Source of the DNA: Escherichia coli O127:H6 str. E2348/69
Lineage (GTDB): Bacteria; Pseudomonadota; Gammaproteobacteria; Enterobacterales; Enterobacteriaceae
Assembly: GCF_000026545.1 (NCBI RefSeq)
Contig: NC_011601.1
Reading direction: 5' to 3' (one strand)
DNA: 64,000 nucleotides
Below the pieces are notes generated by a model. That model was not told where the DNA came from. It saw nothing but the letters and a program-made list of their open reading frames with translations, and searched no databases. Numbering within the stretch: position 1 is the first letter of the stretch; every line of letters begins with the position of its first letter. The translations under genes were made by a program, and so were the position numbers. This document shows, one piece after another, positions 1 through 64,000 of this stretch.

Positions 1-183
1 TGCGGTGATCCAGCCCTGGCCCTGACCTTTCAGGAAGCGCGGCACGCCTTCTTCAATAGAGGCGGTACACAACACTTTGGTATCGCCAAATTCGACCAGC
101 ACCGAGCCTTCTGCATGTTTTGTATAGTTACGAGTCAGGGTAACGGGACGCACCTGATTATTGCTACGGCCTGCTGGACGCAT
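1..183 (-). CDS. rph: RNase PH, N-terminal 61 codons (gene continues beyond window start)
   Basis: Reverse-strand translation from ATG at 183..181 reads [61 protein letters not shown], the RNase PH N-terminus; divergent from yicC as in E. coli. Confidence 0.85.
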
Positions 184-309
184 ATTGAAATCTCCGGCTT
201 GAAACAAATGTGGCTGCGCATTATACGGACTTCCGGCGGTTATTCCTATCCTGACAAGGCATCGATGGCTATAATCCTTCCACCTCTCCTTTTATAAACA
301 GGAACGTCT

Positions 310-1173
310 ATGATCCGCAGTATGACCGCCTACGCCCGGCGTGAAATCAAGGGTGAATGGGGGAGCGCAACCTGGGAAATGCGCTCGGTAAACCAGCGTT
401 ATCTGGAAACTTACTTTCGTCTGCCGGAGCAGTTCCGTAGCCTTGAACCTGTCGTTCGTGAGCGTATTCGTTCTCGCCTGACGCGCGGTAAAGTGGAATG
501 TACCCTGCGCTATGAGCCCGATGTCAGCGCGCAAGGTGAGCTGATCCTCAACGAAAAACTGGCTAAACAGCTGGTAACTGCCGCGAACTGGGTAAAAATG
601 CAGAGTGACGAAGGGGAAATCAACCCGGTTGATATTCTCCGCTGGCCAGGCGTGATGGCGGCCCAGGAACAGGATCTCGACGCGATTGCCGCTGAAATTC
701 TCGCGGCGCTGGATGGTACGCTGGACGACTTTATCATCGCGCGCGAAACCGAAGGTCAGGCGCTGAAAGCATTGATCGAGCAGCGTCTGGAAGGCGTGAC
801 CGCCGAAGTGGTCAAAGTCCGCGCCCACATGCCGGAAATCCTGCAATGGCAGCGTGAGCGTCTGGTGGCTAAGCTGGAAGACGCCCAGGTGCAACTGGAA
901 AACAACCGTCTGGAGCAGGAGTTGGTTCTGCTGGCACAACGAATTGACGTTGCCGAAGAGTTGGACCGCCTCGAAGCGCATGTTAAAGAGACCTACAACA
1001 TTCTGAAGAAAAAAGAAGCCGTTGGTCGTCGTCTGGACTTTATGATGCAGGAGTTCAACCGCGAGTCGAACACCCTGGCCTCGAAGTCTATCAATGCCGA
1101 AGTGACTAACTCCGCCATTGAGCTGAAAGTGTTGATCGAGCAGATGCGCGAGCAGATTCAGAATATTGAATGA
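310..1173 (+). CDS. yicC: YicC-family stress-induced protein, 287 aa
   Basis: 287-aa ORF with YicC-like sequence; expected position next to rph. Confidence 0.9.
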   Translation: MIRSMTAYARREIKGEWGSATWEMRSVNQRYLETYFRLPEQFRSLEPVVRERIRSRLTRGKVECTLRYEPDVSAQGELILNEKLAKQLVTAANWVKMQSDEGEINPVDILRWPGVMAAQEQDLDAIAAEILAALDGTLDDFIIARETEGQALKALIEQRLEGVTAEVVKVRAHMPEILQWQRERLVAKLEDAQVQLENNRLEQELVLLAQRIDVAEELDRLEAHVKETYNILKKKEAVGRRLDFMMQEFNRESNTLASKSINAEVTNSAIELKVLIEQMREQIQNIE

Positions 1174-1212
1174 TTTTGCATGCTGTCGCATGAAATTGCA
1201 AAAATCCATCAT

Positions 1213-1240
1213 AGCCCGCATTTTGCGGGCTTTTTTATTT
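1213..1240 (+). terminator. Rho-independent terminator downstream of yicC
   Basis: Hairpin agcccgca-tttt-gcgggct followed by T-rich run ttttttatttt. Confidence 0.7.
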
Positions 1241-1281
1241 TCATACTGTCGCATATGATTGCATAGCATCGCGCAAAACAT

Positions 1282-1300
1282 TTGTACCCAAGACTGTACC
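1282..1300 (+). repeat. attL core: 19-bp direct repeat TTGTACCCAAGACTGTACC (identical copy at 12406-12424)
   Basis: Exact 19/19 match at both ends of the integrase-bearing element. Confidence 0.75.
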
Positions 1301-1360
1301 TTTAATAATTTATCCAATTCATTTTGGGTACAAAATGATAGTCAATATTCAGGTGAAACT

Positions 1361-2620
1361 ATGGCAAAGCTGACAGATATCCAAATCAAGTCATGGATTA
1401 AGGCAGGAGAACGCTTCGAGGGGCGCTCTGACGGCAACGGGCTATACCTTCGCTATCGAGTGGGGGATAAAGTGCCTGTATGGCGTTTTCGATATCAGTT
1501 CGCTGGGAAATCACGGGTAATGCTTATTGGATCTTATAGCGAAATATCCCTTTCCAAAGCACGGGAAATAGCCAAGGAATTATCCGCACGTGTAGCCCTG
1601 GGCTTCGATGTCGCCGGGGAAAAGAAAGCGCGAAAAGCGGCTGCTATAGAAAAGATGGAGCGGGAGAAAAACGCGCTTCGCGTGTCAGAGCTAGCAACCG
1701 AGTATTTCGAACGGCAGATTTTGGGACGCTGGAAACATCCCGATCTTCTGCGCCGGAGAATCGATAAGGATATCAACCCACATATTGGCAACATGAAGAT
1801 AGAGGACGTAAAACCCCGTCATATTGATGCGATGCTACAGAGCGTTGTTGATCGTGGCGCTCCAACCGTAGCTAATGACGTTCTGCGCTGGACTAAACGC
1901 ATATTCGATTATGCTATCAAGCGTCATGCACTGGAATTAAACCCAGCTGGAGCATTTGATCTGTCAGACGCTGGCGGGCAGGAAAGTAGCCGTATGCGCT
2001 GGCTGACCCGTGAAGAACTTATACGTTTTTTCCAAGCTATGCGCACTGCAAAAGGATTCAGCCGCGAGAACGAGCTGACCATGAAGCTAATCCTCTGCCT
2101 GTGTTGTCGCAAAATGGAGCTGTGCGGTGCTCAGTGGGATGAATTCGACCTTGATGAAGCAGTGTGGCATCTACCAGCAGAACGCGTTAAAAACGGCGAC
2201 GCTATTGATATACCACTACCTCCACCTGCGGTTGGTTGGTTGAGAGAGCTTCGCACTATCGCGGGCAGTGGGAGTAAATGGGTTCTCCCCGCGCGGAAGA
2301 TGCAACACCGCATGATTCCCCACATTCAGGAAAGCACACTCCCAGTGGCGCTGGCAAAAGTACGCCGCGAAATGCCAGAAGTACCAAACTTCACAATTCA
2401 CGATTTCAGGCGTACCGCCCGCACCCATTTAGCGGCGTTGGGTGTCGATCCCGTAGTCGCAGAACGTTGCCTGAATCACCGCATTAAAGGCGTTGAGGGT
2501 ATCTACAACCGCCACCAGTACTTTGAAGAACGACGGGCAGCCCTGGAACTGTGGGCGGGGCTTCTGGTTTCGCTTGAACGAGGGGAAAACTACAATGTTA
2601 TTCCTTTATCTAAAATATAA
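1361..2620 (+). CDS. int: Tyrosine recombinase, P4-type integrase (419 aa)
   Basis: N-terminus MAKLTDIQIKSWIKAGERFEGRSDGNGLYLRYRVGDKVPVWRFRYQFAGK typical of P4-family arm-binding domain; C-terminal HDFRRT...HRIKGVEGIYNRHQY catalytic motif; start set at ATG 1361 with RBS aggtgaa. Confidence 0.9.
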   Translation: MAKLTDIQIKSWIKAGERFEGRSDGNGLYLRYRVGDKVPVWRFRYQFAGKSRVMLIGSYSEISLSKAREIAKELSARVALGFDVAGEKKARKAAAIEKMEREKNALRVSELATEYFERQILGRWKHPDLLRRRIDKDINPHIGNMKIEDVKPRHIDAMLQSVVDRGAPTVANDVLRWTKRIFDYAIKRHALELNPAGAFDLSDAGGQESSRMRWLTREELIRFFQAMRTAKGFSRENELTMKLILCLCCRKMELCGAQWDEFDLDEAVWHLPAERVKNGDAIDIPLPPPAVGWLRELRTIAGSGSKWVLPARKMQHRMIPHIQESTLPVALAKVRREMPEVPNFTIHDFRRTARTHLAALGVDPVVAERCLNHRIKGVEGIYNRHQYFEERRAALELWAGLLVSLERGENYNVIPLSKI

Positions 2621-2635
2621 AAGTTTTGTTTGAAG

Positions 2636-2740
2636 GTATTCACCCTATTCACCTTTTTAATTAACTTCATGATTTTAAATAATAAAAAAGGGTGAATACT
2701 TACAGTAAAACTAATCACCTTAGTATTCACCTGTTCACCT
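2636..2740. repeat. Cluster of five GGTGAAYA-type motifs (TATTCACC x3, GGTGAATA, TGTTCACC) downstream of int
   Basis: Read directly from sequence; a similar cluster lies at 12150-12265 at the other end of the element. Confidence 0.45.
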
Positions 2741-3123
2741 TCTAAAGCTGCTGTGGCTGCTCCCCTTGCCCGAAAACACGCCAGCCACCAGCGTTAAAAA
2801 AAACTACAAAAATCATCATCGTACAGATCTGTACGATGACGCCAGCACTCACCCTACAAAACAACCTAACTTATTGATTTCAAAAGTAGAGAAAATCTGC
2901 TTTATGCCACTAGCTCGCACCCGTCCCCAAAAAGAAAAAGCCCGCGCTGGAGACGCACGGGCTTTTGGGTACCGATAACCATGTTTGGAATCAACTCATT
3001 GAGTTCTGACCTCAATTTGCATGTTATCACAAGAAAAACACATTGTAATAATTGCAACAACGAATATCATCATTGCATATAATGAAACATAAATATCCGA
3101 TAGAACATACTGAGGTCTGACCG

Positions 3124-3675
3124 ATGCAAGATATTACAAACATCGCAGTGACTGGCGAAGATGGCGTGGTGACGTATGCCGACGGCAGTAAAGAGGAGTT
3201 CCAGTGCAGCGGAACCGTTGCGACCATCATTGCAAGTCTTGCAACGACACTCGAGAAAGAACGCAAAATGCGCATCGCCACCGGCGACCGCCTGCGCCGC
3301 ATGTACACCCGCGACAGTGATATGATTTCCCGCGGTTTGAATGGCACGTCTGCTACTTCCACGGCACCGACAGCAATGAATGCTGAGTTCATGCGTCTGG
3401 TACGTGCCGTAGCGCCGAAATACGATTCAGCACTGCCCGACGCCGACCCGCGCATCGTTGCGCTCGATGTGCTGCGCTACGCCCCTGCTGAGGCGTTCAG
3501 CGCCGTACACCCTACCCCAATGTCAGAAATCCAGCTGGATCAGGCTATCGATATACTCGAGCAGGTTGGCGACTACATGAAAGCAAACAATATCGCTCCG
3601 AAAATAATTTCTACAGGAGACGCAATCCGCAGCATCAATGCTGACAACGCCACCTTCTGGGGCAAAAAACACTAA
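3124..3675 (+). CDS. Hypothetical protein, 183 aa (first gene of cargo operon)
   Basis: ORF of 183 aa, same strand and closely spaced with three downstream ORFs; no motif recognised. Confidence 0.6.
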   Translation: MQDITNIAVTGEDGVVTYADGSKEEFQCSGTVATIIASLATTLEKERKMRIATGDRLRRMYTRDSDMISRGLNGTSATSTAPTAMNAEFMRLVRAVAPKYDSALPDADPRIVALDVLRYAPAEAFSAVHPTPMSEIQLDQAIDILEQVGDYMKANNIAPKIISTGDAIRSINADNATFWGKKH

Positions 3676-3688
3676 AGAGATATGAAGC

Positions 3689-3877
3689 ATGTCTATCTAT
3701 GACCCGAAATTAGCCGCAGGCAACCCACAGCGCGCCCACCGCCCAATGCTGACCCGTCAGGATCTTGAAACGGCAAAGGCACGCAATAACTTCGATCGCC
3801 AGAGTCGCAACCTGCAGCAACTCAACGAATCAAATGCACGGTTCTGGAGTGAACAGAATGAGAAAGCCAAACGTTAA
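3689..3877 (+). CDS. Hypothetical small protein, 62 aa
   Basis: Small ORF 14 bp after previous stop; basic/charged composition; no recognised domain. Confidence 0.4.
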   Translation: MSIYDPKLAAGNPQRAHRPMLTRQDLETAKARNNFDRQSRNLQQLNESNARFWSEQNEKAKR

Positions 3878-4034
3878 GCCGGTCCTGCTGTCCGCCGAGC
3901 AGATGCAGGCCATACGCAACATTCAGGAACGTGAACGCCAGCGCTCCAATCTCGGCGTCGCTCCCACCGTTCACCAGATTGCCCGCGGCCTCATGGCTAA
4001 GGCTCTGGCCTCACTGGCAAGCGAGGGCGCGTAA
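3858..4034 (+). CDS. Hypothetical small protein, 58 aa (start taken at ATG 3858)
   Basis: RBS ggag 9 nt upstream of ATG 3858; its stop overlaps the start of the next gene (TAATG). Confidence 0.4.
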   Translation: MRKPNVKPVLLSAEQMQAIRNIQERERQRSNLGVAPTVHQIARGLMAKALASLASEGA

Positions 4035-4765
4035 TGGGCGCCATTCACCAGATATATGAGCAGGAAATGTTCTATAACTGGATAGGCGATGGTAAACGAT
4101 GTGTAGCATTCCACGAAGCGGGCCATGCAGTAGCCGCATGGCTTATTCGCTTAGATATGCAGGTTATCGCCATTATGGATGAATCCGGCTACGTTGCTGG
4201 CGAACATGTACATGAAGCCCAGTGTTTGGGCGTTGTTAAACACGGCATAATCCACAGCCACGATCTCAGGCGTTTGCGGGAGAGTAAATCTGGTGTAGTT
4301 GGGCACGATGGCAAAGTTATCCCTTTCATACGCTACTACGCGGAAGGTATAAAGCGCGATGCAACAAAGGCCGCTTTTGTAGCCCTCGCTGGACCAGTAA
4401 GCGAAGCCATTTACGAAAATAACGAAATTTTCAATATAAAGTATTCACTCCCTCACCGCTATGACATGGCTAACGTAAATGACATGCTCGATTTAATATG
4501 TGCCACGGATAAGCGAATTAACAGGAAGTTAATGCTTTCTAAACTTGTTGAAAAGACCAAATTCCTCATGACTCAATACTGGCCGGAAGTAGGAAAAATA
4601 GCGCATTTGCTTGAGCGGGATAACATTGTTAATGGCCGCGATGTTAGCTCGCTAATCGGCCTCAACGTCATTGACCGGGCAACGCCATTTTTGGTATCTG
4701 ACTTGAGCAGTACATTTGCTCATCTCCCGTACTCGTCCCTGCCTCCGAATGAATTAGCAACTTGA
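4034..4765 (+). CDS. Standalone FtsH-like (M41-type) zinc metallopeptidase domain protein, 243 aa, no AAA+ module
   Basis: VAFHEAGHAVAAWL closely matches the FtsH zinc-binding HEAGH motif; later ALAGPVSEAIYEN resembles the FtsH third-ligand region; no Walker A/B present. Confidence 0.55.
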   Translation: MGAIHQIYEQEMFYNWIGDGKRCVAFHEAGHAVAAWLIRLDMQVIAIMDESGYVAGEHVHEAQCLGVVKHGIIHSHDLRRLRESKSGVVGHDGKVIPFIRYYAEGIKRDATKAAFVALAGPVSEAIYENNEIFNIKYSLPHRYDMANVNDMLDLICATDKRINRKLMLSKLVEKTKFLMTQYWPEVGKIAHLLERDNIVNGRDVSSLIGLNVIDRATPFLVSDLSSTFAHLPYSSLPPNELAT

Positions 4766-4812
4766 AGACAGTAAAGTAGCCATGCATTTAACACGCATGG
4801 CTATGTGAACAT

Positions 4813-6036
4813 TTAAGAATTAGAGCGCTTAGGCGATCGCGTAAATTGCACTAAAGCCCCTTTATGATCGTTAGCCTGCACATCACGATGCTCAACCAAC
4901 ATAGATTTTAATTTTGCCAGATGCACAACAGCAGCCTTCTTGCCAGTCAGGTACCCCTCGGGCAAACCAGCAATCATTTCCACATCAATAGCAGATAAAC
5001 CTGCGAATGCAGCAAGCCGTTCAACTGAAATGATTCCAGACGATGCCAGCAATTCAATAGTACGTTTCAACAAACGTGGTTTTTCAGGCTCACGATAATC
5101 ATCTCCCGGCTCTGATTTCGCTCCCCAACGTGCTGAACGACGCTTATAAAGATTTTGTTTCTCTTCTTCCGTAATAATATGCAGCACATGTAAACGCATG
5201 ATACTTGCCGCAACGGAAATACCATAGCGTTGTTTAATTAAAAGCAAGCTATCTAATGTTACCGGGGTCCTAATTTCTTCGGCAAATGTCTCAGCAGGAA
5301 GCAGCAGTGCTCCCGCAAATTTATGAGCCTGACTTTCCTTCAGCTTATAACGTTCGGCTTCGAGTTCGTTGCCAACATAGCGGTGAAGGATCAGATGACC
5401 AATTTCGTGAGCAAGGTCAAATCTGCTACGAAAAGCATTACCTTTATCTGAAGAGAGGAGAACAAAAGGAACACCTAAAGTCTCACTCCAGGCAGAAAGC
5501 CCTTCAATCTGCGCAACGCCTGTTTCTTCTCTAATAACGATAATACCATTACTCTCTGCGGCTAAAGCAAGATCCGGTATTTCCTTTGTACCAAGATTCC
5601 AAAGAGCACGGCACTCATTAGCAGCGTCTTCAATATCTGCATCACTAATTTCATCAATGTTTGTAAAGCTACGACGCGGTAGTTTTAGCTCCGGCAGATC
5701 TACAAACTCAGTCAGCTTAGTAACTAACTCATTAGCCCAATGGATTCGAGTTTCTAACATTGCTCGTGCAGCTACATGAGCTGATGCATTGCTTCTGAAC
5801 AGAGGCTTTGACATCCCCTTCAACAGAGGGCGCGTAAACCATTCAGGTGTAACATTTACGACAGTGGCCAGACGTTCTAAAGCCTCAGACTCTGGAGCCT
5901 GTTGACCGGAACGCCATTTGCTAATGGTTGCTGGTGATACACCCACCATAGTAGCTAATTGAGTTTGTGATAGCCGCCGGGCGGCTAGTACCTGTGCTAA
6001 CCTGCCCGGTTGAAATTCGGCGACGCCTCGGCTCAT
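4813..6036 (-). CDS. XRE-family HTH fused to ImmA/IrrE (M78-type) metallopeptidase, with ~150-aa C-terminal extension (407 aa)
   Basis: N-terminal LSQTQLATMVGVSPATISKWRSG helix-turn-helix; FDLAHEIGHLILHRY HExxH motif typical of ImmA/IrrE peptidases. Confidence 0.75.
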   Translation of the reverse strand: MSRGVAEFQPGRLAQVLAARRLSQTQLATMVGVSPATISKWRSGQQAPESEALERLATVVNVTPEWFTRPLLKGMSKPLFRSNASAHVAARAMLETRIHWANELVTKLTEFVDLPELKLPRRSFTNIDEISDADIEDAANECRALWNLGTKEIPDLALAAESNGIIVIREETGVAQIEGLSAWSETLGVPFVLLSSDKGNAFRSRFDLAHEIGHLILHRYVGNELEAERYKLKESQAHKFAGALLLPAETFAEEIRTPVTLDSLLLIKQRYGISVAASIMRLHVLHIITEEEKQNLYKRRSARWGAKSEPGDDYREPEKPRLLKRTIELLASSGIISVERLAAFAGLSAIDVEMIAGLPEGYLTGKKAAVVHLAKLKSMLVEHRDVQANDHKGALVQFTRSPKRSNS

Positions 6037-6680
6037 ACATTATCTTCCTCGGTTCCATCTTTTCTGATAATGCCCCTTTTGAGCCCAGGGAATGCATTAT
6101 CTTCTTGGGACGGAACTACATCATATCGGGTTAAAAAAAGTTCAAGTGGCTCATGAAAAACCCAGCGCTTCCCATCAGAACTTGGTACAACAAGCTCTAT
6201 AGACATCGGAGCTTCAGGCTGAATCTGCAACGAACCGGAAAAACGGCATACTACGAACAGTGTAGCTTTTGGCACATCAGAACCATCGGAGAATAAATCC
6301 GGTTGCACCATTTTTTCCACAAACACGTTCTCAGAAATGAGTTCTTGCTTACGTTTGCTACGGAATAATCTCTTCCACTGGTTATCATTGTAGCTTTCAC
6401 GAACAATCGTGAATATACCACTATGGCCTTCTACAATACGGTTACCACGCAGCTTTCCAGGATTACAACCGTTGGCCTCAAACACCTCATAAATAGTTTC
6501 ATTCAGGTTTAAATGACGATCATAACCAAGCGCGGTCGATCTGTGATCTAGCTTCTTCTTTTGAGCATAATCGTAAGAACGCTTTGATGCCGCGTAAATC
6601 GCGTCAGAAAGGGCCATGAAGAGTTGTTTTGAAACATTCTGAACGATGAGATCTGCCACTTTGGATTTTTTCACGACCAT
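6033..6680 (-). CDS. Hypothetical protein, 215 aa, translationally coupled upstream partner of the HTH-ImmA gene
   Basis: ORF of 215 aa; its stop overlaps the downstream start (ATGA at 6033-6036); no recognised motif. Confidence 0.6.
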   Translation of the reverse strand: MVVKKSKVADLIVQNVSKQLFMALSDAIYAASKRSYDYAQKKKLDHRSTALGYDRHLNLNETIYEVFEANGCNPGKLRGNRIVEGHSGIFTIVRESYNDNQWKRLFRSKRKQELISENVFVEKMVQPDLFSDGSDVPKATLFVVCRFSGSLQIQPEAPMSIELVVPSSDGKRWVFHEPLELFLTRYDVVPSQEDNAFPGLKRGIIRKDGTEEDNV

Positions 6681-6683
6681 TTC

Positions 6684-6702
6684 CTATCACTGTCACTGAT
6701 AG
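6684..6702. promoter_or_regulatory. Inverted repeat CTATCA-N7-TGATAG overlapping the RBS/start region of the 215-aa gene (candidate operator)
   Basis: Read directly from sequence immediately adjacent to the start codon at 6680. Confidence 0.25.
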
Positions 6703-7209
6703 CCGTGATTTTATATCAGTATTTTTTCGTGTGTCCATAACGCAATCAATTATTTTTTCCTTTGTCAGCAAGAATTATATAAAAAGCACTATCATGACAG
6801 GATTTGGGCCACTAACCTTTCACAGACTCTTGAAGTCCTAGAAAAAAGCAATGGCACAAGGTGTCCTTGCCGGGAGAAAAATCATCTGGCTACCAGCAAC
6901 CTTATAGATTCCAGATCAACGTAATATCAAAGTAAAACGTCCATTTCCGGTACCATATTTGGTCATTACGACGGGGGAAACTTATACCCACTGCTGCCCC
7001 ATCGTCAGCGCCGACAGGGACCTATGCCGCAAGGTATAAGGCAAAATTGGCATTTTCGCTATTCCCCCTGCCCGTATTTTTTGGCTTACTGGAATTTCTC
7101 TATCTAACACAATGAACTTGAGGCTATTCCGACAGGGAGAAAAGCGATCTACGCCTGACCGCCTGCCTCAGCAATCATCCAGGCAAGTACGTGTGTAAGG
7201 CTAACGCGA

Positions 7210-7890
7210 ATGAGTGATTTTTATTCCCCTCTACCAAGCTATGATCTTGTCCGGGCAGCGGAGATGCTGACTGATAAGGGGGCAAATTGTACCGGTAACG
7301 ATTTATTGGAACTATGGAACCAAGGCGTTATCGAGTTGTGTTTTTCTCTGCCGGACTACATTGCTTGTGAAGATGTTAATTTTCCCGGGCATGGTCACAG
7401 CATTTTGTTATCCGTGGATCCGATTAGCTTCAACCTTTTCTGGCTAAATGTTGATTACCCACCGAACTTAAATGCTAACTTTTCTGTGAAAGAATATGGC
7501 TCAGATAGTGAATTCCATGAGCAGTCCCTATGGATACCAACAGAACCGCACTACAACACTCACCATGATAACGGGGAAGGGCTTTGCGAAGCGTTAAGGA
7601 ATACTTATGGCCGGGAAAATTTACGAATACCAGGTGTCGAATTGCAAAAGGTTTGGCGCTTTTTGATCGGTCAGCCTTATGAAAAAAAGCCAACGCCTGA
7701 GCGTATCACCGCTAAGCAATGCCGCTTTATCGTCGCATTACTCAGATCGTATAACCTGACTGACGATGATTTTAAGGGGAGCATTAGGGACCTGAGAATT
7801 AAGATATCTAACCGGATCCCTTCAATCGGTGATCCTGAAATCGATGATAATACCCTTACTGACTGGCTGAAGAAGGGAGGGGTTCGGTAG
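7210..7890 (+). CDS. Hypothetical protein, 226 aa
   Basis: Isolated ORF upstream of alpA, preceded by ~530-bp AT-rich intergenic region; no recognised motif. Confidence 0.55.
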   Translation: MSDFYSPLPSYDLVRAAEMLTDKGANCTGNDLLELWNQGVIELCFSLPDYIACEDVNFPGHGHSILLSVDPISFNLFWLNVDYPPNLNANFSVKEYGSDSEFHEQSLWIPTEPHYNTHHDNGEGLCEALRNTYGRENLRIPGVELQKVWRFLIGQPYEKKPTPERITAKQCRFIVALLRSYNLTDDDFKGSIRDLRIKISNRIPSIGDPEIDDNTLTDWLKKGGVR

Positions 7891-7992
7891 CTGAGTTTTC
7901 ATAACTCCGATGAGTTTTCAATAACTCCCCCACCCGTAACCACCTACCCCGTAGCCTTGCGATTACCTTCTCACTCAATAGCAGGTAATCGC

Positions 7993-8205
7993 ATGAAATC
8001 GCAAACTTTCACCTTTCCTACCAATGGCAACGCACGAGCCAAACAAGTGGCGCACTATCTTGGAGTGCATATCAGCACCGTATGGCGCTATGCAAAACGT
8101 CCTGATTTTCCAAAACCCCACCAGTTAACCGACGGCGTGACCGTCTTTGACGCCGCAGCTATTCGCCAATGGAACAAGCAAAAAACCGGGGGTGAGAATG
8201 CTTAA
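7993..8205 (+). CDS. alpA: AlpA-family phage transcriptional regulator / excisionase-like DNA-binding protein (70 aa)
   Basis: KQVAHYLGVHISTVWRYAKRPDFPKPHQLTDGVTVFDAAAIRQW is the AlpA-type HTH pattern; start set at ATG 7993. Confidence 0.8.
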   Translation: MKSQTFTFPTNGNARAKQVAHYLGVHISTVWRYAKRPDFPKPHQLTDGVTVFDAAAIRQWNKQKTGGENA

Positions 8206-8259
8206 CGCGACCGTGAGCACACCCTGCACGACAGCCGTTCGATCTCCATTGTTGGCGGG

Positions 8260-8454
8260 TCAGGCTTTCGGCTCAATACCCAGCCGCTGGAGTTCTTTGC
8301 GCCCCAAGGTTTTCATCCAATTAGCTAAACTCATACCTGCATCTCGTGCGGCGGCCTCGAATTGCTCTTTCAATTCTGGGGCGATCCTCACTTGGAAAGC
8401 TGGTGCCTTTCCCCTGCCTTTGGGCTGTTTATCACGCTGTATTACTGTTGACAT
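8260..8454 (-). CDS. Small ribbon-helix-helix-like protein (64 aa), opposite strand to the replication operon
   Basis: FQVRIAPELKEQFEAAARDAGMSLANWMKTLGRK resembles RHH (Arc/CopG-type) strand-helix-helix; start chosen at internal Met. Confidence 0.4.
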   Translation of the reverse strand: MSTVIQRDKQPKGRGKAPAFQVRIAPELKEQFEAAARDAGMSLANWMKTLGRKELQRLGIEPKA

Positions 8455-8588
8455 GTATGTACCTATTAAACTAAGATTCAAATCAATAGGTACGCACCTT
8501 AACATGTTAAGGTCAGAAAAGACAACGCCCCGTAGTGCTCGCAACACATACGGGGCGTCTAACCAACAACGTTACGGAGACTAACGCT

Positions 8589-8789
8589 ATGGCTAAGCCG
8601 CAGTGTACCCAAACTCACCCCAAATATCAGTATCGTTTTATGGCGCTCGATCGCGCTGACCGCCAGGCAAAACCCTGCAAAATCATTGTTGAGGCCACCA
8701 GCGAGCATGAAGCACGTAAGGTGTTGGCACCTCACTACATCCTGTCACTGTCCGCCGTTTTGCCAGTTCAGGAGGTGAGCCATGTTTAA
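8589..8789 (+). CDS. Hypothetical small protein (66 aa), satellite replication-module operon
   Basis: RBS ggaga upstream of ATG 8589; overlaps next ORF. Confidence 0.5.
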   Translation: MAKPQCTQTHPKYQYRFMALDRADRQAKPCKIIVEATSEHEARKVLAPHYILSLSAVLPVQEVSHV

Positions 8790-8976
8790 TGTCATTGTCA
8801 CGGTCACCTATCACTTTTCGGGAACGATCCGTCGTTTTGCTATTCCGGAACGTTTCAATAATCGTGAGCTCGCAGAGAAAGCGGCGCAGCAGTTAACCCA
8901 TACCAGCTATCTGGATGATGGAGTGAGCAGAATTGTGACCCACGCGGCGGAAGTAGTGGAGGTGCGCCATGTATGA
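8782..8976 (+). CDS. Hypothetical small protein (64 aa)
   Basis: Strong RBS caggaggtg; overlapping start/stop with neighbours. Confidence 0.55.
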   Translation: MFNVIVTVTYHFSGTIRRFAIPERFNNRELAEKAAQQLTHTSYLDDGVSRIVTHAAEVVEVRHV

Positions 8977-9157
8977 CGCCTACCTGAACCCAAAGGACGC
9001 ACTCCGTCCGATCGCCGTTGCACTCGAGGCTGCGCAGTTTATCGCGCTTGACCCGGAGAATACCGATTTAGCCCATGAGCTGATCGCCTGGGCACTTGAA
9101 ACAGCCGCGCGTGCCTCAGCTGCGCAACGTAACACCCCGGAGGTGGACAATGCTTAA
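8969..9157 (+). CDS. Hypothetical small protein (62 aa)
   Basis: RBS ggaggtg upstream; translationally coupled. Confidence 0.5.
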   Translation: MYDAYLNPKDALRPIAVALEAAQFIALDPENTDLAHELIAWALETAARASAAQRNTPEVDNA

Positions 9158-9458
9158 TCTCAATACATGGAATCTTTTCACGCTGCCGCTGAACGGTGGC
9201 GCAGCTGAGACAGCGCCGGACGATCTGCGTCTGCTGGCCGCTGTGGGGGACGAGGCTCGCAACAACTACCTGCGCGGTGTAAGCGCCATCGGCAATCTGA
9301 TCTTCTGGGCATGTGATAACCCCAACTACACCGACCATCAAGCTGACCTGCCAGCGCTGGGCGCATTCCTGAAACATACCGCTGATATGGCGCGCGCTGC
9401 CGAATTCATGGCAGGACATCTGGACTCACTGGCTGACGGCAAAGAGGGAGGCAAATAA
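9150..9458 (+). CDS. Hypothetical protein (102 aa)
   Basis: RBS ggaggtg before ATG 9150; stop overlaps next start. Confidence 0.55.
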   Translation: MLNLNTWNLFTLPLNGGAAETAPDDLRLLAAVGDEARNNYLRGVSAIGNLIFWACDNPNYTDHQADLPALGAFLKHTADMARAAEFMAGHLDSLADGKEGGK

Positions 9459-9679
9459 TGCCACGCAAACATCGCTCATCAAGCAACCTGATCAAATTAA
9501 TGGAACGCCAGAAAGGTATAGGGCGCGACGATATCCAGATCGCAGATAATCGCCCTACATTCATGCCGTACGAGCCGAACGGAACCTACGCTACAAACCG
9601 CCATACCCGCCGTATGCTACGCAAGCTCCACGGCATCCAGGCAAAAAGAATGTGTGATCTGAAAGGAGGTCAGAAATGA
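9458..9679 (+). CDS. Hypothetical small basic protein (73 aa)
   Basis: RBS gagggagg; stop overlaps primase start (ATGA). Confidence 0.5.
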   Translation: MPRKHRSSSNLIKLMERQKGIGRDDIQIADNRPTFMPYEPNGTYATNRHTRRMLRKLHGIQAKRMCDLKGGQK

Positions 9680-12090
9680 GTGGATTCGATCACCTGATGG
9701 AGCAGGGGCAGAAACGCACCCCTGCTCGTTTTACTGCAAATAGCTTTTCTGACCTGTGCAACGCTATTCTATCGCATCGTGTGCAAATTTCCATCACACA
9801 GGAAATGACGGATGAAGAACGGCGCAAAGAAAAGCAGAAACTGTACTGGTTCTCGGCAACTACCCAGCAGGACGGGCAGCGACGTAAACCCGAAAACATG
9901 GCACCGTGTGCTTTCGGTATGCTGGACATTGACGGCAGCACTCCCGGTGCAATCACAGCACTTGTACAGGTGTTCCGGCGATACTCAATGCTGGTGTACC
10001 AGACGGCCAGCTATACGACGGATGAACCTCGTCTGCGTATTGTGTGCGAGCTTTCCCGAGCGGTTGAATCTGACTACCGCCGAGCGACAGGCGAATCCAT
10101 AGAAACTTTGTTGATGCAGGAGGCTGGATTCTCATTCGCCAGCCTGGCGGATAAGAAAGCACGCTGGGAGAACGGCAGCGATTATGTTGTCTTTGACCGC
10201 AATGTATACGGCGCTCAAAGCTATTGCTACTGTCCACACACTGGAGCGAAAGCCCAGAATTACGCGGGCGCGGTAATCGACGTAGGGGCGTTACCGGAAC
10301 CCGCCCAGCCACCAGCGAAGGCGGCCAAAAGCAAGGCAAAGAAACAGCGCCAGCGTGACGCCGCGGCGGTAATAGATGCTGATTTTGACGATCTGAGCGC
10401 CGGACCGGATAACTTCCTTATCGCCGACCTGCGCAGCGCACTCTGGTTTCCCTCCATGCTGCAAAAGGCATGGGACAATGGGGCGTGGATTGAGCAGGGC
10501 TACCGCCTTGCATCTCTCAAAGGCACCGATTTTGAGGACGACGCGCGGCAACTGTGGGTCGAGTGGTCATTGACCGCAGCGGATGGCTGGCCTGATGAAG
10601 AACTTGATGAAGTCGCGGCACAACGCTGGAATGGTCTCGCCCCTGACAAAACCAGCTATAAAGCTATTTTTACTGATGCTCAGGCGCAGGGGTGGAATAA
10701 TCCGGGCAAATGGCGAGCAAAGGCCGCGTACATTGAGAAAATGGCCCCCAGCACACGCGGTGAACTGCTGGCGCAATATTACGGCAACGTATGCCTGAAA
10801 GCTGATGGCAACATGGTTTATCACTATACCGGGCAGGTGTGGGAGCACATCGCCGATGCCGAGTTGCGCCGCCAGCTTTCGCAGATTTTCAAAGATAACG
10901 GGGTCCCCTTTACACCGTACGAGGTTAAAAGCGCGATTGAGGCTATGGGAATGCTTCTGCCTTTAATGGGAGAAACTCCTCGTAACCTGATTGGCTTTGC
11001 CAACGGCGTTTATGATCTCGAGGCGCAGCGATTCCGCCCCCACTGCCCAGACGATTGGCTGACCAGCCATAACGGCGTTGAATACACGCAGCCGGTTAAA
11101 GGCGAAACCCTGAAAAACAATGCCCCAAACTTCTGGCGCTGGCTGCATCATTCCGCAGGGGGCGACTTCGACAAAATGGAGAGAATCAAAGCCGCTCTGT
11201 ATATGGTGCTGGCAAACCGCTACGACTGGCAACTGTTCATCGAGGTTACCGGTGCTGGTGGCAGTGGTAAAAGCGTGTTCACGGGTATTGCACGTATGCT
11301 GACGGGCGAACTACACGCCACCAGCGGCACAATGGAGGACATGGACACCGCGCGCGAACGCGCATCTTTTGTCGGCAAAAGCCTGATCACCCTACCCGAC
11401 CAAGCAACATATACGGGTTCCGGGCCGGGTATCAAGGCTATAACGGGCGGCGACGTGGTAAGGATCGACCCAAAGCACGAAAAGCCATTCCATACGGTTA
11501 TTCGCGCCGTTGTCATCGCAACAAACAACGAACCTATGCGTTTCACCGAACGACAAGGCGGGATATCGCGGCGCCGGGTTATTTTCCCGTTTAACCATGA
11601 AGTGCCGGAGGCGGAACGTGATCCCCATCTGCTCGATAAAATTAAAGCCGAACTGCCGGTAATCGTCCGTGGTCTGCTGATTGACTTCGAACAGCCAGGC
11701 AAAGCCAAATCGCTACTTATCGCGCAGCGTGATTCAGCGGAAGCGCTGCAGGTGAAGAACGATAACGACCCGATGTATGGCTTTTGCTCTTACCTGCTAG
11801 GTTTGCCGAATCCCGAGGGCATGTACATGGGCGATGGGCGCATGGCGCGAGAGCCACGCATCTACCTCTATCATGCTTATCTGGCCTATCTGGAAGCCTA
11901 CGGTTATCAGAGAACCCCCACCCTACCGAAGTTCAGCGGAGATTTACGGGACACGCTCAAAGCCTTTGGTATTACTCTGGACAGTAAAAAGAGTAAAAAG
12001 GGCAAAAGATATAACGTCAATTTGTCTGACAGGGCACAAGAATGGCTGGGAGAAGACGAACTCTCAGCTGTGCCCGACACATTGCAGTAA
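9676..12090 (+). CDS. P4 alpha-like bifunctional DNA primase/helicase (804 aa)
   Basis: Walker A GAGGSGKS in the C-terminal half; size and architecture typical of P4-alpha-type replication proteins; RBS aaggagg. Confidence 0.85.
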   Translation: MSGFDHLMEQGQKRTPARFTANSFSDLCNAILSHRVQISITQEMTDEERRKEKQKLYWFSATTQQDGQRRKPENMAPCAFGMLDIDGSTPGAITALVQVFRRYSMLVYQTASYTTDEPRLRIVCELSRAVESDYRRATGESIETLLMQEAGFSFASLADKKARWENGSDYVVFDRNVYGAQSYCYCPHTGAKAQNYAGAVIDVGALPEPAQPPAKAAKSKAKKQRQRDAAAVIDADFDDLSAGPDNFLIADLRSALWFPSMLQKAWDNGAWIEQGYRLASLKGTDFEDDARQLWVEWSLTAADGWPDEELDEVAAQRWNGLAPDKTSYKAIFTDAQAQGWNNPGKWRAKAAYIEKMAPSTRGELLAQYYGNVCLKADGNMVYHYTGQVWEHIADAELRRQLSQIFKDNGVPFTPYEVKSAIEAMGMLLPLMGETPRNLIGFANGVYDLEAQRFRPHCPDDWLTSHNGVEYTQPVKGETLKNNAPNFWRWLHHSAGGDFDKMERIKAALYMVLANRYDWQLFIEVTGAGGSGKSVFTGIARMLTGELHATSGTMEDMDTARERASFVGKSLITLPDQATYTGSGPGIKAITGGDVVRIDPKHEKPFHTVIRAVVIATNNEPMRFTERQGGISRRRVIFPFNHEVPEAERDPHLLDKIKAELPVIVRGLLIDFEQPGKAKSLLIAQRDSAEALQVKNDNDPMYGFCSYLLGLPNPEGMYMGDGRMAREPRIYLYHAYLAYLEAYGYQRTPTLPKFSGDLRDTLKAFGITLDSKKSKKGKRYNVNLSDRAQEWLGEDELSAVPDTLQ

Positions 12091-12109
12091 CTTGTAAAAA
12101 ATCACCAAG

Positions 12110-12132
12110 AACCCCGTAAATCGGGGTTTTTG
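12110..12132 (+). terminator. Rho-independent terminator after the primase gene
   Basis: Hairpin aaccccg-taaa-tcggggtt followed by ttttt. Confidence 0.65.
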
Positions 12133-12149
12133 TCTATTTATTAGTCTGA

Positions 12150-12265
12150 AAGGGTGAACAGGTGCGCATACCTTAACAAAGCTGTTCACTCTAATAATTT
12201 TCTTTAATATCAGTACACTACCCGCAATAAGTGAACAGATGGACGGGGTGAACACTTCACACCTA
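12150..12265. repeat. Cluster of GGTGAACA-type motifs (four to five copies, both orientations) near the attR end
   Basis: Read from sequence; mirrors the motif cluster at 2636-2740. Confidence 0.4.
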
Positions 12266-12405
12266 TAGCGCGAAATATTTTAATATTTGCAGTTGAATTG
12301 CAATCCTTGAAAACAGAAACGCGTAGCAAAACGTAGAGTGCTGAAAAAATTTTGTTGGGGAGCAGTTCAAACTGCATGAGCAATTTTCAAGCACTCCTCT
12401 TTGTC

Positions 12406-12424
12406 TTGTACCCAAGACTGTACC
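12406..12424 (+). repeat. attR core: second copy of 19-bp direct repeat TTGTACCCAAGACTGTACC
   Basis: Exact match to 1282-1300. Confidence 0.75.
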
Positions 12425-12655
12425 CAATAGAAAAAATAGAAAATAAAAACTCAGCAATAGCAGCGATTGGTTACACTACTCAACATTCAGATTCAACTCG
12501 TAACGCCAATTCTTACTTTTCAGCCTTCACAAATGCCGCCCACTCAAACAGAGCGGCATTTTTCTTCCCCGCAACTTCAATTCTGTTTTGCGTGCCTGCT
12601 CCAGATTTTGCGATGTTTTTTTGCCCAGCGCAGTGAGAACGTGAGATACTCACAA

Positions 12656-12671
12656 CTGTATATAAACACAG
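12656..12671. promoter_or_regulatory. LexA (SOS) box CTGTATATAAACACAG in the dinD promoter
   Basis: Matches CTGT-N8-ACAG consensus; ~45 bp upstream of dinD start. Confidence 0.75.
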
Positions 12672-12716
12672 TTGTAGACTTACTTTCCTTGCAATCGATA
12701 TCACATGGAGTGGGCA

Positions 12717-13541
12717 ATGAACGAACATCATCAACCTTTTGAAGAGATAAAGCTGATTAATGCAAACGGAGCAGAACAATGGTCAGCAAGACAACTTGGG
12801 AAACTACTGGGTTATTCAGAGTATCGTCACTTTATACCTGTATTAACGCGCGCCAAAGAAGCTTGTCTGAATAGTGGTCACACAATTGATGACCATTTCG
12901 AGGAGATCCTCGATATGATCAAAATTGGCTCAAATGCCAAAAGAGCATTAAAAGACATCGTACTCTCCCGCTATGCCTGTTACCTGGTAGTACAAAACGG
13001 CGACCCTGCGAAACCGGTTATTGCGGCAGGGCAAACTTATTTTGCTATCCAGACCCGACGGCAGGAGCTGGCTGACGATGAAGCTTTCAGGCAACTTCGT
13101 GAAGACGAAAAGCGTCTTTTTCTGAGAAATGAGTTGAAAGAACATAACAAACAATTAGTTGAGGCAGCGCAGCAAGCTGGGGTAGCGACAGCTATCGATT
13201 TCGCCATATTTCAGAATCATGGTTACCGGGGGCTGTATGGTGGATTAGATCAGAAAGCCATCCATCAGCGGAAGGGGCTGAAAAAGAGTCAGAAGATCCT
13301 GGATCATATGGGTTCAACAGAACTGGCGGCTAATCTCTTTCGAGCTACCCAAACAGAAGAAAAACTCAAGCGGGATGGCGTGAATTCAAAACAGCAAGCT
13401 AACACCACACACTTTGACGTGGGTCGCAAGGTGAGGCAAACCATTCAGGAACTTGGCGGAACCATGCCTGAGGAGTTGCCGACCCCGCAGGTCAACATCA
13501 AGCAGTTGGAAAACAGTGTAAAAATTACAGAGAAGAAATAG
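12717..13541 (+). CDS. dinD: DNA damage-inducible protein D (274 aa)
   Basis: MNEHHQPFEEIKLINANGAEQW N-terminus; LexA box upstream; start set at ATG 12717. Confidence 0.9.
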   Translation: MNEHHQPFEEIKLINANGAEQWSARQLGKLLGYSEYRHFIPVLTRAKEACLNSGHTIDDHFEEILDMIKIGSNAKRALKDIVLSRYACYLVVQNGDPAKPVIAAGQTYFAIQTRRQELADDEAFRQLREDEKRLFLRNELKEHNKQLVEAAQQAGVATAIDFAIFQNHGYRGLYGGLDQKAIHQRKGLKKSQKILDHMGSTELAANLFRATQTEEKLKRDGVNSKQQANTTHFDVGRKVRQTIQELGGTMPEELPTPQVNIKQLENSVKITEKK

Positions 13542-13832
13542 CAGAAACTAAAAACTCTTTTTGTTGATTGAGATACCCGATGCGTAAGCCAAAGTCCAGG
13601 TGCGGTGAACACAATGGCTAAACATTGCACCTTTCTTTTCCACCCCTCAATTTTAACCTATTTTTTCTTATGCATTCTCTCAGACAAGAAGTCAGAAGAA
13701 TGCATCTACGCTACAGAAAATAGCGATTTCACATAACTACAAGTTATCAATTTCCTCTCACCTTAAAAAATCTCAATCGTGACAATACGCACAAATCGCT
13801 ACCCTGCCAGACAGATTTTTAGGGAGAGAACC

Positions 13833-16224
<2,392 letters not shown>

Positions 16225-16225
16225 G

Positions 16226-16265
<40 letters not shown>

Positions 16266-16266
16266 T

Positions 16267-17013
<747 letters not shown>

Positions 17014-17067
17014 ACCTGATTTCAGTATCATGCCCAGTCATTTCTTCACCTGTGGAGCTTTTTAAGT

Positions 17068-17343
17068 ATGGCACGCGTAACTGTTCAGGACGCTGTAGAG
17101 AAAATTGGTAACCGTTTTGACCTGGTACTGGTCGCCGCGCGTCGCGCTCGTCAGATGCAGGTAGGCGGAAAGGATCCGCTGGTACCGGAAGAAAACGATA
17201 AAACCACTGTAATCGCGCTGCGCGAAATCGAAGAAGGTCTGATCAACAACCAGATCCTCGACGTTCGCGAACGCCAGGAACAGCAAGAGCAGGAAGCCGC
17301 TGAATTACAAGCCGTTACCGCTATTGCTGAAGGTCGTCGTTAA
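17068..17343 (+). CDS. rpoZ: RNA polymerase omega subunit (91 aa)
   Basis: [29 protein letters not shown]. Confidence 0.95.
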
Positions 17344-17361
17344 TCACAAAGCGGGTCGCCC

Positions 17362-19470
17362 TTGTATCTGTTTGAAAGCCTGAATCAACTGATTCAAACC
17401 TACCTGCCGGAAGACCAAATCAAGCGTCTGCGGCAGGCGTATCTCGTTGCACGTGATGCTCACGAGGGGCAAACACGTTCAAGCGGTGAACCCTATATCA
17501 CGCACCCGGTGGCGGTTGCCTGCATTCTGGCCGAGATGAAACTCGACTATGAAACGCTTATGGCGGCGCTGCTGCATGACGTGATTGAAGATACTCCCGC
17601 CACCTACCAGGACATGGAACAGCTTTTTGGTAAAAGCGTCGCCGAGCTGGTAGAGGGGGTGTCGAAACTTGATAAACTCAAGTTCCGCGATAAGAAAGAG
17701 GCGCAGGCCGAAAACTTTCGCAAGATGATTATGGCGATGGTGCAGGATATCCGCGTCATCCTCATCAAACTTGCCGACCGTACCCACAACATGCGCACGC
17801 TGGGCTCACTTCGCCCGGACAAACGTCGCCGCATCGCACGTGAAACTCTCGAAATTTACAGCCCGCTGGCGCACCGTTTAGGTATCCACCACATTAAAAC
17901 CGAACTCGAAGAGCTGGGTTTTGAGGCGCTGTATCCCAACCGTTATCGCGTAATCAAAGAAGTGGTGAAAGCCGCGCGCGGCAACCGTAAAGAGATGATC
18001 CAGAAGATTCTTTCTGAAATCGAAGGGCGTTTGCAGGAAGCGGGAATACCGTGCCGCGTCAGTGGTCGCGAAAAGCATCTTTATTCGATTTACTGCAAAA
18101 TGGTGCTCAAAGAGCAGCGTTTTCACTCAATCATGGACATCTACGCTTTCCGCGTGATCGTCAATGATTCTGACACCTGTTATCGCGTGCTGGGCCAGAT
18201 GCACAGCCTGTACAAGCCGCGTCCGGGCCGCGTGAAAGACTATATCGCCATTCCAAAAGCGAACGGCTATCAGTCTTTGCACACCTCGATGATTGGCCCG
18301 CACGGCGTGCCGGTTGAGGTCCAGATCCGTACCGAAGATATGGATCAGATGGCGGAGATGGGTGTTGCCGCGCACTGGGCTTATAAAGAGCACGGCGAAA
18401 CCAGCACTACCGCGCAAATACGCGCCCAGCGCTGGATGCAAAGCCTGCTGGAGCTGCAACAGAGTGCCGGTAGCTCGTTTGAATTTATCGAGAGCGTTAA
18501 ATCCGATCTCTTCCCGGATGAGATTTACGTTTTCACACCAGAAGGGCGCATTGTCGAACTGCCTGCCGGTGCAACGCCCGTCGACTTCGCTTATGCGGTG
18601 CATACCGATATCGGTCATGCCTGCGTGGGCGCACGCGTCGACCGCCAGCCTTACCCGCTGTCGCAGCCGCTTACCAGCGGTCAAACCGTTGAAATTATTA
18701 CCGCACCGGGCGCTCGCCCGAATGCCGCGTGGCTGAACTTTGTCGTTAGCTCGAAAGCGCGCGCCAAAATTCGTCAATTGCTGAAAAACCTCAAGCGTGA
18801 TGATTCTGTAAGCCTGGGCCGTCGTCTGCTCAACCATGCGTTGGGTGGCAGCCGCAAGCTCAATGAAATCCCGCAGGAAAATATTCAGCGCGAGCTGGAC
18901 CGCATGAAGCTGGCAACGCTTGACGATCTGCTGGCTGAAATCGGCCTTGGTAACGCAATGAGCGTGGTGGTCGCGAAAAATCTGCAACATGGGGACGCCT
19001 CCATTCCACCGGCAACCCAAAGTCACGGACATCTGCCCATTAAAGGTGCCGATGGCGTGCTGATCACCTTTGCGAAATGCTGCCGCCCTATTCCTGGCGA
19101 CCCGATTATCGCCCACGTCAGCCCCGGTAAAGGTCTGGTGATCCACCATGAATCCTGCCGTAACATCCGTGGCTACCAGAAAGAGCCAGAGAAGTTTATG
19201 GCTGTGGAATGGGATAAAGAGACGGCGCAGGAGTTCATCACCGAAATCAAGGTGGAGATGTTCAATCATCAGGGTGCGCTGGCAAACCTGACGGCGGCAA
19301 TTAACACCACGACCTCGAATATTCAAAGTTTGAATACGGAAGAGAAAGATGGTCGCGTCTACAGCGCCTTTATTCGTCTGACCGCTCGTGACCGTGTGCA
19401 TCTGGCGAATATCATGCGCAAAATCCGCGTGATGCCAGACGTGATTAAAGTCACCCGAAACCGAAATTAA
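17362..19470 (+). CDS. spoT: Bifunctional (p)ppGpp synthetase/hydrolase SpoT (702 aa), TTG start
   Basis: HD hydrolase and RelA/SpoT synthetase domains, TGS/ACT C-terminus; ORF begins at TTG 17362. Confidence 0.95.
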   Translation: MYLFESLNQLIQTYLPEDQIKRLRQAYLVARDAHEGQTRSSGEPYITHPVAVACILAEMKLDYETLMAALLHDVIEDTPATYQDMEQLFGKSVAELVEGVSKLDKLKFRDKKEAQAENFRKMIMAMVQDIRVILIKLADRTHNMRTLGSLRPDKRRRIARETLEIYSPLAHRLGIHHIKTELEELGFEALYPNRYRVIKEVVKAARGNRKEMIQKILSEIEGRLQEAGIPCRVSGREKHLYSIYCKMVLKEQRFHSIMDIYAFRVIVNDSDTCYRVLGQMHSLYKPRPGRVKDYIAIPKANGYQSLHTSMIGPHGVPVEVQIRTEDMDQMAEMGVAAHWAYKEHGETSTTAQIRAQRWMQSLLELQQSAGSSFEFIESVKSDLFPDEIYVFTPEGRIVELPAGATPVDFAYAVHTDIGHACVGARVDRQPYPLSQPLTSGQTVEIITAPGARPNAAWLNFVVSSKARAKIRQLLKNLKRDDSVSLGRRLLNHALGGSRKLNEIPQENIQRELDRMKLATLDDLLAEIGLGNAMSVVVAKNLQHGDASIPPATQSHGHLPIKGADGVLITFAKCCRPIPGDPIIAHVSPGKGLVIHHESCRNIRGYQKEPEKFMAVEWDKETAQEFITEIKVEMFNHQGALANLTAAINTTTSNIQSLNTEEKDGRVYSAFIRLTARDRVHLANIMRKIRVMPDVIKVTRNRN

Positions 19471-19476
19471 TGTTTT

Positions 19477-20166
19477 ATGAACCCAACACGTTATGCACGC
19501 ATCTGCGAAATGCTCGCCAGGCGGCAGCCTGATCTGACCGTCTGCATGGAGCAGGTCCACAAACCTCATAACGTTTCTGCGATTATTCGTACCGCAGATG
19601 CCGTTGGCGTACATGAAGTTCATGCTGTCTGGCCTGGCAGCCGGATGCGCACCATGGCTTCGGCAGCTGCGGGTAGTAACAGCTGGGTACAGGTGAAAAC
19701 GCACCGCACCATTGGCGATGCCGTCGCTCATCTGAAAGGCCAGGGCATGCAGATTCTGACAACCCATCTTTCTGATAACGCTGTTGATTTCCGCGAAATT
19801 GATTACACTCGCCCGACCTGTATTTTGATGGGACAGGAGAAAACGGGCATCACGCAGGAAGCGTTGGCCCTGGCGGATCAGGATATCATCATTCCGATGA
19901 TCGGCATGGTGCAGTCGCTGAATGTTTCCGTTGCCTCAGCCCTCATTCTTTACGAAGCCCAGCGCCAGCGGCAAAATGCGGGCATGTACCTGCGTGAAAA
20001 CAGCATGTTGCCGGAAACCGAGCAACAACGCCTGCTGTTTGAAGGTGGCTATCCGGTGCTGGCGAAAGTCGCAAAACGCAAAGGTCTGCCCTACCCCCAC
20101 GTTAATCAGCAAGGCGAGATTGAAGCCGATGCTGACTGGTGGTCCACCATGCAGGCCGCAGGGTAA
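19477..20166 (+). CDS. trmH: tRNA (Gm18) 2'-O-methyltransferase (229 aa)
   Basis: SpoU-family methyltransferase sequence directly downstream of spoT. Confidence 0.9.
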   Translation: MNPTRYARICEMLARRQPDLTVCMEQVHKPHNVSAIIRTADAVGVHEVHAVWPGSRMRTMASAAAGSNSWVQVKTHRTIGDAVAHLKGQGMQILTTHLSDNAVDFREIDYTRPTCILMGQEKTGITQEALALADQDIIIPMIGMVQSLNVSVASALILYEAQRQRQNAGMYLRENSMLPETEQQRLLFEGGYPVLAKVAKRKGLPYPHVNQQGEIEADADWWSTMQAAG

Positions 20167-20171
20167 GCGCG

Positions 20172-22253
20172 ATGAAAGGTCGCCTGTTAGATGCTGTCCC
20201 GCTCAGTTCCCTAACGGGCGTTGGCGCAGCGCTTAGTAACAAGCTGGCGAAAATCAACCTGCATACCGTACAGGATTTGCTCTTACACCTTCCTCTGCGC
20301 TACGAAGATCGCACACATCTCTACCCCATCGGTGAACTACTGCCGGGTGTTTATGCCACGGTGGAAGGCGAAGTGCTGAACTGCAATATCTCCTTCGGCA
20401 GTCGGCGGATGATGACCTGCCAGATCAGCGACGGTTCCGGCATTCTCACTATGCGCTTTTTCAACTTCAATGCGGCAATGAAAAATAGCCTGGCGACAGG
20501 CCGCCGCGTGCTGGCCTATGGCGAAGCAAAGCGCGGCAAATATGGTGCGGAGATGATCCACCCGGAATACCGCGTACAGGGCGATCTCAGCACGCCAGAG
20601 TTACAGGAAACGCTCACACCGGTTTATCCAACTACGGAAGGCGTAAAGCAGGCTACGCTGCGTAAATTAACCGACCAGGCGCTGGATCTGCTCGACACAT
20701 GCGCCATTGAAGAACTCCTGCCGCCGGAACTGTCACAAGGAATGATGACGCTACCGGAAGCGTTGCGCACTTTGCACCGCCCGCCGCCGACGCTACAGCT
20801 TAGCGATCTCGAAACCGGGCAGCATCCGGCACAACGCCGTCTGATTCTGGAAGAACTACTGGCGCACAACCTCAGCATGTTGGCGTTACGTGCCGGTGCA
20901 CAACGTTTTCATGCTCAGCCGCTGAGCGCCAATGACGCGCTGAAAAATAAACTCCTCGCCGCCTTACCGTTCAAGCCAACGGGCGCACAGGCACGCGTAG
21001 TGGCGGAGATCGAGCGCGATATGGCGCTGGATGTGCCGATGATGCGCCTGGTGCAGGGCGATGTAGGTTCCGGTAAAACGCTGGTCGCCGCCCTCGCCGC
21101 GTTGCGTGCGGTTGCCCACGGCAAACAGGTGGCCCTGATGGCACCAACCGAATTACTCGCCGAGCAGCACGCCAATAACTTCCGTAACTGGTTTGCACCA
21201 CTCGGTATCGAAGTAGGCTGGCTCGCCGGAAAACAGAAAGGTAAAGCACGACTGGCTCAGCAAGAAGCCATCGCCAGCGGTCAGGTGCAGATGATTGTTG
21301 GTACGCACGCCATTTTCCAGGAACAGGTGCAGTTTAACGGCCTGGCGCTGGTGATTATCGACGAACAGCATCGTTTTGGCGTGCATCAGCGTCTGGCGTT
21401 ATGGGAGAAAGGTCAGCAGCAGGGCTTCCATCCGCATCAGTTGATCATGACCGCCACGCCCATCCCCCGCACGCTGGCGATGACTGCGTATGCCGATCTC
21501 GATACCTCGGTGATAGATGAGCTGCCACCAGGCCGCACGCCAGTGACTACGGTCGCTATTCCTGATACCCGCCGTATCGATATCATTGACCGCGTGCGCC
21601 ACGCCTGTATGACTGAAGGGCGTCAGGCGTACTGGGTTTGTACGTTGATTGAAGAGTCGGAATTACTGGAAGCGCAGGCGGCGGAAGCGACCTGGGAAGA
21701 GTTGAAACTGGCGCTACCAGAGTTGAATGTTGGCCTGGTACACGGACGGATGAAACCCGCAGAGAAACAGGCGGTGATGACATCGTTTAAACAAGGCGAG
21801 CTACACCTGCTGGTTGCCACTACTGTCATTGAAGTCGGTGTTGATGTACCCAATGCCAGTCTGATGATTATCGAAAACCCGGAGCGTCTGGGTCTGGCGC
21901 AGTTGCACCAGTTACGTGGCCGCGTGGGCCGTGGCGCGGTGGCTTCTCACTGCGTGCTGCTCTACAAAACGCCGCTCTCCAAAACCGCGCAAATCCGCCT
22001 GCAGGTACTACGCGACAGCAACGATGGTTTTGTGATTGCACAGAAAGATCTGGAAATTCGCGGCCCTGGCGAATTGTTAGGTACACGTCAGACGGGTAAT
22101 GCTGAATTTAAAGTGGCGGATTTACTGCGCGATCAGGCGATGATCCCGGAAGTTCAGCGCCTGGCGCGACATATTCACGAACGTTACCCACAACAGGCAA
22201 AAGCCCTGATAGAACGCTGGATGCCGGAAACGGAACGTTACTCGAATGCGTAA
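20172..22253 (+). CDS. recG: ATP-dependent DNA helicase RecG (693 aa)
   Basis: MKGRLLDAVPLSSLTGVG N-terminus; Walker A GDVGSGKT; DEQH box. Confidence 0.95.
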   Translation: MKGRLLDAVPLSSLTGVGAALSNKLAKINLHTVQDLLLHLPLRYEDRTHLYPIGELLPGVYATVEGEVLNCNISFGSRRMMTCQISDGSGILTMRFFNFNAAMKNSLATGRRVLAYGEAKRGKYGAEMIHPEYRVQGDLSTPELQETLTPVYPTTEGVKQATLRKLTDQALDLLDTCAIEELLPPELSQGMMTLPEALRTLHRPPPTLQLSDLETGQHPAQRRLILEELLAHNLSMLALRAGAQRFHAQPLSANDALKNKLLAALPFKPTGAQARVVAEIERDMALDVPMMRLVQGDVGSGKTLVAALAALRAVAHGKQVALMAPTELLAEQHANNFRNWFAPLGIEVGWLAGKQKGKARLAQQEAIASGQVQMIVGTHAIFQEQVQFNGLALVIIDEQHRFGVHQRLALWEKGQQQGFHPHQLIMTATPIPRTLAMTAYADLDTSVIDELPPGRTPVTTVAIPDTRRIDIIDRVRHACMTEGRQAYWVCTLIEESELLEAQAAEATWEELKLALPELNVGLVHGRMKPAEKQAVMTSFKQGELHLLVATTVIEVGVDVPNASLMIIENPERLGLAQLHQLRGRVGRGAVASHCVLLYKTPLSKTAQIRLQVLRDSNDGFVIAQKDLEIRGPGELLGTRQTGNAEFKVADLLRDQAMIPEVQRLARHIHERYPQQAKALIERWMPETERYSNA

Positions 22254-22256
22254 AAA

Positions 22257-22278
22257 GCGGCGGTGAGAAGACCGCCGC
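22257..22278. terminator. Bidirectional hairpin terminator between convergent recG and gltS
   Basis: gcggcggt-gagaag-accgccgc stem-loop between the two stop codons. Confidence 0.6.
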
Positions 22279-22286
22279 TTCATCGG

Positions 22287-23492
22287 TTAACCGGCAAAAA
22301 TCGGCAACATCAAATACAGCTTAATCACCAGCGCATTGACGATATCGATAAAGAACGCACCGACCATCGGCACGACCAGGAACGCCATGTGCGACGGGCC
22401 AAAGCGTTCAGTGATCGCCTGCATGTTGGCGATTGCTGTTGGCGTTGCACCGAGGCCAAAACCACAGTGACCCGCAGCCAGCACTGCCGCATCGTAGTTT
22501 TTGCCCATCATGCGCCAGGTAACGAAGATGGCATACAACGCCATGAAGATGGTCTGTACCACCAGAATCGCCAGCATCGGCAACGCCAGCGAAGCCAGCT
22601 CCCACAGTTTCAGCCCCATCAGCGCCATCGCCAGGAACAACGACAGGCTTACGTTACCCAGCACGGATACCGCACGCTCAAAGACGCGGTAAAAGCCCAT
22701 CATTGACAGACCGTTGCTCAGAATCACGCCAACAAATAGTACACAGACGAAGGTCGGTAGTTCAAAAGCAGTACCAGCCAAAAGTTGCGCAACAATTTTC
22801 CCCACCGTCAGGCAGATAGCAATCAGCGCGATAGTTTCAATCAGCACCAGCGAGGTGATCATGCGGCCCACATCCGGCTTTTCGAACGCCGTCGGAACTT
22901 CCTGGTCATCCGGAATACCGTTCGGTGTGGTGGAGTGTTTCACCAGATAGCGCGCCACCGGACCGCCAATCAAGCCGCCCAGCACCAAACCGAACGTTGC
23001 ACAGGCCATCGCCACTTCTGTCGCGTTGGTGAAACCATAACGTTCAATGAACAATTTACTCCATGCAGCACCCGTACCGTGACCGCCGGAAAGCGTAATA
23101 GAACCGGCCAGCAGCCCCATCAGCGGATCAAGCCCTAACAGGCTAGCCATACCAATGCCAATGGCATTTTGCATCACCAACAGGCCAACAACCACAATCA
23201 GGAAAACCCCCACCACACGCCCACCAGCTCGCAGACTGGCAAGGTTGGCGTTCAGGCCAATGGTGGCGAAGAAAGCCAGCATCAACGGATCGCGCAGGGA
23301 CATATCAAAGTTGACTTCCCAGCCCATGCTTTTTTTCAGTATCAGCAGCGCCAGCGCCACTAATAAACCACCCGCAACAGGTTCCGGTATGGTGTATTTT
23401 TTCAAAAAGGAGACGGAATGGACCAACTTGCGCCCGAGCAGCAACGTCAGCGTTGCGGCAACAAGCGTTGCTAAAGTATCGAGATGAAACAT
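22287..23492 (-). CDS. gltS: Sodium/glutamate symporter (401 aa)
   Basis: 401-aa polytopic membrane protein with GltS-like sequence. Confidence 0.9.
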   Translation of the reverse strand: MFHLDTLATLVAATLTLLLGRKLVHSVSFLKKYTIPEPVAGGLLVALALLILKKSMGWEVNFDMSLRDPLMLAFFATIGLNANLASLRAGGRVVGVFLIVVVGLLVMQNAIGIGMASLLGLDPLMGLLAGSITLSGGHGTGAAWSKLFIERYGFTNATEVAMACATFGLVLGGLIGGPVARYLVKHSTTPNGIPDDQEVPTAFEKPDVGRMITSLVLIETIALIAICLTVGKIVAQLLAGTAFELPTFVCVLFVGVILSNGLSMMGFYRVFERAVSVLGNVSLSLFLAMALMGLKLWELASLALPMLAILVVQTIFMALYAIFVTWRMMGKNYDAAVLAAGHCGFGLGATPTAIANMQAITERFGPSHMAFLVVPMVGAFFIDIVNALVIKLYLMLPIFAG

Positions 23493-23771
23493 AGTTACTC
23501 CTTTGTGTCCGCATCACTCTTTCATACTCGTCATACTTCATCGCGCATTTGCAGTAAGGCGAAATATGACGAGTATCGAGTCATGCTTTCCTGGTTCGAA
23601 TTCTTAGCTGAAACTAGAAAAATGGCATGGATTTTAAGCAGAAAACAACTAAAAGTTATATAAAAAAGTACATTTATCTCATTTAAATATTTAGATGAGG
23701 ATGTGGCAAACGTTTGCTTTTCTCTTTCGGTCAGCTAAAATGCCCGCTTTGCTACCACGGGATTGTTTTCG

Positions 23772-25163
23772 ATGTCTGTTTCCACCCTCGAGTCAGAAAA
23801 TGCGCAACCGGTTGCGCAGACTCAAAACAGCGAACTGATTTACCGTCTTGAAGATCGTCCGCCGCTTCCTCAAACCCTGTTTGCCGCCTGTCAGCATTTG
23901 CTGGCGATGTTCGTTGCGGTGATCACGCCAGCGCTATTAATCTGCCAGGCGCTGGGTTTACCGGCACAAGACACGCAACACATTATTAGTATGTCGCTGT
24001 TTGCCTCCGGTGTGGCATCGATTATTCAAATTAAGGCCTGGGGTCCGGTTGGCTCCGGGTTGTTGTCTATTCAGGGCACCAGCTTCAACTTTGTTGCTCC
24101 GCTGATTATGGGCGGCACAGCGCTGAAGACCGGTGGTGCTGATGTTCCTACCATGATGGCAGCTTTGTTCGGCACGTTGATGCTGGCAAGTTGTACCGAG
24201 ATGGTGATCTCCCGCGTTCTGCATCTGGCGCGCCGCATTATTACGCCGCTGGTTTCTGGCGTTGTGGTGATGATTATCGGCCTGTCGCTAATTCAGGTTG
24301 GGCTGACCTCCATTGGCGGCGGTTACGCAGCCATGAGCGATAACACCTTCGGCGCACCGAAAAATCTGCTGCTGGCAGGCGTGGTCTTAGCCTTAATTAT
24401 CCTGCTTAACCGTCAACGTAACCCTTACTTACGCGTGGCCTCACTGGTGATTGCGATGGCGGCCGGATATGCGCTGGCGTGGTTTATGGGCATGTTGCCA
24501 GAAAGCAACGAACCGATGACACAAGAACTGATTATGGTGCCAACGCCGCTCTATTATGGTCTTGGCATTGAATGGAGTCTGCTGCTGCCGCTGATGCTGG
24601 TCTTTATGATCACTTCGCTGGAAACCATTGGCGATATCACGGCGACCTCTGACGTTTCCGAACAGCCAGTTTCCGGTCCGCTGTACATGAAACGTCTGAA
24701 AGGCGGCGTGCTGGCAAACGGCCTGAACTCGTTTGTCTCGGCGGTATTTAATACCTTCCCGAACTCCTGCTTCGGACAGAACAACGGGGTGATCCAGTTA
24801 ACCGGTGTTGCCAGCCGCTATGTCGGTTTTGTCGTCGCGCTGATGTTGATCGTGCTGGGTCTGTTCCCGGCAGTGAGCGGTTTTGTACAACACATTCCAG
24901 AACCGGTTCTGGGCGGCGCAACGCTTGTAATGTTTGGCACCATCGCCGCCTCCGGTGTGCGTATCGTTTCTCGTGAGCCGCTGAACCGCCGGGCGATTCT
25001 GATTATCGCGCTGTCGCTGGCGGTCGGTCTGGGCGTGTCTCAGCAGCCGCTGATTTTGCAGTTTGCTCCTGAATGGCTGAAAAACCTGCTCTCCTCCGGG
25101 ATTGCCGCGGGCGGTATTACTGCCATCGTGCTGAATCTGATTTTCCCACCAGAAAAACAGTAA
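23772..25163 (+). CDS. xanP: Xanthine permease, NCS2 family (463 aa)
   Basis: [19 protein letters not shown]-terminus; nucleobase transporter-like membrane protein. Confidence 0.9.
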
Positions 25164-25283
25164 TTCACTGGCGGCGGTAAGATAATTACCGCCGCAGTCT
25201 CACCTCTTTCACCATTCCCGCCTTGAGGATTGCGCGTAAATCGTGCATAACTCCCTTATGTGCATTTCACGGGATGGAAGACC

Positions 25284-26993
25284 ATGAAATTTATTGGGAA
25301 GCTGCTTCTCTACATTCTCATCGCTCTGTTAGTGGTGATCGCTGGCCTCTATTTTCTTCTGCAAACTCGCTGGGGAGCAGAACATATCAGCGCATGGGTT
25401 TCCGAGAATAGCGACTATCATCTGGCCTTCGGGGCGATGGATCACCGTTTTTCCGCGCCATCTCATATCGTGCTGGAGAACGTCACGTTTGGCCGTGATG
25501 GCCAGCCCGCGACCCTGGTGGCAAAAAGTGTCGACATTGCGCTAAGCAGTCGGCAACTGACCGAACCACGCCATGTCGATACCATCCTGCTGGAAAACGG
25601 GACGCTGAATCTCACCGACCAGACCGCGCCGCTACCGTTCAAAGCCGATCGTCTGCAACTGCGTGATATGGCGTTTAATAGCCCGAATAGCGAATGGAAA
25701 CTGAGCGCGCAGCGGGTAAATGGCGGCGTGGTTCCGTGGTCACCAGAAGCCGGTAAAGTGCTGGGTACGAAGGCACAGATTCAGTTTAGTGCCGGATCGC
25801 TTTCGCTCAATGATGTTCCTGCCACCAATGTACTGATTGAAGGCAGTATTGATAACGATCGCGTTACGCTGACTAACCTGGGTGCCGACATCGCCCGCGG
25901 GACATTAACCGGAAACGCGCAGCGTAACGCTGACGGCAGCTGGCAAGTGGAAAACCTGCGCATGGCGGATATCCGTCTACAAAGCGAAAAATCGCTAACC
26001 GACTTCTTTGCACCATTACGCTCTGTCCCGTCGTTGCAGATTGGTCGCCTGGAAGTCATCGACGCTCGTTTGCAAGGTCCGGACTGGGCGGTGGCCGACC
26101 TCGATCTCAGCTTGCGCAACATGACCTTCAGTAAAGATGACTGGCAGACACAGGAAGGTAAACTGTCGATGAACGCCAGCGAGTTTATTTATGGCTCGCT
26201 GCATTTATTTGATCCGATTATAAACGCGGAATTTTCCCCGCAGGGCGTAGCACTGCGCCAGTTCACCAGCCGCTGGGAAGGGGGTATGGTCAGAACGTCA
26301 GGAAACTGGCAACGCGACGGGAAAACGCTGATCCTCGATGATGCGGCAATTGCCGGACTGGAATATACCTTGCCCAAAAACTGGCAACAGTTGTGGATGG
26401 AAACGACACCCGGTTGGTTAAACAGCCTGCAACTGAAGAGATTTAGCGCCAGCCGCAATCTGATCATTGATATCGACCCTGACTTCCCGTGGCAGCTCAC
26501 CGCGCTCGATGGTTACGGTGCCAATCTGACGCTGGTTACCGATCATAAATGGGGCGTCTGGAGTGGCTCGGCGAATCTGAATGCCGCCGCCGCAACGTTT
26601 AATCGTGTTGATGTCCGTCGTCCGTCGCTGGCGCTAACTGCCAACAGCAGCACGGTGAATATCAGCGAACTGAGTGCATTTACTGAAAAAGGCATTCTGG
26701 AAGCCACCGCCAGTGTTTCACAAACGCCACAACGTCAGACCCATATCAGCCTGAATGGACGCGGTGTGCCGGTGAATATTTTGCAACATTGGGGATGGCC
26801 TGAATTACCGTTGACTGGCGACGGCAATATTCAGCTTACCGCCAGTGGCGATCTTCAGGTCAATGTCCCGCTGAAACCTACGGTTAGCGGGCAATTGCAT
26901 GCCGTGAATGCCGCAAAGCAGCAAGTGACTCAAACCATGAATGCGGGCGTAGTTTCCAGTGGTGAAGTTACGTCGACGGAGCCGGTGCAGTAA
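25284..26993 (+). CDS. yicH: AsmA-family protein YicH (569 aa)
   Basis: MKFIGKLLLYILIALLVVIAG N-terminal anchor then large periplasmic domain. Confidence 0.85.
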   Translation: MKFIGKLLLYILIALLVVIAGLYFLLQTRWGAEHISAWVSENSDYHLAFGAMDHRFSAPSHIVLENVTFGRDGQPATLVAKSVDIALSSRQLTEPRHVDTILLENGTLNLTDQTAPLPFKADRLQLRDMAFNSPNSEWKLSAQRVNGGVVPWSPEAGKVLGTKAQIQFSAGSLSLNDVPATNVLIEGSIDNDRVTLTNLGADIARGTLTGNAQRNADGSWQVENLRMADIRLQSEKSLTDFFAPLRSVPSLQIGRLEVIDARLQGPDWAVADLDLSLRNMTFSKDDWQTQEGKLSMNASEFIYGSLHLFDPIINAEFSPQGVALRQFTSRWEGGMVRTSGNWQRDGKTLILDDAAIAGLEYTLPKNWQQLWMETTPGWLNSLQLKRFSASRNLIIDIDPDFPWQLTALDGYGANLTLVTDHKWGVWSGSANLNAAAATFNRVDVRRPSLALTANSSTVNISELSAFTEKGILEATASVSQTPQRQTHISLNGRGVPVNILQHWGWPELPLTGDGNIQLTASGDLQVNVPLKPTVSGQLHAVNAAKQQVTQTMNAGVVSSGEVTSTEPVQ

Positions 26994-27036
26994 AAATAAG
27001 GACGCTAGCGGATATCAGCGCTAGCGTTCCCCGTTA

Positions 27037-27717
27037 TTAGCGCAAAATTCCATACTCACTGCACAATAACCATTTCACCGGTTCATCTTCTTCTATCGCC
27101 GGAAAACGTCCTCCCGGCTCAAGAAAATAATTATCGTGTTGGTCATCATTTACCATCGAGATTTCCCAGCCGAGAACAAACGCTTTTTCCGCCCAGAAGC
27201 GATGATACAGACGCGGCGGCAGGCAAATGCCCTGCCCCGGCTTTAGCACCAGCGTTTCACCAGGTTTCATGGTACGCCGCTGACCATCAACACTCACGGT
27301 AATGACTCGTTGATCATCACAGAGATTGGCTTCGTTGGCCCAGGCCAACTGCATGCATAAGTCTCCACCGCCCCGATTGAGGATATCTTCCATTTTGTGG
27401 GTGTGAAAATGCCAGGGAGTCTGCTGATCTTGTTGGATCTGCAACATTTTCTCAGCATACGGTTTTGGATATGCCGCCGACCCCAGCGCGCCGTTGCGCA
27501 TCGTTAGCAGTGTTAGTCCCGTTTGGTTGAAATCACCACGACCAAAATCGGTGATATCCCAACCGAGCTGTAAGTCGACCACTTCTTGCCAGTTATCCCG
27601 TTCCCGCTGCAGCCAGTCATCCACCGTAAAATAGGCGAACTCTGGCAAACAAACGCGGAAGGTCTGCGCAATGGCATGTGCTTTATCAATAACATAATTA
27701 ATTTGTGAACGTTTCAT
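27037..27717 (-). CDS. Cupin-type sugar isomerase, D-lyxose ketol-isomerase-like (226 aa)
   Basis: Last gene of the PTS operon; resembles D-lyxose isomerase family proteins as I recall them; start set at MKRSQINY. Confidence 0.65.
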   Translation of the reverse strand: MKRSQINYVIDKAHAIAQTFRVCLPEFAYFTVDDWLQRERDNWQEVVDLQLGWDITDFGRGDFNQTGLTLLTMRNGALGSAAYPKPYAEKMLQIQQDQQTPWHFHTHKMEDILNRGGGDLCMQLAWANEANLCDDQRVITVSVDGQRRTMKPGETLVLKPGQGICLPPRLYHRFWAEKAFVLGWEISMVNDDQHDNYFLEPGGRFPAIEEDEPVKWLLCSEYGILR

Positions 27718-28630
27718 TGGCTTCTCCGTTGCGCATAGCAAGCCAGGCAGCGCCACGCATTCCGCTACTGTCGCCGTGCTGTGCTTTTACAATGGGAGTG
27801 GTGAATTGATCGGTGAAAACCAGTGGAGCGACTTCTGCGTTCAGATCGGTGATAAGCAGTTCCACATTCGAAAGCCCGCCGCCGATCACAATCACGCCAG
27901 GGTCAACAACGTTAACGATGGTTGCCAGCGTGCGGGCAAGCTGTTGGCGAAAACGTGCCACCTGCTGCATGGCACAAGCATCACCACGTTGTGCCAGGGT
28001 GACAATCGCCGCAGGAGTGAGCAAGTTACCAGTCATCTGTTGATAGCGTTCACTAAAACCGCTGCCGGAAACAAACGACTCCACGCAGTTGTGTTTGCCG
28101 CAATAGCAACTGACTGATGGACCATCTTCCTGCTCCGTATAGCCTGGCAACGTGATATGACCGCATTCGGCAGCATTTCCCCAGGCCCCTATAAACGGTC
28201 GTTGCTTGATGGCAATGCCACCGCCGCAGCCCGTACCAAGCGTAATACCAAATACCACGTCATAATCTTGCCCGGCACCGTCGCAAGCTTCTGATAGCGC
28301 GAAACAGTTACCATCATTGGCTATCACCACCGGTTGCCCAAGCAATTGCTGCAAATCAGCCTGTAACGCATGACCGTTAATCACCTGAATATTCGCGTTT
28401 TTAATCAGGCCAGTGAGTGGCGAGATACTGCCGGGTAAGGCGATCCCTGTCAGCATCGGTCGTTGAACGTCCCGCCTAATCTGCTCGATAAGCGCCACAA
28501 CGCATGAGACAAATTGTTGATATGTCGACTTTTGCGTCGGGCAGCGGTAACGGCGAATCTCCCAGCCATGCGCATCCATGACAACGGCGGCGATTTTGGT
28601 CCCACCAATATCCAACCCCAGATAGTGCAT
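27698..28630 (-). CDS. ROK-family sugar kinase (310 aa)
   Basis: MHYLGLDIGGTKIAAVV ATP-binding motif and cysteine/histidine-rich ROK signature region. Confidence 0.75.
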   Translation of the reverse strand: MHYLGLDIGGTKIAAVVMDAHGWEIRRYRCPTQKSTYQQFVSCVVALIEQIRRDVQRPMLTGIALPGSISPLTGLIKNANIQVINGHALQADLQQLLGQPVVIANDGNCFALSEACDGAGQDYDVVFGITLGTGCGGGIAIKQRPFIGAWGNAAECGHITLPGYTEQEDGPSVSCYCGKHNCVESFVSGSGFSERYQQMTGNLLTPAAIVTLAQRGDACAMQQVARFRQQLARTLATIVNVVDPGVIVIGGGLSNVELLITDLNAEVAPLVFTDQFTTPIVKAQHGDSSGMRGAAWLAMRNGEANETFTN

Positions 28631-28677
28631 ATCTCGTTCCTTGTTGCGTAAAAGGCGGGTCACCCCGCCCTTCTGGC

Positions 28678-29538
28678 TTAGTACAGTGATGCTTTACCGA
28701 ACGAACCGAACAGTTTCATTTTGTGGCGAATGACTTCCCGCGCCGCGTTAATCGCATCCGGATAGATGACGTTCGGGTCCCACCAGCTCTCTTTAGCGAG
28801 AATTTCACGCACTTTCTGGAAATAGGCGTATTTCATATCGCTGGAGATATTGATTTTGCCGACGCCGAGCGTAACTGATTCAGCAATCTCCGCGTCCGGG
28901 TTTGCCGAACCACCGTGTAGTACCAGCGGAATATCAATACGTCCGGCAATGTCGCGCAAAATGTCCATTTGCAGCTTCGGCTGCATCCCTTTAGGATAGA
29001 TGCCATGCGCTGTACCAATCGCCACAGCCAGTGTGTCAGCACCTGTACGAGCAATAAAATCGGCGGCCTGCGCCGGATCTGTGTAGGTCACTTGTGAAAC
29101 ACCACCTTCTACCGACGTTCCTGTTTGTCCGATGGTTCCCAGTTCACCCTCAACCGACACGCCAACCGCGTGAGCGAGGCGAACCACTTCTGCGGTCAGC
29201 GCCACGTTTTCTTCATACGGCAGCAGCGAACCGTCGATCATTACTGAGGTAAATCCGCAGCGAATCGCACGCAAAACATGCTCTACAGAGGCACCATGAT
29301 CGAGGTGCAGTACAAACGGGACCGGACTACGCTGGGTAATTTCGCGAACGTGAGCGAAAAAGGCATCGCCCACAAAATCATGTTCGCTGGGATGGATGGC
29401 AATAATCGCCGGAGTATTTGTCGCTTCTGCTTCATCCACGACTGCGCGAAGGAAACAGTTATCCGCCACATTAAATGCGCCAATGGCAAAGCCGTGCTGG
29501 CGGGTAGGTTGCAGTAATTCTTTCATCGAAACTAACAT
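28678..29538 (-). CDS. Class II ketose-bisphosphate aldolase (tagatose/fructose-1,6-bisphosphate aldolase family), 286 aa
   Basis: HLDHGAS and LVLHGGSANP motifs typical of class II aldolases. Confidence 0.8.
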   Translation of the reverse strand: MLVSMKELLQPTRQHGFAIGAFNVADNCFLRAVVDEAEATNTPAIIAIHPSEHDFVGDAFFAHVREITQRSPVPFVLHLDHGASVEHVLRAIRCGFTSVMIDGSLLPYEENVALTAEVVRLAHAVGVSVEGELGTIGQTGTSVEGGVSQVTYTDPAQAADFIARTGADTLAVAIGTAHGIYPKGMQPKLQMDILRDIAGRIDIPLVLHGGSANPDAEIAESVTLGVGKINISSDMKYAYFQKVREILAKESWWDPNVIYPDAINAAREVIRHKMKLFGSFGKASLY

Positions 29539-29618
29539 GTTAAATCTCCAGTTTCAGCGTGTAGTCCGCCCTGCCGGTGCGTTATTGCACTGGCATAAAG
29601 GCCATGACAGAAAATGAA

Positions 29619-30470
29619 TCAGGCTTTGCCAATAGCGCCGCTCGCCTGTAAATACGGTGTAATCGCTTCTTCGAAGGCCAGTTCCATAGCTTTCAGCGCG
29701 TCCACCAGTTCAATGGATATATCGTGACAGAGGGTATGCAGGAGCGCGGATTTCCCCCGTTCAAAAATGGCCGCCCCCACGTTGATTTTTGCTACCCCCA
29801 GAGTCGTACAGAGCTGGAGCTGATCGAACGGCGTACCGCTACCGCCATGTAATGCCAGAGGCACGCTCGAGCAGTGGAAAATCTCCGCCAGACGCTGAAA
29901 ATCAATAGCAGGTACAACACCAGGCGCGTACATGCCGTGCGCCGTGCCTACCGAGACGGCCAGTAGATCAATGCCTGTCTGCGCGATAAACGGTTCCACA
30001 TCAGTGGGTTGCGTCATCAGGTCTGCATTGGCGGCCTGGTCGTAACGCGGCGCATCTGCCAGATGGCCCAGTTCGCCTTCCACGCAGAGCTGCGCGCTGG
30101 CGGCGAGTTCCACCACCGCCCTGGTCTGGCGCACGTTTTCCTCCAGGGGAAAAGCAGAAGCATCAATCATTAATCCGCTGAAACCAGCACGAAACGCCTG
30201 ACGAATACAGTCCGGATTTTTGCCATGATCAAGCGCCAGAGTGACCGGTACTGAGGCAGATTCCGCGAGCGTTTTAACCACTGCCGCCGCGACGGGTGCA
30301 GGAAAATGCGCCAGATGCCCCTGATAGAGATTGAGAATGATCGGAGCGCGATTCTTCTCCGCCACGCGGATAGCTGCGTGAGCACTTTCCAGATTCATAC
30401 AGTTGATCGCCAGCAAGGCGTAATGTTCATGCCAGGCTTTCATCACCATACTTTTCATATCGGCAAACAT
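29619..30470 (-). CDS. Second class II ketose-bisphosphate aldolase paralogue (283 aa)
   Basis: ALDHGKN and LALHGGSGTP motifs; tandem to the first aldolase. Confidence 0.75.
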   Translation of the reverse strand: MFADMKSMVMKAWHEHYALLAINCMNLESAHAAIRVAEKNRAPIILNLYQGHLAHFPAPVAAAVVKTLAESASVPVTLALDHGKNPDCIRQAFRAGFSGLMIDASAFPLEENVRQTRAVVELAASAQLCVEGELGHLADAPRYDQAANADLMTQPTDVEPFIAQTGIDLLAVSVGTAHGMYAPGVVPAIDFQRLAEIFHCSSVPLALHGGSGTPFDQLQLCTTLGVAKINVGAAIFERGKSALLHTLCHDISIELVDALKAMELAFEEAITPYLQASGAIGKA

Positions 30471-30481
30471 AGGGCCTCCGG

Positions 30482-31573
30482 TTATTCGAGGGTGAAAGTG
30501 ATCTCTTCATCTTTCAGCTTTTGATCGCTCAGTTCGTCAAACTCTTCGTCGCGTTCCGTTACCGGTTTCTTCCAGAGTGAAAGCATCACGCCACAAATCA
30601 CCGTGCCTATACCCAGCGCCAGGCAAAACAGCAGAGGATGGGTGAACAGAGGCACAACAAACATGCCGCCATGCGGAACCGGACTCTCCACGCCCCACAC
30701 CATGATTAAGCCGCCCGCGACCGCCGATGCCACCACACAAGATCCCACTACTCGCAGCAGGTCACGCGCGGCGATCGGAATGACTCCTTCAGTGATCATG
30801 CAGATCCCCATCGGAAACGCGGCTTTCAGCGCCTCGCGCTCCGCACGGGTGTATTTATGGCGTGTCAGTAAGAACGAAAGTGTGATGCCAAACGGAGGGA
30901 TGATTGAGCCGACAAATTTCACGGCTTCTGGTCCGTAGACGCCACTGACCAGCAAGCCATCGGAAAACAGCGACATGGTTTTGTTGACCGGACCACCGAA
31001 ATCGAAGGTTGCCATCGCGCCAAGTATGGCCCCCATCAGGAAGCGCGATCCGCCCTGCATCGACTCGAGCAAATGAATCAGTGCTTCTTGTAACCAGGCG
31101 ATGGGTTTACCAATCAGCGTCATCATTAACAGCCCACCGATAATGGTGCTTAATACCGGCAACACCATGATTGGCATGAGTCCTTGCATCGACTGCGGCA
31201 GGCGGATATAGCGTTTAAGTAGCAAAATGGTGTAGCCCACCAGGAAACCACCCAACATACCGCCAATAAATCCGGTATGGATTTGCCCGCAGAGAAAGCC
31301 GACAATCAGGCCTGGGGCAAATCCGGGACGATCGGCAATAGAATAGGCAATTGCCGCGCTAATCAGCGGCACAATCAGCCCCATTCCCCAGCCGCCAATC
31401 TGATTAAGCATCCACGGGATTGTTCCTGTTTTTTCACCAACATCTGTACCGCCAAGAACTTGCCCCAACGCAATACATATCCCGGCGGCCACAATAAGGG
31501 GTATCATCCACGAGATGCCGGTTAATAAATGTTTTTTAATTTCCTGTGAAACCGGAATTTTATTGTCTTTCAT
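30482..31573 (-). CDS. PTS fructose-family EIIC permease (363 aa)
   Basis: Polytopic membrane protein with fructose-type IIC sequence. Confidence 0.85.
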   Translation of the reverse strand: MKDNKIPVSQEIKKHLLTGISWMIPLIVAAGICIALGQVLGGTDVGEKTGTIPWMLNQIGGWGMGLIVPLISAAIAYSIADRPGFAPGLIVGFLCGQIHTGFIGGMLGGFLVGYTILLLKRYIRLPQSMQGLMPIMVLPVLSTIIGGLLMMTLIGKPIAWLQEALIHLLESMQGGSRFLMGAILGAMATFDFGGPVNKTMSLFSDGLLVSGVYGPEAVKFVGSIIPPFGITLSFLLTRHKYTRAEREALKAAFPMGICMITEGVIPIAARDLLRVVGSCVVASAVAGGLIMVWGVESPVPHGGMFVVPLFTHPLLFCLALGIGTVICGVMLSLWKKPVTERDEEFDELSDQKLKDEEITFTLE

Positions 31574-31597
31574 ATTAAGATCCCTCCAGTATAAGGA

Positions 31598-53258: not shown

Positions 53259-53765
53259 TTAAACTGTCACACCTGATAAAGAGTTTAATGTAGTATTCTC
53301 TGGAGGGTTCACACCTTCTGTAGACTGTACGCGACGTAACAAAGAAGAGAGCCCTCTTTCAGTTAAAAAGCCTTCCAGTGCAGTGCGAGGAAACCAGGTT
53401 GAAGACAGTGGCGTAATGTGTCTCTCATTTAATTTACTTTCCAGGGCCTTCGTAACGCCTCCATACAAAAAGCTAAATATCCTTGAGAAACATCCACTTT
53501 CCTGAGTTATCTTATTTACTTTGTACACATAATTATCTTTATCTTTAATGAAGCGGACAGCATAATCTTTTCCACGAAAATTGATAATTGAATAGTCATC
53601 AATGCCTGCAAAAACCCGGTGGTGACGCTGCTGCATGCGTGCTTTAAGTTGCAGTTCATCTACTATATCATCATTCGATATATGAAGAGTTCGGGTCAAC
53701 TTATTCCATGACGCATGGCTTGTCAAAGAAGTAGTGAATGTTATACCTGATAATGATGACGACAT
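53259..53765 (-). CDS. espH: T3SS effector EspH (168 aa)
   Basis: Position between cesF and sepQ; start at MSSSLSG. Confidence 0.85.
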   Translation of the reverse strand: MSSSLSGITFTTSLTSHASWNKLTRTLHISNDDIVDELQLKARMQQRHHRVFAGIDDYSIINFRGKDYAVRFIKDKDNYVYKVNKITQESGCFSRIFSFLYGGVTKALESKLNERHITPLSSTWFPRTALEGFLTERGLSSLLRRVQSTEGVNPPENTTLNSLSGVTV

Positions 53766-53795
53766 CATACACCTCCCTATATAACGCATTCCTGA

Positions 53796-54713
53796 TTAAT
53801 CACATACTACGCTAATAGTAAAATAAAAATCTTCGTTGATTTTTATAATACTCCCGTATGCGATTGTGGTATTATTCCGTACTAACTGGCACCCACCAAA
53901 AAGATGATATCCCGTTGAATCGATAATGTCATCTTTTTGGACATTACGCAACATATGTATATCAATATGCACTGTGCCAATCACACAATAAATGCGATTC
54001 ATCACAGTCTCGCTGCTGATAGTACATAACGGATCTGCAGCCAGAACATCCGTGACAGATAAATTATTATCGCTCAGCTTTACGGTTGCCAAAGGGTTAT
54101 TAATAACAATCCAGCACCTTCTCTCTTGACTATCATCAACATGATAGAGTCTCAGACTATCACCAACTCTCAACTCTGTAACTGGATAATCAGTCCACCC
54201 AGGTACGATATAGCCATCAAAAAAAAGAGCATTAGAATGTGGAACAAATTGCCAATTATCATTAATCAGATGTTGTAAACTTTGTACCGTTGTTTCGAGT
54301 ATAATTACATTAAGTCTGTTTTCTCCATTATTATTTTCTATTACCGGATAAACATCTTTATTTAGCATCGTAAATTGAACATCATCAACTGACACATCAC
54401 CTTCCGGTAAGGCAGTCTGCATTACCCATAAGATCATGAGTTTTATCATATCTTCCGGTATCAGCCGGCTTTCACTATACGGGAATAACTCTTGGCACCA
54501 CTGAATGAACTGTTCTTCTGATATCCAGAAACGCCCCTCATAGCCCGAGTATGTCAACGTGAAACGAATACCATGACCGCTGACCTCACGAAAATATGCA
54601 TGGCAAGCATGACCTTCGGACGTAATATAGAGGCGACCGGTTCCGATAACTGGCAACAACGGCAAATAAAAATCGTTAATTTTCATATTCAATTGTGAAC
54701 TCAATGGCTTCAT
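53796..54713 (-). CDS. sepQ: T3SS sorting platform / C-ring protein SepQ (305 aa)
   Basis: 305-aa ORF in LEE3 order. Confidence 0.85.
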   Translation of the reverse strand: MKPLSSQLNMKINDFYLPLLPVIGTGRLYITSEGHACHAYFREVSGHGIRFTLTYSGYEGRFWISEEQFIQWCQELFPYSESRLIPEDMIKLMILWVMQTALPEGDVSVDDVQFTMLNKDVYPVIENNNGENRLNVIILETTVQSLQHLINDNWQFVPHSNALFFDGYIVPGWTDYPVTELRVGDSLRLYHVDDSQERRCWIVINNPLATVKLSDNNLSVTDVLAADPLCTISSETVMNRIYCVIGTVHIDIHMLRNVQKDDIIDSTGYHLFGGCQLVRNNTTIAYGSIIKINEDFYFTISVVCD

Positions 54714-55092
54714 CAGGAAAGATTTCTTTTAACTTATCGAAAACATAGTCTTTTTTATGATATAAAAAAACATGATTTCTATTATTTTGGCTTATTTTAA
54801 TAGACAGATAAATGATTCCGTTACTACATTTAATTGTTAAAACAACTCCTCGTAATCTTCCACAAAGAATACTAAACGAGTGCTCCCCTTCTTCAAAGTA
54901 GCGTCGTCTTCGGCCCGAGGAGTAAAACAATCTCTTCCATAAAGAAGCCATTCGTATGAACAACGTATCAGGCGATCTTTTTTTTATATGATAAAAAATA
55001 TCATTAAAACTTTCTTCTCCTTGCGGCCAATCATCTGATGGCCGAAAAGAAACAGGCTCTATCAAATTTCTTTTTAGAGAAACTCTAGTCAA
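54676..55092 (-). CDS. escP: LEE Orf16 (EscP), needle length regulator (138 aa)
   Basis: LEE3 order; overlaps sepQ start. Confidence 0.75.
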   Translation of the reverse strand: MTRVSLKRNLIEPVSFRPSDDWPQGEESFNDIFYHIKKRSPDTLFIRMASLWKRLFYSSGRRRRYFEEGEHSFSILCGRLRGVVLTIKCSNGIIYLSIKISQNNRNHVFLYHKKDYVFDKLKEIFPDEAIEFTIEYEN

Positions 55093-55462
55093 AGTAATGT
55101 TCCTTTATGGCAAAAGATAATTTTTCTACTGATTTATTAACATGTTGCAGATTCTCTTTTGTTCGTTTTTGTGAATCTAGCAATGAACGCTTTTCCTTCG
55201 AAAGTGAAGATTTTTTCTCATACAATCGCTGCTTTTGCTCATCAAATGCATTGTTTTTAATCTGATATTTATACAACGACACTTTATCCAAATTCACCAG
55301 CGATGCACAATACGCCTGCTTAGAGGCAATCGACTCTTTAATGGATTGCTCGCAGTCATCGAGTTTACCATCCACCTCTTTTATCTGAGAGTTAATCTTA
55401 GCCATTGATTCTCTCAATCGGTTCGCTCTGCTTTTACGAATAGATAAAATTCTGTCCAACAT
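55085..55462 (-). CDS. escO: LEE Orf15 (EscO), ATPase stalk (125 aa)
   Basis: Coiled-coil-rich 125-aa ORF immediately downstream of escN. Confidence 0.75.
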   Translation of the reverse strand: MLDRILSIRKSRANRLRESMAKINSQIKEVDGKLDDCEQSIKESIASKQAYCASLVNLDKVSLYKYQIKNNAFDEQKQRLYEKKSSLSKEKRSLLDSQKRTKENLQHVNKSVEKLSFAIKEHYFD

Positions 55463-55464
55463 AC

Positions 55465-56805
55465 TCAGGCAACCACTTTGAATAGGCTTTCAATCGTTTT
55501 TTCGTAACTACTGATATCTTTGGTGCTTTGTTGTATAAAGTTCTGAATTAATTTCCTATTTTTTATTGCCTTATCTGCTTCAGGATCTTGCCCCATCGTG
55601 TACTCACCAATACGAATAAGCAGCTCAACATTTTTATAAGTTGCAATAAGCTTTTTGCATTCTGCCGCCGCACGCAAATGCTCCGATGTAACAACGTTAT
55701 GCATAACACGACTGGCACTTAAACCAATATCAATTGCAGGGAAATGGTTTTCCTCTGCAAGTTCTCGGGTAAGTACGATGTGCCCATCAAGAATAGAGCG
55801 GACTTCATCGCCAATAGGATCATTAACATTATCGCTTTCTAACAACACCGTATAAATCGCGGTTATTGAACCTTTTGGCGCAGGCCCCGCTCGCTCTAAT
55901 AATTTGGGTAACGAAGAAAAAACACTCGGAGGGAATCCCCCCCTTACATCAGGCTCTCCCGATGCAAGCCCAACATCACGCGCGGCTCGGGCATAACGAG
56001 TTACAGAATCCATCATTAATAATACATTTTTACCTTGATCGCGGAAGTACTCTGCAATAGTCGTCGCCGTAAATGCGGCTTTCATCCTTTCCAGCGCGGG
56101 GCGGTCTGACGTTGTGACGACCAGCACACATTTAGAAAGCGTGGATTGAGGTAAAAGCGCGAGGAATTCATTTACTTCGCGACCACGTTCGCCGATAAGA
56201 GCAAGGACAATAATATCTGCGGATGCGCCATTACAAATCATCCCCAAAAGCGTACTTTTACCAACGCCTGAACCAGCAAAAATACCGATACGCTGCCCAA
56301 TACCGCAAGTTAGTAGCCCATCAATTGCCCTGACGCCAAGTATAAATGGCTGATCAATAACCTGCCTTAATAAAGGATCTGGTGGTTCAGCATACAAGCT
56401 GCGTTCAAACGGAAGATAGGGGGCAACAATATTACTCTCCATTGGTCTGCCTATGCCATCAATAAGCCGCCCAAGTAGTGCGTCTCCAACACGAATCTTG
56501 AACTCATCCCCCTGATAACTTAACCACTGACCACAGTACATGCCGGAAACATGCTCAAAAGGCAACAAGAAAACCTCATCTTCATCAATAGCGATCACCT
56601 CGGCTAAACGTTGACTGGGTTCTATCTTGTAAAAGGCGCCAATACGCGCTTTTGGTAAACGCGCCTTAATAATCGTCCCGCCGATATTGATAATCTTGCC
56701 TTCATATCTGGTAGACGAATTTAATGATAATGCCGGCACAGTGCTATTGAGCACTTTCTGAATACGTGGGTATTTTTCCAATACAGAATCATGCTCTGAA
56801 ATCAT
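55465..56805 (-). CDS. escN: T3SS ATPase EscN (446 aa)
   Basis: Walker A GSGVGKST; F1/FliI-type ATPase. Confidence 0.95.
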   Translation of the reverse strand: MISEHDSVLEKYPRIQKVLNSTVPALSLNSSTRYEGKIINIGGTIIKARLPKARIGAFYKIEPSQRLAEVIAIDEDEVFLLPFEHVSGMYCGQWLSYQGDEFKIRVGDALLGRLIDGIGRPMESNIVAPYLPFERSLYAEPPDPLLRQVIDQPFILGVRAIDGLLTCGIGQRIGIFAGSGVGKSTLLGMICNGASADIIVLALIGERGREVNEFLALLPQSTLSKCVLVVTTSDRPALERMKAAFTATTIAEYFRDQGKNVLLMMDSVTRYARAARDVGLASGEPDVRGGFPPSVFSSLPKLLERAGPAPKGSITAIYTVLLESDNVNDPIGDEVRSILDGHIVLTRELAEENHFPAIDIGLSASRVMHNVVTSEHLRAAAECKKLIATYKNVELLIRIGEYTMGQDPEADKAIKNRKLIQNFIQQSTKDISSYEKTIESLFKVVA

Positions 56806-58816
56806 TTACCGTTCCTAATACTTTAAGTTCGATATTATTCCCAACCTCCTGAAAAGAGAGCACGGGGACTGACGGGAACGAACCTTCAATCATTTTCTTC
56901 ACATAGCGCCTGATATCTAAAGCGGTCAGAATGACGCCGTTCCCCGTTGGATTCATGATATTTTTTAAGAAGCCAATTATCTGCTCAGTTCGCTCCGGTG
57001 AGATATTCAGATACGAACCTGATGACGTTTGTCTGATCGACTCTCGTAGCTCATTTTCAATATCAGAGCCAATAAGCCAAACGTTCAGAAGTGTACCGCT
57101 AACGCTATAGCGACCTAAAATATGCCGACGCAGGGCGATACGAACGTATTCGCACAAGATAACCACATCCTTTTCTTTTGTTGACCAAAAAATAAGCGTC
57201 TCAAAGATAGTTCTCAGATCTCTAATTGAGACATTTTCCTCTACGAGACGTTGTAGAATGTCAACAATTTTGCTCAAACCAAGCTGGCGCTGCAGCTCTT
57301 TCACAAGCTCGTTATATTTTCTCTCCATGATGTCCATCAAATAACGCGTTTCTTGTACGCCGATGAACTCTTTGGCATTAGACAATACAAGTTTCTTTAG
57401 CAAAAACGTTATCTTATCATTTGTTGTTGCATAAACATCCATACCTGTAAGGTGAGCGAGTTGTTGATTAGTCTTATTCGTCTTATATACGATAGAGTTA
57501 GTCGAAAGCTTTTCCTGGACAAATTCGAATGATATCTCTGCATGCCCAGCCTCAAAATAGACAGTATCATCTATAAGAGTATCTTTGTATATTGACTCTT
57601 GATAGAGCAAAAATTCTATTGCGCTATCATTATTTTTAACCGGATTAACAATAATCTTAGGCAATGGAATTCCACTTTCCTCAAAGAAATTCCAACGCAT
57701 GACCTCAATTTGCTGTGTAATGTCTGAACTATAAATATTACTACTTAAGTTTAAAATCAATGGCTCAGCGCCCGGTGAGATGTTTTGGCTATTAGACAAA
57801 TCAGCTCCCATAGCATCCTTATTATTGCCAGCTCCAAATGTTCTTTTCTTCTGTAATTTCCAGGCTATCCCCAACAGGCAAACCGCCAGAAATAAGAAGA
57901 CCAATGTAGGAAAGCCCGGAATAATCGCCATTACGAGCATTAGTGCGGCACTGATTAAAAAAGGGCGACTATTAACAGAAACCTGTTGAACAATATCACC
58001 TGCAAGGTTTTCTTCTTTTTCGCTTTCACCGGGCACACGAGTAACAACCACGCCCGCGGTGACAGAAATAATAAGCGCAGGGATCTGGGCAACCAAAGCA
58101 TCACCGACAGACAATACAGAAAACAGGCTAAGTGCCTCACTAAATGGCATGTCAAATTGCCACATACCAATGAGCACGCCACCAAAAAGGTTAACTAAAA
58201 CAATAATGATACCAGCAATAGCGTCCCCTTTTACAAACTTCATCGCCCCGTCCATTGAACCATAAAACTGGCTTTCCTTTTGCACTCGGGAGCGAAGAAC
58301 TTTTGCCTCAAGCGGGTCAATAACGCCTGCGCGCATATCACCATCAATACTCATTTGCTTTCCTGGCATACCATCAAGGGAAAAACGAGCACTCACTTCA
58401 GCAACACGCTCGGCCCCTTTTGTAATAACCATAAATTGAACAATGGTGATAATAGTAAAAATAACCAGGCCAACAACAATATTACCGCCAACAACAAAGT
58501 TACCGAAGGAGTAAATAATGTCACCCGCATCGTGATGCAGCAGAATAAGTCTGGTTGTACTAACACTGAGCGACAGGCGCATCAACGTCGTAATCAACAG
58601 GATTGTGGGGAAAGAAGTTAGTTCAAGAGGATTTTTTATATAGATTGAGAGCATTAATAAAAGTAAAGCTGTCGAAATATTAATCGCGATAATGATATCC
58701 ACCACAACTGTTGGTAGTGGAATAATCATCATCATTACAGCCATAAAGAAGAAGAGAGCCAGAATAAGATCGTGATATGACTCTGCTTTTTTAAATATAT
58801 TTAAGAGTTTATTCAT
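56789..58816 (-). CDS. escV: T3SS export gate EscV, FlhA/InvA family (675 aa)
   Basis: N-terminal polytopic membrane domain plus large cytoplasmic domain. Confidence 0.95.
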   Translation of the reverse strand: MNKLLNIFKKAESYHDLILALFFFMAVMMMIIPLPTVVVDIIIAINISTALLLLMLSIYIKNPLELTSFPTILLITTLMRLSLSVSTTRLILLHHDAGDIIYSFGNFVVGGNIVVGLVIFTIITIVQFMVITKGAERVAEVSARFSLDGMPGKQMSIDGDMRAGVIDPLEAKVLRSRVQKESQFYGSMDGAMKFVKGDAIAGIIIVLVNLFGGVLIGMWQFDMPFSEALSLFSVLSVGDALVAQIPALIISVTAGVVVTRVPGESEKEENLAGDIVQQVSVNSRPFLISAALMLVMAIIPGFPTLVFLFLAVCLLGIAWKLQKKRTFGAGNNKDAMGADLSNSQNISPGAEPLILNLSSNIYSSDITQQIEVMRWNFFEESGIPLPKIIVNPVKNNDSAIEFLLYQESIYKDTLIDDTVYFEAGHAEISFEFVQEKLSTNSIVYKTNKTNQQLAHLTGMDVYATTNDKITFLLKKLVLSNAKEFIGVQETRYLMDIMERKYNELVKELQRQLGLSKIVDILQRLVEENVSIRDLRTIFETLIFWSTKEKDVVILCEYVRIALRRHILGRYSVSGTLLNVWLIGSDIENELRESIRQTSSGSYLNISPERTEQIIGFLKNIMNPTGNGVILTALDIRRYVKKMIEGSFPSVPVLSFQEVGNNIELKVLGTVNDFRA

Positions 58817-59166
58817 GATGTCATCCTGCGAACGCGCTCAATAATCTGCACATGCTGTTGAAAAGTATTCATTAGAAAAAAAACATCGATATTGGTTAAC
58901 AAACAACTTAAGCACAATTTATTATCGTAGACAAAAATATGTTCAATCACTCCCTGCGTACGCTCAGGAGCAAGGGCACTAAAGAAAGAGAAAAATGCGT
59001 TTTCGTTATACTCTAAAGCAAACGTAACAAAAACATTATTATCAATTATTTCAATAAAAAAAGAAAACCCATTAAAATCAATTTCAACACGGTTATCAAA
59101 TAAATAAAAATCATTTCCCAACAATCTTAAAAACTCTTCAACATTTCTTTTAACTAAAAGATTCAT
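58813..59166 (-). CDS. cesL: LEE Orf12 (CesL), first gene of LEE3 (117 aa)
   Basis: Position at head of LEE3 upstream of escV. Confidence 0.7.
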   Translation of the reverse strand: MNLLVKRNVEEFLRLLGNDFYLFDNRVEIDFNGFSFFIEIIDNNVFVTFALEYNENAFFSFFSALAPERTQGVIEHIFVYDNKLCLSCLLTNIDVFFLMNTFQQHVQIIERVRRMTS

Positions 59167-59350
59167 CTGCAGGCTCTGAAGTAAGTATACGTGTGAATAT
59201 TATTGCTTGAAAAAGCGTATTGGATAATATATACAGTATATGTACTTTATGTACATTGCAACTATTTAAATAATATAATAGTTGCCTATGGGATAATTTG
59301 GTTATTTATAACCAGGTAAATGTCTAAATTAGACAAAAGGAGAAAGATCA
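59167..59350. promoter_or_regulatory. Divergent LEE2/LEE3 promoter region
   Basis: AT-rich intergenic region between divergent orf12 and espZ. Confidence 0.5.
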
Positions 59351-59647
59351 ATGGAAGCAGCAAATTTAAGCCCTTCTGGTGCAGTATTACCACTGGCAGC
59401 CACAATCAATGGAAATAATCCAGTGGATGAGAAGACAGGGGTGATGCAGTCAGAAGGTGGAACAAGTCGCAGCGTTAGAATCCTGGGTGGAGTTTTAATA
59501 GGTGCAGGTGTTCTAGCCGCTATCGGTACTGGTATCGCAGCAATGTGTGTTGACGACCCTTCACAAAGATTAGGCTTAGGAATCGCAGCCGGTGTATTAG
59601 GTGGCGTAACTACTGTTGCCGGCGGATTAGCGATGAAATATGCCTAA
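59351..59647 (+). CDS. espZ: T3SS effector EspZ (SepZ), 98 aa, two transmembrane segments
   Basis: 98-aa ORF with two hydrophobic helices; first gene of LEE2. Confidence 0.85.
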   Translation: MEAANLSPSGAVLPLAATINGNNPVDEKTGVMQSEGGTSRSVRILGGVLIGAGVLAAIGTGIAAMCVDDPSQRLGLGIAAGVLGGVTTVAGGLAMKYA

Positions 59648-59676
59648 TCATCGCATCGCATAAAAATAGAGAGGTA

Positions 59677-60105
59677 ATGGATGCATTATGCTATTGCCTC
59701 TCTCATGAAAAGAGACTAACAGTAAATATGAATAATATTAATCAATCGGAAAACATTAATATTCAGTTAAATAAAGCATCCCAAACAAATGTCGTTGATG
59801 AGCATATCCCGTTAGCATCAACCCCCTCTGCAGCCGGAGCGGCTCAGTTTCTTGATCAATTACTCCCTAAAACGGCGGGAGTGTCTTCCCCAGAACAAGT
59901 GTTGATTGAGGAAATTAAAAAGCGACATCTTGCAACAATGAACACCGATCTCAGTTTCGATGCACTATCTGCAGGTGGGCTCTCGCCCGAAGATGTACTC
60001 ACTTTACAAAAGAATGTGCTCAACGCAAACGTCAATGTTGATGTCGTATCTAAGTTAGCAAGCCTCCTTTCAACATCGGTTACAAAATTAGTTTCGATGC
60101 AATAA
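59677..60105 (+). CDS. escI: T3SS inner rod protein EscI (rOrf8), 142 aa
   Basis: LEE2 order; RBS gagagg upstream of ATG 59677. Confidence 0.75.
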   Translation: MDALCYCLSHEKRLTVNMNNINQSENINIQLNKASQTNVVDEHIPLASTPSAAGAAQFLDQLLPKTAGVSSPEQVLIEEIKKRHLATMNTDLSFDALSAGGLSPEDVLTLQKNVLNANVNVDVVSKLASLLSTSVTKLVSMQ

Positions 60106-60107
60106 AA

Positions 60108-60680
60108 ATGAAAAAACACATTAAAAACCTTTTTTTATTGGCTGCTATTTGTTTGACAGTGGCATGTAAAGAGCAATTGTATACAGGATTAACAGAAAAA
60201 GAAGCTAATCAGATGCAAGCACTGTTGCTATCCAATGATGTCAATGTTTCCAAAGAAATGGACAAAAGTGGAAATATGACACTCAGTGTGGAAAAAGAGG
60301 ATTTTGTTCGCGCAATAACGATTTTAAATAATAACGGCTTCCCGAAAAAGAAATTTGCAGATATCGAGGTTATTTTCCCACCCAGCCAGTTAGTGGCATC
60401 GCCATCACAAGAAAATGCAAAAATCAACTATCTCAAAGAACAAGACATCGAAAGGTTGCTAAGTAAAATACCCGGTGTTATCGATTGCAGCGTTTCATTA
60501 AATGTTAACAATAACGAAAGTCAACCATCCTCAGCAGCCGTTTTAGTCATCAGCTCGCCAGAGGTTAACTTAGCACCATCGGTCATTCAGATAAAAAACC
60601 TGGTTAAGAATAGTGTCGACGATCTCAAATTAGAAAATATTAGTGTTGTTATCAAGTCATCCTCAGGACAGGACGGGTAA
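60108..60680 (+). CDS. escJ: T3SS inner-membrane ring lipoprotein EscJ (190 aa)
   Basis: Lipoprotein signal LLAAICLTVAC; YscJ/PrgK family. Confidence 0.9.
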   Translation: MKKHIKNLFLLAAICLTVACKEQLYTGLTEKEANQMQALLLSNDVNVSKEMDKSGNMTLSVEKEDFVRAITILNNNGFPKKKFADIEVIFPPSQLVASPSQENAKINYLKEQDIERLLSKIPGVIDCSVSLNVNNNESQPSSAAVLVISSPEVNLAPSVIQIKNLVKNSVDDLKLENISVVIKSSSGQDG

Positions 60681-60685
60681 TATGT

Positions 60686-61141
60686 ATGAACAATAATAAT
60701 GGCATAGCAAAGAATGATTGTGACTGGCTAACGGCCCTTGATTTTGTAAAGGATGTCAACGGTTCACCAACGCATCTCACTTTTTATATCTACCAAAAAA
60801 ATGCTTTCTTGCACGATTTTGGAAACTACTGGGTTCTATATATCGAGCTTAGTGGTGATTTTCGTCAGATTCCAACAGATACATTTATCAGACTCTGCAA
60901 TATCCTGGCCGTTAGTAAAGAATATAAACAAATGGGTATTTTCCTGTCTAATAAGAAGTGGTATCTTTGCCAAATTTTTCATAAAGATAATAATCATCGC
61001 GCAAACATGTCAAAAGCAATAATGCAACATACTCTCGCCTCGTTGCTCGACAAGCAATTTGATAAACTAGAGCAATCATCTTCATCAGATACAATGATGC
61101 CGCCAACACACTTGTTTTCTGATATAGGACGAATTGTGTAA
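60686..61141 (+). CDS. sepD: T3SS secretion switch protein SepD (151 aa)
   Basis: LEE2 order. Confidence 0.85.
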   Translation: MNNNNGIAKNDCDWLTALDFVKDVNGSPTHLTFYIYQKNAFLHDFGNYWVLYIELSGDFRQIPTDTFIRLCNILAVSKEYKQMGIFLSNKKWYLCQIFHKDNNHRANMSKAIMQHTLASLLDKQFDKLEQSSSSDTMMPPTHLFSDIGRIV

Positions 61142-62679
61142 TGAAAAAAATAAGTTTTTTTATTTTTACAGCACTATTTTGCTGCAGTGCACAAGCTGCC
61201 CCGTCCTCTCTGGAAAAAAGATTAGGCAAGAACGAATATTTTATTATTACTAAAAGTTCTCCAGTACGTGCAATCCTTAATGACTTTGCTGCTAACTACA
61301 GCATTCCTGTTTTCATCAGTAGTTCCGTGAATGATGATTTCTCTGGCGAAATAAAAAATGAAAAACCTGTAAAAGTACTGGAAAAACTGTCCAAACTCTA
61401 TCATCTCACATGGTATTATGATGAGAACATCTTGTATATTTATAAAACAAATGAAATATCAAGAAGTATAATTACACCAACATATCTGGATATTGACTCA
61501 CTGCTAAAATATCTGAGTGATACAATCTCAGTAAACAAAAACTCTTGCAATGTGAGAAAAATTACGACATTTAACTCGATTGAAGTTCGGGGTGTTCCTG
61601 AATGTATAAAATATATTACATCTTTATCAGAAAGTCTTGATAAAGAGGCACAGTCTAAAGCCAAAAATAAAGATGTTGTTAAGGTCTTTAAACTGAACTA
61701 TGCGTCAGCGACAGATATAACATACAAATACCGTGACCAAAATGTTGTCGTCCCAGGTGTTGTCTCCATTCTGAAGACAATGGCAAGTAATGGTTCGCTT
61801 CCCAGTACCGGTAAAGGTGCCGTCGAGCGAAGCGGTAACCTGTTTGATAACAGTGTAACGATTTCCGCTGATCCACGTCTTAATGCAGTTGTTGTAAAAG
61901 ACCGCGAAATAACGATGGATATCTATCAGCAATTAATTTCTGAGCTTGATATTGAACAAAGGCAAATTGAAATTTCTGTCTCAATTATTGATGTTGATGC
62001 AAACGATCTTCAGCAGCTCGGCGTAAACTGGTCCGGTACGTTAAATGCAGGACAAGGTACGATTGCCTTTAATAGCTCTACCGCACAGGCTAATATCAGC
62101 TCTTCTGTGATAAGTAATGCCAGTAATTTTATGATTAGGGTGAATGCGTTACAACAGAACTCGAAAGCTAAAATACTCTCTCAGCCGTCAATTATAACCT
62201 TAAATAATATGCAGGCGATTCTTGATAAAAACGTAACGTTTTATACAAAAGTCTCCGGAGAAAAGGTGGCGTCTCTGGAAAGTATTACAAGCGGAACATT
62301 GCTGAGAGTGACACCACGTATACTTGATGACAGCTCGAATAGTCTTACCGGAAAACGTCGGGAACGAGTTCGTTTGTTACTTGATATTCAGGATGGCAAT
62401 CAATCGACTAACCAAAGCAATGCTCAGGATGCCAGCAGCACCTTACCTGAAGTACAAAATTCAGAAATGACAACAGAAGCGACATTAAGTGCAGGAGAAA
62501 GTTTATTACTTGGCGGATTTATCCAAGATAAAGAAAGTTCAAGTAAAGATGGTATACCGCTGTTAAGCGACATTCCTGTTATTGGTAGTTTATTCTCCAG
62601 TACGGTAAAACAAAAACATAGTGTTGTTCGACTCTTTTTAATTAAAGCAACCCCGATAAAATCTGCATCTAGCGAATAA
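61141..62679 (+). CDS. escC: T3SS outer-membrane secretin EscC (512 aa)
   Basis: Signal peptide MKKISFFIFTALFCCSAQA; secretin family. Confidence 0.95.
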   Translation: MKKISFFIFTALFCCSAQAAPSSLEKRLGKNEYFIITKSSPVRAILNDFAANYSIPVFISSSVNDDFSGEIKNEKPVKVLEKLSKLYHLTWYYDENILYIYKTNEISRSIITPTYLDIDSLLKYLSDTISVNKNSCNVRKITTFNSIEVRGVPECIKYITSLSESLDKEAQSKAKNKDVVKVFKLNYASATDITYKYRDQNVVVPGVVSILKTMASNGSLPSTGKGAVERSGNLFDNSVTISADPRLNAVVVKDREITMDIYQQLISELDIEQRQIEISVSIIDVDANDLQQLGVNWSGTLNAGQGTIAFNSSTAQANISSSVISNASNFMIRVNALQQNSKAKILSQPSIITLNNMQAILDKNVTFYTKVSGEKVASLESITSGTLLRVTPRILDDSSNSLTGKRRERVRLLLDIQDGNQSTNQSNAQDASSTLPEVQNSEMTTEATLSAGESLLLGGFIQDKESSSKDGIPLLSDIPVIGSLFSSTVKQKHSVVRLFLIKATPIKSASSE

Positions 62680-62692
62680 TAAATGAGGCTTT

Positions 62693-63148
62693 ATGAGCAG
62701 GAAATTTAGCTCTCTAGAGGATATTTATGATTTCTACCAGGATGGTGGCACATTAGCGTCATTAACAAATCTGACACAACAAGATCTCAATGACCTTCAT
62801 TCTTATGCCTATACAGCATATCAATCTGGTGATGTAATAACCGCAAGAAATCTATTCCATTTGCTCACATATCTGGAACACTGGAATTATGACTACACCT
62901 TATCTCTGGGCTTATGCCATCAGCGTTTATCAAATCATGAAGATGCACAACTGTGTTTCGCACGCTGTGCAACTTTAGTTATGCAAGATCCCAGGGCATC
63001 TTATTATTCTGGAATTAGCTACTTACTCGTCGGAAATAAGAAAATGGCCAAGAAAGCCTTTAAGGCTTGTTTAATGTGGTGTAATGAAAAAGAAAAATAC
63101 ACTACATATAAAGAAAATATTAAAAAATTGTTAGGTAATACAGAGTAA
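62693..63148 (+). CDS. cesD: T3SS translocator chaperone CesD (151 aa)
   Basis: TPR-like class II chaperone; last gene of LEE2. Confidence 0.85.
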   Translation: MSRKFSSLEDIYDFYQDGGTLASLTNLTQQDLNDLHSYAYTAYQSGDVITARNLFHLLTYLEHWNYDYTLSLGLCHQRLSNHEDAQLCFARCATLVMQDPRASYYSGISYLLVGNKKMAKKAFKACLMWCNEKEKYTTYKENIKKLLGNTE

Positions 63149-63531
63149 AAACTACCATCAGCTATACCAATCCCCAGGCTGACTGGGGATTTTCTATCGG
63201 AAATAATAAAGCTGCTATAGTGAAGTGCTCCCAAAGTTGAGCACCGACCACTGGTAGATTTATCTACAGGTGTGGGGTTATTCCATTAACCAGGATTTTA
63301 TGCCCTGAACTATCTTCTGCTGTATTTAATATCATTTCCGTTTATGAAACAATCTGTATATCTTAACTTAGCATTAGAAATCTGATCTTTCCAATCATCT
63401 ATAGCTCAGAGTATATTTGTCAGGAAATGACCTTCAAACTTTAGCCGAGAAAAAGGCTTACCCTGGAAAACAAAACCCTTAAATATAGCTTTATTTTTAT
63501 TCTTCTATAAAATATACTCAAAAAATTACGT

Positions 63532-63945
63532 CTAACTCTCCTTTTTCCGCCTCAAGATCATTTCGTTCCAGATATTAGACTGTCCCACAATACCATTACC
63601 AACTCGGTAGGTTTTTCTTTTTGGTCCGGTTGATCCAGGACTTTCTATCGGAACCGCCTCAAGGTTAACATCATAAATGAAAATCTCAAGGCGCTTATAA
63701 TGCAAATTACCATAACTAACATATCTGACACGAAATGAAATTTTTTCTTTTCTTCTCGATATATAAGTTATAATAAATGATGCTCTCCTCAGGTTTATAC
63801 CGAATGCTTCGGCAATATCATTGCGAGAAATCCATTTCTCCTGCAATTTACACCAAAGAGAAACCAAGATATACAGAGGTTCACCATCGTAATTCTTTAC
63901 TGAGTCAGGAATTACATAGTCGCCATTTTTATTTTTAGATTCCAT
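63532..63945 (-). CDS. grlA: Global regulator of LEE activator GrlA (137 aa)
   Basis: MESKNKNGDYVIPDSVKNYDGEPLYILVSLWCKLQEKWISRNDIAEAFGI. Confidence 0.9.
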   Translation of the reverse strand: MESKNKNGDYVIPDSVKNYDGEPLYILVSLWCKLQEKWISRNDIAEAFGINLRRASFIITYISRRKEKISFRVRYVSYGNLHYKRLEIFIYDVNLEAVPIESPGSTGPKRKTYRVGNGIVGQSNIWNEMILRRKKES

Positions 63946-63959
63946 TTTCCATATTCTTT

Positions 63960-64000: not shown

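Follow-up and report, generated by a model that had tools for sequence, protein, structure and literature searches.

Phased repeat arrays in the attL arm of a yicC-inserted island of Escherichia coli E2348/69 as candidate docking sites for the island's AlpA protein

The two 18-bp repeats found just behind yicC in E. coli O127:H6 strain E2348/69, together with the hairpin between them, belong to a satellite-like island inserted at the end of that gene. Comparison with related islands suggests that the repeats are parts of two phased arrays of docking sites for the island's AlpA protein, which would bend attL for excision, and that the hairpin is a separate terminator; we assign this reading a probability of about 0.55. 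All positions are those of the window, i.e., the whole 64,000-nt stretch of DNA that was analyzed.

RESULTS

Repeats and hairpin downstream of yicC

The window contains rph, yicC (310 to 1173), an island of ~11.3 kb, dinD, yicG, and ligB, in that order. An earlier note on this DNA had drawn attention to two copies of the motif CTGTCGCAT-N3-ATTGCA behind yicC. Both are present on the plus strand, copy 1 (CTGTCGCATGAAATTGCA) at 1183 to 1200 and copy 2 (CTGTCGCATATGATTGCA) at 1246 to 1263, one on each side of a hairpin with a T-run. No other match to the 18-mer with two or fewer mismatches was found within the 64-kb window; in shuffled sequence 0.28 matches were expected, and two matches were reached in 1 of 100 shuffles. 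The similarity extends over 26 nt at 81% identity (1175 to 1200 versus 1238 to 1263), with a start-to-start spacing of 63 bp. Each 18-mer consists of two units within a longer array of T(T/C)GCA pentamers that start at 1176, 1186, and 1196 on the left and at 1239, 1249, and 1259 on the right, with a further unit at 1271, so placed that all lie on one helical face. The features to which the text refers are as follows.

310 to 1173, plus strand: yicC coding sequence, ending in TGA; at least the base that distinguishes this stop codon from TAA is island derived
1153 to 1173, plus strand: the 21-bp att repeat as present in attL, CAGATTCAGAATATTGAATGA, formed by the 3′ end of yicC
1176 to 1200, plus strand: left array TTGCA, TCGCA, TTGCA (units at 1176, 1186, and 1196), holding copy 1 (1183 to 1200)
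1213 to 1237, plus strand: intrinsic terminator of the island, with stem AGCCCGCA/TGCGGGCT, loop TTT, and a T-run
1239 to 1275, plus strand: right array TTTCA, TCGCA, TTGCA plus a conserved (A/C)GCGCA (units at 1239, 1249, 1259, and 1271), containing copy 2 (1246 to 1263)
1283 to 1300, plus strand: direct pair of arm-type sites for the integrase, 12 bp apart (TGTACCCAAG at 1283, TGTACC at 1295)
1324 to 1332, minus strand: third arm-type site, inverted, TTGGGTACA
1361 to 2620, plus strand: tyrosine integrase with an N-terminal arm-DNA-binding domain (PF13356)
7979 to 8003, plus strand: third phased array, TAGCA-N5-TCGCA-N5-TCGCA, including TCGCATGAAATCGCA across the alpA start codon
7993 to 8205, plus strand: AlpA-family winged-helix protein of 70 amino acids (aa) (PF05930; WP_000842055.1), the proposed binder of the arrays
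12407 to 12427, plus strand: two direct arm-type sites in the attR arm, TGTACCCAA twice, at 12407 and 12419, 12 bp apart
12488 to 12496, plus strand: eroded attR copy, CAGATTCAA, lacking 12 nt of the intact copy in strain FWSEC0003; host sequence resumes at 12497 (CTCGTAACGCC)
12531 to 12566, plus strand: terminator native to yicC, now at the right end of the island

The hairpin itself (1213 to 1231) has an 8-bp GC-rich stem and folds at −14.1 kcal/mol (z = −5.6). A GC-rich stem-loop followed by a T-run, at a position that is conserved among related islands, is what is seen in Rho-independent terminators. Over the hairpin, an Rfam scan of positions 1 to 14000 returned just a sub-threshold Trp-leader match, and RNAalifold run on a MAFFT alignment of the hairpin was uninformative, the alignment being poor. 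The left copy pairs weakly as RNA (z = −2.6), and the right copy lies 3′ of the terminator. We rejected a reading of the motif as a LexA box, since it starts with CTGT and lacks the ACAG half. The genuine dinD LexA box, CTGTATATAAACACAG, is an ordinary feature of the host DNA to the right of the island (12656 to 12671).

The repeats travel with the island

At two empty sites, in island-free strains (L001 and L057), yicC ends in TAA and is followed by CTCGTAACGCC and then by the native terminator. That sequence resumes in the window at 12497 to 12566, and both copies and the hairpin are therefore island DNA. The hairpin had been called the yicC terminator; it does lie between the copies, but the terminator native to yicC is the one at the far end of the island. 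The stop codon of yicC is TGA in the island-bearing strains E2348/69 and 2013C-3342 and TAA in both empty-site strains that were read. The 188 bp after the stop codon, comprising both copies and the hairpin, occur in 17 of 5,426 complete E. coli genomes and always adjoin this integrase. All of the 5,424 genomes that match yicC, except for those 17, diverge at the stop codon, so that the sequence is missing from 5,407 of them, and a search for further E. coli relatives of the arm or of alpA returned the same 17 genomes only. The earlier note had offered a host regulatory element as one possibility, and it had named as a refuting outcome the identical motif in island-free strains without any association to integration, which would make the motif a backbone feature only. 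The opposite was found, as island-free strains differ there, and we rejected a regulatory element of yicC or dinD because the sequence is absent from island-free genomes at this locus.

As is typical of an integrative element at the yicC 3′ end, the island has an adjoining tyrosine integrase, restores the yicC reading frame, and is flanked by direct repeats, here an imperfect 21-bp repeat that matches the end of yicC. We defined this att repeat by comparing the two empty sites with the intact attR of the O45:H2 strain FWSEC0003 (L059). The crossover lies somewhere inside the 21 bp (1153 to 1173); the exact point cannot be fixed because the attR copies are eroded to differing extents across strains, with internal deletions of 2 nt (DEC5B), 6 nt (2013C-3342), 9 nt (2011C-4251), and 12 nt (E2348/69). 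The erosion may indicate an island that is locked into the E2348/69 chromosome or, alternatively, the region of integrase cleavage. Losses from attR were also seen in Zobellella (2 nt; L028) and at tandem junctions in Erwinia (2 nt in L007 and 4 nt in L005).

The repeats had been placed just before attL and upstream of an att core; with the junction repeat formed by the last 21 bp of yicC, they instead lie inside attL. What was taken for the att core is probably the 19-bp repeat TTGTACCCAAGACTGTACC (1282 to 1300 and 12408 to 12426), which is located ~110 bp inward of the left junction and ~70 bp inward of the right one and represents a pair of internal arm-type sites. The corrected boundary assigns the terminator and both repeats to the island, with which they move, and leaves the native yicC terminator displaced by 11 kb. 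Elsewhere in E2348/69, ~1.5 kb past the left end of the window, a gene of the reverse-transcriptase family lies between slmA and pyrE (L002, 16505 to 17464); it is missing from that interval in strain 2013C-3342 (L058).

Island gene content and the region upstream of alpA

Besides int and alpA, the island encodes an Icd-like protein and a D5/P4-alpha-type primase (9676 to 12090). Together with the int-alpA RNA motif, this gene set appears to fit a Gram-negative phage-inducible chromosomal island (PICI) or P4-like satellite; no packaging or capsid redirection genes were recognized in the island. The RNA motif (Rfam RF02996; 7117 to 7184, plus strand) scored 39.4 bits against a gathering threshold of 35.8 and lies directly upstream of a gene for an uncharacterized 226-aa protein (7210 to 7890), which itself directly precedes alpA and in which no DNA-binding domain could be recognized. 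Among solved structures, AlpA gave a weak match to the AlpA-family entry 8c3t and no other. The cargo includes, on the minus strand (4813 to 6680), a Rosmer anti-phage pair, RmrT (215 aa; E = 8e−16) and RmrA (helix-turn-helix [HTH] plus M78 peptidase, 407 aa; E = 3.5e−125). A terminator-like hairpin (AACCCCG..CGGGGTT plus a T-run) follows the primase gene within 12104 to 12260, and behind it are four copies of GTGAACA in both orientations (12152 to 12254), possibly a replication origin or the site of a regulator.

The pattern TCGCAT-N3-ATYGCA has three matches in 64 kb, against 0.04 expected, and all are within the island. The third phased array, at the alpA start codon, is ambiguous in meaning because it is overlapped by a conserved inverted repeat and by coding sequence. 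The inverted repeat, GCGATTAC (7959 to 7966) and GTAATCGC (7985 to 7992), brackets the alpA ribosome-binding site and is kept in E2348/69, in Erwinia endophytica (L005), and in Salmonella (L065); it could form an RNA stem that sequesters the ribosome-binding site, or it could be an operator. Since copies of an element's own motif near alpA were found in E2348/69 and its nearest relative, L005, and in none of the other elements, a general role of the motif in alpA autoregulation is unsupported. Farther upstream of alpA are two tandem palindromic elements, GAGTTTTCATAACTCC and GAGTTTTCAATAACTCC (7893 to 7930, plus strand), with a nearly identical palindrome pair upstream of alpA in an Aeromonas caviae island (L041); these resemble operators at which a dimeric regulator would act on the alpA promoter.

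A common arm layout in 45 related islands

We scanned one genome per species for relatives of the integrase and obtained 54 loci, of which 45 were usable for alignment of the arm (the int-upstream loci L003 to L046 and L053; integrases 48 to 85% identical). Their hosts, which range from Enterobacterales to Betaproteobacteria, are Enterobacterales, Aeromonas, Tolumonas, Zobellella, Vogesella, Dechloromonas, Aromatoleum, and methanotrophs. Almost all of the related loci are directly after yicC. The islands share one order of parts: the stop codon, a conserved TTCA-like unit, two variable units, and a hairpin with a T-run; then a conserved TATCA-like unit, two variable units, and a conserved AGCGCA unit; and finally two direct GTAC-type repeats 12 bp apart, an inverted GTAC copy, and the int start. 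The 18-mers of E2348/69 each correspond to the pair of variable units on one side of the hairpin. In the left array the first unit is kept in nearly all related islands, and the other two are element specific. The hairpin and T-run were found automatically at the same place in 35 of the 45 islands, with differing stem sequences.

Spacing within the arm is strict. The distance from the stop codon to the first arm site is 107 to 109 bp in 35 islands and 117 to 119 bp, one helical turn more, in another 8, and that from the T-run to the arm site is exactly 44 bp in 42 of 45; the stretch from the arm site to the int ATG, by contrast, varies (49 to 118 bp). Units recur with a period of 10 to 11 bp on both sides of the hairpin, and the spacing of the best left-right 18-mer match is quantized at 53, 62 to 64, 72 to 74, and 82 to 84 bp, i.e., at multiples of ~10.5 bp. 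As in directionality-factor arrays, the repeats are tandem and direct, stand one helical turn apart, and occupy one att arm, between the att repeat at 1153 to 1173 and the arm sites at 1283 to 1300. Tandem pairs of such islands at yicC were often seen (L005, at ~20.85 kb; L008, at ~13.7 kb; L033, at ~21 kb; L014; and L053), with further tandem junctions upstream of int in L003, L007, and L030; a second arm of array, hairpin, and GTAC sites then directly follows the attR-type arm of the first island.

Left and right arrays match within each element

The variable units fall into classes, which we defined by hand, as single-linkage clustering had chained all arrays into one cluster: TCGCA/TTGCA in E2348/69; ACTCC in Escherichia albertii, Pantoea stewartii, and Tenebrionibacter; TCTCA in Buttiauxella, Klebsiella, and Dickeya; TAGCA/ACGCA in Mixta and Chimaeribacter; TATCA/AATCA in Intestinirhabdus and Enterobacter; and ATTGCA/AATCA in Xenorhabdus. 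Across 22 class representatives, the left array of an element resembled its own right array more than it resembled those of other elements (permutation P = 5e−5). The excess also held within the Enterobacterales alone, and neighboring control segments showed no left-right effect (P > 0.4). Such matching is the pattern that would be expected for sites read by a sequence-specific protein encoded by the element.

Arm-type sites follow the integrase, and arrays do not

Both arms have GTAC repeats, in the window as well as in the seven other loci for which attR was captured, whereas the array motif is absent from the attR arm and was found in attL only. The class of GTAC repeat (GTACCCAAG, GTACATA, GTACTTA, or GTACACC) follows integrase residues 31 to 40 (types LRYR..D.P, LCFP..Y.PF, and LSYRENY..P), whatever the class of array. 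Xenorhabdus islands with identical arrays, for instance, have either GTACCCAAA with LRFREADRIPSW or GTACACCTA with LSYRENYKIPVW. Among the 45 int-upstream loci, arm-site class and residues 31 to 40 swap together and independently of the remaining integrase, a pairing that can be read as a specificity code. When similarity matrices for 30 elements were fitted by multiple regression, residues 31 to 40 were the best predictor of GTAC similarity (beta = 0.38, P = 0.0005), and these residues contributed little to array similarity (beta = 0.09). With no covariation with residues 31 to 40 and a presence on one arm only, the arrays are, as judged from these comparisons, probably not integrase arm sites. 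The suggestion that the repeats form part of the integrase recognition context is thus right only broadly, in that they sit in the int-proximal att arm; it is the GTAC repeats that covary with the arm-binding residues of the integrase, and the repeats covary with AlpA clade.

Arrays follow the AlpA clade

AlpA proteins are master regulators of Gram-negative phage satellites. In simple Mantel tests, similarity of the hairpin, used as a control, also correlated with AlpA similarity, and neither simple nor partial tests separated AlpA from general relatedness, the hairpin control behaving alike; we therefore used multiple regression and AlpA homologues at other integration sites. In the regression (30 elements), array similarity was best predicted by AlpA similarity (beta = 0.46, P = 0.0005), with a coefficient of −0.09 for the C-terminal part of the integrase, and hairpin similarity was evenly spread over all predictors (0.23 to 0.25; AlpA, 0.23). 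The E2348/69 island and those of E. albertii or Tenebrionibacter illustrate this result: the C-terminal parts of their integrases are 86 to 87% identical, their AlpA proteins are 41 to 43% identical, and their arrays are unrelated. One pair counts against the link, as L025 and L030 have AlpA cores that are 93% identical and arrays that are ~60% identical.

A protein search for AlpA homologues (70 to 80% identical over the full BLASTP alignment and 77 to 81% over the conserved AlpA core) led to islands at three other integration sites, with integrases 61 to 65% identical to that of the E2348/69 island. All three have the same TCGCA/TTGCA/GTCGCA units, in two arrays upstream of int. One Salmonella island (L065) abuts the 5′ end of bolA and has TTGCA, TCGCA, and TTGCA at 1132, 1143, and 1153 and TTGCG, TTGCA, and TCGCA at 1206, 1216, and 1226, without a hairpin in between. 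A second Salmonella island (L067) has CCGCA, TCGCA, and TCGCA and then TCGCA, TCGCA, and AGCGCG, again without a hairpin. The third (L068), after a co-oriented asd-like gene, has cGTCGCAt, a hairpin with a T-run, and then CTGTCGCActtgaTAGCA. T[CT]GCA counts in the arrays were 2 to 5 in elements of this AlpA clade versus a mean of 0.57 in 42 others (P = 7e−5), and GTCGCA counts differed likewise (P = 4e−7). By these comparisons, the motif class follows the AlpA clade and not the integration site or the body of the integrase. At L065, the island also seems to replace the first codons of bolA (1100 to 1320); the gene is annotated from a TTG there, with LREQIEEKL as the N terminus of the protein.

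Islands behind a co-oriented host gene (yicC, or the asd-like gene in the case of L068) have the hairpin; L065, with its divergent bolA, and L067, where the junction is not defined, lack it. This distribution by host gene orientation fits the role of a terminator and insulator that is separate from the arrays. The 226-aa protein co-occurs with the motif class in every AlpA-clade locus, and a homologue is also found in the Aeromonas island L041, whose arrays differ.

DISCUSSION

A model for the arrays in attL

We hypothesize that the two 18-mers are element-specific units of two helically phased T(T/C)GCA arrays that fill the ~108 bp from the crossover region to the integrase arm-type sites in the int-proximal arm. 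AlpA monomers would dock head to tail, one per helical turn, on one face of the DNA and on both sides of the hairpin. Binding would bend attL such that integrase held at the arm sites reaches the core, and excision would be promoted or directed, possibly with modulation of int expression. It counts against this model that the left array starts only 3 bp after the 21-bp att repeat, so that it could overlap the core footprint of the integrase. The hairpin is a separate part, a terminator of the island that takes over from the displaced one of yicC and would keep read-through from yicC out of int. All of the links to AlpA are correlations across related elements, from which we infer that AlpA is the binder, and we likewise infer that its binding serves excision; no report of the DNA binding sites of AlpA proteins was found in the literature cited here. 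As such, the repeats are an ordinary feature, a functional-looking part of an island att arm of the kind that is expected there.

It is possible, if unlikely, that another island protein binds the arrays, either the integrase at a second class of sites or the 226-aa protein. The left array adjoins the att core, which favors binding by integrase, and the integrase N-domain outside residues 31 to 40 gave a secondary signal for the arrays (beta = 0.31, P = 0.018). That signal is explained by physical linkage, however, and islands of a single arm-site/N-domain class (L013, L025, L030, and L016) carry different arrays; the absence of arrays from the attR arm also argues against integrase sites. The 226-aa protein is present at every AlpA-clade locus, but its homologue in Aeromonas L041 accompanies different arrays and the protein lacks a recognizable DNA-binding domain. 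We consider it rather improbable that the arrays are transcriptional operators (for an activator, roadblock, or antiterminator) acting on int or on yicC read-through and not recombination sites. They do stand on either side of a terminator that immediately precedes int, a near-copy of the motif spans the alpA start codon, and AlpA was first described as a controller of int in a P4-like prophage (as cited in PMC6092414). Against this, the same arrays occur without a hairpin at L065 and L067, so that the terminator is dispensable for them; a search of 1000 to 1500 yielded no sigma-70-like promoter; Pint of EcCICFT073 is unaffected by AlpA (PMC6092414); and the strict distances to the crossover region and to the arm sites point to intasome geometry.

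Host nucleoid proteins of the IHF or Fis type, or the intrinsic bendability of DNA with phased CA/TG steps, might instead fold the arm. The units do share CA with a period of 10 to 11 bp, and the TTCA after the stop codon, the TATCA after the T-run, and the AGCGCA are conserved in all classes. A host factor common to the Enterobacterales would not, however, yield variable units that differ between elements and match within each, and there is no match to the IHF consensus in either att arm, which leaves this explanation very unlikely. Least credible of all is that the repeats are a functionless relic of a duplication at terminator insertion, a chance match, or a host yicC or dinD regulatory element. 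They flank the hairpin as a target site duplication would, but the architecture is kept in 45 diverged islands with fixed spacing and concerted left-right evolution, and the confinement of the sequence to island-bearing genomes opposes a host element. Finally, Pseudomonas AlpA is a known antiterminator, and a terminator placed between AlpA arrays might let a protein-DNA filament gate yicC read-through into int. The supply of integrase would in that case depend both on host yicC transcription and on AlpA induced by a helper phage; the hairpin-free loci weaken this idea, and we regard it as a long shot.

The 45 islands also form a clean natural experiment, in which three specificities of one integrase family are independently swappable: the core target (yicC, bolA, or the asd-like gene), the arm sites with residues 31 to 40, and the arrays with the AlpA clade. 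The outcome is a set of testable specificity codes for arm-binding domains and AlpA-type proteins.

Comparison with known systems

Xis, Cox, Apl, and Vis sites are classically recognized by phased repeats in the interval from core to arm sites. Directionality factors bind head to tail to direct repeats one helical turn apart, bend att DNA, and often double as transcription regulators (PMC7498355), and excision of Gram-negative PICIs requires alpA, which lies directly behind int there (PMC6092414, PMC11773190). The X1-X1.5-X2 sites of lambda Xis and the sites of Gifsy-1 and Pukovnik are likewise tandem direct repeats in the interval between core and arm sites of one arm (PMC7498355). A small winged-helix protein binds them head to tail and bends the DNA (PMC7498355), and the putative binder in E2348/69 is of the AlpA family. 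Unlike the lambda Xis sites, the island has two arrays of three to four units each, four to five turns apart, and these are on the int-proximal arm with a terminator between them. Phage 186 Apl has five direct repeats at att, with a spacing of 10 to 11 bp, and seven more at a promoter, and P4 Vis, an AlpA homologue, is needed for excision (PMC7498355, PMC6092414). E2348/69 resembles the dual-purpose factors Apl, P2 Cox, and Vis in having a third phased array, at the alpA start. In contrast to the Apl case, E2348/69 and its nearest relative were the only elements in which this extra array was seen, and its role at the alpA start is putative.

The 3′ end of yicC is an established target, used by MGIVflInd1, MGIVmi1, and the SGI1-like IEEcoMOD1, which share with the E2348/69 island the insertion site and the kind of tyrosine integrase and which carry a small directionality factor (PMC8409611). 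Those elements are mobilized by conjugation and have RdfM-type factors, whereas the set of int, alpA, and primase genes in E2348/69 is like that of a P4/PICI satellite. Another arrangement to which the island can be likened, by description and not by sequence, is the IntS/TorI module of KplE1 (CPS-53), in which int reportedly abuts attL, as Panis et al. are said to have described in 2007 and 2010, and in which the sites of integrase and directionality factor are consequently said to lie across the regulatory region of int. The insertion site of KplE1 is a tRNA gene, unlike that of the E2348/69 island at yicC. A phased array in an att arm is thus known in kind, and the main value of the present analysis lies in the corrected island boundary and in the modular covariation of arm sites with integrase residues 31 to 40 and of arrays with AlpA.

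Follow-up and report, generated by a model that had tools for sequence, protein, structure and literature searches.

The closest described relatives of the element analysed here are Gram-negative PICIs, for which yicC-dinD and yicC-yicG are already listed as integration sites (Fillol-Salom 2018, PMC6092414 Table S1); EcCIRM13514 (yicC-dinD) and CfCIP10159 (yicC-yicG) are the closest known examples. In the canonical PICI layout, transcription is unidirectional and rightward and alpA is located beside int (Fillol-Salom 2018). Helper-embedded PICIs (Williams lab), which target prophage late genes, carry a co-oriented doubled motif, TGTATTGC, positioned −81±2 and +132±2 bp from the attP centre; binding by integrase arm domains or by AlpA was proposed for this motif, which the authors reported not to have found in other PICIs (PMC10111431). 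The satellite P4 has as its target a tRNA-Leu gene and not, as for the island described here, the 3' end of a protein-coding gene. The E. coli K-12 element CP4-57 also combines an AlpA-family regulator with a CP4-type integrase, and its AlpA drives int expression and excision; CP4-57 targets ssrA where our island targets yicC, is larger, and is not known to have a related replication module.

The window that we analysed is a 64-kb stretch (64,000 nucleotides) of the E. coli O127:H6 E2348/69 chromosome. It contains an 11.3-kb island (about 1153-12495; P4 is about the same size) between yicC and dinD, which are neighbours in K-12. DNA missing from island-free genomes spans ~1172 to 12495, and the island is carried by 17 of 5426 E. 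coli genomes. We consider it likely that this is a Gram-negative PICI-type island with its core at the yicC end, with attP arm sites in the form of two 19-bp repeats, and with RosmerTA as cargo. A preliminary description of this DNA had proposed an integrative element with a P4-type integrase, AlpA and an alpha-type primase/helicase, inserted between two reference-adjacent genes and not at a tRNA, about 230 bp upstream of the dinD LexA box. Our analysis bears this out: the integrase is of the P4/CP4 family, AlpA is present, the primase is related to alpha, yicC and dinD are adjacent in K-12, no tRNA gene was found within 1-14500 of the window, and the LexA box lies 232 bp from the right 19-mer. 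The same description had the block bounded by the 19-mers and inserted in the yicC-dinD intergenic spacer. Neither placement holds, as island-specific DNA extends beyond both 19-mer copies and the recombination site falls in the final 21 bp of the yicC open reading frame. The features of the region are as follows.

310..1173, + strand: yicC, the target gene (RefSeq annotation; carriers aligned against empty sites)
1153..1173, + strand: attL core CAGATTCAGAATATTGAATGA, the last 21 bp of yicC (carrier alignments, SNPs)
1179..1263, + strand: inner region of the P' arm, two 22-bp imperfect direct repeats around a terminator
1282..1300, + strand: left 19-mer, putative P'-arm doubled arm-type site (TGTACCCAA at 1283, TGTACC at 1295)
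1324..1332, − strand: inverted arm-type copy TTGGGTACA, just upstream of the int ATG
1361..2620, + strand: int, P4/CP4-family tyrosine recombinase of 419 aa with an N-terminal arm-binding domain (PHROG_1, 3.7e-66)
3124..4765, + strand: four-gene cargo module (183, 62, 58 and 243 aa)
4813..6036, − strand: rmrA, predicted RosmerTA antitoxin, XRE-type HTH plus ImmA/IrrE Zn-peptidase (HEIGH) (PADLOC PDLC03951)
6033..6680, − strand: rmrT, predicted RosmerTA toxin (PADLOC RmrT PDLC03937, 8.1e-16, full length)
7117..7184, + strand: int-alpA RNA motif (Rfam RF02996), preceding the regulatory module
7210..7890, + strand: predicted ORF for a 226-aa protein, before alpA
7993..8205, + strand: alpA, AlpA-family HTH regulator/excision activator (Pfam PF05930 Phage_AlpA, 6.9e-7)
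8260..8454, − strand: Arc/YlcI-YnfO-like small DNA-binding protein (PHROG_228 Arc-like repressor, 1.2e-5)
8589-8789, + strand: Icd-like cell-division inhibitor (NF033153 phage_ICD_like, 5.3e-18, above cutoff)
8782-8976, 8969-9157, 9150-9458 and 9458-9679, + strand: four small overlapping ORFs (RefSeq CDS) running into the primase gene
9676..12090, + strand: P4-family primase/helicase, 804 aa (D5_N, DUF5906, Pox_D5; TIGR01613)
12106-12132, + strand: primase terminator
within 12106..12256: candidate replication origin iterons GTGAACA(G), direct at 12154, 12231 and 12248, inverted at 12183
12406..12424, + strand: right 19-mer, putative P-arm doubled arm-type site (TGTACCCAA at 12407 and 12419)
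12488..12495, + strand: attR core remnant CAGATTCA
12656-12671: dinD LexA box CTGTATATAAACACAG, host flank, outside the island
12717-13541, + strand: dinD, host flank, outside the island

The att core itself is formed by the final 21 bp of yicC. In attL it contains an inverted repeat, ATTCA-GAATAT-TGAAT (general form ATTCA-GAAYAT-TGAAT), made of inverted half-sites, and SNPs place the crossover at TCAGAA; in the carrier DEC5B, attL has the host C in GATC and attR the island T. The island-type yicC terminus AATATTGAATGA is common to all carriers, whatever their yicC allele or background, and the final yicC codons are island-derived (CAG AAT ATT GAA TGA vs. the native CAG AAC ATY GAA TAA), a synonymous replacement that still reads Q-N-I-E-stop. 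In FWSEC0003 and 99E2750, both with this same island, attR is intact: it reads CAGATTCAGAACATTGAATAA followed directly by CTCG, reproduces the 21 bp of the native yicC end and is identical to attL at 19 of 21 positions. Integrases ~70% identical in DNA lie directly after yicC in 522 genomes; in the three such islands that were read here (L027, L028 and L029), whose integrases are 78-80% identical in protein, the yicC-end repeat forms the boundaries. The order at the tandem junction of the related island L018 is P arm, core, P' arm. Three host right-flank types, including some backgrounds without dinD, are joined exactly at the core, which argues for repeated site-specific integration. The terminator of yicC is supplied by the island (a stem at 1213-1231 plus a T-run), with relatives having a terminator in the same place, and the 22-bp repeats around it (CATGCTGTCGCATGAAATTGCA at 1179-1200 and CATACTGTCGCATATGATTGCA at 1242-1263) are candidate sites for AlpA or an accessory factor. 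Excision would be expected to produce a junction at CAGATTCAGAAYATTGAAT, not at the 19-mer; a search of IMG/VR and the E. coli genomes found no excised attP form of the island.

The Int protein is 27% identical to P4 Int (residues 23-402) and 78-80% identical to other yicC PICI integrases, including that of EcCIRM13514 (78%). Its residues 4-99 match the arm-binding domains PDB 3JU0/3JTZ, and residues 102-207 match 2KJ5. The int-alpA RNA motif scored 39.4 bits against a gathering threshold of 35.8 (E 2.9e-5, full-length model), and AlpA also matched PHROG_66, excisionase and transcriptional regulator (1.7e-8). The 226-aa protein encoded before alpA had no match in PHROG, Pfam, NCBIfam or PADLOC. 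Counterparts of the Arc-like gene in AUSMDU00014361 and EcCIRM13514 are annotated YlcI/YnfO, a promoter-like site at 8448-8477 faces icd, and the Arc-like protein is a candidate repressor of the rightward operon. The Icd-like protein and the P4 cI/icd region share 44% identity. The primase scored 109.9 bits with TIGR01613 against a cutoff of 108.7; its C-terminal two-thirds is P4-alpha-like, residues 314-791 being the only part that aligns to P4 alpha (44% identical), and its N-terminal third is unrelated to that of P4 alpha and resembles APSE P3. Right after the primase terminator, four short iterons (12154-12254) flank an AT-rich stretch, a layout that fits a PICI origin (Fillol-Salom 2018). 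The backbone ORFs are all intact and 97-100% conserved among the four islands compared, with two small genes each absent from one variant.

The cargo lies between int and alpA. The four-gene module is found at 91-96% identity in other genomes, and another PICI, L036 at tRNA-Gly, carries it as right-end cargo; the 243-aa product of the module contains an HEAGH motif and weakly matches M41/FtsH-like peptidases. The adjacent rmrA gene matched PADLOC RmrA over its full length (PDLC03951, 3.5e-125) and also PHROG_2439, and it overlaps rmrT by 4 nt. This is the same two-gene operon described for RosmerTA, in which RmrA combines an HTH with an ImmA-type Zn-peptidase and RmrT is encoded upstream and overlapping (Millman et al. 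2022; Ernits et al. 2023, PMC10440598). Judged by these sequence matches, the island carries a predicted RosmerTA anti-phage system. It differs from the described systems in occupying a PICI accessory slot with two alternating alleles: the DEC5B/A34 variant has a different RmrA/RmrT pair in the same slot, 27% identical to that of E2348/69, and in DEC5B the gene for the 226-aa protein is replaced along with it. The Rosmer allele is exchanged between otherwise 99%-identical backbones, which points to homologous recombination within the islands.

The right end of the E2348/69 island is damaged. Beyond the attR core remnant, the next 12 nt of the core (GAACATTGAATA) are deleted, and the host's own sequence picks up at ACTCGTAACGCC. 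This copy therefore lacks the overlap and the right half-site, so that it is probably unable to excise and is probably locked in the chromosome, acting as a fixed defence island. The attR is eroded in 8 of 10 carriers, and 23 of the 28 P-arm-linked core junctions that were read have deletions of 2-17 nt, representing at least 13 distinct alleles in several host-flank backgrounds; none of the attL sites is damaged. The starting points of the deletions all fall in one stretch of 3-4 nt (CAGATTC·A·G·A), where the crossover was mapped. We tentatively suggest, while regarding it as rather doubtful, that the attR erosion is the work of the yicC-PICI clade integrase, which would leave a recombinase-initiated deletion signature and systematically ground satellites as fixed defence islands such as the E2348/69 copy. 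Such erosion would arise when excision aborts, or when integration crosses a heterologous overlap, and the proposed deletions can be likened to topoisomerase-I-dependent short deletions.

These observations bear on the strongest alternative, namely that no satellite is present and that the locus is a chromosomally fixed defence island or decayed element, with relic mobility genes, that spreads mainly by flanking homologous recombination. We view this as a serious possibility, though one short of an even chance. It gains from the attR erosion in E2348/69 and most other carriers, from the failure to find packaging or hijack genes, from the Rosmer allele swap and from the fact that A34 and E2348/69 share one attR allele while differing in cargo. 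It is harder to reconcile with backbone ORFs that are intact and highly conserved save for the two small genes, with the two carriers that have both attL and attR intact, and with the exact core joints to three host flank types, which homologous recombination could not produce. What this alternative addresses is the condition of the E2348/69 copy today, and most of it can be reconciled with a PICI-type origin of the island.

Which class of satellite the island belongs to was assessed from its gene content. The preliminary description had recognized no psu, delta or sid, and searches with PHROGs, NCBIfam, Pfam and tblastn against P4 (the last with no match at 1e-3) indeed turned up none; the unassigned ORFs had no PHROG, Pfam or NCBIfam match. 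We also found no match to P4 epsilon in the island, no P4 19-nt cohesive end (P2/P4 cos) even with 4 mismatches, and no CI/C4 RNA in an Rfam E-value scan of 1-14500, which gave only the int-alpA RNA. None of the ORFs was identified by PHROGs, Pfam or NCBIfam as a capsid-morphogenesis, capsid-size redirection or small terminase/Rpp gene, and there are no structural or lysis genes in the island. Given the absence of capsid-redirection genes, the island is not a canonical P4, and with neither a helper-exploitation gene nor cos recognized it is family resemblance that suggests satellite behaviour. The preliminary description suggested that it may be a reduced or non-canonical satellite; "reduced P4" is a weaker label than PICI-type of the yicC integrase clade.

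The SatelliteFinder models define P4-like satellites by seven core components, of which at least five are required, and PICIs by five components (PMC10085698). The island has three of the seven P4 components, which is below that minimum, and three of the five PICI components (integrase, AlpA and primase-replicase), which places it in "type C" (3/5), a group that the authors deem ambiguous and not confident PICIs (PMC10085698). It occupies a listed PICI site and its 11.3 kb compares with about 10-15 kb for PICIs. It departs from the canonical layout in having three leftward genes (rmrA, rmrT and the Arc-like gene) and 5.4 kb between int and alpA; in EcCIRM13514, L027 and L028, one gene separates int and alpA. 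With the known yicC PICIs the island shares the att core at the yicC terminus, the attP arm geometry, alpA, an opposite-strand YlcI/Arc-like gene, an Icd-like gene, small ORFs, a P4-family primase, a size of 11-12 kb and the lack of structural and lysis genes. It differs from them in its 5.4 kb of cargo, including the leftward RosmerTA, between int and alpA, in having no perC, ssb, proQ/finO or antirepressor genes, in its primase allele (48% identity over 55% of the length) and in the position of the accessory region, which is left of alpA in the island and right of the primase in the known yicC PICIs. By sequence criteria, we would place the island in a known class, the Gram-negative PICIs of the yicC integrase clade, which are thought to be phage satellites.

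The alternative that it is a reduced P4-like satellite still dependent on a P2-type helper appears improbable to us. P4 does share with the island its Int family with an arm-binding domain, its attP architecture, the Icd-like gene (44% identity), the helicase and C-terminal part of the alpha primase (also 44%) and a similar size. However, psu, delta, sid, epsilon, gop/beta/cII, the P2/P4 cos and the CI RNA are all missing from the island, the count of P4 components is too low, and Int is far closer to the yicC PICI integrases than to P4 Int.

The placement of the island ends depends on what the 19-mers are. The preliminary description was correct that they form a perfect direct repeat: TTGTACCCAAGACTGTACC occurs exactly at 1282-1300 and 12406-12424, and these are the only two matches in the window even with 2 mismatches, where none was expected (100 shuffles). 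Each 19-mer is made up of a tandem direct pair of the 9-bp TGTACCCAA motif at 12-bp spacing, and the two sit 108 bp (left) and 63 bp (right) inside the element. Measured from the core start, the left pair is at +129/+141, as in L015, L018, L027, L028 and L029, and the right pair at −82/−70, as in L018, L027, L028 and L029; the inverted copy at +171 brings the total to five TGTACCCAA-type copies. The doubled-motif offsets are kept within ~2 bp in six of the seven relatives read, the exception being L014, where the motif pair is 11 bp further out. The motif sequence itself varies between islands, with GTGTACATA in the known yicC PICIs in place of TGTACCCAA. The attP of P4 (NC_001609) resembles that of the island, having a 20-21-bp core and annotated tandem arm repeats at 12-bp spacing (−77/−65 and +132/+144, plus an inverted copy at +171 overlapping the int ATG), with GGGGGCAYA as its arm motif. 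The doubled motif of helper-embedded PICIs is likewise analogous to that of the yicC PICIs and different in sequence. The 19-mers lie inside the island and are not its ends. By analogy with P4 and lambda, we read them as integrase arm-type sites; AlpA or another factor could bind them instead of Int.

When the empty-site alignment suggested in the preliminary description was carried out, its reading was contradicted: island-free E. coli has no single copy of the 19-mer, which is missing from the locus in K-12, EC42405 and every other island-free genome, together with about 174 bp around it. In the representative genomes of ~100,000 species the 19-mer was absent save for three chance-level matches. 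Its outer flanks are confined to the 17 island carriers among the 5426 E. coli genomes and are never contiguous. We therefore rejected the 19-mer as an attachment or crossover site, as island-free genomes contain neither it nor its outer flanks.

The 19-mer repeat sits within the yicC-end repeat, and this concentric arrangement could also reflect a nested insertion, in which an older yicC-end element decayed to ~199 bp and its 19-bp attB then took the present island. Tandem and nested PICIs do occur at the yicC locus, but the remnant alone was never found among the 5426 E. coli genomes, each related island would require its own matching remnant, the inner-pair offsets are conserved among the relatives and match the P4 attP, and the inverted third copy at +171 falls inside the supposed inner island; we regard this scenario as very improbable. 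Least credible of all is the original proposal that the 19-bp repeat is the att core of an island spanning 1282-12424 in an intergenic attB, since, although a perfect repeat with no further match in the window lies right beside int, and att sites are usually marked by direct repeats beside an integrase gene, no island-free genome has the 19-mer or its 108-bp and 63-bp outer sequences, it is a tandem direct 9-mer repeat where an inverted repeat is expected of a core, the imperfect pairs of relatives lie at the same offsets inside the outer yicC-end repeat, the tandem junction retains both pairs around a single core, and the P4 arm repeats show the same geometry.

Under the favoured reading, of a PICI-type island with its core at the yicC end, the P4/CP4-family integrase would recombine a 21-bp core that matches the 3' end of the yicC open reading frame exactly, and on integration the island DNA would supply synonymous replacements for the final yicC codons together with a new terminator. 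As in P4 and lambda, the N-terminal arm domain of Int may bind the 19-mer arm sites and so assemble the recombination complex. From what is known of the family, AlpA, with the int-alpA RNA motif ahead of it, is likely the switch for excision and replication, and the primase/helicase and the downstream iterons would replicate the excised circle.

The locus illustrates an annotation trap, in that the longest perfect direct repeat beside an integrase gene need not be the att site. Arm-type sites of the P4/CP4 family can be better conserved than the core, so that delimitation based on repeats can err by ~100 bp inward and yield the wrong attB. An analogous doubled arm motif at the geometry of the helper-embedded PICIs is also present in yicC PICIs and P4. 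The predicted RosmerTA of the prototype EPEC strain E2348/69 is now placed on a PICI-type backbone, and the alternation of two very divergent Rosmer alleles on that backbone is a further example of satellites as exchangeable carriers of defence genes. If it is true that the integrase drives fixed-endpoint attR erosion, this would provide a concrete mechanism for satellite domestication.

In the 64-kb window, which is 100% identical to E. coli O127:H6 E2348/69, the 19-mer TTGTACCCAAGACTGTACC has exactly two copies (1282-1300 and 12406-12424), against a chance expectation of 0, and no third copy was found there with up to two mismatches allowed. The preliminary description had taken these two exact copies to be the attachment sites bounding a P4-like island. 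We built a synthetic empty site consisting of the left flank, a single 19-mer, and the right flank, and queried it against 5426 complete E. coli genomes. None contained a contiguous match to this 19-mer-joined site, and the best matches, including K-12, omitted ~199 bp from the middle of the query. In island-free genomes, the yicC stop codon runs directly into ...CTCGTAACGCC; the 19-mer is absent, as are the 108 bp on its left (1174-1281) and the 63 bp on its right (12425-12487). The outer flanks of the 19-mer were confined to 17 island-carrying genomes of the 5426, always at two separate places. Among ~100,000 species, each represented by one genome, the exact 19-mer gave three chance-level matches, in Nostoc, Rhizobium, and an acidobacterium. 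Island-free genomes thus carry no copy of the 19-mer at this locus, the very observation that the preliminary description had named as refuting its proposal, and the 19-mer is excluded as the attachment site. The island itself is real and non-canonical, as had been supposed, while its att site and boundaries had been wrongly placed. The description of the locus was otherwise accurate: yicC and dinD are neighbors in K-12, no tRNA lies nearby, and a dinD LexA box is present close to the right end (12656-12671).

Attachment instead takes place at the 3′ end of yicC. In every carrier yicC ends in CAGAATATTGAATGA, and in native genomes in CAGAACATYGAATAA; both encode Q-N-I-E-stop, and the island-type ending is independent of the yicC allele upstream of it. 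FWSEC0003 (O45:H2) and 99E2750, which also carry this island, retain an intact right junction that reads ...CAACATT-CAGATTCAGAACATTGAATAA-CTCGTAACGCC. This junction repeats the native yicC terminus in full and continues into the native sequence beyond it. The core holds the inverted repeat ATTCA-GAAYAT-TGAAT, and two SNPs (host C/T in GAT[C/T], and island T versus host C in GAA[T/C]AT) place the crossover in TCAGAA. Under this model, the excision junction in carriers with an intact attR would fall at CAACATTCAGATTCAGAAYATTGAAT and not at the 19-mer. Three different right-hand host flanks, among them SE15-type backgrounds without dinD, abut the island type of the window precisely at the core. 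Since homologous recombination cannot produce this arrangement, it implies repeated site-specific integrations.

Each 19-mer consists of two tandem copies of the 9-mer TGTACCCAA spaced 12 bp apart. Measured from the start of the core, the pairs lie at -82/-70 and +129/+141, and a single inverted copy lies at +171. Related islands have arm motifs of their own (e.g., GTGTACATA) with these offsets to within about 2 bp, except in one comparison locus (L014), where they are 11 bp further out; the motif sequences vary between islands while the offsets stay. In the same orientation, the features annotated "attP arm sequence repeat" in the P4 GenBank record fall at -77/-65, +132/+144, and, inverted, +171, although P4 Int is just 27% identical to the island integrase and the P4 arm motif, GGGGGCAYA, is different. 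Helper-embedded PICIs have a doubled motif at -81±2 and +132±2, for which Int arm domains or AlpA have been proposed as binders (PMC10111431). The N-terminus of the island integrase is an arm-binding domain like that in the solved CP4/P4-type structures 3JU0 and 3JTZ. We conclude that the 19-bp repeats represent the arm-type sites of the P and P′ arms, the island DNA adjoining the attR and attL cores, respectively, and that they are probably bound by Int. The P′ arm contains the following features:

1179-1200: 22-bp imperfect direct repeat of the CTGTCGCAT type, CATGCTGTCGCATGAAATTGCA
1213-1231: stem of the yicC terminator supplied by the island, between the core and the left 19-mer
1242-1263: second 22-bp repeat, CATACTGTCGCATATGATTGCA, on the other side of the terminator
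1324-1332: inverted TGTACCCAA copy, just before the int ATG

The 22-bp repeats may be sites for AlpA or another accessory factor; the yicC island of strain Eco_70239 (L027) has an analogous pair of different sequence. At the opposite end, RefSeq annotates an 86-aa hypothetical protein (12376-12636, +) whose frame covers the P-arm sites and the attR remnant and extends into host DNA; this ORF is almost certainly spurious.

Profile searches confirmed the tyrosine integrase, AlpA, and P4-family primase/helicase that had been recognized between the repeats. The gene content of the island is as follows:

1361-2620: int, tyrosine integrase
3124-4765: four-gene module, whose last protein contains an HEAGH motif and weakly matches M41/FtsH-like peptidases
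4813-6036, opposite strand: RmrA of RosmerTA (PADLOC 3.5e-125)
6033-6680, opposite strand: RmrT of RosmerTA (PADLOC 8.1e-16)
7117-7184, +: int-alpA RNA (Rfam RF02996), full-length match, 39.4 bits against a gathering score of 35.8
7993-8205: alpA (Pfam PF05930), preceded by the gene for a 226-aa protein
after alpA, opposite strand: Arc/YlcI-like gene
between the Arc/YlcI-like gene and the primase: Icd-like gene and four small ORFs
9676-12090: P4-family primase/helicase, followed by its terminator
12154-12254: four GTGAACA iterons around an AT-rich stretch

The int-alpA RNA is 4.5 kb away from int and immediately precedes the 226-aa gene and alpA; the regulatory operon may in fact begin there. 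Profile searches and comparison with P4 bore out the reported lack of psu, delta, and sid in the island, and epsilon was likewise absent. An Rfam scan found no CI RNA, a cos search found no P2/P4 cos, and searches of the island ORFs against PHROGs, Pfam, and NCBIfam yielded no capsid-morphogenesis or small-terminase gene. The best lambda cosN candidate (11445, one mismatch) was rejected: its position falls within the primase ORF, and other sites in the window match just as well. By the SatelliteFinder definitions (PMC10085698), the island has three of seven P4-like components and three of five PICI components, the latter being "type C" and ambiguous in the view of that tool's authors (PMC10085698). 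PICIs have already been catalogued at yicC-dinD and yicC-yicG (PMC6092414), and the integrase clade, att site, attP geometry, and alpA-to-primase module (alpA, YlcI-like, Icd-like, and primase genes, common to the relatives) identify these as the nearest relatives. Compared to the canonical PICI layout, the island differs in having 5.4 kb of cargo between int and alpA, in the leftward transcription of some of its genes, and in lacking perC, ssb, and proQ. The element, found in a strain that has been studied very thoroughly, belongs to the PICI-type islands of the yicC integrase clade and carries RosmerTA.

The RosmerTA family of toxin-antitoxin defense systems, already described in the literature, has a Zn-peptidase antitoxin (PMC10440598). 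In DEC5B and A34, the island backbone is 99% identical and the slot holds another Rosmer pair (PADLOC 1.3e-149 and 1.1e-52), with an RmrA only 27% identical. An unrelated PICI at tRNA-Gly has the four-gene module as its right-end cargo (L036, 9190-10770), so both the Rosmer pair and this module are exchangeable accessory modules. The four genes (183, 62, 58, and 223-243 aa) occur at different PICI loci and positions, including 5840-8555 of another comparison locus (L007); a further gene, of about 350 aa and missing from E2348/69, often comes next. The module is not in PADLOC 2.0, and the 183-, 62-, 58-, and 226-aa proteins, together with the 352-aa protein of the DEC5B variant, had no match in PADLOC, PHROGs, NCBIfam, or Pfam. 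The four-gene module is a candidate for an uncharacterized defense or accessory system.

An integrase gene of ~70% DNA identity lies immediately 3′ of yicC in 522 (about 10%) of the 5426 E. coli genomes. We read three such relatives, in Eco_70239, MS14385 (L028), and RM13514 (L029), the last of which carries the published PICI EcCIRM13514; their integrase proteins are 78-80% identical to that of the island, and each is bounded by the yicC-end repeat. The MS14385 island (L028, 31604-36136) carries P22-like DNA-ejection-protein genes as cargo (DUF2824, "phage DNA ejection protein"), and the same locus has a reverse-transcriptase-family gene, possibly a retron, between slmA and pyrE (16404-17363). 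An IMG/VR contig (L018, 1-7700) holds a tandem array of two yicC PICIs, with an intact internal junction composed of P arm, core, and P′ arm and no yicC sequence on its left. A second tandem pair was seen around 4600-4720 of a 127-kb metagenome contig (L044), where the internal junction has lost 17 nt. Scanning metagenomes with the P-arm end recovered no junction of the window's own island; the attR and tandem junctions it returned came from other yicC PICIs.

The neighboring dinD (12717-13541) resembles accessory, phage-derived DNA (PHROG 8036, 1e-106). In SE15 (phylogroup B2), yicC joins yicG directly, with no dinD (L010, 16374-16626), and the Eco_70239 island has its own dinD paralogue (84% identical; 32615-33439) just inside attR, beside the native copy. 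A third att remnant 3′ of dinD, which would mark the gene as a relic of an older island, was not found. Farther along the window, tRNA-Sec (selC; about 38278-38372) is followed by the LEE (espF, espB/D/A, eae, tir, and esc genes) within the stretch from about 38278 to 64000. The island is ~26 kb from the LEE and, unlike many E. coli PICIs, has no PerC-like LEE regulator.

The attR of E2348/69 reads CAGATTCA|ACTCG, with the remnant at 12488-12495, and is missing the 12 nt GAACATTGAATA, which constitute the overlap and right half-site. Because these are lost, excision of this copy by attL × attR recombination is unlikely. The attP-specific junction of the island had no matches in IMG/VR, and a 192-bp synthetic attP gave only attL-type partial matches in E. 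coli genomes.

Such damage is not confined to E2348/69. We read attR and tandem junctions in the window (12488-12495) and in comparison loci L007, L009, L029-L035, and L039-L052. An intact attR was present in two of ten carriers of the window's island; EcCIRM13514 has lost 2 nt from its attR, and another yicC PICI, sampled evenly from 270 genomes, was damaged at 8/8 junctions. All six metagenomic junctions sharing the P-arm end were also damaged, five of them by an identical 2-nt loss in four different host-flank backgrounds and the sixth, a tandem junction, by a loss of 17 nt. Overall, 23 of 28 junctions had deletions of 2-17 nt, representing at least 13 distinct alleles, and every deletion begins within CAGATTC·A·G·A, where the crossover was mapped. 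No damage was seen in any of the attL sites read (at least nine); the core is eroded where the P arm adjoins it on the left.

Our leading idea is that the attR deletions may arise when integrase cleavage is followed by faulty rejoining, whether in abortive excision or in recombination across the T/C heterology of the core. The erosion may also be favored by selection against excision. Random decay would not fix the endpoint of the deletions, and the constancy of that endpoint makes it an unlikely source. We dropped three further explanations for the 2-nt loss (a shifted register on the tandem ATTCAG in attP, ATTCA/ATTGA misalignment, and unequal cleavage positions) because each predicted an altered attL, which was not observed. 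The island itself is of modest interest, and the pattern of attR erosion is the one thing about it worth following up.

Follow-up and report, generated by a model that had tools for sequence, protein, structure and literature searches.

Introduction

Phage P4 and the Gram-negative PICIs are the described systems closest to the locus treated here. The GenBank record of P4 (NC_001609) annotates 16 'ori type 1 repeats', which fall within crr (expanded in the record as 'cis required region for replication') and in what it labels 'origin of DNA replication'. These repeats read TGTTCACC, with the variants TATTCACC, TGTTCACA and TCTTCACC. Taken in the direction of the alpha gene, the parts of P4 come in the order ori, vis, cI, epsilon, cnr, alpha, crr, arm repeats, attP, int, cII and late genes, and then ori again. 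P4 alpha reportedly recognises its origin by way of the type 1 octamers.

The paper of Ziegelin et al. 1993, which PMC8628076 cites, names origin recognition by P4 alpha in its title, and the reference list of PMC2777425 has PDB 1KA8 under the title 'phage P4 origin-binding domain'. According to Moura de Sousa & Rocha 2021 (PMC8628076), the core of a P4-like satellite is made up of psu, delta, sid, epsilon (ash), alpA, alpha and int. For Gram-negative PICIs (e.g. EcCICFT073), an iteron region 3′ of pri-rep is needed for plasmid maintenance (Fillol-Salom et al. 2018, PMC6092414). In the literature that we covered, neither the octamer nor 'ori1/crr' brought up anything usable.

The window, meaning here the whole stretch of 64,000 nucleotides that was analysed, comes from the prototype EPEC strain E2348/69 and contains an unannotated 11-kb integrative island. 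Directly behind the integrase gene of this island lies a cluster of octamers (2637–2739) that is very probably an iteron array of the P4 'ori' type, which would act as the replication origin of the island and be read by the island's own primase-helicase. The cluster had been noticed in an earlier reading made from the sequence alone, which offered arm-type integrase sites and iteron-like sites as its two possible meanings.

We describe this origin and its likely initiator, and we correct the assignment of the att and arm-type sites of the island. The comparison links P4 ori/crr and the Gram-negative PICI origin through one iteron architecture and homologous origin-binding domains, with specificity drifting between lineages; the link helps satellite annotation and will not surprise specialists. 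The origin is of a known kind, unusual in its position directly behind int and in being split into two halves, and its interest is modest.

The island

The window runs from yicC towards selC, with tRNA-SeC at 38278. Between yicC and dinD it holds the integrative island (∼1161–12495, 11.3 kb), for which RefSeq lists a tyrosine integrase, several hypotheticals, an XRE/M78-peptidase, an AlpA-family protein, an Icd-like protein and a 'DNA primase family protein'. Its features are collected in Table 1. They follow one another in the order array A (the cluster behind int), cargo, alpA-like gene, Icd-like ORF, alpha-like gene, array B, TGTACCC pair, att, int and array A again; with this matching order of parts the island is collinear with P4.

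The gene content agrees less well with P4 than the order does. Besides int and alpha, only the Icd-like ORF matches a P4 protein, and searches of the island by tblastn, Pfam and PHROG gave no matches to sid, delta, psu, epsilon or cnr, and no similarity to cos. What it has of a P4-like satellite is int, an AlpA-family gene, alpha and the Icd-like ORF; since the other P4 genes and cos are missing, the island is not a canonical P4-like satellite. Nor did the libraries used recognise in it any genes for PICI packaging or interference. The island may be defective or non-packaged, or it may be mobile in another way.

The Icd-like ORF (8589–8786) shares 45% identity with the C-terminal part of the ORF for the P4 cI gene product (kil/icd region). 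Cargo at 4034–6680 encodes a 243-aa protein with a HEAGH metalloprotease-like motif (weak M41 match), and on the opposite strand the gene for a 407-aa XRE-HTH/M78 (ImmA/IrrE-type) peptidase overlaps a 215-aa ORF that has no family match. This cargo may be a regulatory or defence module.

Table 1. Positions, in the window, of the attachment, iteron and gene features of the island
Feature	Position	Strand	Description
Left att crossover region	1153..1160	+	CAGATTCA, 3′ end of yicC; from comparison with the K-12 empty site and the O157 island
Candidate arm-type sites, int side	1282..1332	.	TGTACCC 1283-1289, TGTACC 1295-1300, inverted GGGTACA 1326-1332
Tyrosine integrase	1361..2620	+	Pfam Arm-DNA-bind_3, Phage_int_M, Phage_integrase; RefSeq
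Iteron 1	2637..2644	+	TATTCACC, direct; aligns with the first site of the P4 ori, O157, Tatumella and Erwinia arrays
Iteron 2	2646..2653	+	TATTCACC, direct; 9 bp start-to-start from iteron 1
AT-rich spacer	2654..2690	.	37 bp, 11% GC
Iteron 3	2691..2698	-	GGTGAATA on the + strand; inverted copy
Iteron 4	2712..2719	+	TAATCACC, degenerate; faces a perfect TRTTCACC in all four compared arrays
Iteron 5	2724..2731	+	TATTCACC
Iteron 6	2732..2739	+	TGTTCACC, identical to the P4 consensus
AlpA-family gene	7993..8205		RefSeq annotation
Alpha-like primase-helicase gene	9676..12090	+	804 aa; RefSeq 'DNA primase family protein'
Second iteron array, crr-like	12153..12254	+	Aligns with two P4 crr 120-bp units
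Candidate arm-type sites, other arm	12406..12425	+	TGTACCC 12407-12413 and 12419-12425
Right att crossover region	12488..12495	+	CAGATTCA; K-12 sequence resumes at 12497

The octamer cluster

The intergenic region that holds the cluster extends for 500 bp, from int to the next gene (3124). The cluster begins 17 bp past the int stop codon (2618–2620), in agreement with the sequence-only reading, which had put five copies of an octamer immediately after the integrase stop; the same sequences are found here. Written as GGTGAAYA, the motif matches exactly on the minus strand at iterons 1, 2, 5 and 6 and on the plus strand at iteron 3, and the five copies read, in order along the plus strand, TATTCACC, TATTCACC, GGTGAATA, TATTCACC and TGTTCACC. 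When one mismatch is allowed a sixth copy is added (iteron 4, 7/8 bases), bringing the total to five perfect TRTTCACC octamers and one 7/8 copy within 103 bp.

Such density is far above expectation. The whole 64-kb window has 14 matches to GGTGAAYA where 3.18 ± 1.79 are expected, and none of 100 shuffles reached 14. Enrichment against shuffled sequence had been proposed as a check on the cluster, and it holds up locally as well: the AT-rich intergenic segment 2621–2800 has five matches, against a maximum of two in 200,000 dinucleotide-preserving shuffles. A Poisson scan gives an estimate of ∼2e-11, and a cluster produced by chance is unlikely.

Two other features were set aside. A pair of GGTGAATA copies (26654 and 26771) falls within one chromosomal ORF of 577 aa and is put down to coding sequence or chance, and a 46-aa minus-strand ORF (2590–2730) is composed of the repeats themselves. 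Between the array and the next gene there are also a perfect 24-bp palindrome (TCATCGTACAGA/TCTGTACGATGA; 2816–2839) and a GC-rich hairpin (2936–2966) with T runs on either side, which looks like a bidirectional terminator.

Correspondence with the P4 origin

The octamer of the cluster is a P4 type 1 repeat or one of its annotated variants. Most sites of the cluster have the variant TATTCACC, which occurs in P4 crr too, rather than TGTTCACC. When each is oriented along its alpha gene, cluster and P4 ori have an identical layout, with two direct copies, an AT-rich spacer, one inverted copy and three direct copies, and the orientation relative to the alpha gene is the same. Start-to-start spacings are 9/45/21/12/8 in the window and 10/43/22/11/10 in P4 ori, each within 1–2 bp of its counterpart, and the P4 spacer (35 bp, 17% GC) resembles that of the cluster in length and composition. 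Both arrays, moreover, stand apart from a second array located after the alpha gene.

The arrays of the O157 island and of Tatumella (L005) show the same succession of two direct sites, spacer, one inverted and three direct sites, with spacings of 10/43/21/12/8 and 8/46/21/11/10, respectively. When the window, O157:H7 island, Tatumella, Erwinia and P4 ori arrays are aligned, all six sites align. Invariant columns, counted from the column list, make up 32 of the 48 iteron positions and 9 of the 75 other positions; conservation across genera is thus much higher in the sites than in the spacers. The suggestion of iteron-like sites in the sequence-only reading is supported by these comparisons, since octamer, copy number, orientation and spacing fit the P4 type 1 repeats and a cognate initiator is encoded on the island.

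The setting of the two origins differs. The P4 origin, which also goes by the name ori1, lies ∼280 bp upstream of vis (orf88) and ∼4.8 kb beyond int, with cII, beta, gop, cos, psu, delta and sid in between. That segment is absent from the window island, where the array follows int at once and 5.2 kb of unrelated cargo comes before the alpA-like gene.

A position within the intergenic region between int and the gene at 3124 would also suit a transcriptional operator, at which a regulator (the alpha-like protein or one of the island HTH proteins) would bind the repeats and control int read-through or the expression of downstream cargo; initiators that bind origins often double as repressors. Promoter and terminator scans found nothing that overlaps the cluster, however, the sole promoter-consensus matches being at 3024–3070, and for want of an overlapping promoter-like site we consider this role quite improbable. 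The architecture is, besides, that of P4 ori, and in relatives the array stands 3′ of the initiator gene with no gene start close by.

The presumed initiator

An origin of the P4 type needs to be read by a protein of the alpha type, and the 804-aa alpha-like protein of the island is, from its sequence relationships, the presumed initiator that would bind the octamers. Over residues 314–791 it shares 44% identity with P4 alpha (E=8e-130), and it has the Pfam domains D5_N, DUF5906 and Pox_D5. Residues 696–791 (nt 11761–12048) match PDB 1KA8 (E=6e-16). Array and alpha-type protein, the latter with a C-terminal winged-helix origin-binding domain, are therefore found on the same element, and helicase and origin-binding domains are shared with the P4 initiator.

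The N-terminal ∼310–315 aa (9676–10620) are of a different kind. They match only the PHROG 'DNA primase' family phrog_9765, have no Pfam match and are unrelated to the zinc-finger/Toprim primase part of P4 alpha; a pattern scan of IMG/VR with the N-terminal 315 aa found no relatives. A megablast search of E. coli genomes with the initiator gene recovered this variant only in the 17 complete genomes that have the island, so that the search provided no independent E. coli case of an array placed after int.

The nearest alpha homolog found is from Xenorhabdus (L003, 59% identity), and different repeats follow its gene. Specificity among alpha homologs thus shifts quickly, and homology of the domain alone is for this reason no proof that the window protein reads TRTTCACC.

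A second array after the initiator gene

P4 has a second cis iteron region, crr, downstream of its initiator gene, and a weaker equivalent is present in the island. The second array begins 63 bp past the alpha-like stop and consists of GGTGAACA at 12153, TGTTCACT at 12183, AGTGAACA at 12230 and GGTGAACA at 12247, with a spacer of 38 bp (26% GC). Its similarity to P4 crr extends to its place, just after the alpha stop and ahead of the arm-site candidates and att, and the O157 and Tatumella arrays align with it too, in their second half. P4 crr is made up of two units of 120 bp, each with five sites, whereas the window has a single unit of four sites, two perfect and two 7/8.

Proposed replication of the island

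On the model of P4, the island would excise as a circle. The alpha-like protein, with its primase-like N-terminus, SF3 helicase and C-terminal winged-helix domain, would bind the octamers of both arrays through the C-terminal domain, and the AT-rich spacer of the cluster, which by analogy with iteron origins in general would be the DNA-unwinding region, would melt. The helicase and primase activities of the alpha-like protein would then start theta replication, with the second array serving as a partner required in cis, like crr in P4.

The main rival on function grants the homology to a P4-type origin and holds that this origin no longer fires, the island being a decayed or rearranged satellite kept only as integrated DNA, in which the octamers are residual binding sites at most. 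One of the six cluster sites is indeed degenerate, but the other five are perfect and keep the P4 spacing. The second array is weak and the placement after int is unique in our sample, yet the sites are far better conserved than the spacers across genera, as described above. The missing homologs of sid, delta, psu, epsilon, cnr and cos, which together with these features count against a working origin, are to be set against an 804-aa initiator gene, an int and an alpA-like gene that are all intact. The distribution can likewise be read in two ways: the island occurs in only 17 of 5426 complete E. coli genomes, but its identity there is at least 99% and several serotypes are represented (O127:H6, O55:H7, O45:H2 and O99:H6), which suggests recent spread. 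Taking these points together we think it rather unlikely that the origin is a fossil.

Arrays in related loci

Species-representative genomes were scanned with the helicase and origin-binding part of the alpha-like protein, which gave 80 loci from Enterobacterales and Aeromonas (L003–L082). At least three strict octamers lay within 300 nt 3′ of the alpha-like gene in 47 of the 80 alpha-homolog loci. Other loci keep the layout with lineage-specific repeats in place of the octamer (TGTTCATA, GTATACAC, TRTCTACC, CCCTACC or GTATGTA). The C-terminal domain sequences of the alpha homologs cluster by repeat type, a grouping that is expected if this domain reads the repeats; repeat types and C-terminal domains across the 80 loci make up a natural data set for a recognition code. 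Five P4-like loci (L076, L077, L079, L081 and L082) have two arrays, one ∼2.5 kb upstream of alpha and the other after it.

The arrays are tied to alpha-like genes and not to integrases. They adjoin alpha-like genes that are paired with unrelated integrases, and octamers within 300 nt after the int stop were found for none of 74 other int genes sampled, so that within this sample an array directly behind int is unique to the window island.

Attachment and candidate arm-type sites

The distance of ∼1.3 kb to the att core that had been proposed for the cluster stands only in part. It agrees with the ∼1.35 kb that separates the cluster from a 19-bp direct repeat, TTGTACCCAAGACTGTACC (1282–1300 and 12406–12424), but comparison with the K-12 empty site places this repeat inside the island, and we rejected it as the att core; the crossover region is ∼1.48 kb away. 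The 19-bp repeat consists of two TGTACC(C) sites in tandem.

Upstream of int these sites form a definite layout, with the tandem pair followed after ∼25–30 bp by an inverted copy and after a further ∼25 bp by the int start. This TGTACMC layout is kept in all six loci of the window's integrase family (70–82% identity), with flanks that differ, and the O157 island has two TGTACAC copies at the equivalent place near its other end. The arrangement resembles that of the P4 arm repeats, and from its conservation the TGTACMC sites are likely to be the arm-type sites of the integrase.

If the octamers themselves were arm-type sites, the N-terminal arm-binding domain of the island integrase would bind them in building the recombination complex. 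This is reasonable from position alone, given that the integrase carries such a domain, that the motif lies near both island ends (in the cluster and in the second array) and that the arm-type sites of P4-family and lambda-family attP regions are also short repeats, in both orientations and close to the integrase gene. However, the cluster is 1.35–1.5 kb from att, whereas the P4 arm repeats lie within ∼460 bp of the core and mostly within 170 bp. Comparison with the P4 attP arm sites, another check that had been suggested, shows the P4 arm repeats to be of the TTGGGGGCATAT type, different from the octamers and distinct from P4's own iterons.

Nor are the octamers inherited together with the integrase family, for islands whose integrases show 70–80% identity (O157, Erwinia, Tatumella and Xenorhabdus) are without octamers after int, and it is the TGTACMC position that is conserved in this integrase family. 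Five of the 74 other int genes, all lacking octamers behind the stop, are 70–82% identical to that of the window. With the survey counts above, which associate octamer arrays with alpha-like genes next to unrelated integrases, these comparisons leave an arm-type role for the cluster extremely improbable; the TGTACMC sites fit that role better, and the cluster itself is better read as a P4-type iteron array.

Two copies of CTGTCGCAT..ATTGCA (1177–1207 and 1240–1270) flank a terminator that the island supplies to yicC. The copy at 1240–1270 is nearly identical in the Erwinia locus (L004), before int at 15529, and GCGCATGATT recurs ahead of the TGTACMC pair in other loci. The CTGTCGCAT..ATTGCA copies may represent an accessory-protein site in the att arm.

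Relation to Gram-negative PICI origins

PICI-like loci and the O157:H7 island at yicC have two contiguous halves after pri-rep, A (>> AT < >>>) and then its mirror image B. The window island has a B-like half 3′ of its initiator gene, and its A half is found behind int, 9.4 kb upstream when the island is integrated. In the Gram-negative PICI origin the pri-rep protein reads iteron sets on both sides of an AT-rich region, as is proposed for the window island; the difference is that there the entire origin is immediately 3′ of pri-rep. Identity to the O157 island is 85% over 55 bp between its A half and the window cluster, and 48% between its pri-rep and the alpha-like protein. Judged by these sequence comparisons, the replication module of the window island is related to those of P4 and of the Gram-negative PICIs.

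It is a doubtful possibility that the island is an evolutionary intermediate, P4 ori and crr being the halves of a single palindromic PICI-type origin. In the island these halves would stand on either side of the att-int module, in combination with an N-terminal primase domain of a third, uncharacterised type. More speculatively still, a half-origin directly behind int might couple origin firing or initiator titration to integrase transcription.

The PICI-like island at yicC/dinD in E. coli O157:H7 E32511 (L083) is a different element from that of the window, and is present in ∼70 other genomes as well. Its integrase is 79% identical to that of the window and its two-half iteron array is at 8950–9190, after pri-rep; besides three genes of the PerC family it has genes for SSB and ProQ/FinO and an antirepressor.

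Follow-up and report, generated by a model that had tools for sequence, protein, structure and literature searches.

FtsH-type (M41) proteases are ATP-driven machines. HEXXH proteases are also carried by mobile elements, as in the case of ImmA, IrrE and CapP, which cleave a partner DNA-binding protein, and of Lit, a HEXXH metalloprotease of prophage e14 that causes abortive infection through the cleavage of EF-Tu. To our knowledge, no metallopeptidase has been implicated in satellite piracy, and in the searchable literature we found neither a study of short stand-alone M41 proteins nor anything tying M41 or FtsH-like proteins to defence, satellites or PICIs. Here we analyse a 64,000-nucleotide stretch of DNA (the window) from Escherichia coli E2348/69, in which a protein of this kind, hereafter mini-M41, is encoded on a phage satellite. 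It belongs to a clade of motor-less M41 domains that is tied to the phage satellites of Enterobacterales, including that of this prototype EPEC strain, where it stands beside a known defence system.

The gene lies in an island of about 11.1 kb (approximately 1282-12424) adjoining yicC, between yicC and dinD. A repeat search located a 19-bp perfect direct repeat, TTGTACCCAAGACTGTACC, whose left (1282-1300) and right (12406-12424) copies are the putative attL and attR. The island contains a tyrosine integrase gene (1361-2620, plus strand; RefSeq CDS, PHROG integrase E 3.7e-66), an int-alpA RNA motif (RF02996, 7117-7184, plus strand; 39.4 bits, with a gathering score of 35.8), alpA, an Icd-like gene and a P4-type primase gene, and is classed here, by its genes, size and att repeats, as a Gram-negative PICI/P4-type satellite. 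The yicC locus has been reported as an integration site of reference PICIs (bioRxiv 10.1101/2022.07.18.500453). The island resembles Gram-negative PICIs and P4-like satellites in all these genes, in its size of around 11 kb and in its repeats, and likewise in having a cargo hotspot with a known defence system. Judging from the name of the RNA family, we take the normal place of the int-alpA RNA to be between int and alpA, and therefore the integration zone would here have received the segment 2620-7117 as cargo. This cargo consists of a four-gene block followed by a Rosmer system (4813-6680), which is composed of RmrA, with an HTH and an M78 peptidase (4813-6036, minus strand; PADLOC E 3.5e-125), and RmrT (6033-6680, minus strand; PADLOC E 8.1e-16).

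The four genes of the block, p183 (3124-3675, 183 aa), p62 (3689-3877, 62 aa), p58 (3858-4034, 58 aa, with an ATG start) and mini-M41 (4034-4765, 243 aa; UniProt B7UM55, labelled there as a Peptidase M41 family protein), are all on the plus strand and tightly packed, with the positions and sizes reported in the initial annotation, and the same four CDSs are present in the RefSeq annotation of E. coli E2348/69. The p62 and p58 genes overlap by 20 nt, and the p58 stop and the mini-M41 start share one base in a TAATG sequence, which confirms the overlap described earlier for the last gene. Comparison with copies 41-89% identical in protein, by the Nei-Gojobori method, gave dN/dS values of 0.09-0.11 for p183, 0.23-0.28 for p62, 0.09-0.14 for p58 and 0.24-0.26 for mini-M41. 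These low values indicate that all four are real genes, on which purifying selection acts. A promoter-like region with a repeated TTGCATnTnAT motif, recognized through consensus matches only, is found upstream of p183 (3017-3090, plus strand). On its left side the mobile block is bounded by a G+C-rich hairpin (2936-2966) with A- and T-run flanks, terminator-like in both directions; the same hairpin is present at 9002-9032 of locus L003, and the homology to the copy of EC02, which resides in a different satellite, begins at about 2935.

The product of the last gene had been described as a stand-alone FtsH-like zinc peptidase domain devoid of any AAA+ module, and both halves of this description hold. 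The zinc-binding motif VAFHEAGHAVAAWL, a near-exact version of the HEAGH motif of FtsH as previously noticed, is present at H27-E28-A-G-H31. The proposed test of an M41 profile gave a divided answer, since the single sequence remained below the threshold of Pfam M41 (i-E 0.0015, over the 24 residues 21-44) whereas the profile of the 48-sequence family, when compared with the PDB, retrieved 19 matches, all of them to FtsH, YME1, AFG3L2 or FtsHi, the best with an E-value of 2.6e-18 (FtsH). The NCBIfam FtsH model gave 15.5 bits with the single sequence, against a cut-off of 600, phmmer matched residues 20-210 to AFG3L2 (E 3e-4), and 21 of the 48 relatives match Pfam M41 at E<=1e-3. AlphaFold yielded a pLDDT of 35 with a shallow alignment of 15 family sequences, and a good model once distant relatives were added (pLDDT 84.4, pTM 0.83). 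When this model was compared with the PDB by Foldseek, FtsH-type chains (FtsH, AFG3L2, YME1 and FtsHi) accounted for 50/50 among the matches listed, with a TM score of about 0.5 when normalised to the query and 0.59 with normalisation to 2di4, an isolated protease domain; the identity to FtsH in structural alignments is approximately 12-15%. No AAA domain was detected in a Pfam search, and the only GK dipeptide, G93-K94, is by inspection incompatible with a Walker A motif, in agreement with the reported lack of Walker motifs. The protein also lacks a transmembrane segment and a signal peptide, and a search of 1.84 billion representatives yielded 46 relatives, with no full-length FtsH among them. 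Judged by the family profile and the predicted fold, mini-M41 truly belongs to the M41 (FtsH-type) peptidase domains and lacks an AAA+ motor.

None of the 48 relatives departs from E28, G30, H31, G120 or D144, and only one has a change at H27, to Asn (His in 47/48). D144 aligns with the Asp of the 'gaenD' motif of Thermus thermophilus FtsH, presumably the third zinc ligand in FtsH crystal structures, and we consider H27-E28-x-x-H31 and D144 the putative zinc and catalytic residues. The AxxGxxxEAIY segment, previously likened to the third-ligand region, is indeed present, but this assignment did not stand, as it is D144 that aligns with the FtsH Asp; the segment, AGPVSEAIY, aligns instead with the 'GGRxAEE' region. 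The FtsH protease domain forms the base of the FtsH hexamer, and mini-M41 has the fold of that domain, so one might envisage a catalytically irrelevant decoy that joins or blocks the host FtsH ring and alters the turnover of substrates such as lambda CII. With an identity as low as 12-15%, however, conserved FtsH interfaces are unlikely, and the maintenance of the catalytic residues in such diverged relatives argues for selection for catalysis; in the inactive FtsHi proteins the motif is lost. The near-complete conservation of these residues thus favours an active protease, and we regard a decoy as very improbable.

In comparison with FtsH, YME1 and AFG3L2 (MEROPS M41), mini-M41 displays a homologous domain of the same fold, with the HEXXH motif on the first long helix, the aligned conserved Asp and the 'AGxxAE' segment, but has neither a transmembrane anchor nor an AAA+ unfoldase, is much shorter (223-243 aa versus about 640 for FtsH) and is carried by a mobile satellite, whereas FtsH is a housekeeping protein; the processive, ATP-dependent proteolysis of FtsH is not possible for it. 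That motor-less M41 domains are widespread and yet retain the catalytic residues almost throughout implies a different mode of action, most likely the docking-dependent cleavage of a specific target. We hypothesize that mini-M41 is an active, ATP-independent endopeptidase which, since it has no unfoldase, would be limited to cutting exposed stretches in a small number of specific proteins, perhaps a single one, and that by analogy with Lit and with ImmA, IrrE and CapP it may serve the satellite in conflict or regulation, its target being possibly a host, helper-phage or competitor-phage protein, while p58 would be a small DNA-binding autoregulator of mini-M41, perhaps also inhibiting it or serving as its substrate. 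The complete explanation, in which mosaic satellite cargo supplies a protease for conflict or regulation that needs no ATP and is specific for its target, is the one we favour, although we hold it tentatively, at somewhat less than an even chance. The arrangement is similar to that of ImmA/ImmR, IrrE/DdrO, CapP/CapH and RmrA in the presence, on a mobile element, of a small HEXXH peptidase beside a small protein, putatively of DNA-binding type, and in that p58 and mini-M41 form an autonomous pair with a palindrome at its promoter. On the other hand, all those peptidases are M78 and not M41, and the partner of mini-M41 does not belong to the XRE HTH proteins and is missing in several lineages. 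Lit is likewise a stand-alone zinc metalloprotease on a defective prophage or satellite, tolerated with no antitoxin, presumably because its target gates it, but it has no sequence similarity to mini-M41, which has no match to Lit in PADLOC.

The initial annotation viewed the block as a single four-gene cargo operon, a view that was not borne out: p183 and p62 occur without the peptidase, p58 and the peptidase occur as a separate pair, and the 3' end is clipped. In related satellites some 220 bp separate the P4-type primase gene from p183, which lies downstream of it and heads a variable region, and in elements of Klebsiella and Enterobacter p183 lies after the primase and before variable cargo without M41; p62 travels with p183, and the two proteins share a C-terminal N-A-x-F-W motif. 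A p183-p62like-M41 arrangement exists without p58. The block is therefore a mosaic of two leader genes from the post-primase ('late') zone of the Gram-negative PICI-type backbone, p183 and p62, and of a translationally coupled accessory pair, p58 and mini-M41, and it differs from PICIs and P4-like satellites in that p183 lies here between int and alpA and not after the primase. The searches found no known domain in the product of p183, which is labelled in RefSeq, putatively, 'XRE family transcriptional regulator'. Identity of p183 with Rpp, which serves PICIs in packaging, was rejected, because the p183 profile has no PDB match even though the structure of Rpp, a protein of 144-153 aa, has been solved (PMC6739421).

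The position of the block had suggested that the four genes might be divergent versions of the capsid-redirection functions of P4 (Sid, Delta and Psu), and the analogy is one of position only. Searches of PHROGs, Pfam, NCBIfam and the PDB with p183, p62 and p58 gave no significant similarity, to these functions or to any other, and no homologues of Sid, Delta, Psu or Rpp were detected in the block, which in this respect differs from PICIs and P4-like satellites. The fourth protein is an M41 peptidase, and neither p183, for which a comparison with Psu, Sid and Delta had been recommended, nor the peptidase has a tblastn match in 50,697 phage records, a set that we expect to include P4. Capsid redirection is, in consequence, scarcely credible. 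A different role in the life cycle of the satellite has more in its favour: as a late-zone gene, and not a defence gene, mini-M41 might cleave a helper or satellite protein (a regulator, a scaffold or capsid protein, or a terminase) and thereby aid induction or packaging. All its occurrences are in satellite-like elements that bear a primase gene, within the post-primase zone, where it often lies just 5' of TerS-like genes (DUF5681, DUF2280) and beside morphogenesis-type genes, and it travels with the late-zone leader p183. Nevertheless, packaging genes are absent from its vicinity in E2348/69 and in the PC6-type elements, and only some of otherwise similar satellites carry mini-M41, hence it is not a core satellite function. 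We consider this role unlikely.

The p58 protein is small and basic, with a strand-helix-helix pattern that is ribbon-helix-helix (RHH)-like by inspection only: no Pfam or PDB match was obtained, and hhalign comparisons with Arc, CopG, ParD and Mnt and with an RHH protein of locus L032 were not significant. Its coupling to mini-M41 through the overlapping stop and start is kept in the copies of E. coli and Salmonella. Around 30 E. coli genomes harbor a separate pair of p57, the counterpart of p58, and M41 with its own predicted promoter, and in PC6-type E. coli, where this pair stands alone, it is preceded by a terminator, a 17-bp inverted repeat (at 6784-6830 of locus L004) and a -10 box. Upstream of more distant mini-M41 genes, a PF20605 Antitox_RHH gene is found at 28 bp in L032, and a conserved 72-aa protein, winged-helix-like by inspection, is encoded in L010 and L024. 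The recurrence of a small, putatively DNA-binding partner at this place speaks for the reading favoured above. This organization recalls type II toxin-antitoxin or abortive-infection modules, with p58 as RHH antitoxin and autorepressor and mini-M41 as a proteolytic toxin freed when p58 is degraded upon infection. Consistent with such a module are the order of the genes, the smaller first and its stop overlapping the start of the larger, the autonomy of the pair with the palindrome at its promoter, the Antitox_RHH gene of L032, the sporadic distribution of mini-M41 and its neighbour in the cargo hotspot, Rosmer, which is a defence system of TA-like type. However, elements of Dickeya, Serratia, Yersinia and Klebsiella carry mini-M41 with no small upstream partner, neither p58 nor any other small upstream ORF precedes it in L012, L022, L023, L026 and L029, and in L037 a 197-aa gene intervenes between p58 and the peptidase. 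An unneutralised toxin should not be tolerated, and the mini-M41s of Dickeya, Serratia and Yersinia indicate that p58 is not an obligatory partner; moreover, the RHH signature expected of the antitoxin was not detected in p58 by Pfam, PDB or hhalign comparisons. A toxin-antitoxin pair seems to us rather improbable.

Among 5426 complete E. coli genomes, 53 carry mini-M41, with three or more different satellite backbones and insertion sites represented. It had no tblastn match in the 50,697 phage records or in 72,556 plasmids, and no member of its close family was found in 100,044 species-representative genomes (GTDB). The pair is accessory, hot-swapped cargo. As for the M41 domain itself, a protease-only FtsH homologue is less unusual than initially proposed, since AFDB50 holds dozens of 'Peptidase M41 domain-containing proteins' of 156-313 aa from many bacteria, and BFVD has an example of 214 aa from a phage (A0A6J5RJ76). 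Like them, mini-M41 consists of the protease domain only and has the same conserved motifs; the Enterobacterales satellite clade differs in an extra beta-rich insertion (residues 45-100, approximately) and in its partners, namely p58, a lipoprotein and a secreted protein of 112 aa. In PADLOC-DB v2 no family was matched at E<=1 by p183, p62, p58, mini-M41, the lipoprotein or a 94-aa neighbour. The mini-M41s may constitute an unrecognised family of satellite-borne, ATP-independent conflict proteases, gated by a small DNA-binding partner and/or working with a dedicated exported protein as an effector/immunity-like or sensor/effector pair, which would bring about abortive infection, exclusion or helper manipulation through the cleavage of a single host or phage protein; this is a possibility that we hold with considerable doubt. 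If such a role in defence, exclusion or helper manipulation were true, a new protease family would join the repertoire of conflict between phage, satellite and host, and a function would be available for dozens of entries that are labelled only 'Peptidase M41 domain-containing protein'.

In E. coli, Dickeya, Serratia and Yersinia a lipoprotein of 352-374 aa is encoded 3' of mini-M41, including cases in which the identity of the peptidases is as low as 24-29%, and in L006-L008 and L012 the lipoprotein gene is located elsewhere in the same element. An unrelated signal-peptide protein of 112-116 aa follows mini-M41, with an overlap of 1-4 nt, in Salmonella, L009 and L038/L039. The lipoprotein gave no useful match in PADLOC, NCBIfam, PHROGs or Pfam, and the 355-359-aa proteins encoded after p183 in Klebsiella, which were candidates for the same lipoprotein, were rejected on comparison. 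The recurrence of a downstream exported protein is not accounted for by a conflict or regulatory protease as proposed above. It would be expected if mini-M41 and the exported protein formed a two-gene system, effector/immunity-like or directed to the envelope, of which the E2348/69 copy, having its partner deleted in the window, would be left over as an orphan, scarcely functional if at all; the persistence of the lipoprotein across four genera, the second, unrelated exported protein and the lipoprotein genes elsewhere in the element all agree with this. Mini-M41, however, has no signal peptide or membrane segment, and the two proteins would therefore be in different compartments. In addition, the p57 and M41 pair of about 30 E. 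coli genomes is kept without an exported partner at a dN/dS of approximately 0.2-0.27, the E2348/69 allele is intact and common to seven genomes of several lineages, and a neighbourhood conserved among related satellites may have been inherited from a common ancestor, with no functional coupling behind it. A system of this type we deem quite improbable.

The 3' end of mini-M41 in E2348/69, where our preferred reading has a conflict or regulatory protease encoded by mosaic cargo, bears the mark of recombination. In comparison with the 223-aa allele of other strains, such as DEC5B, homology stops at a breakpoint at 4693-4695, and the last 23-24 codons of the gene (about 4694-4765, plus strand) are not native, the C-terminus reading …PFLVSDLSSTFAHLPYSSLPPNELAT here and …PFLLAE in the native allele. 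The tail is predicted to be disordered, with a pLDDT below 50 at residues 230-243. The gene was cut four codons before its natural stop by the recombination that brought Rosmer, and the same event deleted from E2348/69 the exported-protein gene that follows the peptidase in many relatives: as the comparison with DEC5B indicates, Rosmer stands where relatives carry that gene. DEC5B has a different Rosmer variant. The foreign tail could impair the E2348/69 allele, which differs from that of DEC5B by four non-synonymous and two synonymous changes, numbers too small for a judgement on decay. Should mini-M41 be inert, the locus would still illustrate how recombination assembles and clips satellite cargo. 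A terminator-like hairpin (4777-4803, minus strand) separates the convergent mini-M41 and rmrA genes.

The last gene of the four-ORF block at 3124-4765 (+ strand) encodes a catalytically equipped M41 domain without an unfoldase, carried as sporadic, recombining satellite cargo beside a known defence system. The four ORFs, here termed p183, p62, p58 and mini-M41 (243 aa, 4034-4765; the last name is also used for its relatives), lie exactly where the initial annotation placed them, and RefSeq annotates all four. There is a 20-nt overlap between p62 and p58, and the peptidase start codon uses one base of the p58 stop. Compared with copies 41-89% identical in protein, dN/dS was 0.09-0.28 across the four ORFs, which indicates that all of them, the two small overlapping ones included, are genuine protein-coding genes. 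The DNA is identical to the E. coli E2348/69 (EPEC O127:H6) sequence, and the block belongs to an island of ~11.1 kb located between yicC and dinD and bracketed by a 19-bp perfect direct repeat next to yicC, TTGTACCCAAGACTGTACC (1282-1300 and 12406-12424; putative attL/attR). Its gene order, with a tyrosine integrase (1361-2620), an AlpA-like HTH protein, an Icd-like protein and a P4-type primase (9676-12090), is that of a Gram-negative PICI/P4-type satellite, and yicC is among the reported PICI integration sites (bioRxiv 10.1101/2022.07.18.500453). The int-alpA RNA motif (Rfam RF02996, 7117-7184, + strand, 39.4 bits) is found 4.5 kb from int and not directly after it, marking ~2620-7117 as what looks like cargo inserted in the integration zone. 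This cargo comprises the four-gene block and a convergent, complete Rosmer anti-phage system (4813-6680, - strand) formed by RmrA (407 aa, HTH plus M78 peptidase, E 3.5e-125) and RmrT (215 aa, E 8.1e-16). Between the RNA motif and alpA lies a 226-aa ORF (7210-7890, + strand) with no match in any library searched, its position in strain DEC5B being taken by an unrelated 272-aa ORF, and an Arc-like repressor ORF (8260-8454, - strand) runs antisense in the interval from alpA to the Icd-like gene.

The proposal that an AAA-less FtsH-type peptidase resides on this satellite was supported by the family profile, the predicted fold, the catalytic residues and the absence of an AAA domain; no membrane segment or signal peptide was found in mini-M41 either. 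As a single sequence, the protein gave borderline matches to Pfam M41 (i-E 0.0015, residues 21-44 only), to the NCBIfam FtsH model (15.5 bits) and, by phmmer, to human AFG3L2 (E 3e-4, residues 20-210). A 48-sequence profile of the family matched 19 PDB entries, M41 proteins alone (FtsH, YME1, AFG3L2 or FtsHi; best E 2.6e-18), and 21 of the 48 members match Pfam M41 at E<=1e-3. Among 1.84 billion representative proteins searched, 46 relatives were found, about 35 of them distant stand-alone proteins, mostly of 150-280 aa, and none a full-length FtsH. The structure prediction agrees, as AlphaFold with the 48-sequence alignment produced a confident model (pLDDT 84.4, pTM 0.83) for which all 50 PDB matches listed by Foldseek are FtsH-type chains. 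E28, G30, H31, G120 and D144 are invariant in the alignment, H27 nearly so, and D144 stands opposite the conserved FtsH Asp. With its catalytic residues so conserved, the protein is more likely an active enzyme, and a role as an FtsH decoy is very improbable. The suggestion that these genes are analogues of P4 Sid, Delta or Psu is hardly credible, since no similarity at all to those morphogenesis proteins was found.

The stand-alone architecture had been considered unusual, but it is common: AFDB50 entries named 'Peptidase M41 domain-containing protein' and 156-313 aa long number in the dozens (from Pseudomonas, Klebsiella, Rhizobium, Rhodopseudomonas and others), and the top BFVD match is such a protein too, from a phage and 214 aa long. 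Public annotation already includes the family assignment, mini-M41 itself being present in AFDB50 as B7UM55, 'Peptidase M41 family protein', a name that some copies also bear in RefSeq; no studies of short stand-alone M41 proteins were found in the searchable literature. The close family (at least 60% identity to mini-M41) is narrow, sporadic and confined to Enterobacterales, being present in 53 of 5426 complete E. coli genomes and in none of 50,697 phage records, 72,556 plasmids and 100,044 species-representative genomes. A 226-aa E. coli allele (P0024), found on 66 contigs, has its N-terminal ~45 residues, HEAGH included, swapped for unrelated sequence, a natural form of the peptidase without the catalytic motif.

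The block had been read as a single cargo operon, a view replaced here by that of a mosaic. Klebsiella, Enterobacter and other genera have p183 homologues, 42-49% identical, that are always found ~220 bp 3' of a P4-type primase, with variable genes (Dit-like, Apex-like and others) and no peptidase downstream. Since they always follow the primase and a p62-like ORF is often next, p183 and p62 are satellite-backbone leader genes of the 'late zone', a term of the HES/PICI paper (bioRxiv 10.1101/2022.07.18.500453). The searches run detected no domain in p183, and none supports its RefSeq label, 'XRE family transcriptional regulator'; an identity as Rpp was rejected, the p183 profile having no PDB match. 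Of the block, just a p58 homologue of 57 aa and the peptidase occur in ~30 E. coli genomes of the PC6 and M9682 types, 3' of the primase and with a terminator, a 17-bp inverted repeat and a -10 box ahead of them; p58 and the peptidase thus constitute a separate unit. Between E2348/69 and strain EC02, p183, p62 and p58 are 97-100% identical and the peptidase just 90% (dS 0.23), which indicates recombination at the p58/peptidase junction. The block moves between satellite backbones, its sites being after int at yicC (E. coli and Salmonella), after primase-ProQ-PerC at tRNA-Gly (EC02) and, in larger elements, a place with TerS-like and structural genes as neighbours. A role in the satellite life cycle or in helper interference is an unlikely function for mini-M41.

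Among minor features of these elements, p183 (3640-3675) and p62 (3830-3877) have in common a C-terminal motif, N-A-x-F-W-[GS], that may be a docking or recognition tag; its Trp is invariant across 21 p183 homologues, and it recurs in p62-like ORFs of Klebsiella elements (loci L006, L008, L009 and L012). Short tandem repeats in the intergenic DNA right after the primase (L008:6493-6705, L023:4838-4918, L026:5163-5258, L029:4978-5265, each in its own coordinates), which in translation read as repeated 'LNQH/LNQQ' or 'LVQ', are probably replication-origin iterons, in which case p183 or mini-M41 would begin right after the origin. Three satellites on Enterobacter and metagenome contigs (L015-L017), with int, a second recombinase, DUF4222, primase and p183, are placed between the prophage genes Sheath_initiator and Baseplate_J and appear to be 'helper-embedded' within the tail genes of a contractile-tailed phage.

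In DEC5B- and EC02-type E. coli, the peptidase has 223 aa and is followed by a gene for a 350-352-aa lipoprotein (lipobox LTGC). In the alignment, homology to E2348/69 stops at 4693-4695, four codons short of the native peptidase stop, and from there to the rmrA terminator E2348/69 has foreign sequence; DEC5B carries a different Rosmer variant in the same place, beyond the lipoprotein gene. Both observations point to one recombination event, which exchanged the lipoprotein gene together with 'Rosmer variant A' for 'Rosmer variant B' and left the peptidase with its foreign tail. This tail has 24 residues, the last 14 (230-243) with pLDDT below 50, and no lipoprotein homologue was found anywhere within the 64-kb window. 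The clipped allele is intact and common to seven genomes, with substitutions too few to gauge decay. The module is better studied in DEC5B-type or Salmonella islands, the copy in the window being a clipped version.

Elsewhere, the lipoprotein gene is usually directly 3' of mini-M41, as also in Dickeya, Serratia and Yersinia, where the peptidases are just 24-29% identical to that of the window and the lipoproteins 38-59% identical; in four loci (L006-L008 and L012) it lies in the same element ~6 kb upstream. The family (352-374 aa in L002:11179-12237, L022:7795-8853, L023:5687-6811, L026:6001-7125 and L029:6001-7062, all Enterobacterales satellites) has no known domain; a coiled-coil occupies its centre, there are Cys pairs in each half, and the C-terminal EILFSHWAGMARVY is invariant. 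A second, unrelated exported family of 112-116 aa is next after mini-M41 in Salmonella (L018:7729-8067), L009 (3807-4145), L038 (5606-5956) and L039 (5603-5953), with a signal peptide, two conserved Cys and a C-terminal F-x-W; its copies are 39-40% identical to each other, the gene often overlaps the mini-M41 3' end by 1-4 nt and is translationally coupled, and the coupled peptidases are just 25-87% identical to that of the window. That the system needs an exported partner, and that the E2348/69 copy would hence be an orphan, is in our view decidedly improbable. Upstream, a PF20605 Antitox_RHH gene lies 28 bp from one distant mini-M41, two others have a common conserved 72-aa protein, winged-helix-like in appearance, and several have no small ORF. 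A classical toxin-antitoxin pair is quite doubtful, given that some peptidases lack any antitoxin candidate. Over ~16 element types, nearly every mini-M41 is accompanied by a small DNA-binding-like protein upstream, by an exported partner or by both, and those that are not come from short or edge-of-contig contexts; as this sample is small and the elements are kin by descent, the pattern is a lead and not a result.

Having no ATPase, mini-M41 would be able to cut accessible segments only, and we infer a specific rather than a general endopeptidase. The closest functional analogies are HEXXH proteases of mobile elements, such as Lit, which cleaves one host protein on a phage cue, and the proteases of ImmA/ImmR, IrrE/DdrO and CapP/CapH, which cleave a partner DNA-binding protein; we take the M78 domain of the neighbouring RmrA to belong with the latter. 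mini-M41 resembles Lit in being a HEXXH protease on a mobile element, and the partnered systems, RmrA included, in that p58 is a candidate DNA-binding partner. On these analogies we favour, tentatively, the reading of mini-M41 as a protease of conflict or regulation, in which p58 would be the autoregulator of the pair and possibly its inhibitor or substrate. Being found in a model EPEC strain, the candidate is a tractable one.

Elsewhere in this chromosome, window 38278-38372 (+ strand) contains tRNA-SeC (selC), where the LEE pathogenicity island is classically inserted in EPEC. The gene for a 'reverse transcriptase family protein' (L001:6905-7864, in the coordinates of that locus), which may be a retron-type defence gene, is an insertion between slmA and pyrE in E2348/69, ~2.5 kb upstream of where the window begins, and DEC5B lacks it at that spot.

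What the first reader, a model, noticed from the sequence alone, without database searches (positions are those of the whole stretch)
4813..6680. Two-gene cargo cassette: unknown 215-aa protein coupled to an XRE-HTH/ImmA-peptidase fusion with a long uncharacterised C-terminal extension (candidate toxin or anti-phage module)
The two minus-strand genes overlap by 4 bp (ATGA), so they are co-translated. The downstream product combines an N-terminal XRE helix-turn-helix with an ImmA/IrrE-type HExxH peptidase core (HEIGH) and then ~150 residues I cannot assign. The upstream 215-aa protein has no motif I recognise. HTH-ImmA regulators usually partner with toxic or phage-responsive effectors, and the cassette sits in the variable region of a P4-like element between int and alpA, where such satellites are known to carry anti-phage cargo. 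The architecture is reminiscent of HTH plus metallopeptidase two-gene defence candidates, but I cannot confirm family membership without a search.
Basis: partly seen in the sequence, partly recalled or inferred. Interest (0 to 1): 0.8.

Follow-up and report, generated by a model that had tools for sequence, protein, structure and literature searches.

The report
RosmerTA toxin–antitoxin defence cassette, untested toxin
The two overlapping genes are a member of the already-described RosmerTA toxin–antitoxin anti-phage family, sitting in the exact island slot where sister E. coli strains carry the experimentally validated RosmerTA system, but paired with a toxin family that has never been tested and whose activity is unknown.

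Summary
Two minus-strand genes, rmrT (6680–6033, 215 aa) and rmrA (6036–4813, 407 aa), overlap by ATGA. RmrA has an XRE HTH and an M78 peptidase core with an intact HEIGH motif.

PADLOC calls the pair RmrA (E 3.5e-125) and RmrT (E 8e-16), which together make RosmerTA (Millman 2022).

The "unassigned" C-terminus is typical of the family. It is a helical region with an HTH-like three-helix bundle, followed by a disordered tail.

The window is EPEC E2348/69. The cassette lies in the variable slot of an 11-kb int/alpA/primase island between yicC and dinD. All 17 complete E. coli genomes with this island carry a RosmerTA pair there:
- 7 carry this cassette.
- 10 carry a pair identical (100% checked in DEC5B, ≥99.9% DNA identity in the rest) to the experimentally verified RosmerTA.

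The toxin is not detectably homologous to the verified one (HHalign probability 1.4%). It is soluble, belongs to a small family that always sits next to an RmrA, and has a confident predicted fold with no solved relative.

A conserved promoter with "CGAAA" boxes suggests RmrA represses its own operon.

Verdict: a new, untested member of a known kind. Interest is moderate.

The parts
6033..6680 (-). rmrT: predicted toxin, 215 aa (213 aa if the GTG at 6674 is the true start). Soluble, basic, alpha/beta protein of unknown activity.
   Evidence: ORF. PADLOC RmrT PDLC03937, E 8.1e-16, full length. No Pfam, NCBIfam or PHROG hit. 98 clusters at 50% identity among 1.84 billion representatives. AF2 pLDDT 92.9. 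No TM segment, pI 8.4.
4813..6036 (-). rmrA: predicted antitoxin/repressor, 407 aa. Layout: XRE HTH (10-68), linker with invariant F80-R81, M78 Zn-peptidase core (HEIGH 210-214), helical C-terminal region (290-356), disordered tail (368-407).
6033..6036 (-). ATGA stop/start overlap (translational coupling of rmrT and rmrA).
   Evidence: Sequence. The same 4-bp overlap occurs in L004, L008, L011 and L012.
6708..6737 (-). Promoter-like site TGGACA-18-TAAAAT. A conserved 'CGAAAA' box (6729-6724) lies inside the spacer and is the candidate RmrA operator box 1.
   Evidence: Consensus scan, 10 of 12 matches. The -35/box/-10 arrangement is conserved in loci whose proteins are 20-45% identical.
6684..6702 (-). 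Near-palindrome CTATCAGTGaCAGTGATAG between the -10 and the start codon, overlapping the SD. It is a candidate second operator in this clade and occupies the position of box 2 in distant loci.
   Evidence: Inverted repeat I2. The core ATCAGTGACAGTGATAGG is identical in E. coli, Salmonella, S. plymuthica and viral contigs while the flanks diverge. RNA folding is not significant, z -1.1.
4777..4803 (-). Hairpin after the rmrA stop codon, lying between convergent genes. Probable terminator and the left end of the mobile module.
   Evidence: Terminator-like scan, 11-bp stem. Homology to the Salmonella cassette begins at 4772.
4772..6737 (-). The mobile RosmerTA module as a unit (hairpin to -35).
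   Evidence: This 1,966-bp block is 91% identical to the Salmonella island cassette, which has different neighbours on both sides.
4694..7948 (.). Variable hotspot of the island. In sister E. coli islands it is replaced by a 4.2-kb segment carrying the verified RosmerTA.
   Evidence: blastn of window against L018/L019: 98.6% identity up to 4693, 96.8% from 7949. Only 7118-7221 (78%) is retained inside.
1282..12424 (.). Host element: an 11.1-kb integrative island between yicC and dinD. It encodes integrase, AlpA, Arc-like and Icd-like proteins and a P4-family primase, and is bounded by perfect 19-bp direct repeats TTGTACCCAAGACTGTACC.
   Evidence: Direct repeat D3. Annotation. PHROGs. No tRNA.

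Best explanation
The cassette is a RosmerTA-type two-gene toxin-antitoxin / abortive-infection defence module carried as exchangeable cargo in the hotspot of a small integrative island.

Proposed mechanism:
1. One promoter drives rmrT and then the translationally coupled rmrA.
2. RmrA binds operator boxes that flank the -10 element through its XRE helix-turn-helix. This keeps transcription of the toxin gene low.
3. RmrA is the essential antidote.
4. Host ClpXP probably helps keep residual toxin harmless.
5. On infection by a sensitive phage, RmrA control is lost. By analogy with ImmA/ImmR, IrrE/DdrO and CapP/CapH, this would happen through M78-peptidase-dependent cleavage, possibly self-cleavage at the invariant F80-R81 linker.
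6. RmrT then accumulates and arrests or kills the cell before the phage completes its cycle.

RmrT is a soluble cytoplasmic effector, not a membrane toxin. Its target is unknown. A nucleic-acid target is my best guess, held with low confidence.

Shown here: family membership of both proteins, conserved pairing, operon anatomy, hotspot allelism with the verified system, and the conserved promoter boxes.
Taken from the literature: antitoxin essentiality, the anti-phage phenotype of other members, and ClpX/ClpP dependence.
Inferred: the repression mechanism, the trigger, the cleavage site and the toxin target.
For: Family membership:
- RmrA matches PDLC03951 at 3.5e-125 and RmrT matches PDLC03937 at 8.1e-16, both over full length.
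- RmrA is 27% identical over 330 aa to the verified E. coli OLC-716 RmrA (sequences from Millman 2022 Table S2).

Literature on the family:
- RmrA is the Zn-peptidase antitoxin, delta-rmrA could not be transformed, and the system defends against phage.
- Diverse unrelated RmrTs pair with RmrA, and 58% of pairs are toxin-first (Ernits 2023).

Conserved synteny:
- Every RmrT homolog with readable downstream DNA is followed by an HTH_3 + Peptidase_M78 protein of 404-410 aa.

Hotspot allelism:
- The island backbone occurs in 17 E. coli genomes. Seven carry this cassette and 10 carry the verified RosmerTA: protein identity is 100% where checked (DEC5B), and DNA identity is 99.9% or more in the others. 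It sits in the same slot and orientation.

Module mobility:
- Block 4772-6737 is shared with a Salmonella island that has different neighbours. The pair also occurs outside any island in S. plymuthica.

Regulation:
- The -35 / CGAAA box / -10 arrangement is conserved. In 6 of 6 distant loci a second box lies exactly 31 bp downstream, and 0 of 2,000 shuffles reach this.

Catalytic competence and fold:
- HEIGH is intact and the residues around it are invariant.
- The fold is closest to CapP, IrrE and PrpR.

ClpXP link:
- rmrA is essential, and clpX is essential only in RosmerTA-carrying Pectobacteriaceae.
- clpP is essential in E. coli E101 because of a TA pair of the same configuration.
Against: - No experiment exists for this cassette or for any member of this toxin family.
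- The toxin shows no detectable homology to the verified RmrT (BLASTP E 0.095; HHalign probability 1.4%). Function is therefore transferred through the antitoxin and the genomic context only.
- The RmrT match to its PADLOC model is moderate (56 bits).
- RmrA scores 159 bits against NCBIfam 'spr1629 family repressor/antitoxin', below the 335-bit cutoff.
- The operator pattern was derived post hoc from the same sequences it was tested on. The window's own clade has only box 1 plus a different palindrome.
- TA function and anti-phage function cannot be separated in silico.
Confidence: 0.78

Rival explanations
1. A pure addiction (post-segregational killing) module. On this view the pair is a genuine toxin-antitoxin system whose selected role is to stabilise the island in the chromosome, with no protective effect against phage.
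For: - rmrA-type antitoxins are essential where present, which is what an addiction module needs.
- Every one of the 17 copies of this island keeps one RosmerTA allele, consistent with a maintenance role.
- No RmrT homolog was found in GenBank phage genomes.
Against: - The allelic partner in the same slot is an experimentally verified anti-phage system.
- Another RosmerTA with an unrelated toxin also defends against phage.
- An alternation of unrelated toxins at a single hotspot is the diversifying pattern typical of defence cargo (Rousset 2022 abstract).
- The module also occurs away from any island.
- The two roles are not mutually exclusive.
Confidence: 0.13
2. The island's own ImmR/ImmA-like induction switch. 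On this view RmrA is the master repressor-protease that senses phage or SOS signals to trigger island excision and replication, and the 215-aa protein is a non-toxic accessory or antirepressor.
For: - Domain content is the same as ImmR+ImmA, DdrO+IrrE and CapH+CapP, all of which are regulatory switches.
- The cassette lies between int and alpA next to the int-alpA RNA motif.
- PHROG labels the RmrA family 'transcriptional regulator'.
Against: - The cassette is swapped wholesale for a different pair, with only 27% RmrA identity and a different promoter, in otherwise 97-99% identical islands. A core regulator would co-evolve with its island operators.
- The conserved operator boxes are at the cassette's own promoter.
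- The module occurs in a Salmonella island at a different position relative to its neighbours, and outside islands altogether.
- Deletion of homologous rmrA is lethal, not inducing.
Confidence: 0.05
3. A decayed or silent remnant. On this view the genes are intact ORFs but are no longer expressed or functional.
For: - The cassette is rare, present in 7 of 5,426 complete genomes.
- There is no direct expression evidence.
Against: - Both ORFs are full length relative to family profiles.
- HEIGH and all family-invariant residues are present.
- The promoter, SD sequences and coupling overlap are intact.
- DNA identity is 99.8-100% across the seven genomes, which include at least two serotypes (O127:H6 and O99:H6).
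Confidence: 0.04

Closest known systems
RosmerTA (RmrT/RmrA) of E. coli OLC-716, verified by Millman et al. 2022
   Same: - Two-gene operon with the toxin first and an HTH + M78 Zn-peptidase antitoxin second.
- The RmrA proteins are homologous (27% identity over 330 aa, E 3e-26).
- Both occupy the same hotspot, orientation and island backbone in E. coli.
   Different: - The toxins are not detectably related and hit different PADLOC models: PDLC03937 here, PDLC03935 for OLC-716.
- The genes overlap by 4 bp here and are separated by 9 nt there.
- The promoter and operator sequences are unrelated.
- RmrA is 407 aa here and 370 aa there.
- This cassette is untested.
RosmerTA of Gordonia phage Kita (RmrT-D5/RmrA-D25), Ernits et al. 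2023
   Same: [quoted passage not shown] That system has demonstrated TA behaviour and narrow anti-phage defence.
   Different: The Kita toxin has predicted TM regions and depolarises the membrane. The toxin here is hydrophilic with no TM segment (maximum 19-residue hydropathy 0.86) and has a globular alpha/beta fold.
spr1629/spr1630 of S. pneumoniae and E101_02644/02645 of E. coli E101 (ClpX/ClpP-dependent TA pairs)
   Same: - RmrA hits NCBIfam NF052239 'spr1629 family repressor/antitoxin' (E 1.4e-46).
- The configuration is the same: a toxin of unknown function plus a downstream antidote.
- These pairs make ClpX or ClpP essential.
   Different: - The score is below the equivalog cutoff (159 bits against 335).
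- ClpXP dependence has not been tested for this cassette.
- I could not compare the toxin sequences here.
ImmR/ImmA (ICEBs1), DdrO/IrrE (Deinococcus), CapH/CapP (CBASS regulators)
   Same: - An XRE HTH repressor works with an M78/COG2856 metallopeptidase that inactivates it on a stress signal.
   Different: - HTH and peptidase are fused in one chain here.
- No beta-strand is predicted after residue 195, so the GAF-like sensor domain of IrrE/CapP (known from my own knowledge of those structures) is absent. A helical region and a disordered tail take its place.
- The controlled gene is a toxin in the same operon.
Defence hotspots of P4-like satellites (Rousset et al. 2022)
   Same: A small integrative element with a P4-type integrase, AlpA and a P4-family primase carries alternative defence cassettes at a fixed variable site. 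The concept is taken from the abstract listed.
   Different: - No sid, psu, delta or capsid-related genes were detected.
- The element integrates between yicC and dinD rather than at a tRNA.
- Whether it is helper-phage-mobilised at all is untested.

Membership tests
RosmerTA (PADLOC/DefenseFinder definition) | An RmrA component: an antitoxin with a Zn-peptidase (M78/ImmA) domain, usually with an N-terminal HTH. | tested here: met
   PDLC03951 E 3.5e-125 over residues 1-399. Pfam HTH_3 and Peptidase_M78, HEIGH at 210-214. Homologous to the verified RmrA.
RosmerTA (PADLOC/DefenseFinder definition) | An adjacent RmrT component that matches one of the RmrT toxin models. | tested here: met
   PDLC03937 E 8.1e-16, residues 5-213 against profile positions 4-220 of 221. 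Second hit PDLC03942 at 2.4e-07. The score is moderate and PADLOC's own per-model thresholds were not available.
RosmerTA (PADLOC/DefenseFinder definition) | The two genes are adjacent, on the same strand, in one operon. | tested here: met
   4-bp overlap, a single upstream promoter-like site and a downstream hairpin. The same arrangement is seen in all homologous loci.
RosmerTA (functional definition, Millman 2022) | RmrT is toxic and RmrA neutralises it. | not testable with these tools
   Only indirect evidence exists. delta-rmrA could not be transformed for the verified system. rmrA is essential in three Pectobacteriaceae.
RosmerTA (functional definition, Millman 2022) | The system confers resistance to phage. 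| not testable with these tools
   Shown for the OLC-716 and Kita systems but not for this toxin family.
RosmerTA, verified toxin lineage (OLC-716 RmrT) | The toxin is homologous to the experimentally verified RmrT. | tested here: not met
   BLASTP E 0.095. HHalign of a 60-sequence profile against a 23-sequence profile gives probability 1.4%.
ImmR/ImmA - DdrO/IrrE - CapH/CapP regulatory pairs | The HTH repressor and the M78 protease are separate polypeptides. | tested here: not met
   Both domains lie in one 407-aa chain.
ImmR/ImmA - DdrO/IrrE - CapH/CapP regulatory pairs | A signal-dependent cleavage of the HTH repressor by the protease. | not testable with these tools
   Only a candidate site can be named: the invariant F80-R81 in the HTH-peptidase linker.
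P4-like satellite | P4-type integrase, AlpA-type regulator and P4 alpha-type primase. | tested here: met
   RefSeq and PHROG annotation. Pfam D5_N/Pox_D5 on the 95% identical Salmonella ortholog.
P4-like satellite | Capsid-size and helper-exploitation genes (sid, psu, delta) and cos. | tested here: not met
   No PHROG, NCBIfam or PADLOC hit of that kind for any island ORF. The remaining small ORFs have no annotation, and cos was not searched.
PD-(D/E)xK nuclease superfamily (for RmrT) | Restriction-endonuclease-like alpha-beta-beta-beta-alpha-beta core with a conserved D...(D/E)xK catalytic motif. | tested here: inconclusive

The most novel reading that the evidence does not exclude
RmrT of this family is a new kind of cytoplasmic abortive-infection effector. 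Its fold has no solved relative and is shared by more than 200 uncharacterised proteobacterial proteins. It would be controlled by an unusual three-layer circuit:

1. RmrA represses the operon through two direct 'CGAAAC' boxes exactly three helical turns apart.
2. RmrA cleaves itself at the invariant F80-R81 linker when it senses a phage cue.
3. The toxin's conserved but disordered C-terminal motif (Q-x-D-x-A-x-P-x-L-K) acts as the handle by which ClpXP or the RmrA peptidase keeps basal toxin harmless.

The natural pair of alleles in one island slot would then be a ready-made system for learning how one antitoxin scaffold controls unrelated toxins.
Probability: 0.15. Interest if true: 0.6.

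Novelty: new member of a known kind. Interest (0 to 1): 0.35.

Why it matters
The finding is mainly a correct classification. A 'hypothetical protein' and an 'HTH domain-containing protein' in the reference EPEC strain E2348/69 form a RosmerTA defence/TA module.

Three things give it some value beyond that:

1. Natural allelic swap. The same slot in one island backbone holds either the experimentally verified RosmerTA or this one, which has an unrelated toxin. Two strains or constructs that differ only in the cassette would be a clean comparison of phage specificity and of how a shared antitoxin scaffold controls different toxins.

2. An uncharacterised toxin family. The family is small, confidently folded, soluble and biochemically unknown. 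The mechanism of RosmerTA toxins other than the membrane-depolarising Kita toxin remains open.

3. Concrete, cheap tests. The conserved promoter and operator boxes and the invariant F-R linker give specific hypotheses for how RmrA works.

None of this changes the current picture of bacterial immunity.

Tried and rejected
1. Homology of this RmrT to the verified RmrT. Rejected: BLASTP E 0.095 and HHalign probability 1.4%.

3. RmrT as a membrane toxin like Kita RmrT-D5. Rejected: no hydrophobic segment.

4. A GAF-like sensor domain in the RmrA C-terminus, as in IrrE/CapP. Rejected: the region is all-helical and then disordered.

5. The 5'-UTR palindrome as an RNA hairpin that sequesters the SD. 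Not supported: z -1.1.

6. Sequence search of PDB with the RmrT profile. Nothing meaningful; best E 0.46, to designed proteins.

7. Looking for E2348/69 or O127 in Millman's supplementary tables. Absent.

8. Looking for E2348/69 Tn-seq data in an Enterobacteriaceae TraDIS compendium. The strain is not included.

9. A peptide-pattern scan with the 60-sequence alignment.

10. tblastn of RmrT against GenBank phage genomes. No match.

11. The operator boxes in the verified allele's promoter. Absent.

12. A tRNA as the integration site. None found.
Full report
**Observation**

The sequence shows ...GTA TGA overlapping ATG AGC..., a 4-bp ATGA stop/start overlap. A GAGGAAG ribosome-binding site lies 9 nt before the downstream ATG.

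Pfam places an XRE-type HTH_3 at residues 14-67 and Peptidase_M78 (the IrrE/ImmA core) at 160-282. HEIGH is at 210-214, and nothing is assigned after about residue 285. The 215-aa protein has no Pfam, NCBIfam or PHROG match.

One refinement concerns the start codon. The annotated ATG at 6680 lies 1 nt after the AGGA of the Shine-Dalgarno. The in-frame GTG at 6674 lies 7 nt after it. Many homologs are called as 213 aa starting MKKSK. The GTG is probably the real start.

**What it is**

Against PADLOC-DB, the 407-aa protein matches RmrA models over its whole length. The best is PDLC03951 at E 3.5e-125, residues 1-399 against profile positions 1-397 of 400. The 215-aa protein matches RmrT model PDLC03937 at E 8.1e-16, residues 5-213 against positions 4-220 of 221.

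RmrT/RmrA is the RosmerTA system of Millman et al. 2022. [quoted passage not shown] Ernits et al. 2023 showed that the ImmA-type RmrA antitoxin is a hub that pairs with many unrelated toxins, toxin-first in 58% of cases. [quoted passage not shown]

I recovered the sequences of the verified E. coli OLC-716 system from Millman's Table S2.
- RmrA: the window protein is 27% identical to the verified RmrA over 330 residues (E 3e-26).
- RmrT: the toxins are unrelated by BLASTP (E 0.095). They are also unrelated by profile-profile comparison of a 60-sequence and a 23-sequence alignment (HHalign probability 1.4%). They hit different PADLOC toxin models.

The pair is thus a RosmerTA by its antitoxin, its architecture and a toxin model hit. 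Its toxin lineage has never been tested.

**The antitoxin**

RmrA belongs to a large family. More than 900 clusters reach E ≤ 1e-10 in a capped search, many of them in Pseudomonas at 62-67% identity. A 22-sequence alignment that includes distant partners and the verified RmrA shows conservation along the whole chain:
- an invariant F80-R81 in the HTH-peptidase linker (LFRSNASAH);
- the HExxH region;
- 'RSARWG.KSEPGDD.R.PE.PRLLKRT' at 300-325;
- 'GLS..D.E....GLP' at 346-359;
- a terminal 'V.PF.R' motif.

The AlphaFold model has pLDDT 85.8 and shows:
- HTH at 10-68;
- a long helix at 88-108;
- the alpha/beta peptidase core;
- an all-helical region at 290-356 that ends in a three-helix HTH-like bundle;
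- a disordered tail at 368-407.

No beta-strand is predicted after residue 195. The GAF-like sensor domain that I recall from IrrE and CapP structures is therefore absent.

**The toxin**

A profile search of 1.84 billion cluster representatives finds only 98 clusters at E ≤ 1e-3. Nearly all are single-domain proteins of 205-225 aa.

The AlphaFold model is confident (pLDDT 92.9, pTM 0.85). It has an N-terminal three-helix bundle (7-69), an alpha/beta domain (84-187) and a C-terminal coil.

The residues conserved across the family are N118 (100%), R55, G52, D194, L200, Y186, R94, K201, H56, N60, E61 and D128. They do not form a PD-(D/E)xK signature. I treat the nuclease resemblance as a weak lead.

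The protein is hydrophilic. GRAVY is -0.45, the maximum 19-residue hydropathy is 0.86 and pI is 8.4. It is therefore not a membrane toxin like the Kita RmrT.

One curious feature is the motif Q192-x-D194-x-A-x-P-x-L200-K201. It is among the best-conserved parts of the family yet lies in predicted coil with falling pLDDT. This looks like a linear interaction motif. A degron or a peptidase- or antitoxin-binding tail is a reasonable guess, but I could not test it.

**Conserved pairing**

Every RmrT homolog for which downstream DNA could be read is followed directly by an HTH_3 + Peptidase_M78 protein of 404-410 aa, often with the same 4-bp overlap. The loci are:
- metagenomic contigs L003 and L004;
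- genome L007, where RmrT identity is about 20-25%;
- Salmonella L008-L010;
- Serratia plymuthica L011;
- S. fonticola L012;
- five IMG/VR contigs, L013-L017.

RmrA is consistently better conserved than RmrT. In L003, for example, RmrA is 64% identical and RmrT 34%.

**Operon anatomy and regulation**

A sigma-70-like promoter (TGGACA-18-TAAAAT, 6737..6708) precedes rmrT. A hairpin (4803..4777) follows rmrA.

I compared the upstream regions of loci whose proteins are only 20-45% identical. The surrounding DNA cannot be aligned, but three elements are conserved: the -35, a 'CGAAA' box inside the spacer, and the -10.

In all six distant loci a second box of the same type lies exactly 31 bp downstream, measured start to start. 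That is three helical turns, and it places the two boxes on either side of the -10. None of 2,000 shuffles reached six loci. I derived the pattern from these same sequences, so that number overstates the significance.

The window's own clade keeps box 1 (6729-6724) but carries a different element in place of box 2. The core ATCAGTGACAGTGATAGG overlaps the SD. It is identical in E. coli, Salmonella, S. plymuthica and viral contigs while the flanks diverge. As RNA it does not fold significantly (z -1.1), so a DNA operator is more likely. The verified OLC-716 allele has neither element.

My inference is that the RmrA HTH autoregulates the operon by occluding the promoter.

**Genomic context**

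The window is 100% identical to EPEC O127:H6 E2348/69. RefSeq labels the two genes 'hypothetical protein' and 'helix-turn-helix domain-containing protein'.

The cassette sits in an 11.1-kb island between yicC and dinD. The island is bounded by perfect 19-bp direct repeats at 1282-1300 and 12406-12424, and no tRNA is present. It encodes a P4-type integrase, AlpA, an Arc-like protein, an Icd-like protein and a P4-family primase. I found no sid, psu, delta or capsid genes. Rfam places the 'int-alpA RNA' motif at 7117-7184.

The integrase (≥99% identity) is present in 17 of 5,426 complete E. coli genomes, and so is the full-length primase (≥95% identity).
- Seven carry this cassette.
- Ten carry a different two-gene cassette in the same slot and orientation.

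In DEC5B, the proteins of that second cassette are 100% identical to the experimentally verified OLC-716 RmrT and RmrA. The other nine genomes match it at 99.9% or more in DNA.

The two island types are collinear at 98.6% identity up to 4693 and at 96.8% from 7949. Between those points only the ~105-bp int-alpA RNA region is retained, at 78%.

A Salmonella island of the same family shares precisely 4772-6737 at 91%. That block runs from the hairpin to the -35 and has different neighbours, which defines the mobile module. In S. fonticola the pair sits next to the integrase in a hotspot that also holds P22 gp7/gp20/gp16-like genes. In S. plymuthica it lies outside any such island.

This is the pattern expected of exchangeable defence cargo. 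It argues against the pair being the island's own regulator.

**Mechanism**

The literature adds two points.
- rmrA is essential in three Pectobacteriaceae, and clpX is essential only in the strains that carry RosmerTA.
- A TA pair of the same configuration makes clpP essential in E. coli E101, and a T46S change in the toxin suppresses this.

This is the reverse of the classical type II scheme, in which the protease destroys the antitoxin. It suggests that ClpXP helps remove or restrain the toxin.

My best model is as follows. RmrA represses the operon and is the antidote. ClpXP clears leaked toxin. Infection by a sensitive phage inactivates RmrA. By analogy with ImmA/ImmR, IrrE/DdrO and CapP/CapH, this would occur through peptidase-dependent cleavage, with the invariant F80-R81 linker as a candidate site. 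RmrT then accumulates and stops the cell.

The family assignment, pairing, anatomy and hotspot allelism are shown here. Essentiality and defence come from the literature on other members. The trigger, the cleavage site, the ClpXP role for this cassette and the toxin target are all inferred.

**Rivals**

- A pure addiction module cannot be excluded in silico and is compatible with every copy of the island keeping one allele. The verified anti-phage activity of the allelic partner makes a defence role more likely.
- An ImmR/ImmA-like island switch is unlikely. The cassette is swapped wholesale between near-identical islands, its conserved operators are at its own promoter, and it occurs without the island.
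- A decayed remnant is unlikely because every functional feature is intact.

**Novelty and score**

This is a new, untested member of a known kind. The family is named, present in PADLOC, and experimentally supported through other members.

What is new here:
- the allelic relationship to the verified system in one island slot;
- the demonstration that the toxin lineage is unrelated to the verified one and has a confident fold without solved relatives;
- the conserved operator design.

Interest is moderate-low (0.35).

Noticed in passing
window 7117-7184 (+): Rfam 'int-alpA RNA' motif (RF02996, 39.4 bits against a gathering score of 35.8) in the divergent intergenic region between rmrT and the 226-aa ORF that precedes alpA. 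It is the only sequence inside the swapped hotspot that is retained (78%) in the sister islands.
   Followed up: partly
window 4034-4765 (+): A 243-aa ORF convergent with rmrA carries an FHEAGHAVAAW motif. Its only hits are marginal ones to the HExxH region of Peptidase_M41/M50 (E 0.0015 and 0.017). It is conserved in the E. coli and Salmonella islands (82%). Its last ~24 codons fall inside the swapped region, so its C-terminus differs between island alleles (243 aa here, 223 aa there). Function unknown.
   Followed up: partly
window 1282-1300 and 12406-12424: Perfect 19-bp direct repeat TTGTACCCAAGACTGTACC bracketing the island between yicC and dinD. These are probably attL/attR. No tRNA gene is involved.
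   Followed up: partly
window 3124-4034 and 7210-7890 (+): Several island ORFs (183, 62, 58/89 and 226 aa) have no hit in PADLOC, NCBIfam or PHROGs. The 226-aa ORF upstream of alpA has diverged homologs in the Salmonella, S. fonticola and viral-contig islands (38-65%). In the sister E. coli islands an unrelated 272-aa ORF replaces it.
   Followed up: partly
L018 15918-16976 (E. coli O55:H7 DEC5B): The sister island's hotspot holds an extra 352-aa hypothetical protein next to the verified RosmerTA. It is absent from the window and could be further cargo.
   Followed up: no
L012 3033-8029 (Serratia fonticola): In the S. fonticola version of the island, the hotspot next to the RosmerTA pair contains genes with Pfam hits to P22 ejection proteins gp7, gp20 (Inj_translocase) and gp16. 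This is unexpected cargo for a small integrative island.
   Followed up: no
L011 11841-13124 (Serratia plymuthica): Here the RosmerTA pair lies outside any int/alpA island. It is about 1 kb from a 427-aa RelA_SpoT-domain protein, possibly a toxSAS-type neighbour.
   Followed up: no
L001 1-764 (E2348/69, about 2.3 kb upstream of the window start): A 'reverse transcriptase family protein' gene lies just beyond pyrE. It may be a retron or another RT-based defence element near this island.
   Followed up: no
window 6674-6680 (-): Start-codon ambiguity for rmrT. The annotated ATG (6680) is 1 nt from the SD. The in-frame GTG (6674) is 7 nt from it and gives the 213-aa form called in many homologs.
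   Followed up: yes
window 14001-64000: The remaining ~50 kb of the window was not examined.
   Followed up: no

Follow-up and report, generated by a model that had tools for sequence, protein, structure and literature searches.

In the immI region of phage P22, the Arc operator lies between the -35 and -10 elements of Pant, the mnt gene is divergent, and the antisense RNA sar lies over a ribosome-binding site (RBS). On plasmid pMV158, CopG represses the promoter of the rep operon and RNA II is an antisense RNA over the RBS. For the Gram-negative PICIs, in which AlpA is an activator, the very existence of a global repressor has been stated to be unclear (PMC6092414). In such elements, according to Mageeney et al. 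(PMC10111431), the stretch from alpA to the replication genes is a variable Bro/immunity zone in which RNAs of the C4/isrK type occur, and a preprint on capsid-forming PICIs, or cf-PICIs (10.1101/2025.02.11.637232), points out that the gene downstream of alpA is variable and has no known function. Our literature search found no account of the protein considered below, nor any of a SymR-like RNA at icd or of Gram-negative PICIs having a ribbon-helix-helix (RHH) regulator.

The gene for this protein lies on a genomic island within the window, by which we mean the whole 64,000-nucleotide stretch of Escherichia coli O127:H6 str. E2348/69 (contig NC_011601.1) that was analysed. The repressor gene and a previously unnoticed RNA are the two halves of a compact dual-control module, and, judging from sequence comparison and structure prediction, we consider it likely that an Arc-type RHH repressor and a SymR-like RNA together make up a dual lock, transcriptional as well as translational, on the replication operon of this island. 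The island and its genes are laid out as follows, all positions being those of the window.

1282-12424: whole integrative island of about 11.1 kb, between yicC and dinD
1361-2620: gene for a tyrosine integrase, within the island
4813-6680, minus strand: Rosmer rmrT/rmrA defence pair, cargo of the island
7117-7184: int-alpA RNA motif, from the RNA family scan
7210-7890: ORF without known family, between the int-alpA RNA motif and alpA
7993-8205, plus strand: alpA (PF05930, E 5.2e-7)
8260-8454 including the stop codon, minus strand: Arc-like RHH repressor gene of 64 aa, with its ATG at 8454-8452
8589-8789, plus strand: Icd-like gene of 66 aa, first of the operon predicted to be regulated (NF033153, E 5.3e-18; phrog_1743, 9e-19)
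8782-12090, plus strand: remainder of that operon, four small overlapping ORFs and then the primase gene (ORF list and RefSeq annotation)
9676-12090, plus strand: P4-type primase/D5 helicase gene at the end of the operon (TIGR01613, D5_N, DUF5906, Pox_D5)

Perfect 19-bp direct repeats (1282-1300 and 12406-12424) bound the island. With its co-oriented int, alpA and primase genes, its att-type repeats and its place in the size class of about 10-15 kb, it has the layout of a Gram-negative PICI or P4-like satellite, for which the order int-alpA-primase has been described (PMC6092414; PMC10111431). None of terS, capsid, sid, psu or delta was recognised among the scanned island ORFs, Rfam scans of the window returned no C4/isrK-type RNA, and PADLOC gave no match for either the RHH protein or the Icd-like protein. 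The alpA and repressor genes are convergent, their stop codons being 55 bp apart, and the terminator scan predicted no terminator between the two.

The initial annotation had described a 64-aa ORF standing alone on the minus strand in a gap of about 380 bp. Its coordinates and translation proved to be the same in our hands, and the gap, measured from the alpA stop (8205) to the start of the Icd-like gene (8589), is 383 bp; only the solitude of the gene has to be given up, as a small RNA gene (8594-8516) lies on the same strand directly upstream. The product, MSTVIQRDKQPKGRGKAPAFQVRIAPELKEQFEAAARDAGMSLANWMKTLGRKELQRLGIEPKA, is carried in RefSeq as the hypothetical protein WP_000108746.1. A search of 5.8 billion proteins returned 51 homologs of 60-64 aa, nearly all of them 63-64 aa long, from Escherichia, Serratia, Citrobacter, Klebsiella, Proteus, Providencia, Morganella, Dickeya, Pectobacterium, Yersinia, Xenorhabdus and Aeromonas; scanning genomes brought in another 43 loci, and a search of a phage collection added one Pasteurella element. 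Against the Aeromonas copy pN is 0.08 and pS 0.82, with synonymous sites saturated, and median dN/dS is 0.03-0.10 in the larger length classes. The reading frame is thus conserved in related elements, where a lack of conservation would have counted against the initial annotation, and by this substitution pattern the ORF is a genuine protein-coding gene under strong purifying selection. Synteny is kept as well: the order int-alpA-(Bro/Ant)-RHH, with the RHH gene divergent from small ORFs and a primase gene, recurs in Aeromonas, Proteus, Dickeya, E. coli O157 and Pasteurella. A longer, 95-aa version of the ORF starting from GTG 8547 was considered and rejected, for the homologs all begin at the methionine of MST and the extension would cross both the operators and the terminator described below.

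That the product might be an RHH protein had been read from its strand-helix pattern, and the profile comparison proposed at the time bears this reading out. A profile of 33 family members matches P22 Arc (PDB) with an E value of 3.2e-4, aligning query residues 12-59 with Arc residues 2-49, and the match takes in the N-terminal arm and the beta-strand (KG-SK-PQFNLRWPRE versus KG-GKAPAFQVRIAPE); a match to the PHROG family 'Arc-like repressor' reaches 1.2e-5. The AlphaFold model of the monomer (pLDDT 77) has helices at 26-38 and 43-57, and Foldseek places Arc (1myl) first among its matches (prob 1.00, TMt 0.87), nearly all of the top 50 being RHH proteins and the list consisting mainly of RHH repressors and the DNA-binding domains of antitoxins. 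Because the strand of an RHH protein forms only in the dimer, two copies were also folded in tethered form by AF2, with a 15-residue Gly-Ser linker and a matched alignment; this model has the order strand (19-23), helix (26-38), helix (43-57) in both copies, with block pLDDT of 82-90. Helix 2 is opened by a G-x-S/T/N turn (G40-M41-S42), and Ser42, Arg23, Trp46 and Arg52 are invariant in the 33 sequences.

Curated databases hold no model specific to this family. In single-sequence comparisons the protein missed the curated cut-offs of Pfam HicB (19.5 vs 21), NikA-like (14.2 vs 27), RHH_10 (13.2 vs 27) and NCBIfam YlcI_YnfO_N (15.9 vs 30); these sub-threshold matches, to the C-terminal part of HicB, NikA, RHH_10, TraJ, MobA, YlcI/YnfO and RelB, are all to RHH proteins. 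On the function of YlcI/YnfO our literature search found nothing relevant. The protein does not have the domain architecture of HicB: it is 64 aa long, and only its residues 20-47 match, below the cut-off, positions 20-47 of PF05534.

In the divergent region upstream of the repressor gene, the following elements can be placed.

8448-8477, plus strand: predicted promoter of the Icd-like/primase operon, with -35 TTGACA (8448-8453), an 18-nt spacer and -10 TAAGAT (8472-8477)
8453-8464: predicted operator O2, AGGTACATACAT on the repressor-sense strand, from its conserved position in 40 distinct upstream regions
8488-8499: predicted operator O1, AGGTACGCACCT, palindromic in its outer 4+4 bases, from a pattern search of the window
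8483-8510, minus strand: candidate promoter of the repressor gene, a weak call, with TTAACA (8510-8505), 16 nt and TATTGA (8488-8483), and with O1 in its spacer

The TTGACA/TAAGAT pair on the plus strand is the sole sigma-70-like site that the promoter scan found in 7850-8850. Its -35 element is at the same time the reverse complement of codons 1-3 of the repressor gene and was kept in 39 of 40 distinct sequences, a conservation that coincides with that of the Met-Ser-Thr N-terminus of the protein. The codon for Ser2 is TCA in 41 of 41, and its constancy despite saturated synonymous divergence points to a constraint at the DNA level. At the 18-nt distance a TAnnnT-like -10 element is seen, with T1 in 22, A2 in 31 and T6 in 27 of 40. 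With the promoter at 8448-8477, O2 therefore lies within the promoter spacer. The candidate promoter of the repressor gene itself was read off the sequence; it is partly conserved in the alignment, and the promoter scan did not detect it. Transcription of the repressor gene by read-through from the terminator of the small RNA is an alternative to a promoter of its own.

The operators were compared in 47 loci (40 distinct upstream regions), with the repressor gene placed on the top strand. O1 typically takes the form of 12 bp, AGGT-N4-ACCT, with palindromic outer bases; its 4+4 palindrome is placed at -45 relative to the start codon in 21 loci, and a few loci have it at -41 to -44. The second copy, O2, has the form AGGT-N4-AC and extends into the start codon (ACATGTCAAC), so that in the window it overlaps both the Shine-Dalgarno-like AGGT and the start codon of the repressor gene while sitting in the spacer of the divergent promoter. 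O1 falls at about +4 to +15 of the transcript of the Icd-like operon, 35 bp from O2, a spacing that amounts to a non-integral number of helical turns and leaves the two sites off-phase. The motif TAGGTACRYAC occurs twice in the 64 kb, at O1 and O2 only, where 0.04 occurrences would be expected. A perfect 18-bp palindrome at 8496-8513 was also considered as an operator and set aside, its left arm not being conserved in other genera.

The centre of the operator varies between loci, in six N4 classes (ACGT, GACC, ATAG, GTAC, AGTT and AATT), and does so together with the beta-strand of the protein. The strand QFRMR goes with GACC (6/6), TFQIR with ACGT, MFNVR with ATAG (2/2), PFHMR with GTAC (2/2) and MKHIR with AGTT; strands of the form x-Y-Q-M-R go with TGGT-AATT-ACCA both in the island of E. 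coli O157:H7 and in the Pasteurella multocida element. Arg23 and the outer GGT/ACC are constant across loci. Repressor positions 19, 21 and 23 correspond to the base-contacting Gln9, Asn11 and Arg13 of Arc in the Arc-operator structure 1PAR. Covariation across loci is in part phylogenetic, because operator and protein are inherited together. The concordance of the two operators within a locus is the stronger argument: the central N4 of O1 and that of O2 are identical, or reverse complements of each other, in 24 of the 26 loci that could be scored, and in the window the two differ at two central positions (GCGT vs ACAT).

A natural exchange speaks to the same point. In strain AUSMDU00014361 the flanks of the island are about 100% identical to those in E2348/69, and about 250 bp have been replaced, from near the C-terminus of the repressor to the terminator hairpin; the replaced stretch carries a repressor allele of 35% identity together with its own operators, and alpA remains 99-100% identical between the two strains despite this swap. 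More generally, the pieces of the region recombine as modules among 5,426 complete E. coli genomes. Taking these observations together, the protein probably binds the paired operators through its beta-ribbon, with the centre of the site varying with residues 19 and 21. The suggestion of the initial annotation that the protein regulates a flanking operon is in this way supported, at the level of sequence comparison, by conserved paired operators on the divergent promoter whose centres covary with the DNA-reading residues.

The second component of the module lies between the repressor gene and the divergent Icd-like gene.

8594-8516, minus strand: SymR-like cis-antisense small RNA of about 79 nt, unannotated, placed by covariance model and folding
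8602-8607, minus strand: TACACT, -10 box for transcription of the small RNA, within codons 5-7 of the Icd-like gene and 7 nt before the 5' end of the RNA

Between the repressor gene and its partner, all loci carry a strong hairpin on the repressor-sense strand, with a T-run after it. The -10 box, TAnnnT, stands exactly 7 nt before the conserved 5' end AGCCAU, with T1, A2 and T6 in 45 of 45 distinct sequences, and it is kept although the partner genes in whose coding regions it falls are unrelated. The RNA is complementary to the Shine-Dalgarno sequence (GGAG, 8578-8581) and the start codon (8589-8591) of the Icd-like gene; the loop of its first stem-loop, SL1, holds an anti-Shine-Dalgarno CUCC, and the hairpin SL2 (8558-8525), with a U-run after it, is a terminator. 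The RNA in the window folds at -37.2 kcal/mol (MFE; z = -6.2), and in per-sequence folding the two-hairpin MFE fold is found in 38 of 38 relatives and in K-12 SymR.

A covariance model, R1, was built from 38 sequences and finds exactly one copy per locus, including eight loci outside the training set. It has a single match in the window (8594-8516, 65.6 bits, E 3e-12) and also finds the RNA in the Pasteurella element (36.5 bits, E 3e-7). In the alignment fitted to the model, which leans towards the model, the share of paired cells is 82%, compared with 37-49% in slid controls, and compensatory changes are seen in 17 of 24 pairs, a count that, with the same leaning of the alignment, none of 500 shuffles reached. 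Misalignment of two hairpin length classes in a plain MAFFT alignment brought the consensus energy from RNAalifold close to zero, and per-sequence and covariance-model analysis was used in its place.

With Rfam SymR (RF01809) the window gave no match, even at E <= 10 on 300 bp; two relatives, L009 and L039, were matched over the full length at 30.2 and 28.1 bits, the gathering score being 61. Conversely, the best match of R1 at the K-12 locus falls exactly on symR, with the same start base, at only 14.6 bits. Of the C4, isrK and SymR families none was found at the locus of the window, the sole Rfam match there being a chance-level one to the R1162 antisense RNA (18.7 bits). By score, the RNA is a distant relative of SymR.

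The genes that face the repressor across this region differ between loci. An Icd-like partner is present in the window and in Proteus, Dickeya, E. coli O157, Yersinia, Tatumella and Pasteurella, and an Icd-like stub of 26-33 aa in Xenorhabdus and Photorhabdus. The partner is a toxin of the SymE family (PF08845) in 17 loci from Citrobacter, Enterobacter, Lelliottia and others, several of which adjoin selC, and a protein of 169-195 aa, from a family without known function, in 13 loci. The first 12 or so codons of the partners are alike because the 5' end of the RNA and its promoter overlap them. On the other side, the gene that follows the repressor gene in non-satellite loci is of a varying defence type (Mrr, RelA/SpoT, AAA_21, SIR2 or SIR2-STAND). 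As partner and downstream genes both vary, the conserved unit is therefore the control cassette of promoter, operators, antisense RNA and repressor, and not a pair of toxin and antitoxin proteins. It is found also in a cf-PICI of O157:H7, of the EcCIEDL933 type, where the corresponding position is taken by a 57-aa homolog that has ATGGTAATTACCAT operators of its own; this homolog is missing from the RefSeq annotation, which places a spurious 'Icd-like pseudogene' on the opposite strand.

From these parts, the operation of the proposed lock can be pictured. A dimeric repressor of the Arc/Mnt type would bind two 12-bp AGGT-N4-ACCT operators in its own upstream region. Occupancy of O2 would cover the spacer of the Icd-like/primase promoter along with the RBS and start codon of the repressor gene itself, and occupancy of O1 the transcript start of the Icd-like operon along with the spacer of the candidate repressor promoter, such that binding at O1 and O2 would keep the replication operon off and have the repressor regulate its own expression. 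The SymR-like RNA, presumably made constitutively, would pair with the Shine-Dalgarno sequence and start codon of the Icd-like message and block translation of the first gene. In loci with toxic products the cassette would restrain these at the level of their expression. How the lock might be lifted can only be guessed: by AlpA-driven convergent read-through across the repressor gene, or by an anti-repressor. Since alpA and the repressor gene are convergent with no predicted terminator between them, read-through that bypasses the repressed promoter and hinders expression of the repressor is a reasonable guess.

The same parts could conceivably serve to control the copy number of the excised element, in the style of pMV158 CopG and RNA II, acting only after induction and limiting primase. 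This alternative overlaps heavily with the lock proposed above because the molecular mechanism is the same, and the two differ in timing and role. The parts list, an RHH repressor of a rep-operon promoter and an antisense RNA over an RBS, is indeed shared with pMV158, and the regulated operon does end in a primase/replicase gene. However, the antisense RNA targets the first small gene and not the primase, and the module apparently also regulates SymE-like toxins and a 176-aa family without known function in loci that have no replication genes. We therefore regard copy-number control as improbable, although it survives better than the alternatives that follow.

A somewhat smaller chance still, and a slim one, is what we would allow the second possibility of the initial annotation, that the protein is an antitoxin, be it an orphan type II antitoxin or one that neutralises by direct binding a toxic product of the divergent gene, Icd-like here and SymE-like elsewhere. 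NCBI names homologs HicB-family antitoxins, the protein weakly matches RHH domains of the HicB, RelB and VapB types, and the gene facing the repressor encodes a SymE-family toxin in 17 loci and, in the window, a predicted inhibitor of cell division; an association of some SymE genes with RHH transcription factors has also been noted (Kawano et al. 2007, PMC1891008). Against this, the search for a partner toxin in homologous islands, which the initial annotation had proposed, turned up none that is conserved: no adjacent co-directional toxin is kept in the 47 loci, hicA is absent from the ORFs of the window and from the compared neighbourhoods, and the downstream genes are alpA, a Bro/Ant-type gene or the changing defence-type set. 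Of HicB only the RHH part is present (profile positions 20-47 of 51), and a toxin-binding tail is lacking, given that only about 7 residues follow helix 2. That the partner families have no sequence relationship to one another speaks against a specific fit between two proteins, and the operators stay conserved with every kind of partner. A last idea, that this is an unrelated small protein (an excision cofactor or a partition-type RHH protein) and that another factor, for example AlpA, binds the palindromes as elements of a promoter or att-like type, draws on the binding of AlpA-family proteins near the promoters of such islands (PMC6092414) and on the weak matches to the partition/relaxosome proteins NikA, TraJ and MobA, but is very improbable in view of an operator core that changes with the RHH allele while alpA does not (E2348/69 versus AUSMDU00014361), of a motif found nowhere else in the island, and of the pairing of one core with one beta-strand type in both E. 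coli O157 and Pasteurella.

Returning to the dual lock of repressor and RNA, it bears on whether Gram-negative satellites have a repressor, for the candidate that it offers has mapped, predicted operators, a specificity code that can be read, and an antisense RNA as its companion at the head of a replication operon, and is present also in the O157:H7 island of the EcCIEDL933 type. It would extend the SymR family to new targets, and a transferable two-layer expression lock may serve engineering. Two kinds of annotation error are flagged at the same time, namely the 'HicB antitoxin' names and the false Icd-like pseudogene laid over a repressor homolog. One may go further and speculate that repressor and RNA provide the switch for maintenance or 'immunity' that has been missing for Gram-negative PICIs and cf-PICIs, that alleles of repressor and operator are immunity types swapped as cassettes, that helper-triggered AlpA flips the switch by way of convergent transcription, and that the cassette has been reused to gate SymE toxins and cargo near defence hotspots; we put this forward tentatively, as a possibility that the odds do not favour.

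Among known systems, the proposed lock brings together features of P22 immI (Mnt/Arc and sar RNA), pMV158 (CopG and RNA II) and symER (LexA and SymR). The resemblance to P22 immI is as follows. Arc is the closest solved relative by sequence, N-terminal arm included; O2 sits between -35 and -10, as does the Arc operator at Pant; like mnt, the repressor gene points away from the operon that it would control; and a small antisense RNA lies over the RBS of the operon, as sar does. The differences are that one repressor is present here instead of two (Arc and Mnt), that the sites read AGGT-N4-ACCT and not the TAGA boxes of Arc, that the target is an Icd-like gene with primase and not an antirepressor, and that the RNA is SymR-like and unrelated to sar, in a host that is a satellite-like island. 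In K-12 symE/symR, as here, the RNA starts opposite codon 2 of its target and has its -10 box 7 nt upstream, inside the target ORF. Two hairpins, an exposed anti-Shine-Dalgarno sequence and a length of about 77-79 nt are likewise common to both (for K-12 SymR, see Kawano et al. 2007, PMC1891008), 17 of the related loci have a genuine gene of the SymE family (PF08845) as the target of the RNA, and the repressor operator takes the place of the K-12 LexA box. In contrast to K-12, the RNA of the window misses the Rfam SymR threshold, its target is Icd-like and not symE, and a dedicated RHH repressor stands where K-12 has LexA, so SOS control is not expected.

With pMV158 the locus shares an RHH repressor of a replication-operon promoter and a countertranscript blocking the initiation of translation; CopG, however, is encoded by the first gene of the operon that it represses, whereas the repressor gene here is divergent, and the replicon is of another type with no sequence relationship beyond the fold. 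The likeness to Stl/Rpr of Gram-positive PICIs and to the immunity RNAs P4 CI and P1 c4 is that of a regulator divergent from the excision/replication operon of a satellite, and the position of the present locus is the variable 'Bro/immunity' zone of Gram-negative PICIs, from alpA to the replication genes (PMC10111431; PMC6092414). Stl proteins are large HTH repressors relieved by proteins of the helper phage, whereas the protein here is a small RHH one, and, unlike the systems of P4 CI and P1 c4, the locus has no C4/isrK-type RNA by Rfam scans. The protein would be a repressor of an ordinary kind, and the module, its specificity code and its place in the biology of satellites are a new variation on known themes.

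The Icd-like gene, which is transcribed divergently from the predicted ribbon-helix-helix repressor gene, has its Shine-Dalgarno sequence and its start codon overlapped by the following small RNA gene:

8516-8594, minus strand: SymR-like cis-antisense small RNA gene, unannotated, with its -10 box at 8602-8607

This gene is kept across the 47 loci compared, with the -10 box being present in 45 of 45 distinct sequences. The E. coli AUSMDU00014361 island is near-identical to that of E2348/69, and the roughly 250 bp that are exchanged in it comprise the repressor allele together with its operators (positions 5583-5743 of that locus, L002, compared with 8494-8654 of the window). At the right edge of this swap, the terminator hairpin has an unchanged stem, but its loop matches the E2348/69 counterpart exactly in reverse complement.

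The island itself, situated in the yicC-dinD interval, is flanked by a perfect repeat and carries, among others, the features listed below:

1282-1300 and 12406-12424: 19-bp perfect direct repeat, TTGTACCCAAGACTGTACC
4813-6036, minus strand: rmrA (RmrA, 3.5e-125; HTH_3 and Peptidase_M78 domains)
6033-6680, minus strand: rmrT (PADLOC RmrT, 8e-16)
7117-7184, plus strand: int-alpA RNA motif (Rfam RF02996, 39.4 bits against a gathering score of 35.8)

The two TTGTACCCAAGACTGTACC copies are probably the attL and attR sites of an 11.1-kb integrative element. Also aboard is the Rosmer anti-phage pair rmrT and rmrA (4813-6680, minus strand), and the int-alpA RNA motif lies upstream of an uncharacterised 226-aa ORF (7210-7890) rather than immediately before alpA. 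Elsewhere in the window there is a tRNA gene that several related repressor/SymE-type loci of other genera also adjoin:

38278-38368, plus strand: tRNA-Sec gene (selC)

In non-satellite loci (L030, L033, L038, L039 and L042), the gene just downstream of the repressor is of a defence type that changes from locus to locus (an Mrr-like nuclease, a RelA/SpoT-like protein, an AAA_21/AAA_15 ATPase, SIR2, or SIR2 plus STAND), which suggests that a defence hotspot adjoins the cassette there. The divergent partner is frequently a 169-195-aa protein replacing the Icd-like or SymE-like genes (L009, L018, L021, L028-L031, L033, L036, L037 and L044), and this family has no match in Pfam or NCBIfam.

In the cf-PICI of EcCIEDL933 type of E. 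coli O157:H7 PV15-279 (L008, 4328-4944), the plus strand bears a 594-nt "Icd-like pseudogene" in the RefSeq annotation, which omits a 57-aa repressor homolog encoded on the minus strand (4771-4944). The operators of this homolog are ATGGTAATT-type repeats. The alpA, repressor, antisense RNA and primase layout of the window island is shared by a 15-kb Pasteurella element deposited as phage Pmp8 (OR544139.1; L054, 4871-5183), in which the operator core, TGGTAATTACCA, is identical to that of the E. coli O157 allele.

Follow-up and report, generated by a model that had tools for sequence, protein, structure and literature searches.

Six consecutive plus-strand genes occupy positions 8589-12090 of the 64,000-nt stretch of Escherichia coli O127:H6 E2348/69 DNA analysed here (the window). 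Five small open reading frames (ORF1-ORF5) lead into a primase-helicase gene, all six are intact, and RefSeq/PGAP annotates the identical six coding sequences at identical coordinates (locus offset 801). Along the operon, neighbouring genes overlap by 8, 8, 8, 1, and 4 nt. The three 8-nt overlaps, ATGTTTAA, ATGTATGA, and ATGCTTAA, are of the form ATGnnTAA/TGA, while ORF4 and ORF5 share 1 nt as TAATG and ORF5 and the primase share 4 nt as ATGA; ATGA/TAATG overlaps, which a preliminary description of this DNA gave for the whole series, thus apply to the last two junctions and not to the first three. Each downstream Shine-Dalgarno (SD) sequence falls inside the final codons of the gene before it, with start and stop codons overlapping. 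An SD core of 5-7 nt precedes five of the six starts (anti-SD duplex, -10.6 to -12.3 kcal/mol), far above chance expectation: a 5-mer core is found at 4.7% of all 1051 plus-strand ATGs in the window, and the duplex energies of 400 sampled ATGs averaged -1.4 +/- 2.5, with values of -7 or lower in 2.8%. ORF1 is the exception to the strong SD sites previously ascribed to every ORF, having GGAG only (-6.6 kcal/mol).

All five small ORFs are real coding genes, as the preliminary description had argued, because each is under purifying selection, with dN/dS values of 0.05-0.26 against relatives; those of the primase are 0.15-0.18. Loss of the small ORFs from related elements that keep the primase, named in that description as the observation that would tell against it, is not what we see, since they are conserved in such elements. 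The operon ORFs recur in order, with mosaic swaps, in islands of Salmonella, Citrobacter, Leclercia, and Erwinia and on metagenomic contigs. Synteny extends to relatives L015 and L016 at 37-72% amino acid identity, with frames and overlaps kept, and is partial in L017 and L018; insertions of additional ORFs (157, 198, 75, and 149 aa) occur elsewhere. The module is present in 17 of 5426 complete E. coli genomes, and a genome-contig search with the primase sequence alone confirmed no relative.

ORF1 (8589-8789, plus strand; 66 aa; dN/dS 0.14-0.15) matches the NCBIfam model NF033153, "host cell division inhibitor Icd-like", over the full profile (1-48) at 64.8 bits and 5.3e-18 (cut-off, 25 bits), so that the earlier statement that none of the small proteins carries a recognisable motif was mistaken in its case. 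The protein also matches phrog_1743 and shares 44% identity with the C-terminal portion of an ORF annotated cI in the RefSeq record of P4, a region that a passage of PMC10111431 assigns to eta/kil. P1 Icd and P4 Kil are known to inhibit cell division or kill cells, according to a passage of the same source (PMC10111431, citing Forti et al. 1999). ORF1 is predicted to block division of the host.

ORF2-ORF5 matched nothing in Pfam or NCBIfam; in PHROG, ORF4 alone among them gave a match, and the function of that family is unknown. ORF2 (8782-8976, plus strand; 64 aa; dN/dS 0.26) is the small ORF most often replaced: it is kept in 4/8 close relatives, falls to 37% identity in L015/L016, and is fused to the Icd-like protein in L009 and L018. 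ORF3 (8969-9157, plus strand; 62 aa; dN/dS 0.05-0.14) is the most persistently conserved, at 46-98% identity in all relatives examined, and travels together with ORF4, the pair being kept across genera. ORF4 (9150-9458, plus strand; 102 aa; dN/dS 0.10-0.16) carries the motif G-x-SAIGNL-x-FWA-x-DN-x-NY, is modelled as a helical hairpin (AF2 pLDDT 86), and has only 16 representatives among 1.8 billion proteins. We do not claim it as a WXG100 member, as its fold matches are to generic helical hairpins (EsxA/WXG100, Rop) with E values of at least 0.19.

ORF5 (9458-9679, plus strand; 73 aa; dN/dS 0.09-0.11) is basic, is coupled to the primase start, is kept in 5/8 close relatives, and forms only 6 clusters in 5.8 billion proteins. 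Either ORF5 or a second allele, "5b", always lies directly upstream of replicases with the N-terminal domain seen here, even where the helicase module is DUF927, and this adjacency across both helicase types suggests a replication cofactor. The link to the primase is not strict at the sequence level, since in L011-L013 and L017 ORF5 is swapped for a 24%-identical protein of 59-60 aa while the primase N-terminal domain is retained.

Comparison of ORF2-ORF5 with P4 epsilon, orf151, and Cnr by tblastn and hhalign revealed no similarity; for epsilon there was no tblastn match at E<=1 and hhalign probabilities were below 1%. Homology to epsilon, orf151, Cnr, DUF4222, or the small ORFs of L003-L005 was accordingly rejected (hhalign, all <2%), and the comparison with P4 and PICI small ORFs proposed in the preliminary description yielded no counterpart of ORF2-ORF5. 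For the helper-derepression role raised there, the support is positional, ORF2 occupying the place that epsilon has in P4, with no similarity by either method. A joined ORF2-ORF5 query matched nothing even though each protein is in the collection, a limit of the method as opposed to an absence.

The primase-helicase (9676-12090, plus strand; 804 aa) is identified by Pfam domains, TIGR01613 (109.9; cut-off, 108.7), identity to P4 alpha, and a match to PDB 1ka8, and comprises an N-terminal domain (residues 1 to ~350), D5_N, DUF5906, which we read as an SF3-type helicase, and a Pox_D5/origin-binding domain. Residues 314-791 are 44% identical to the helicase and origin-binding part of P4 alpha, whereas the first ~313 aa could not be aligned with alpha's N-terminal part; "alpha-like", as the protein had been called, is thus apt for the former portion and not for the latter. 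The N-terminal part is also found in DUF927 proteins and has no direct Pfam match, and a PDB sequence search with it returned chance matches only. It places an LDIDG (DxD motif, D84 and D86) on a predicted strand, and alignment sets residues ~245-345 against the PriCT_2 region of protein P0124 (PF08707, 7.8e-7). Its AF2 model is of low confidence (pLDDT 56), and the Foldseek matches to that model, including AsfvPrimPol (E 0.055) and LigD-Pol (probability 0.8), are not significant (E at least 0.02). The N-terminal ~350 aa are a different domain from that of alpha, probably of AEP/PriCT-2-like type. Downstream of the gene, four TGTTCAC(C) iterons surround an AT-rich spacer (12150-12260) as a putative origin. 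The TGTTCAC iterons are identical to the P4 type-I repeat, are kept in relatives with an alpha-like C-terminus, and are absent from the DUF927-type L014 and L015.

Upstream, a consensus match to a sigma-70-like promoter (TTGACA, 18 nt, TAAGAT; 8448-8477, plus strand) precedes the operon, and its -35 hexamer retains TTGAC in 8/8 related leaders and the sixth base, A, in 7/8. A divergent gene (8260-8454, minus strand; a PGAP CDS) encodes a 64-aa protein with a sub-threshold match to HicB PF05534 (18.3 bits; cut-off, 21) and weak matches to phrog_228 Arc-like (3.3e-5), TraJ (2e-4), and YlcI_YnfO_N (0.025), making it a candidate ribbon-helix-helix (RHH) repressor. A 95-aa version of this ORF was discarded, since the N-terminal extension contains a stop codon in L015, which supports the 64-aa start. 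Two palindromes lie across the -10/+1 region (8459-8513) as candidate operators (GTACCTATT N17 AATAGGTAC; ACCTTAACA|TGTTAAGGT) and vary from one element to another together with the RHH allele, while the -35 core and a leader hairpin stay constant. That hairpin (8525-8558, plus strand; 10-bp stem, 14-nt loop) lies in the 5' untranslated leader and is found in 973 of 5426 complete E. coli genomes (18%). An intrinsic terminator, also a consensus match (12106-12132, plus strand; 11-bp stem, then a T run), closes the operon, and no convincing terminator was found within it. With a promoter-like sequence at one end and a terminator at the other, the genes would be expressed as one unit, in agreement with the preliminary description. 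An Rfam scan of 7900-9800 gave no C4, isrK, or other credible family, only two chance matches at E~3. The window lacks the CI RNA/seqA target (Rfam C4, isrK) even at E<=10, and the relatives lack C4 and isrK at the gathering threshold; in P4, serving as positive control, C4 and isrK were found at 74.9 and 60.8 bits.

The operon sits inside an 11.1-kb integrated island bounded by two 19-bp direct repeats, attL (1282-1300) and attR (12406-12424), which match each other perfectly. In order, the island carries int, AlpA, the divergent RHH repressor candidate, the operon, its terminator, and the iterons. The integrase matches Pfam Arm-DNA-bind_3, Phage_int_M, and Phage_integrase, and the AlpA-family regulator/excisionase gene (7993-8205, plus strand; a PGAP CDS) matches PF05930 Phage_AlpA (7.7e-7); both genes are intact and in the same orientation, with defence cargo between them. 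Downstream of the primase gene there are only the terminator, iterons, and attR, nothing being encoded between origin and attR. Among the island ORFs tested against PHROG and Pfam, no packaging, capsid, or terS gene was recognisable, so that we call the island a putative satellite; nor did any of them match sid, delta, or psu. We found no published name for this island in the literature, and know of no helper phage for it. Members of the island family are integrated at different sites in several genera, and their integrases are unrelated. Positions 8589-12090 are the early/replication operon of a phage-satellite-like island of the P4/Gram-negative-PICI kind.

We consider the following model, taken as a whole, to be probable: a repressed promoter, coupled cistrons, and primase- and iteron-driven replication of the excised island. 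Transcription would start from the single promoter at 8448-8477, just 5' of the conserved structured leader, where the divergent 64-aa RHH protein would probably repress by binding the palindromes over -10/+1. Once induced, the promoter would yield a polycistronic mRNA of ~3.65 kb ending at 12106-12132, whose six cistrons would be translationally coupled via the internal SD sites and start/stop overlaps. The Icd-like ORF1 would then halt host division, ORF2-ORF4 would be made as small element-specific proteins, and ORF5 would most likely work with the N-terminal, probably AEP/PriCT-2-type, domain of the primase. Through its P4-alpha-like C-terminal domain, the primase-helicase would bind the TGTTCAC iterons, leading to replication of the excised island.

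Other accounts of the small ORFs must be weighed against this. ORF2-ORF5 could be fast-evolving accessory genes for helper manipulation or counter-defence, analogues of epsilon riding on the early transcript and not replication helpers. ORF2 holding epsilon's position, the mosaic content (ORF2 and ORF5 each missing from some close relatives, extra ORFs elsewhere), and the tiny, lineage-restricted families would all agree with such a role, which we nevertheless regard as the lesser possibility: ORF2-ORF5 lack similarity to epsilon, ORF3 and ORF4 are retained across genera, and the place at the primase junction always belongs to ORF5 or its second allele, which tracks the N-terminal domain across two helicase types. 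Misannotation of some small ORFs, which would then be no more than open frames within a long 5' leader preceding the primase, is highly improbable; they are short, and the only family match among ORF2-ORF5 is that of ORF4 to a family of unknown function, yet synonymous changes far outnumber non-synonymous ones in every ORF, the SD sites are strong, and the proteins stay conserved at identities as low as 37-72%, their frames and overlaps preserved.

A more general objection would see in the island a remnant undergoing decay and in the operon a silent relic without current function. The lack of a late/packaging zone between primase and attR, the rarity of the module among complete E. coli genomes, the decayed copy carried by Pantoea plasmids, and the split primase of L017 would fit this. 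We hold it to be unlikely, given six intact genes with dN/dS of 0.05-0.26, perfect att repeats, intact integrase and AlpA genes, and a family spread over different sites and several genera with unrelated integrases. Returning to the early-operon model, we offer only tentatively the joint proposal that ORF5/5b is a dedicated cofactor of the primase domain and that the RHH protein is a master repressor of Gram-negative PICI-like islands. On the cofactor side, ORF5/5b may be a small basic loader or regulator of an uncharacterised AEP/PriCT-2-like domain, one that may have been shuffled between P4-alpha/D5-type and DUF927-type helicase modules. On the repressor side, the RHH protein may be a master repressor working through allele-specific palindromes over a near-invariant promoter and leader, and the conserved leader hairpin may be a further, undescribed control element.

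Ultimately, a block of "hypothetical proteins" in the prototype EPEC strain emerges as an early operon, coherent and under selection, that belongs to a satellite-type island, and leads for further work include (i) a small protein that tracks a primase domain across helicase types, (ii) a candidate repressor-operator pair, and (iii) a widespread leader hairpin. The operon is an ordinary early operon of P4/PICI type and does not overturn current views, because its architecture is what specialists would expect of such elements.

Among known systems, phage P1 icd-ant resembles this locus in having an Icd-like first operon gene downstream of an immunity region (here assigned by NCBIfam), but no C4 antisense RNA lies upstream of ORF1. 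With replicases of the AEP/PriCT-2 plus SF3-helicase type (pRN1 ORF904; PMC2777425), the primase shares a DxD-bearing putative primase domain, a helical domain resembling PriCT-2, D5_N, and DUF5906, although its N-terminal domain lacks a direct Pfam match and has weak structural matches.

Gram-negative PICIs and cf-PICIs of the EcCICFT073 type are organised into Integration, Bro, Replication, and Late zones, and their origin lies downstream of pri (PMC10111431, PMC6092414). The island agrees with them in its co-oriented int and alpA, its Icd-like gene and small ORFs leading to pri, and its putative downstream origin, and differs in having no Late zone. The SatelliteFinder PICI core consists of int, regulator/alpA, pri-rep, a capsid-morphogenesis gene, and terS (PMC10085698); here int, alpA, and pri-rep are present in the conserved order, with the putative origin after pri, whereas a capsid-morphogenesis/interference gene and terS had no PHROG matches. 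The missing Late zone thus leaves 3/5 core components, "Type C" by the published criteria (PMC10085698). The E. coli cf-PICI-like islands L004 and L005 share the leader hairpin and promoter -35 hexamer, but have other small ORFs, DUF4222, and other iterons.

The core set of P4-like satellites is int, psu, delta, sid, alpA, and epsilon, together with alpha (PMC8628076). An integrase and an AlpA/Vis homologue are present in the island, and epsilon, sid, delta, and psu were not found. Unlike P4, whose left early operon runs eta/kil, epsilon, orf151, cnr, alpha, the island has a divergent RHH gene instead of CI RNA and seqA, ORF2-ORF5 unrelated to epsilon, orf151, and Cnr, a primase N-terminal region of ~313 aa unalignable with alpha, and no sid, delta, or psu. 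It resembles P4 in its homologue of alpA; in an ORF of Icd-like type that matches the C-terminal part of a P4 ORF at 44% identity; in small ORFs linked through 8-nt ATGnnTAA/TGA overlaps, the SD falling within the gene upstream; in a primase-helicase with 44% identity to alpha over its C-terminal 490 aa; and in TGTTCACC repeats downstream. Sharing with P4 an Icd-like first gene, coupling junctions, an alpha-type origin-binding domain, and iterons, while bearing a candidate protein repressor gene at the site of P4's RNA immunity system and lacking a packaging module, the island takes its place between P4 and the Gram-negative PICIs.

The + strand operon comprises ORF1 (8589-8789), ORF2 (8782-8976), ORF3 (8969-9157), ORF4 (9150-9458), ORF5 (9458-9679), and the gene for the 804-aa primase-helicase, or replicase (9676-12090); PGAP places all six genes at identical coordinates, and their RefSeq label is that of hypothetical proteins. 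Successive genes overlap by 8, 8, 8, 1, and 4 nt. A preliminary description had read the junctions as ATGA/TAATG; the overlaps stand, but three junctions are of the form ATGnnTAA/TGA. Strong Shine-Dalgarno (SD) sequences, claimed there for every ORF, precede five of the six starts (5-7-nt core; anti-SD duplex, -10.6 to -12.3 kcal/mol), the exception being ORF1, with only GGAG (-6.6 kcal/mol) and the weakest ribosome-binding site of the six. Across 400 sampled ATGs in the window, the mean duplex energy is -1.4 +/- 2.5 kcal/mol, and a 5-mer core occurs at 4.7% of all 1051 + strand window ATGs; against this background, SD strength argues that the coupled arrangement is real and far from chance. 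Expression as one unit, as had been proposed, is well supported.

The small ORFs were also held to be real genes, and their evolution bears this out. The close relatives, L006-L013 (NCBI genome assemblies plus a single Logan assembly), carry primases 92-94% identical to that of the window, and Nei-Gojobori comparison with them gave dN/dS values of 0.14-0.15 for ORF1, 0.26 for ORF2, 0.05-0.14 for ORF3, 0.10-0.16 for ORF4, 0.09-0.11 for ORF5, and 0.15-0.18 for the primase. The low range for the small ORFs (0.05-0.26) therefore indicates protein-level purifying selection on all five. They are kept alongside the primase to differing degrees: ORF1, ORF3 (as a partial, 67% match in three), and ORF4 occur in all eight close relatives, ORF5 in five, and ORF2 in four. 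Content is mosaic: some relatives carry an additional, inserted 157-aa ORF, and in L011-L013 a 60-aa ORF stands in for ORF5. Operon order and overlapping junctions persist in distant loci, including L015/L016 (identities of 68-71% for the Icd-like ORF, 37% for ORF2, 48% for ORF3, 54% for ORF4, and 72% for ORF5), L017 (ORF3, 63%; ORF4, 44%), and L018 of Erwinia mallotivora (ORF3, 53%; ORF5, 54%). The exact ORF1-5 proteins are all in the public collection, inside 90%-identity clusters with members from Salmonella, Citrobacter, Kluyvera, Klebsiella, Leclercia, and E. albertii. The operon module is rare in E. coli, being present in 17 of 5426 complete genomes, always at >=96% identity; ORF2-5 were not found among 50,697 phage records.

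The primase had been called alpha-like, which is correct only for its helicase and origin-binding half. Residues 314-791 are 44% identical to P4 alpha and contain D5_N, DUF5906, and Pox_D5 domains with a TIGR01613 match, while the C-terminus matches a chain of solved structure (1ka8, entered as "putative P4-specific DNA primase"), which is alpha's origin-binding domain. No alignment with P4 alpha was obtained for the N-terminal ~313 aa. Their matches are with proteins of 913 aa (49% identity) and 955 aa (29% identity), in each case with the N-terminal part, the C-terminal part being DUF927. This N-terminal module recombines with two helicase types, D5/alpha-type and DUF927-type. It contains an LDIDG (DxD) motif on a predicted strand, and a helical segment (~245-345) aligns with the PriCT_2 domain of protein P0124. 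The AF2 model of the region is poor (pLDDT 56), and Foldseek matches of it to AEP enzymes are weak (AsfvPrimPol, E 0.055; LigD polymerase domain, probability 0.8). The N-terminal half is a module different from that of alpha, probably of AEP/PriCT-2 type. Stand-alone proteins of this domain occur (P0122, Erwinia, 419 aa), and in L017 (2357-4688), the primase is split into two overlapping ORFs of 403 and 390 aa, either by a frameshift or through natural separation of the primase and helicase modules.

All loci with the primase N-terminal domain have, directly upstream and overlapping the replicase start, either an ORF5 homologue or 5b, a second allele type at this position. ORF5 is basic, and in a set of 5.8 billion proteins its family amounts to no more than six 90%-identity clusters; homologues of 88-54% identity are found in L006-L008, L009, L010, L014, L015/L016, and L018. 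The 5b protein, also basic (59-60 aa; L011-L013, 7490-7672; L017, 2181-2360), is only 24% identical to ORF5, with RQxG and NR(R/H)xRR motifs in common. ORF5 thus accompanies the N-terminal domain whether the attached helicase is of D5/alpha type or of DUF927 type. In P4, by contrast, the gene before alpha encodes Cnr (DUF5375), and in the E. coli cf-PICI-like islands L004 and L005, the gene before the replicase encodes DUF4222. By analogy with the action of Cnr on alpha in P4, we infer that ORF5 may act with the primase domain; it could serve in loading, confer specificity, or regulate copy number.

The earlier view that the small proteins lack recognisable motifs is wrong for ORF1, which scores 64.8 bits (cut-off 25) against NCBIfam NF033153 ("host cell division inhibitor Icd-like") and also matches PHROG 1743; it shares 44% identity with the P4 ORF annotated cI, over the C-terminal half of that ORF. 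The passage of PMC10111431 that cites Forti et al. 1999 describes P4 eta as coupled to the alpA homologue preceding it, places CI and seqA inside eta, and makes Kil, which kills cells, a shortened version of eta; going by that passage, the ORF annotated cI is taken to sit within the eta/kil region. ORF2-5 have no Pfam or NCBIfam match. The suggested comparison with P4 epsilon, orf151, and PICI proteins yielded no counterparts for them, profile-sequence probabilities being <2% against epsilon, orf151, and Cnr, and likewise against the small ORFs (including DUF4222) of cf-PICI-like islands and vB_KppS-Ant. Only ORF4 among ORF2-5 matches a PHROG, one without assigned function; its very small family, with 16 representatives in 1.8 billion proteins when clustered at 50% identity, conserves G-x-SAIGNL-x-FWA-x-DN-x-NY, and its confidently predicted long helical hairpin (pLDDT 86) matches only generic hairpins (E >=0.19). 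ORF3 and ORF4 are adjacent and co-conserved, also on Pantoea plasmids, and may, speculatively, act together. In Leclercia L009 (6459-6827) and Erwinia L018 (1783-2133), a single protein joins an Icd-like N-terminus to an ORF2-like C-terminus that closes with EVVEVxHV, which suggests recombination at conserved SD/overlap junction cassettes.

Upstream of ORF1, a consensus scan located a + strand promoter-like site (TTGACA-18-TAAGAT, 8448-8477). All eight related leaders compared have TTGAC in the -35 hexamer, and seven of them have A as its last base. Two palindromes (8459-8493, 8496-8513) cover the -10/+1 region, and their sequences change from element to element together with the allele of the divergently transcribed 64-aa gene (8260-8454, - strand): the window, L010, and L016 have the same arms, and the 64-aa proteins of the latter two are 96% and 83% identical to that of the window, whereas L015, L006, L009, L004, and L005 each have other arms and another allele. 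The 64-aa protein has weak ribbon-helix-helix (RHH)-type matches to Arc-like, HicB, TraJ, and YlcI/YnfO proteins; L015 supports its assigned start, since a stop codon interrupts the upstream extension there. Judged from sequence, the gene and palindromes have the layout of a putative repressor-operator switch. The Rfam C4 and isrK RNAs of the P4 immunity system were detected in the P4 control, but not in the window even at E<=10, nor in relatives at the gathering threshold. Between palindromes and ORF1 lies a leader hairpin with a constant loop (8525-8558; conserved with flanks, 8514-8572), which matches no Rfam family; the leader RNA folds better than shuffled sequences (z = -3.8), and the few compensatory changes in an eight-sequence alignment are too few to tell an RNA from a DNA element. 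By blastn, the motif occurs at 1133 places in 973 of 5426 complete E. coli genomes, mostly unannotated, upstream of Icd-like genes.

Downstream of the primase, an intrinsic terminator (12106-12132, +) is followed by four TGTTCAC(C) copies in both orientations around an AT-rich spacer (12153-12254); TGTTCACC is the annotated type-I repeat in P4 ori and crr. The cluster is kept downstream of the primase in L006, L009, L010, and L011, and vB_KppS-Ant has nine TGTTCAC copies; it was not found after the DUF927-type replicases of L014 and L015, and L004 and L005 have repeats of other kinds. This distribution fits a putative origin recognised by the alpha-like C-terminal domain. The layout matches that of Gram-negative PICIs, with their origin downstream of pri (PMC10111431). 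The module had been delimited at 8589-12090, which encloses the six genes; the replication module therefore reaches past both of these limits, spanning about 8260 to about 12260.

The operon belongs to an 11.1-kb island inserted between yicC and dinD, with TTGTACCCAAGACTGTACC as a perfect 19-bp direct repeat at both ends (1282-1300 and 12406-12424). A tyrosine integrase (1361-2620) is followed by a + strand four-gene block (183, 62, 58, and 243 aa; 3124-4765) without PHROG or PADLOC family matches and with only a sub-threshold Pfam Peptidase_M41 match; its last, 243-aa protein has a HEAGH metalloprotease-like motif. Relatives retain the block at 72-97% identity even with an unrelated integrase (26% identity), and it therefore looks like core content of the element family rather than cargo. 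Next comes defence-type cargo between int and alpA: an overlapping RmrT/RmrA-like pair (4813-6036 and 6033-6680, -; PADLOC RmrA, 3.5e-125, HTH plus Peptidase_M78; RmrT, 8e-16), not found in related islands and a candidate anti-phage or toxin-antitoxin system. An Rfam int-alpA RNA motif (7117-7184, +; 39.4 bits, gathering score 35.8), also present in L006, L009, and L010, precedes a 226-aa ORF and AlpA (7993-8205). The L009-L013 islands adjoin a tRNA gene and have a different integrase. In L015, an integrase 71% identical to that of the window lies downstream of the replicase (5559-6686) on a 6.7-kb assembled contig, the arrangement to be expected if a related element were circular (excised) or in tandem. 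Elsewhere in the window is tRNA-Sec (selC; 38278-38372, +), unrelated to the operon and the classical site at which the LEE pathogenicity island is inserted in E2348/69.

In the most likely mechanism, the RHH protein would occupy the palindromes in the quiescent state and keep the promoter off. Induction might proceed via helper-dependent AlpA expression, as demonstrated for EcCICFT073 (PMC6092414), or via read-through from alpA, which is possible because, from 8205 to 8589, the consensus scan reported nothing terminator-like on the + strand; both routes would yield one mRNA. Ribosomes would then move from gene to gene via SDs embedded in the last codons of each upstream gene. By homology, ORF1 would stop division; from its co-occurrence, ORF5 would help the primase domain; and, from homology and anatomy, the replicase would bind the iterons and copy the excised circle.

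Overall, this is an early operon of the ordinary P4/PICI type, with genes already annotated in RefSeq, and its novelty is modest: (i) a domain-swapped primase, (ii) the link between ORF5 and the primase domain, (iii) a candidate protein repressor gene at the position of the P4 CI RNA, and (iv) a widespread leader hairpin. The island has int, alpA, and pri in PICI order, nothing encoded between origin and attR, and no capsid, terS, sid, delta, or psu homologues in PHROG and Pfam searches of the island ORFs tested. With 3/5 core components, SatelliteFinder criteria would place it among "Type C" PICI-like elements, a class that is abundant but not confidently assigned (PMC10085698, PMC11773190), and it falls outside the P4-like definition (PMC8628076). 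The island is thus no member of the P4-like family and only a putative satellite, with an operon that works as the early operons of P4 and Gram-negative PICIs do.
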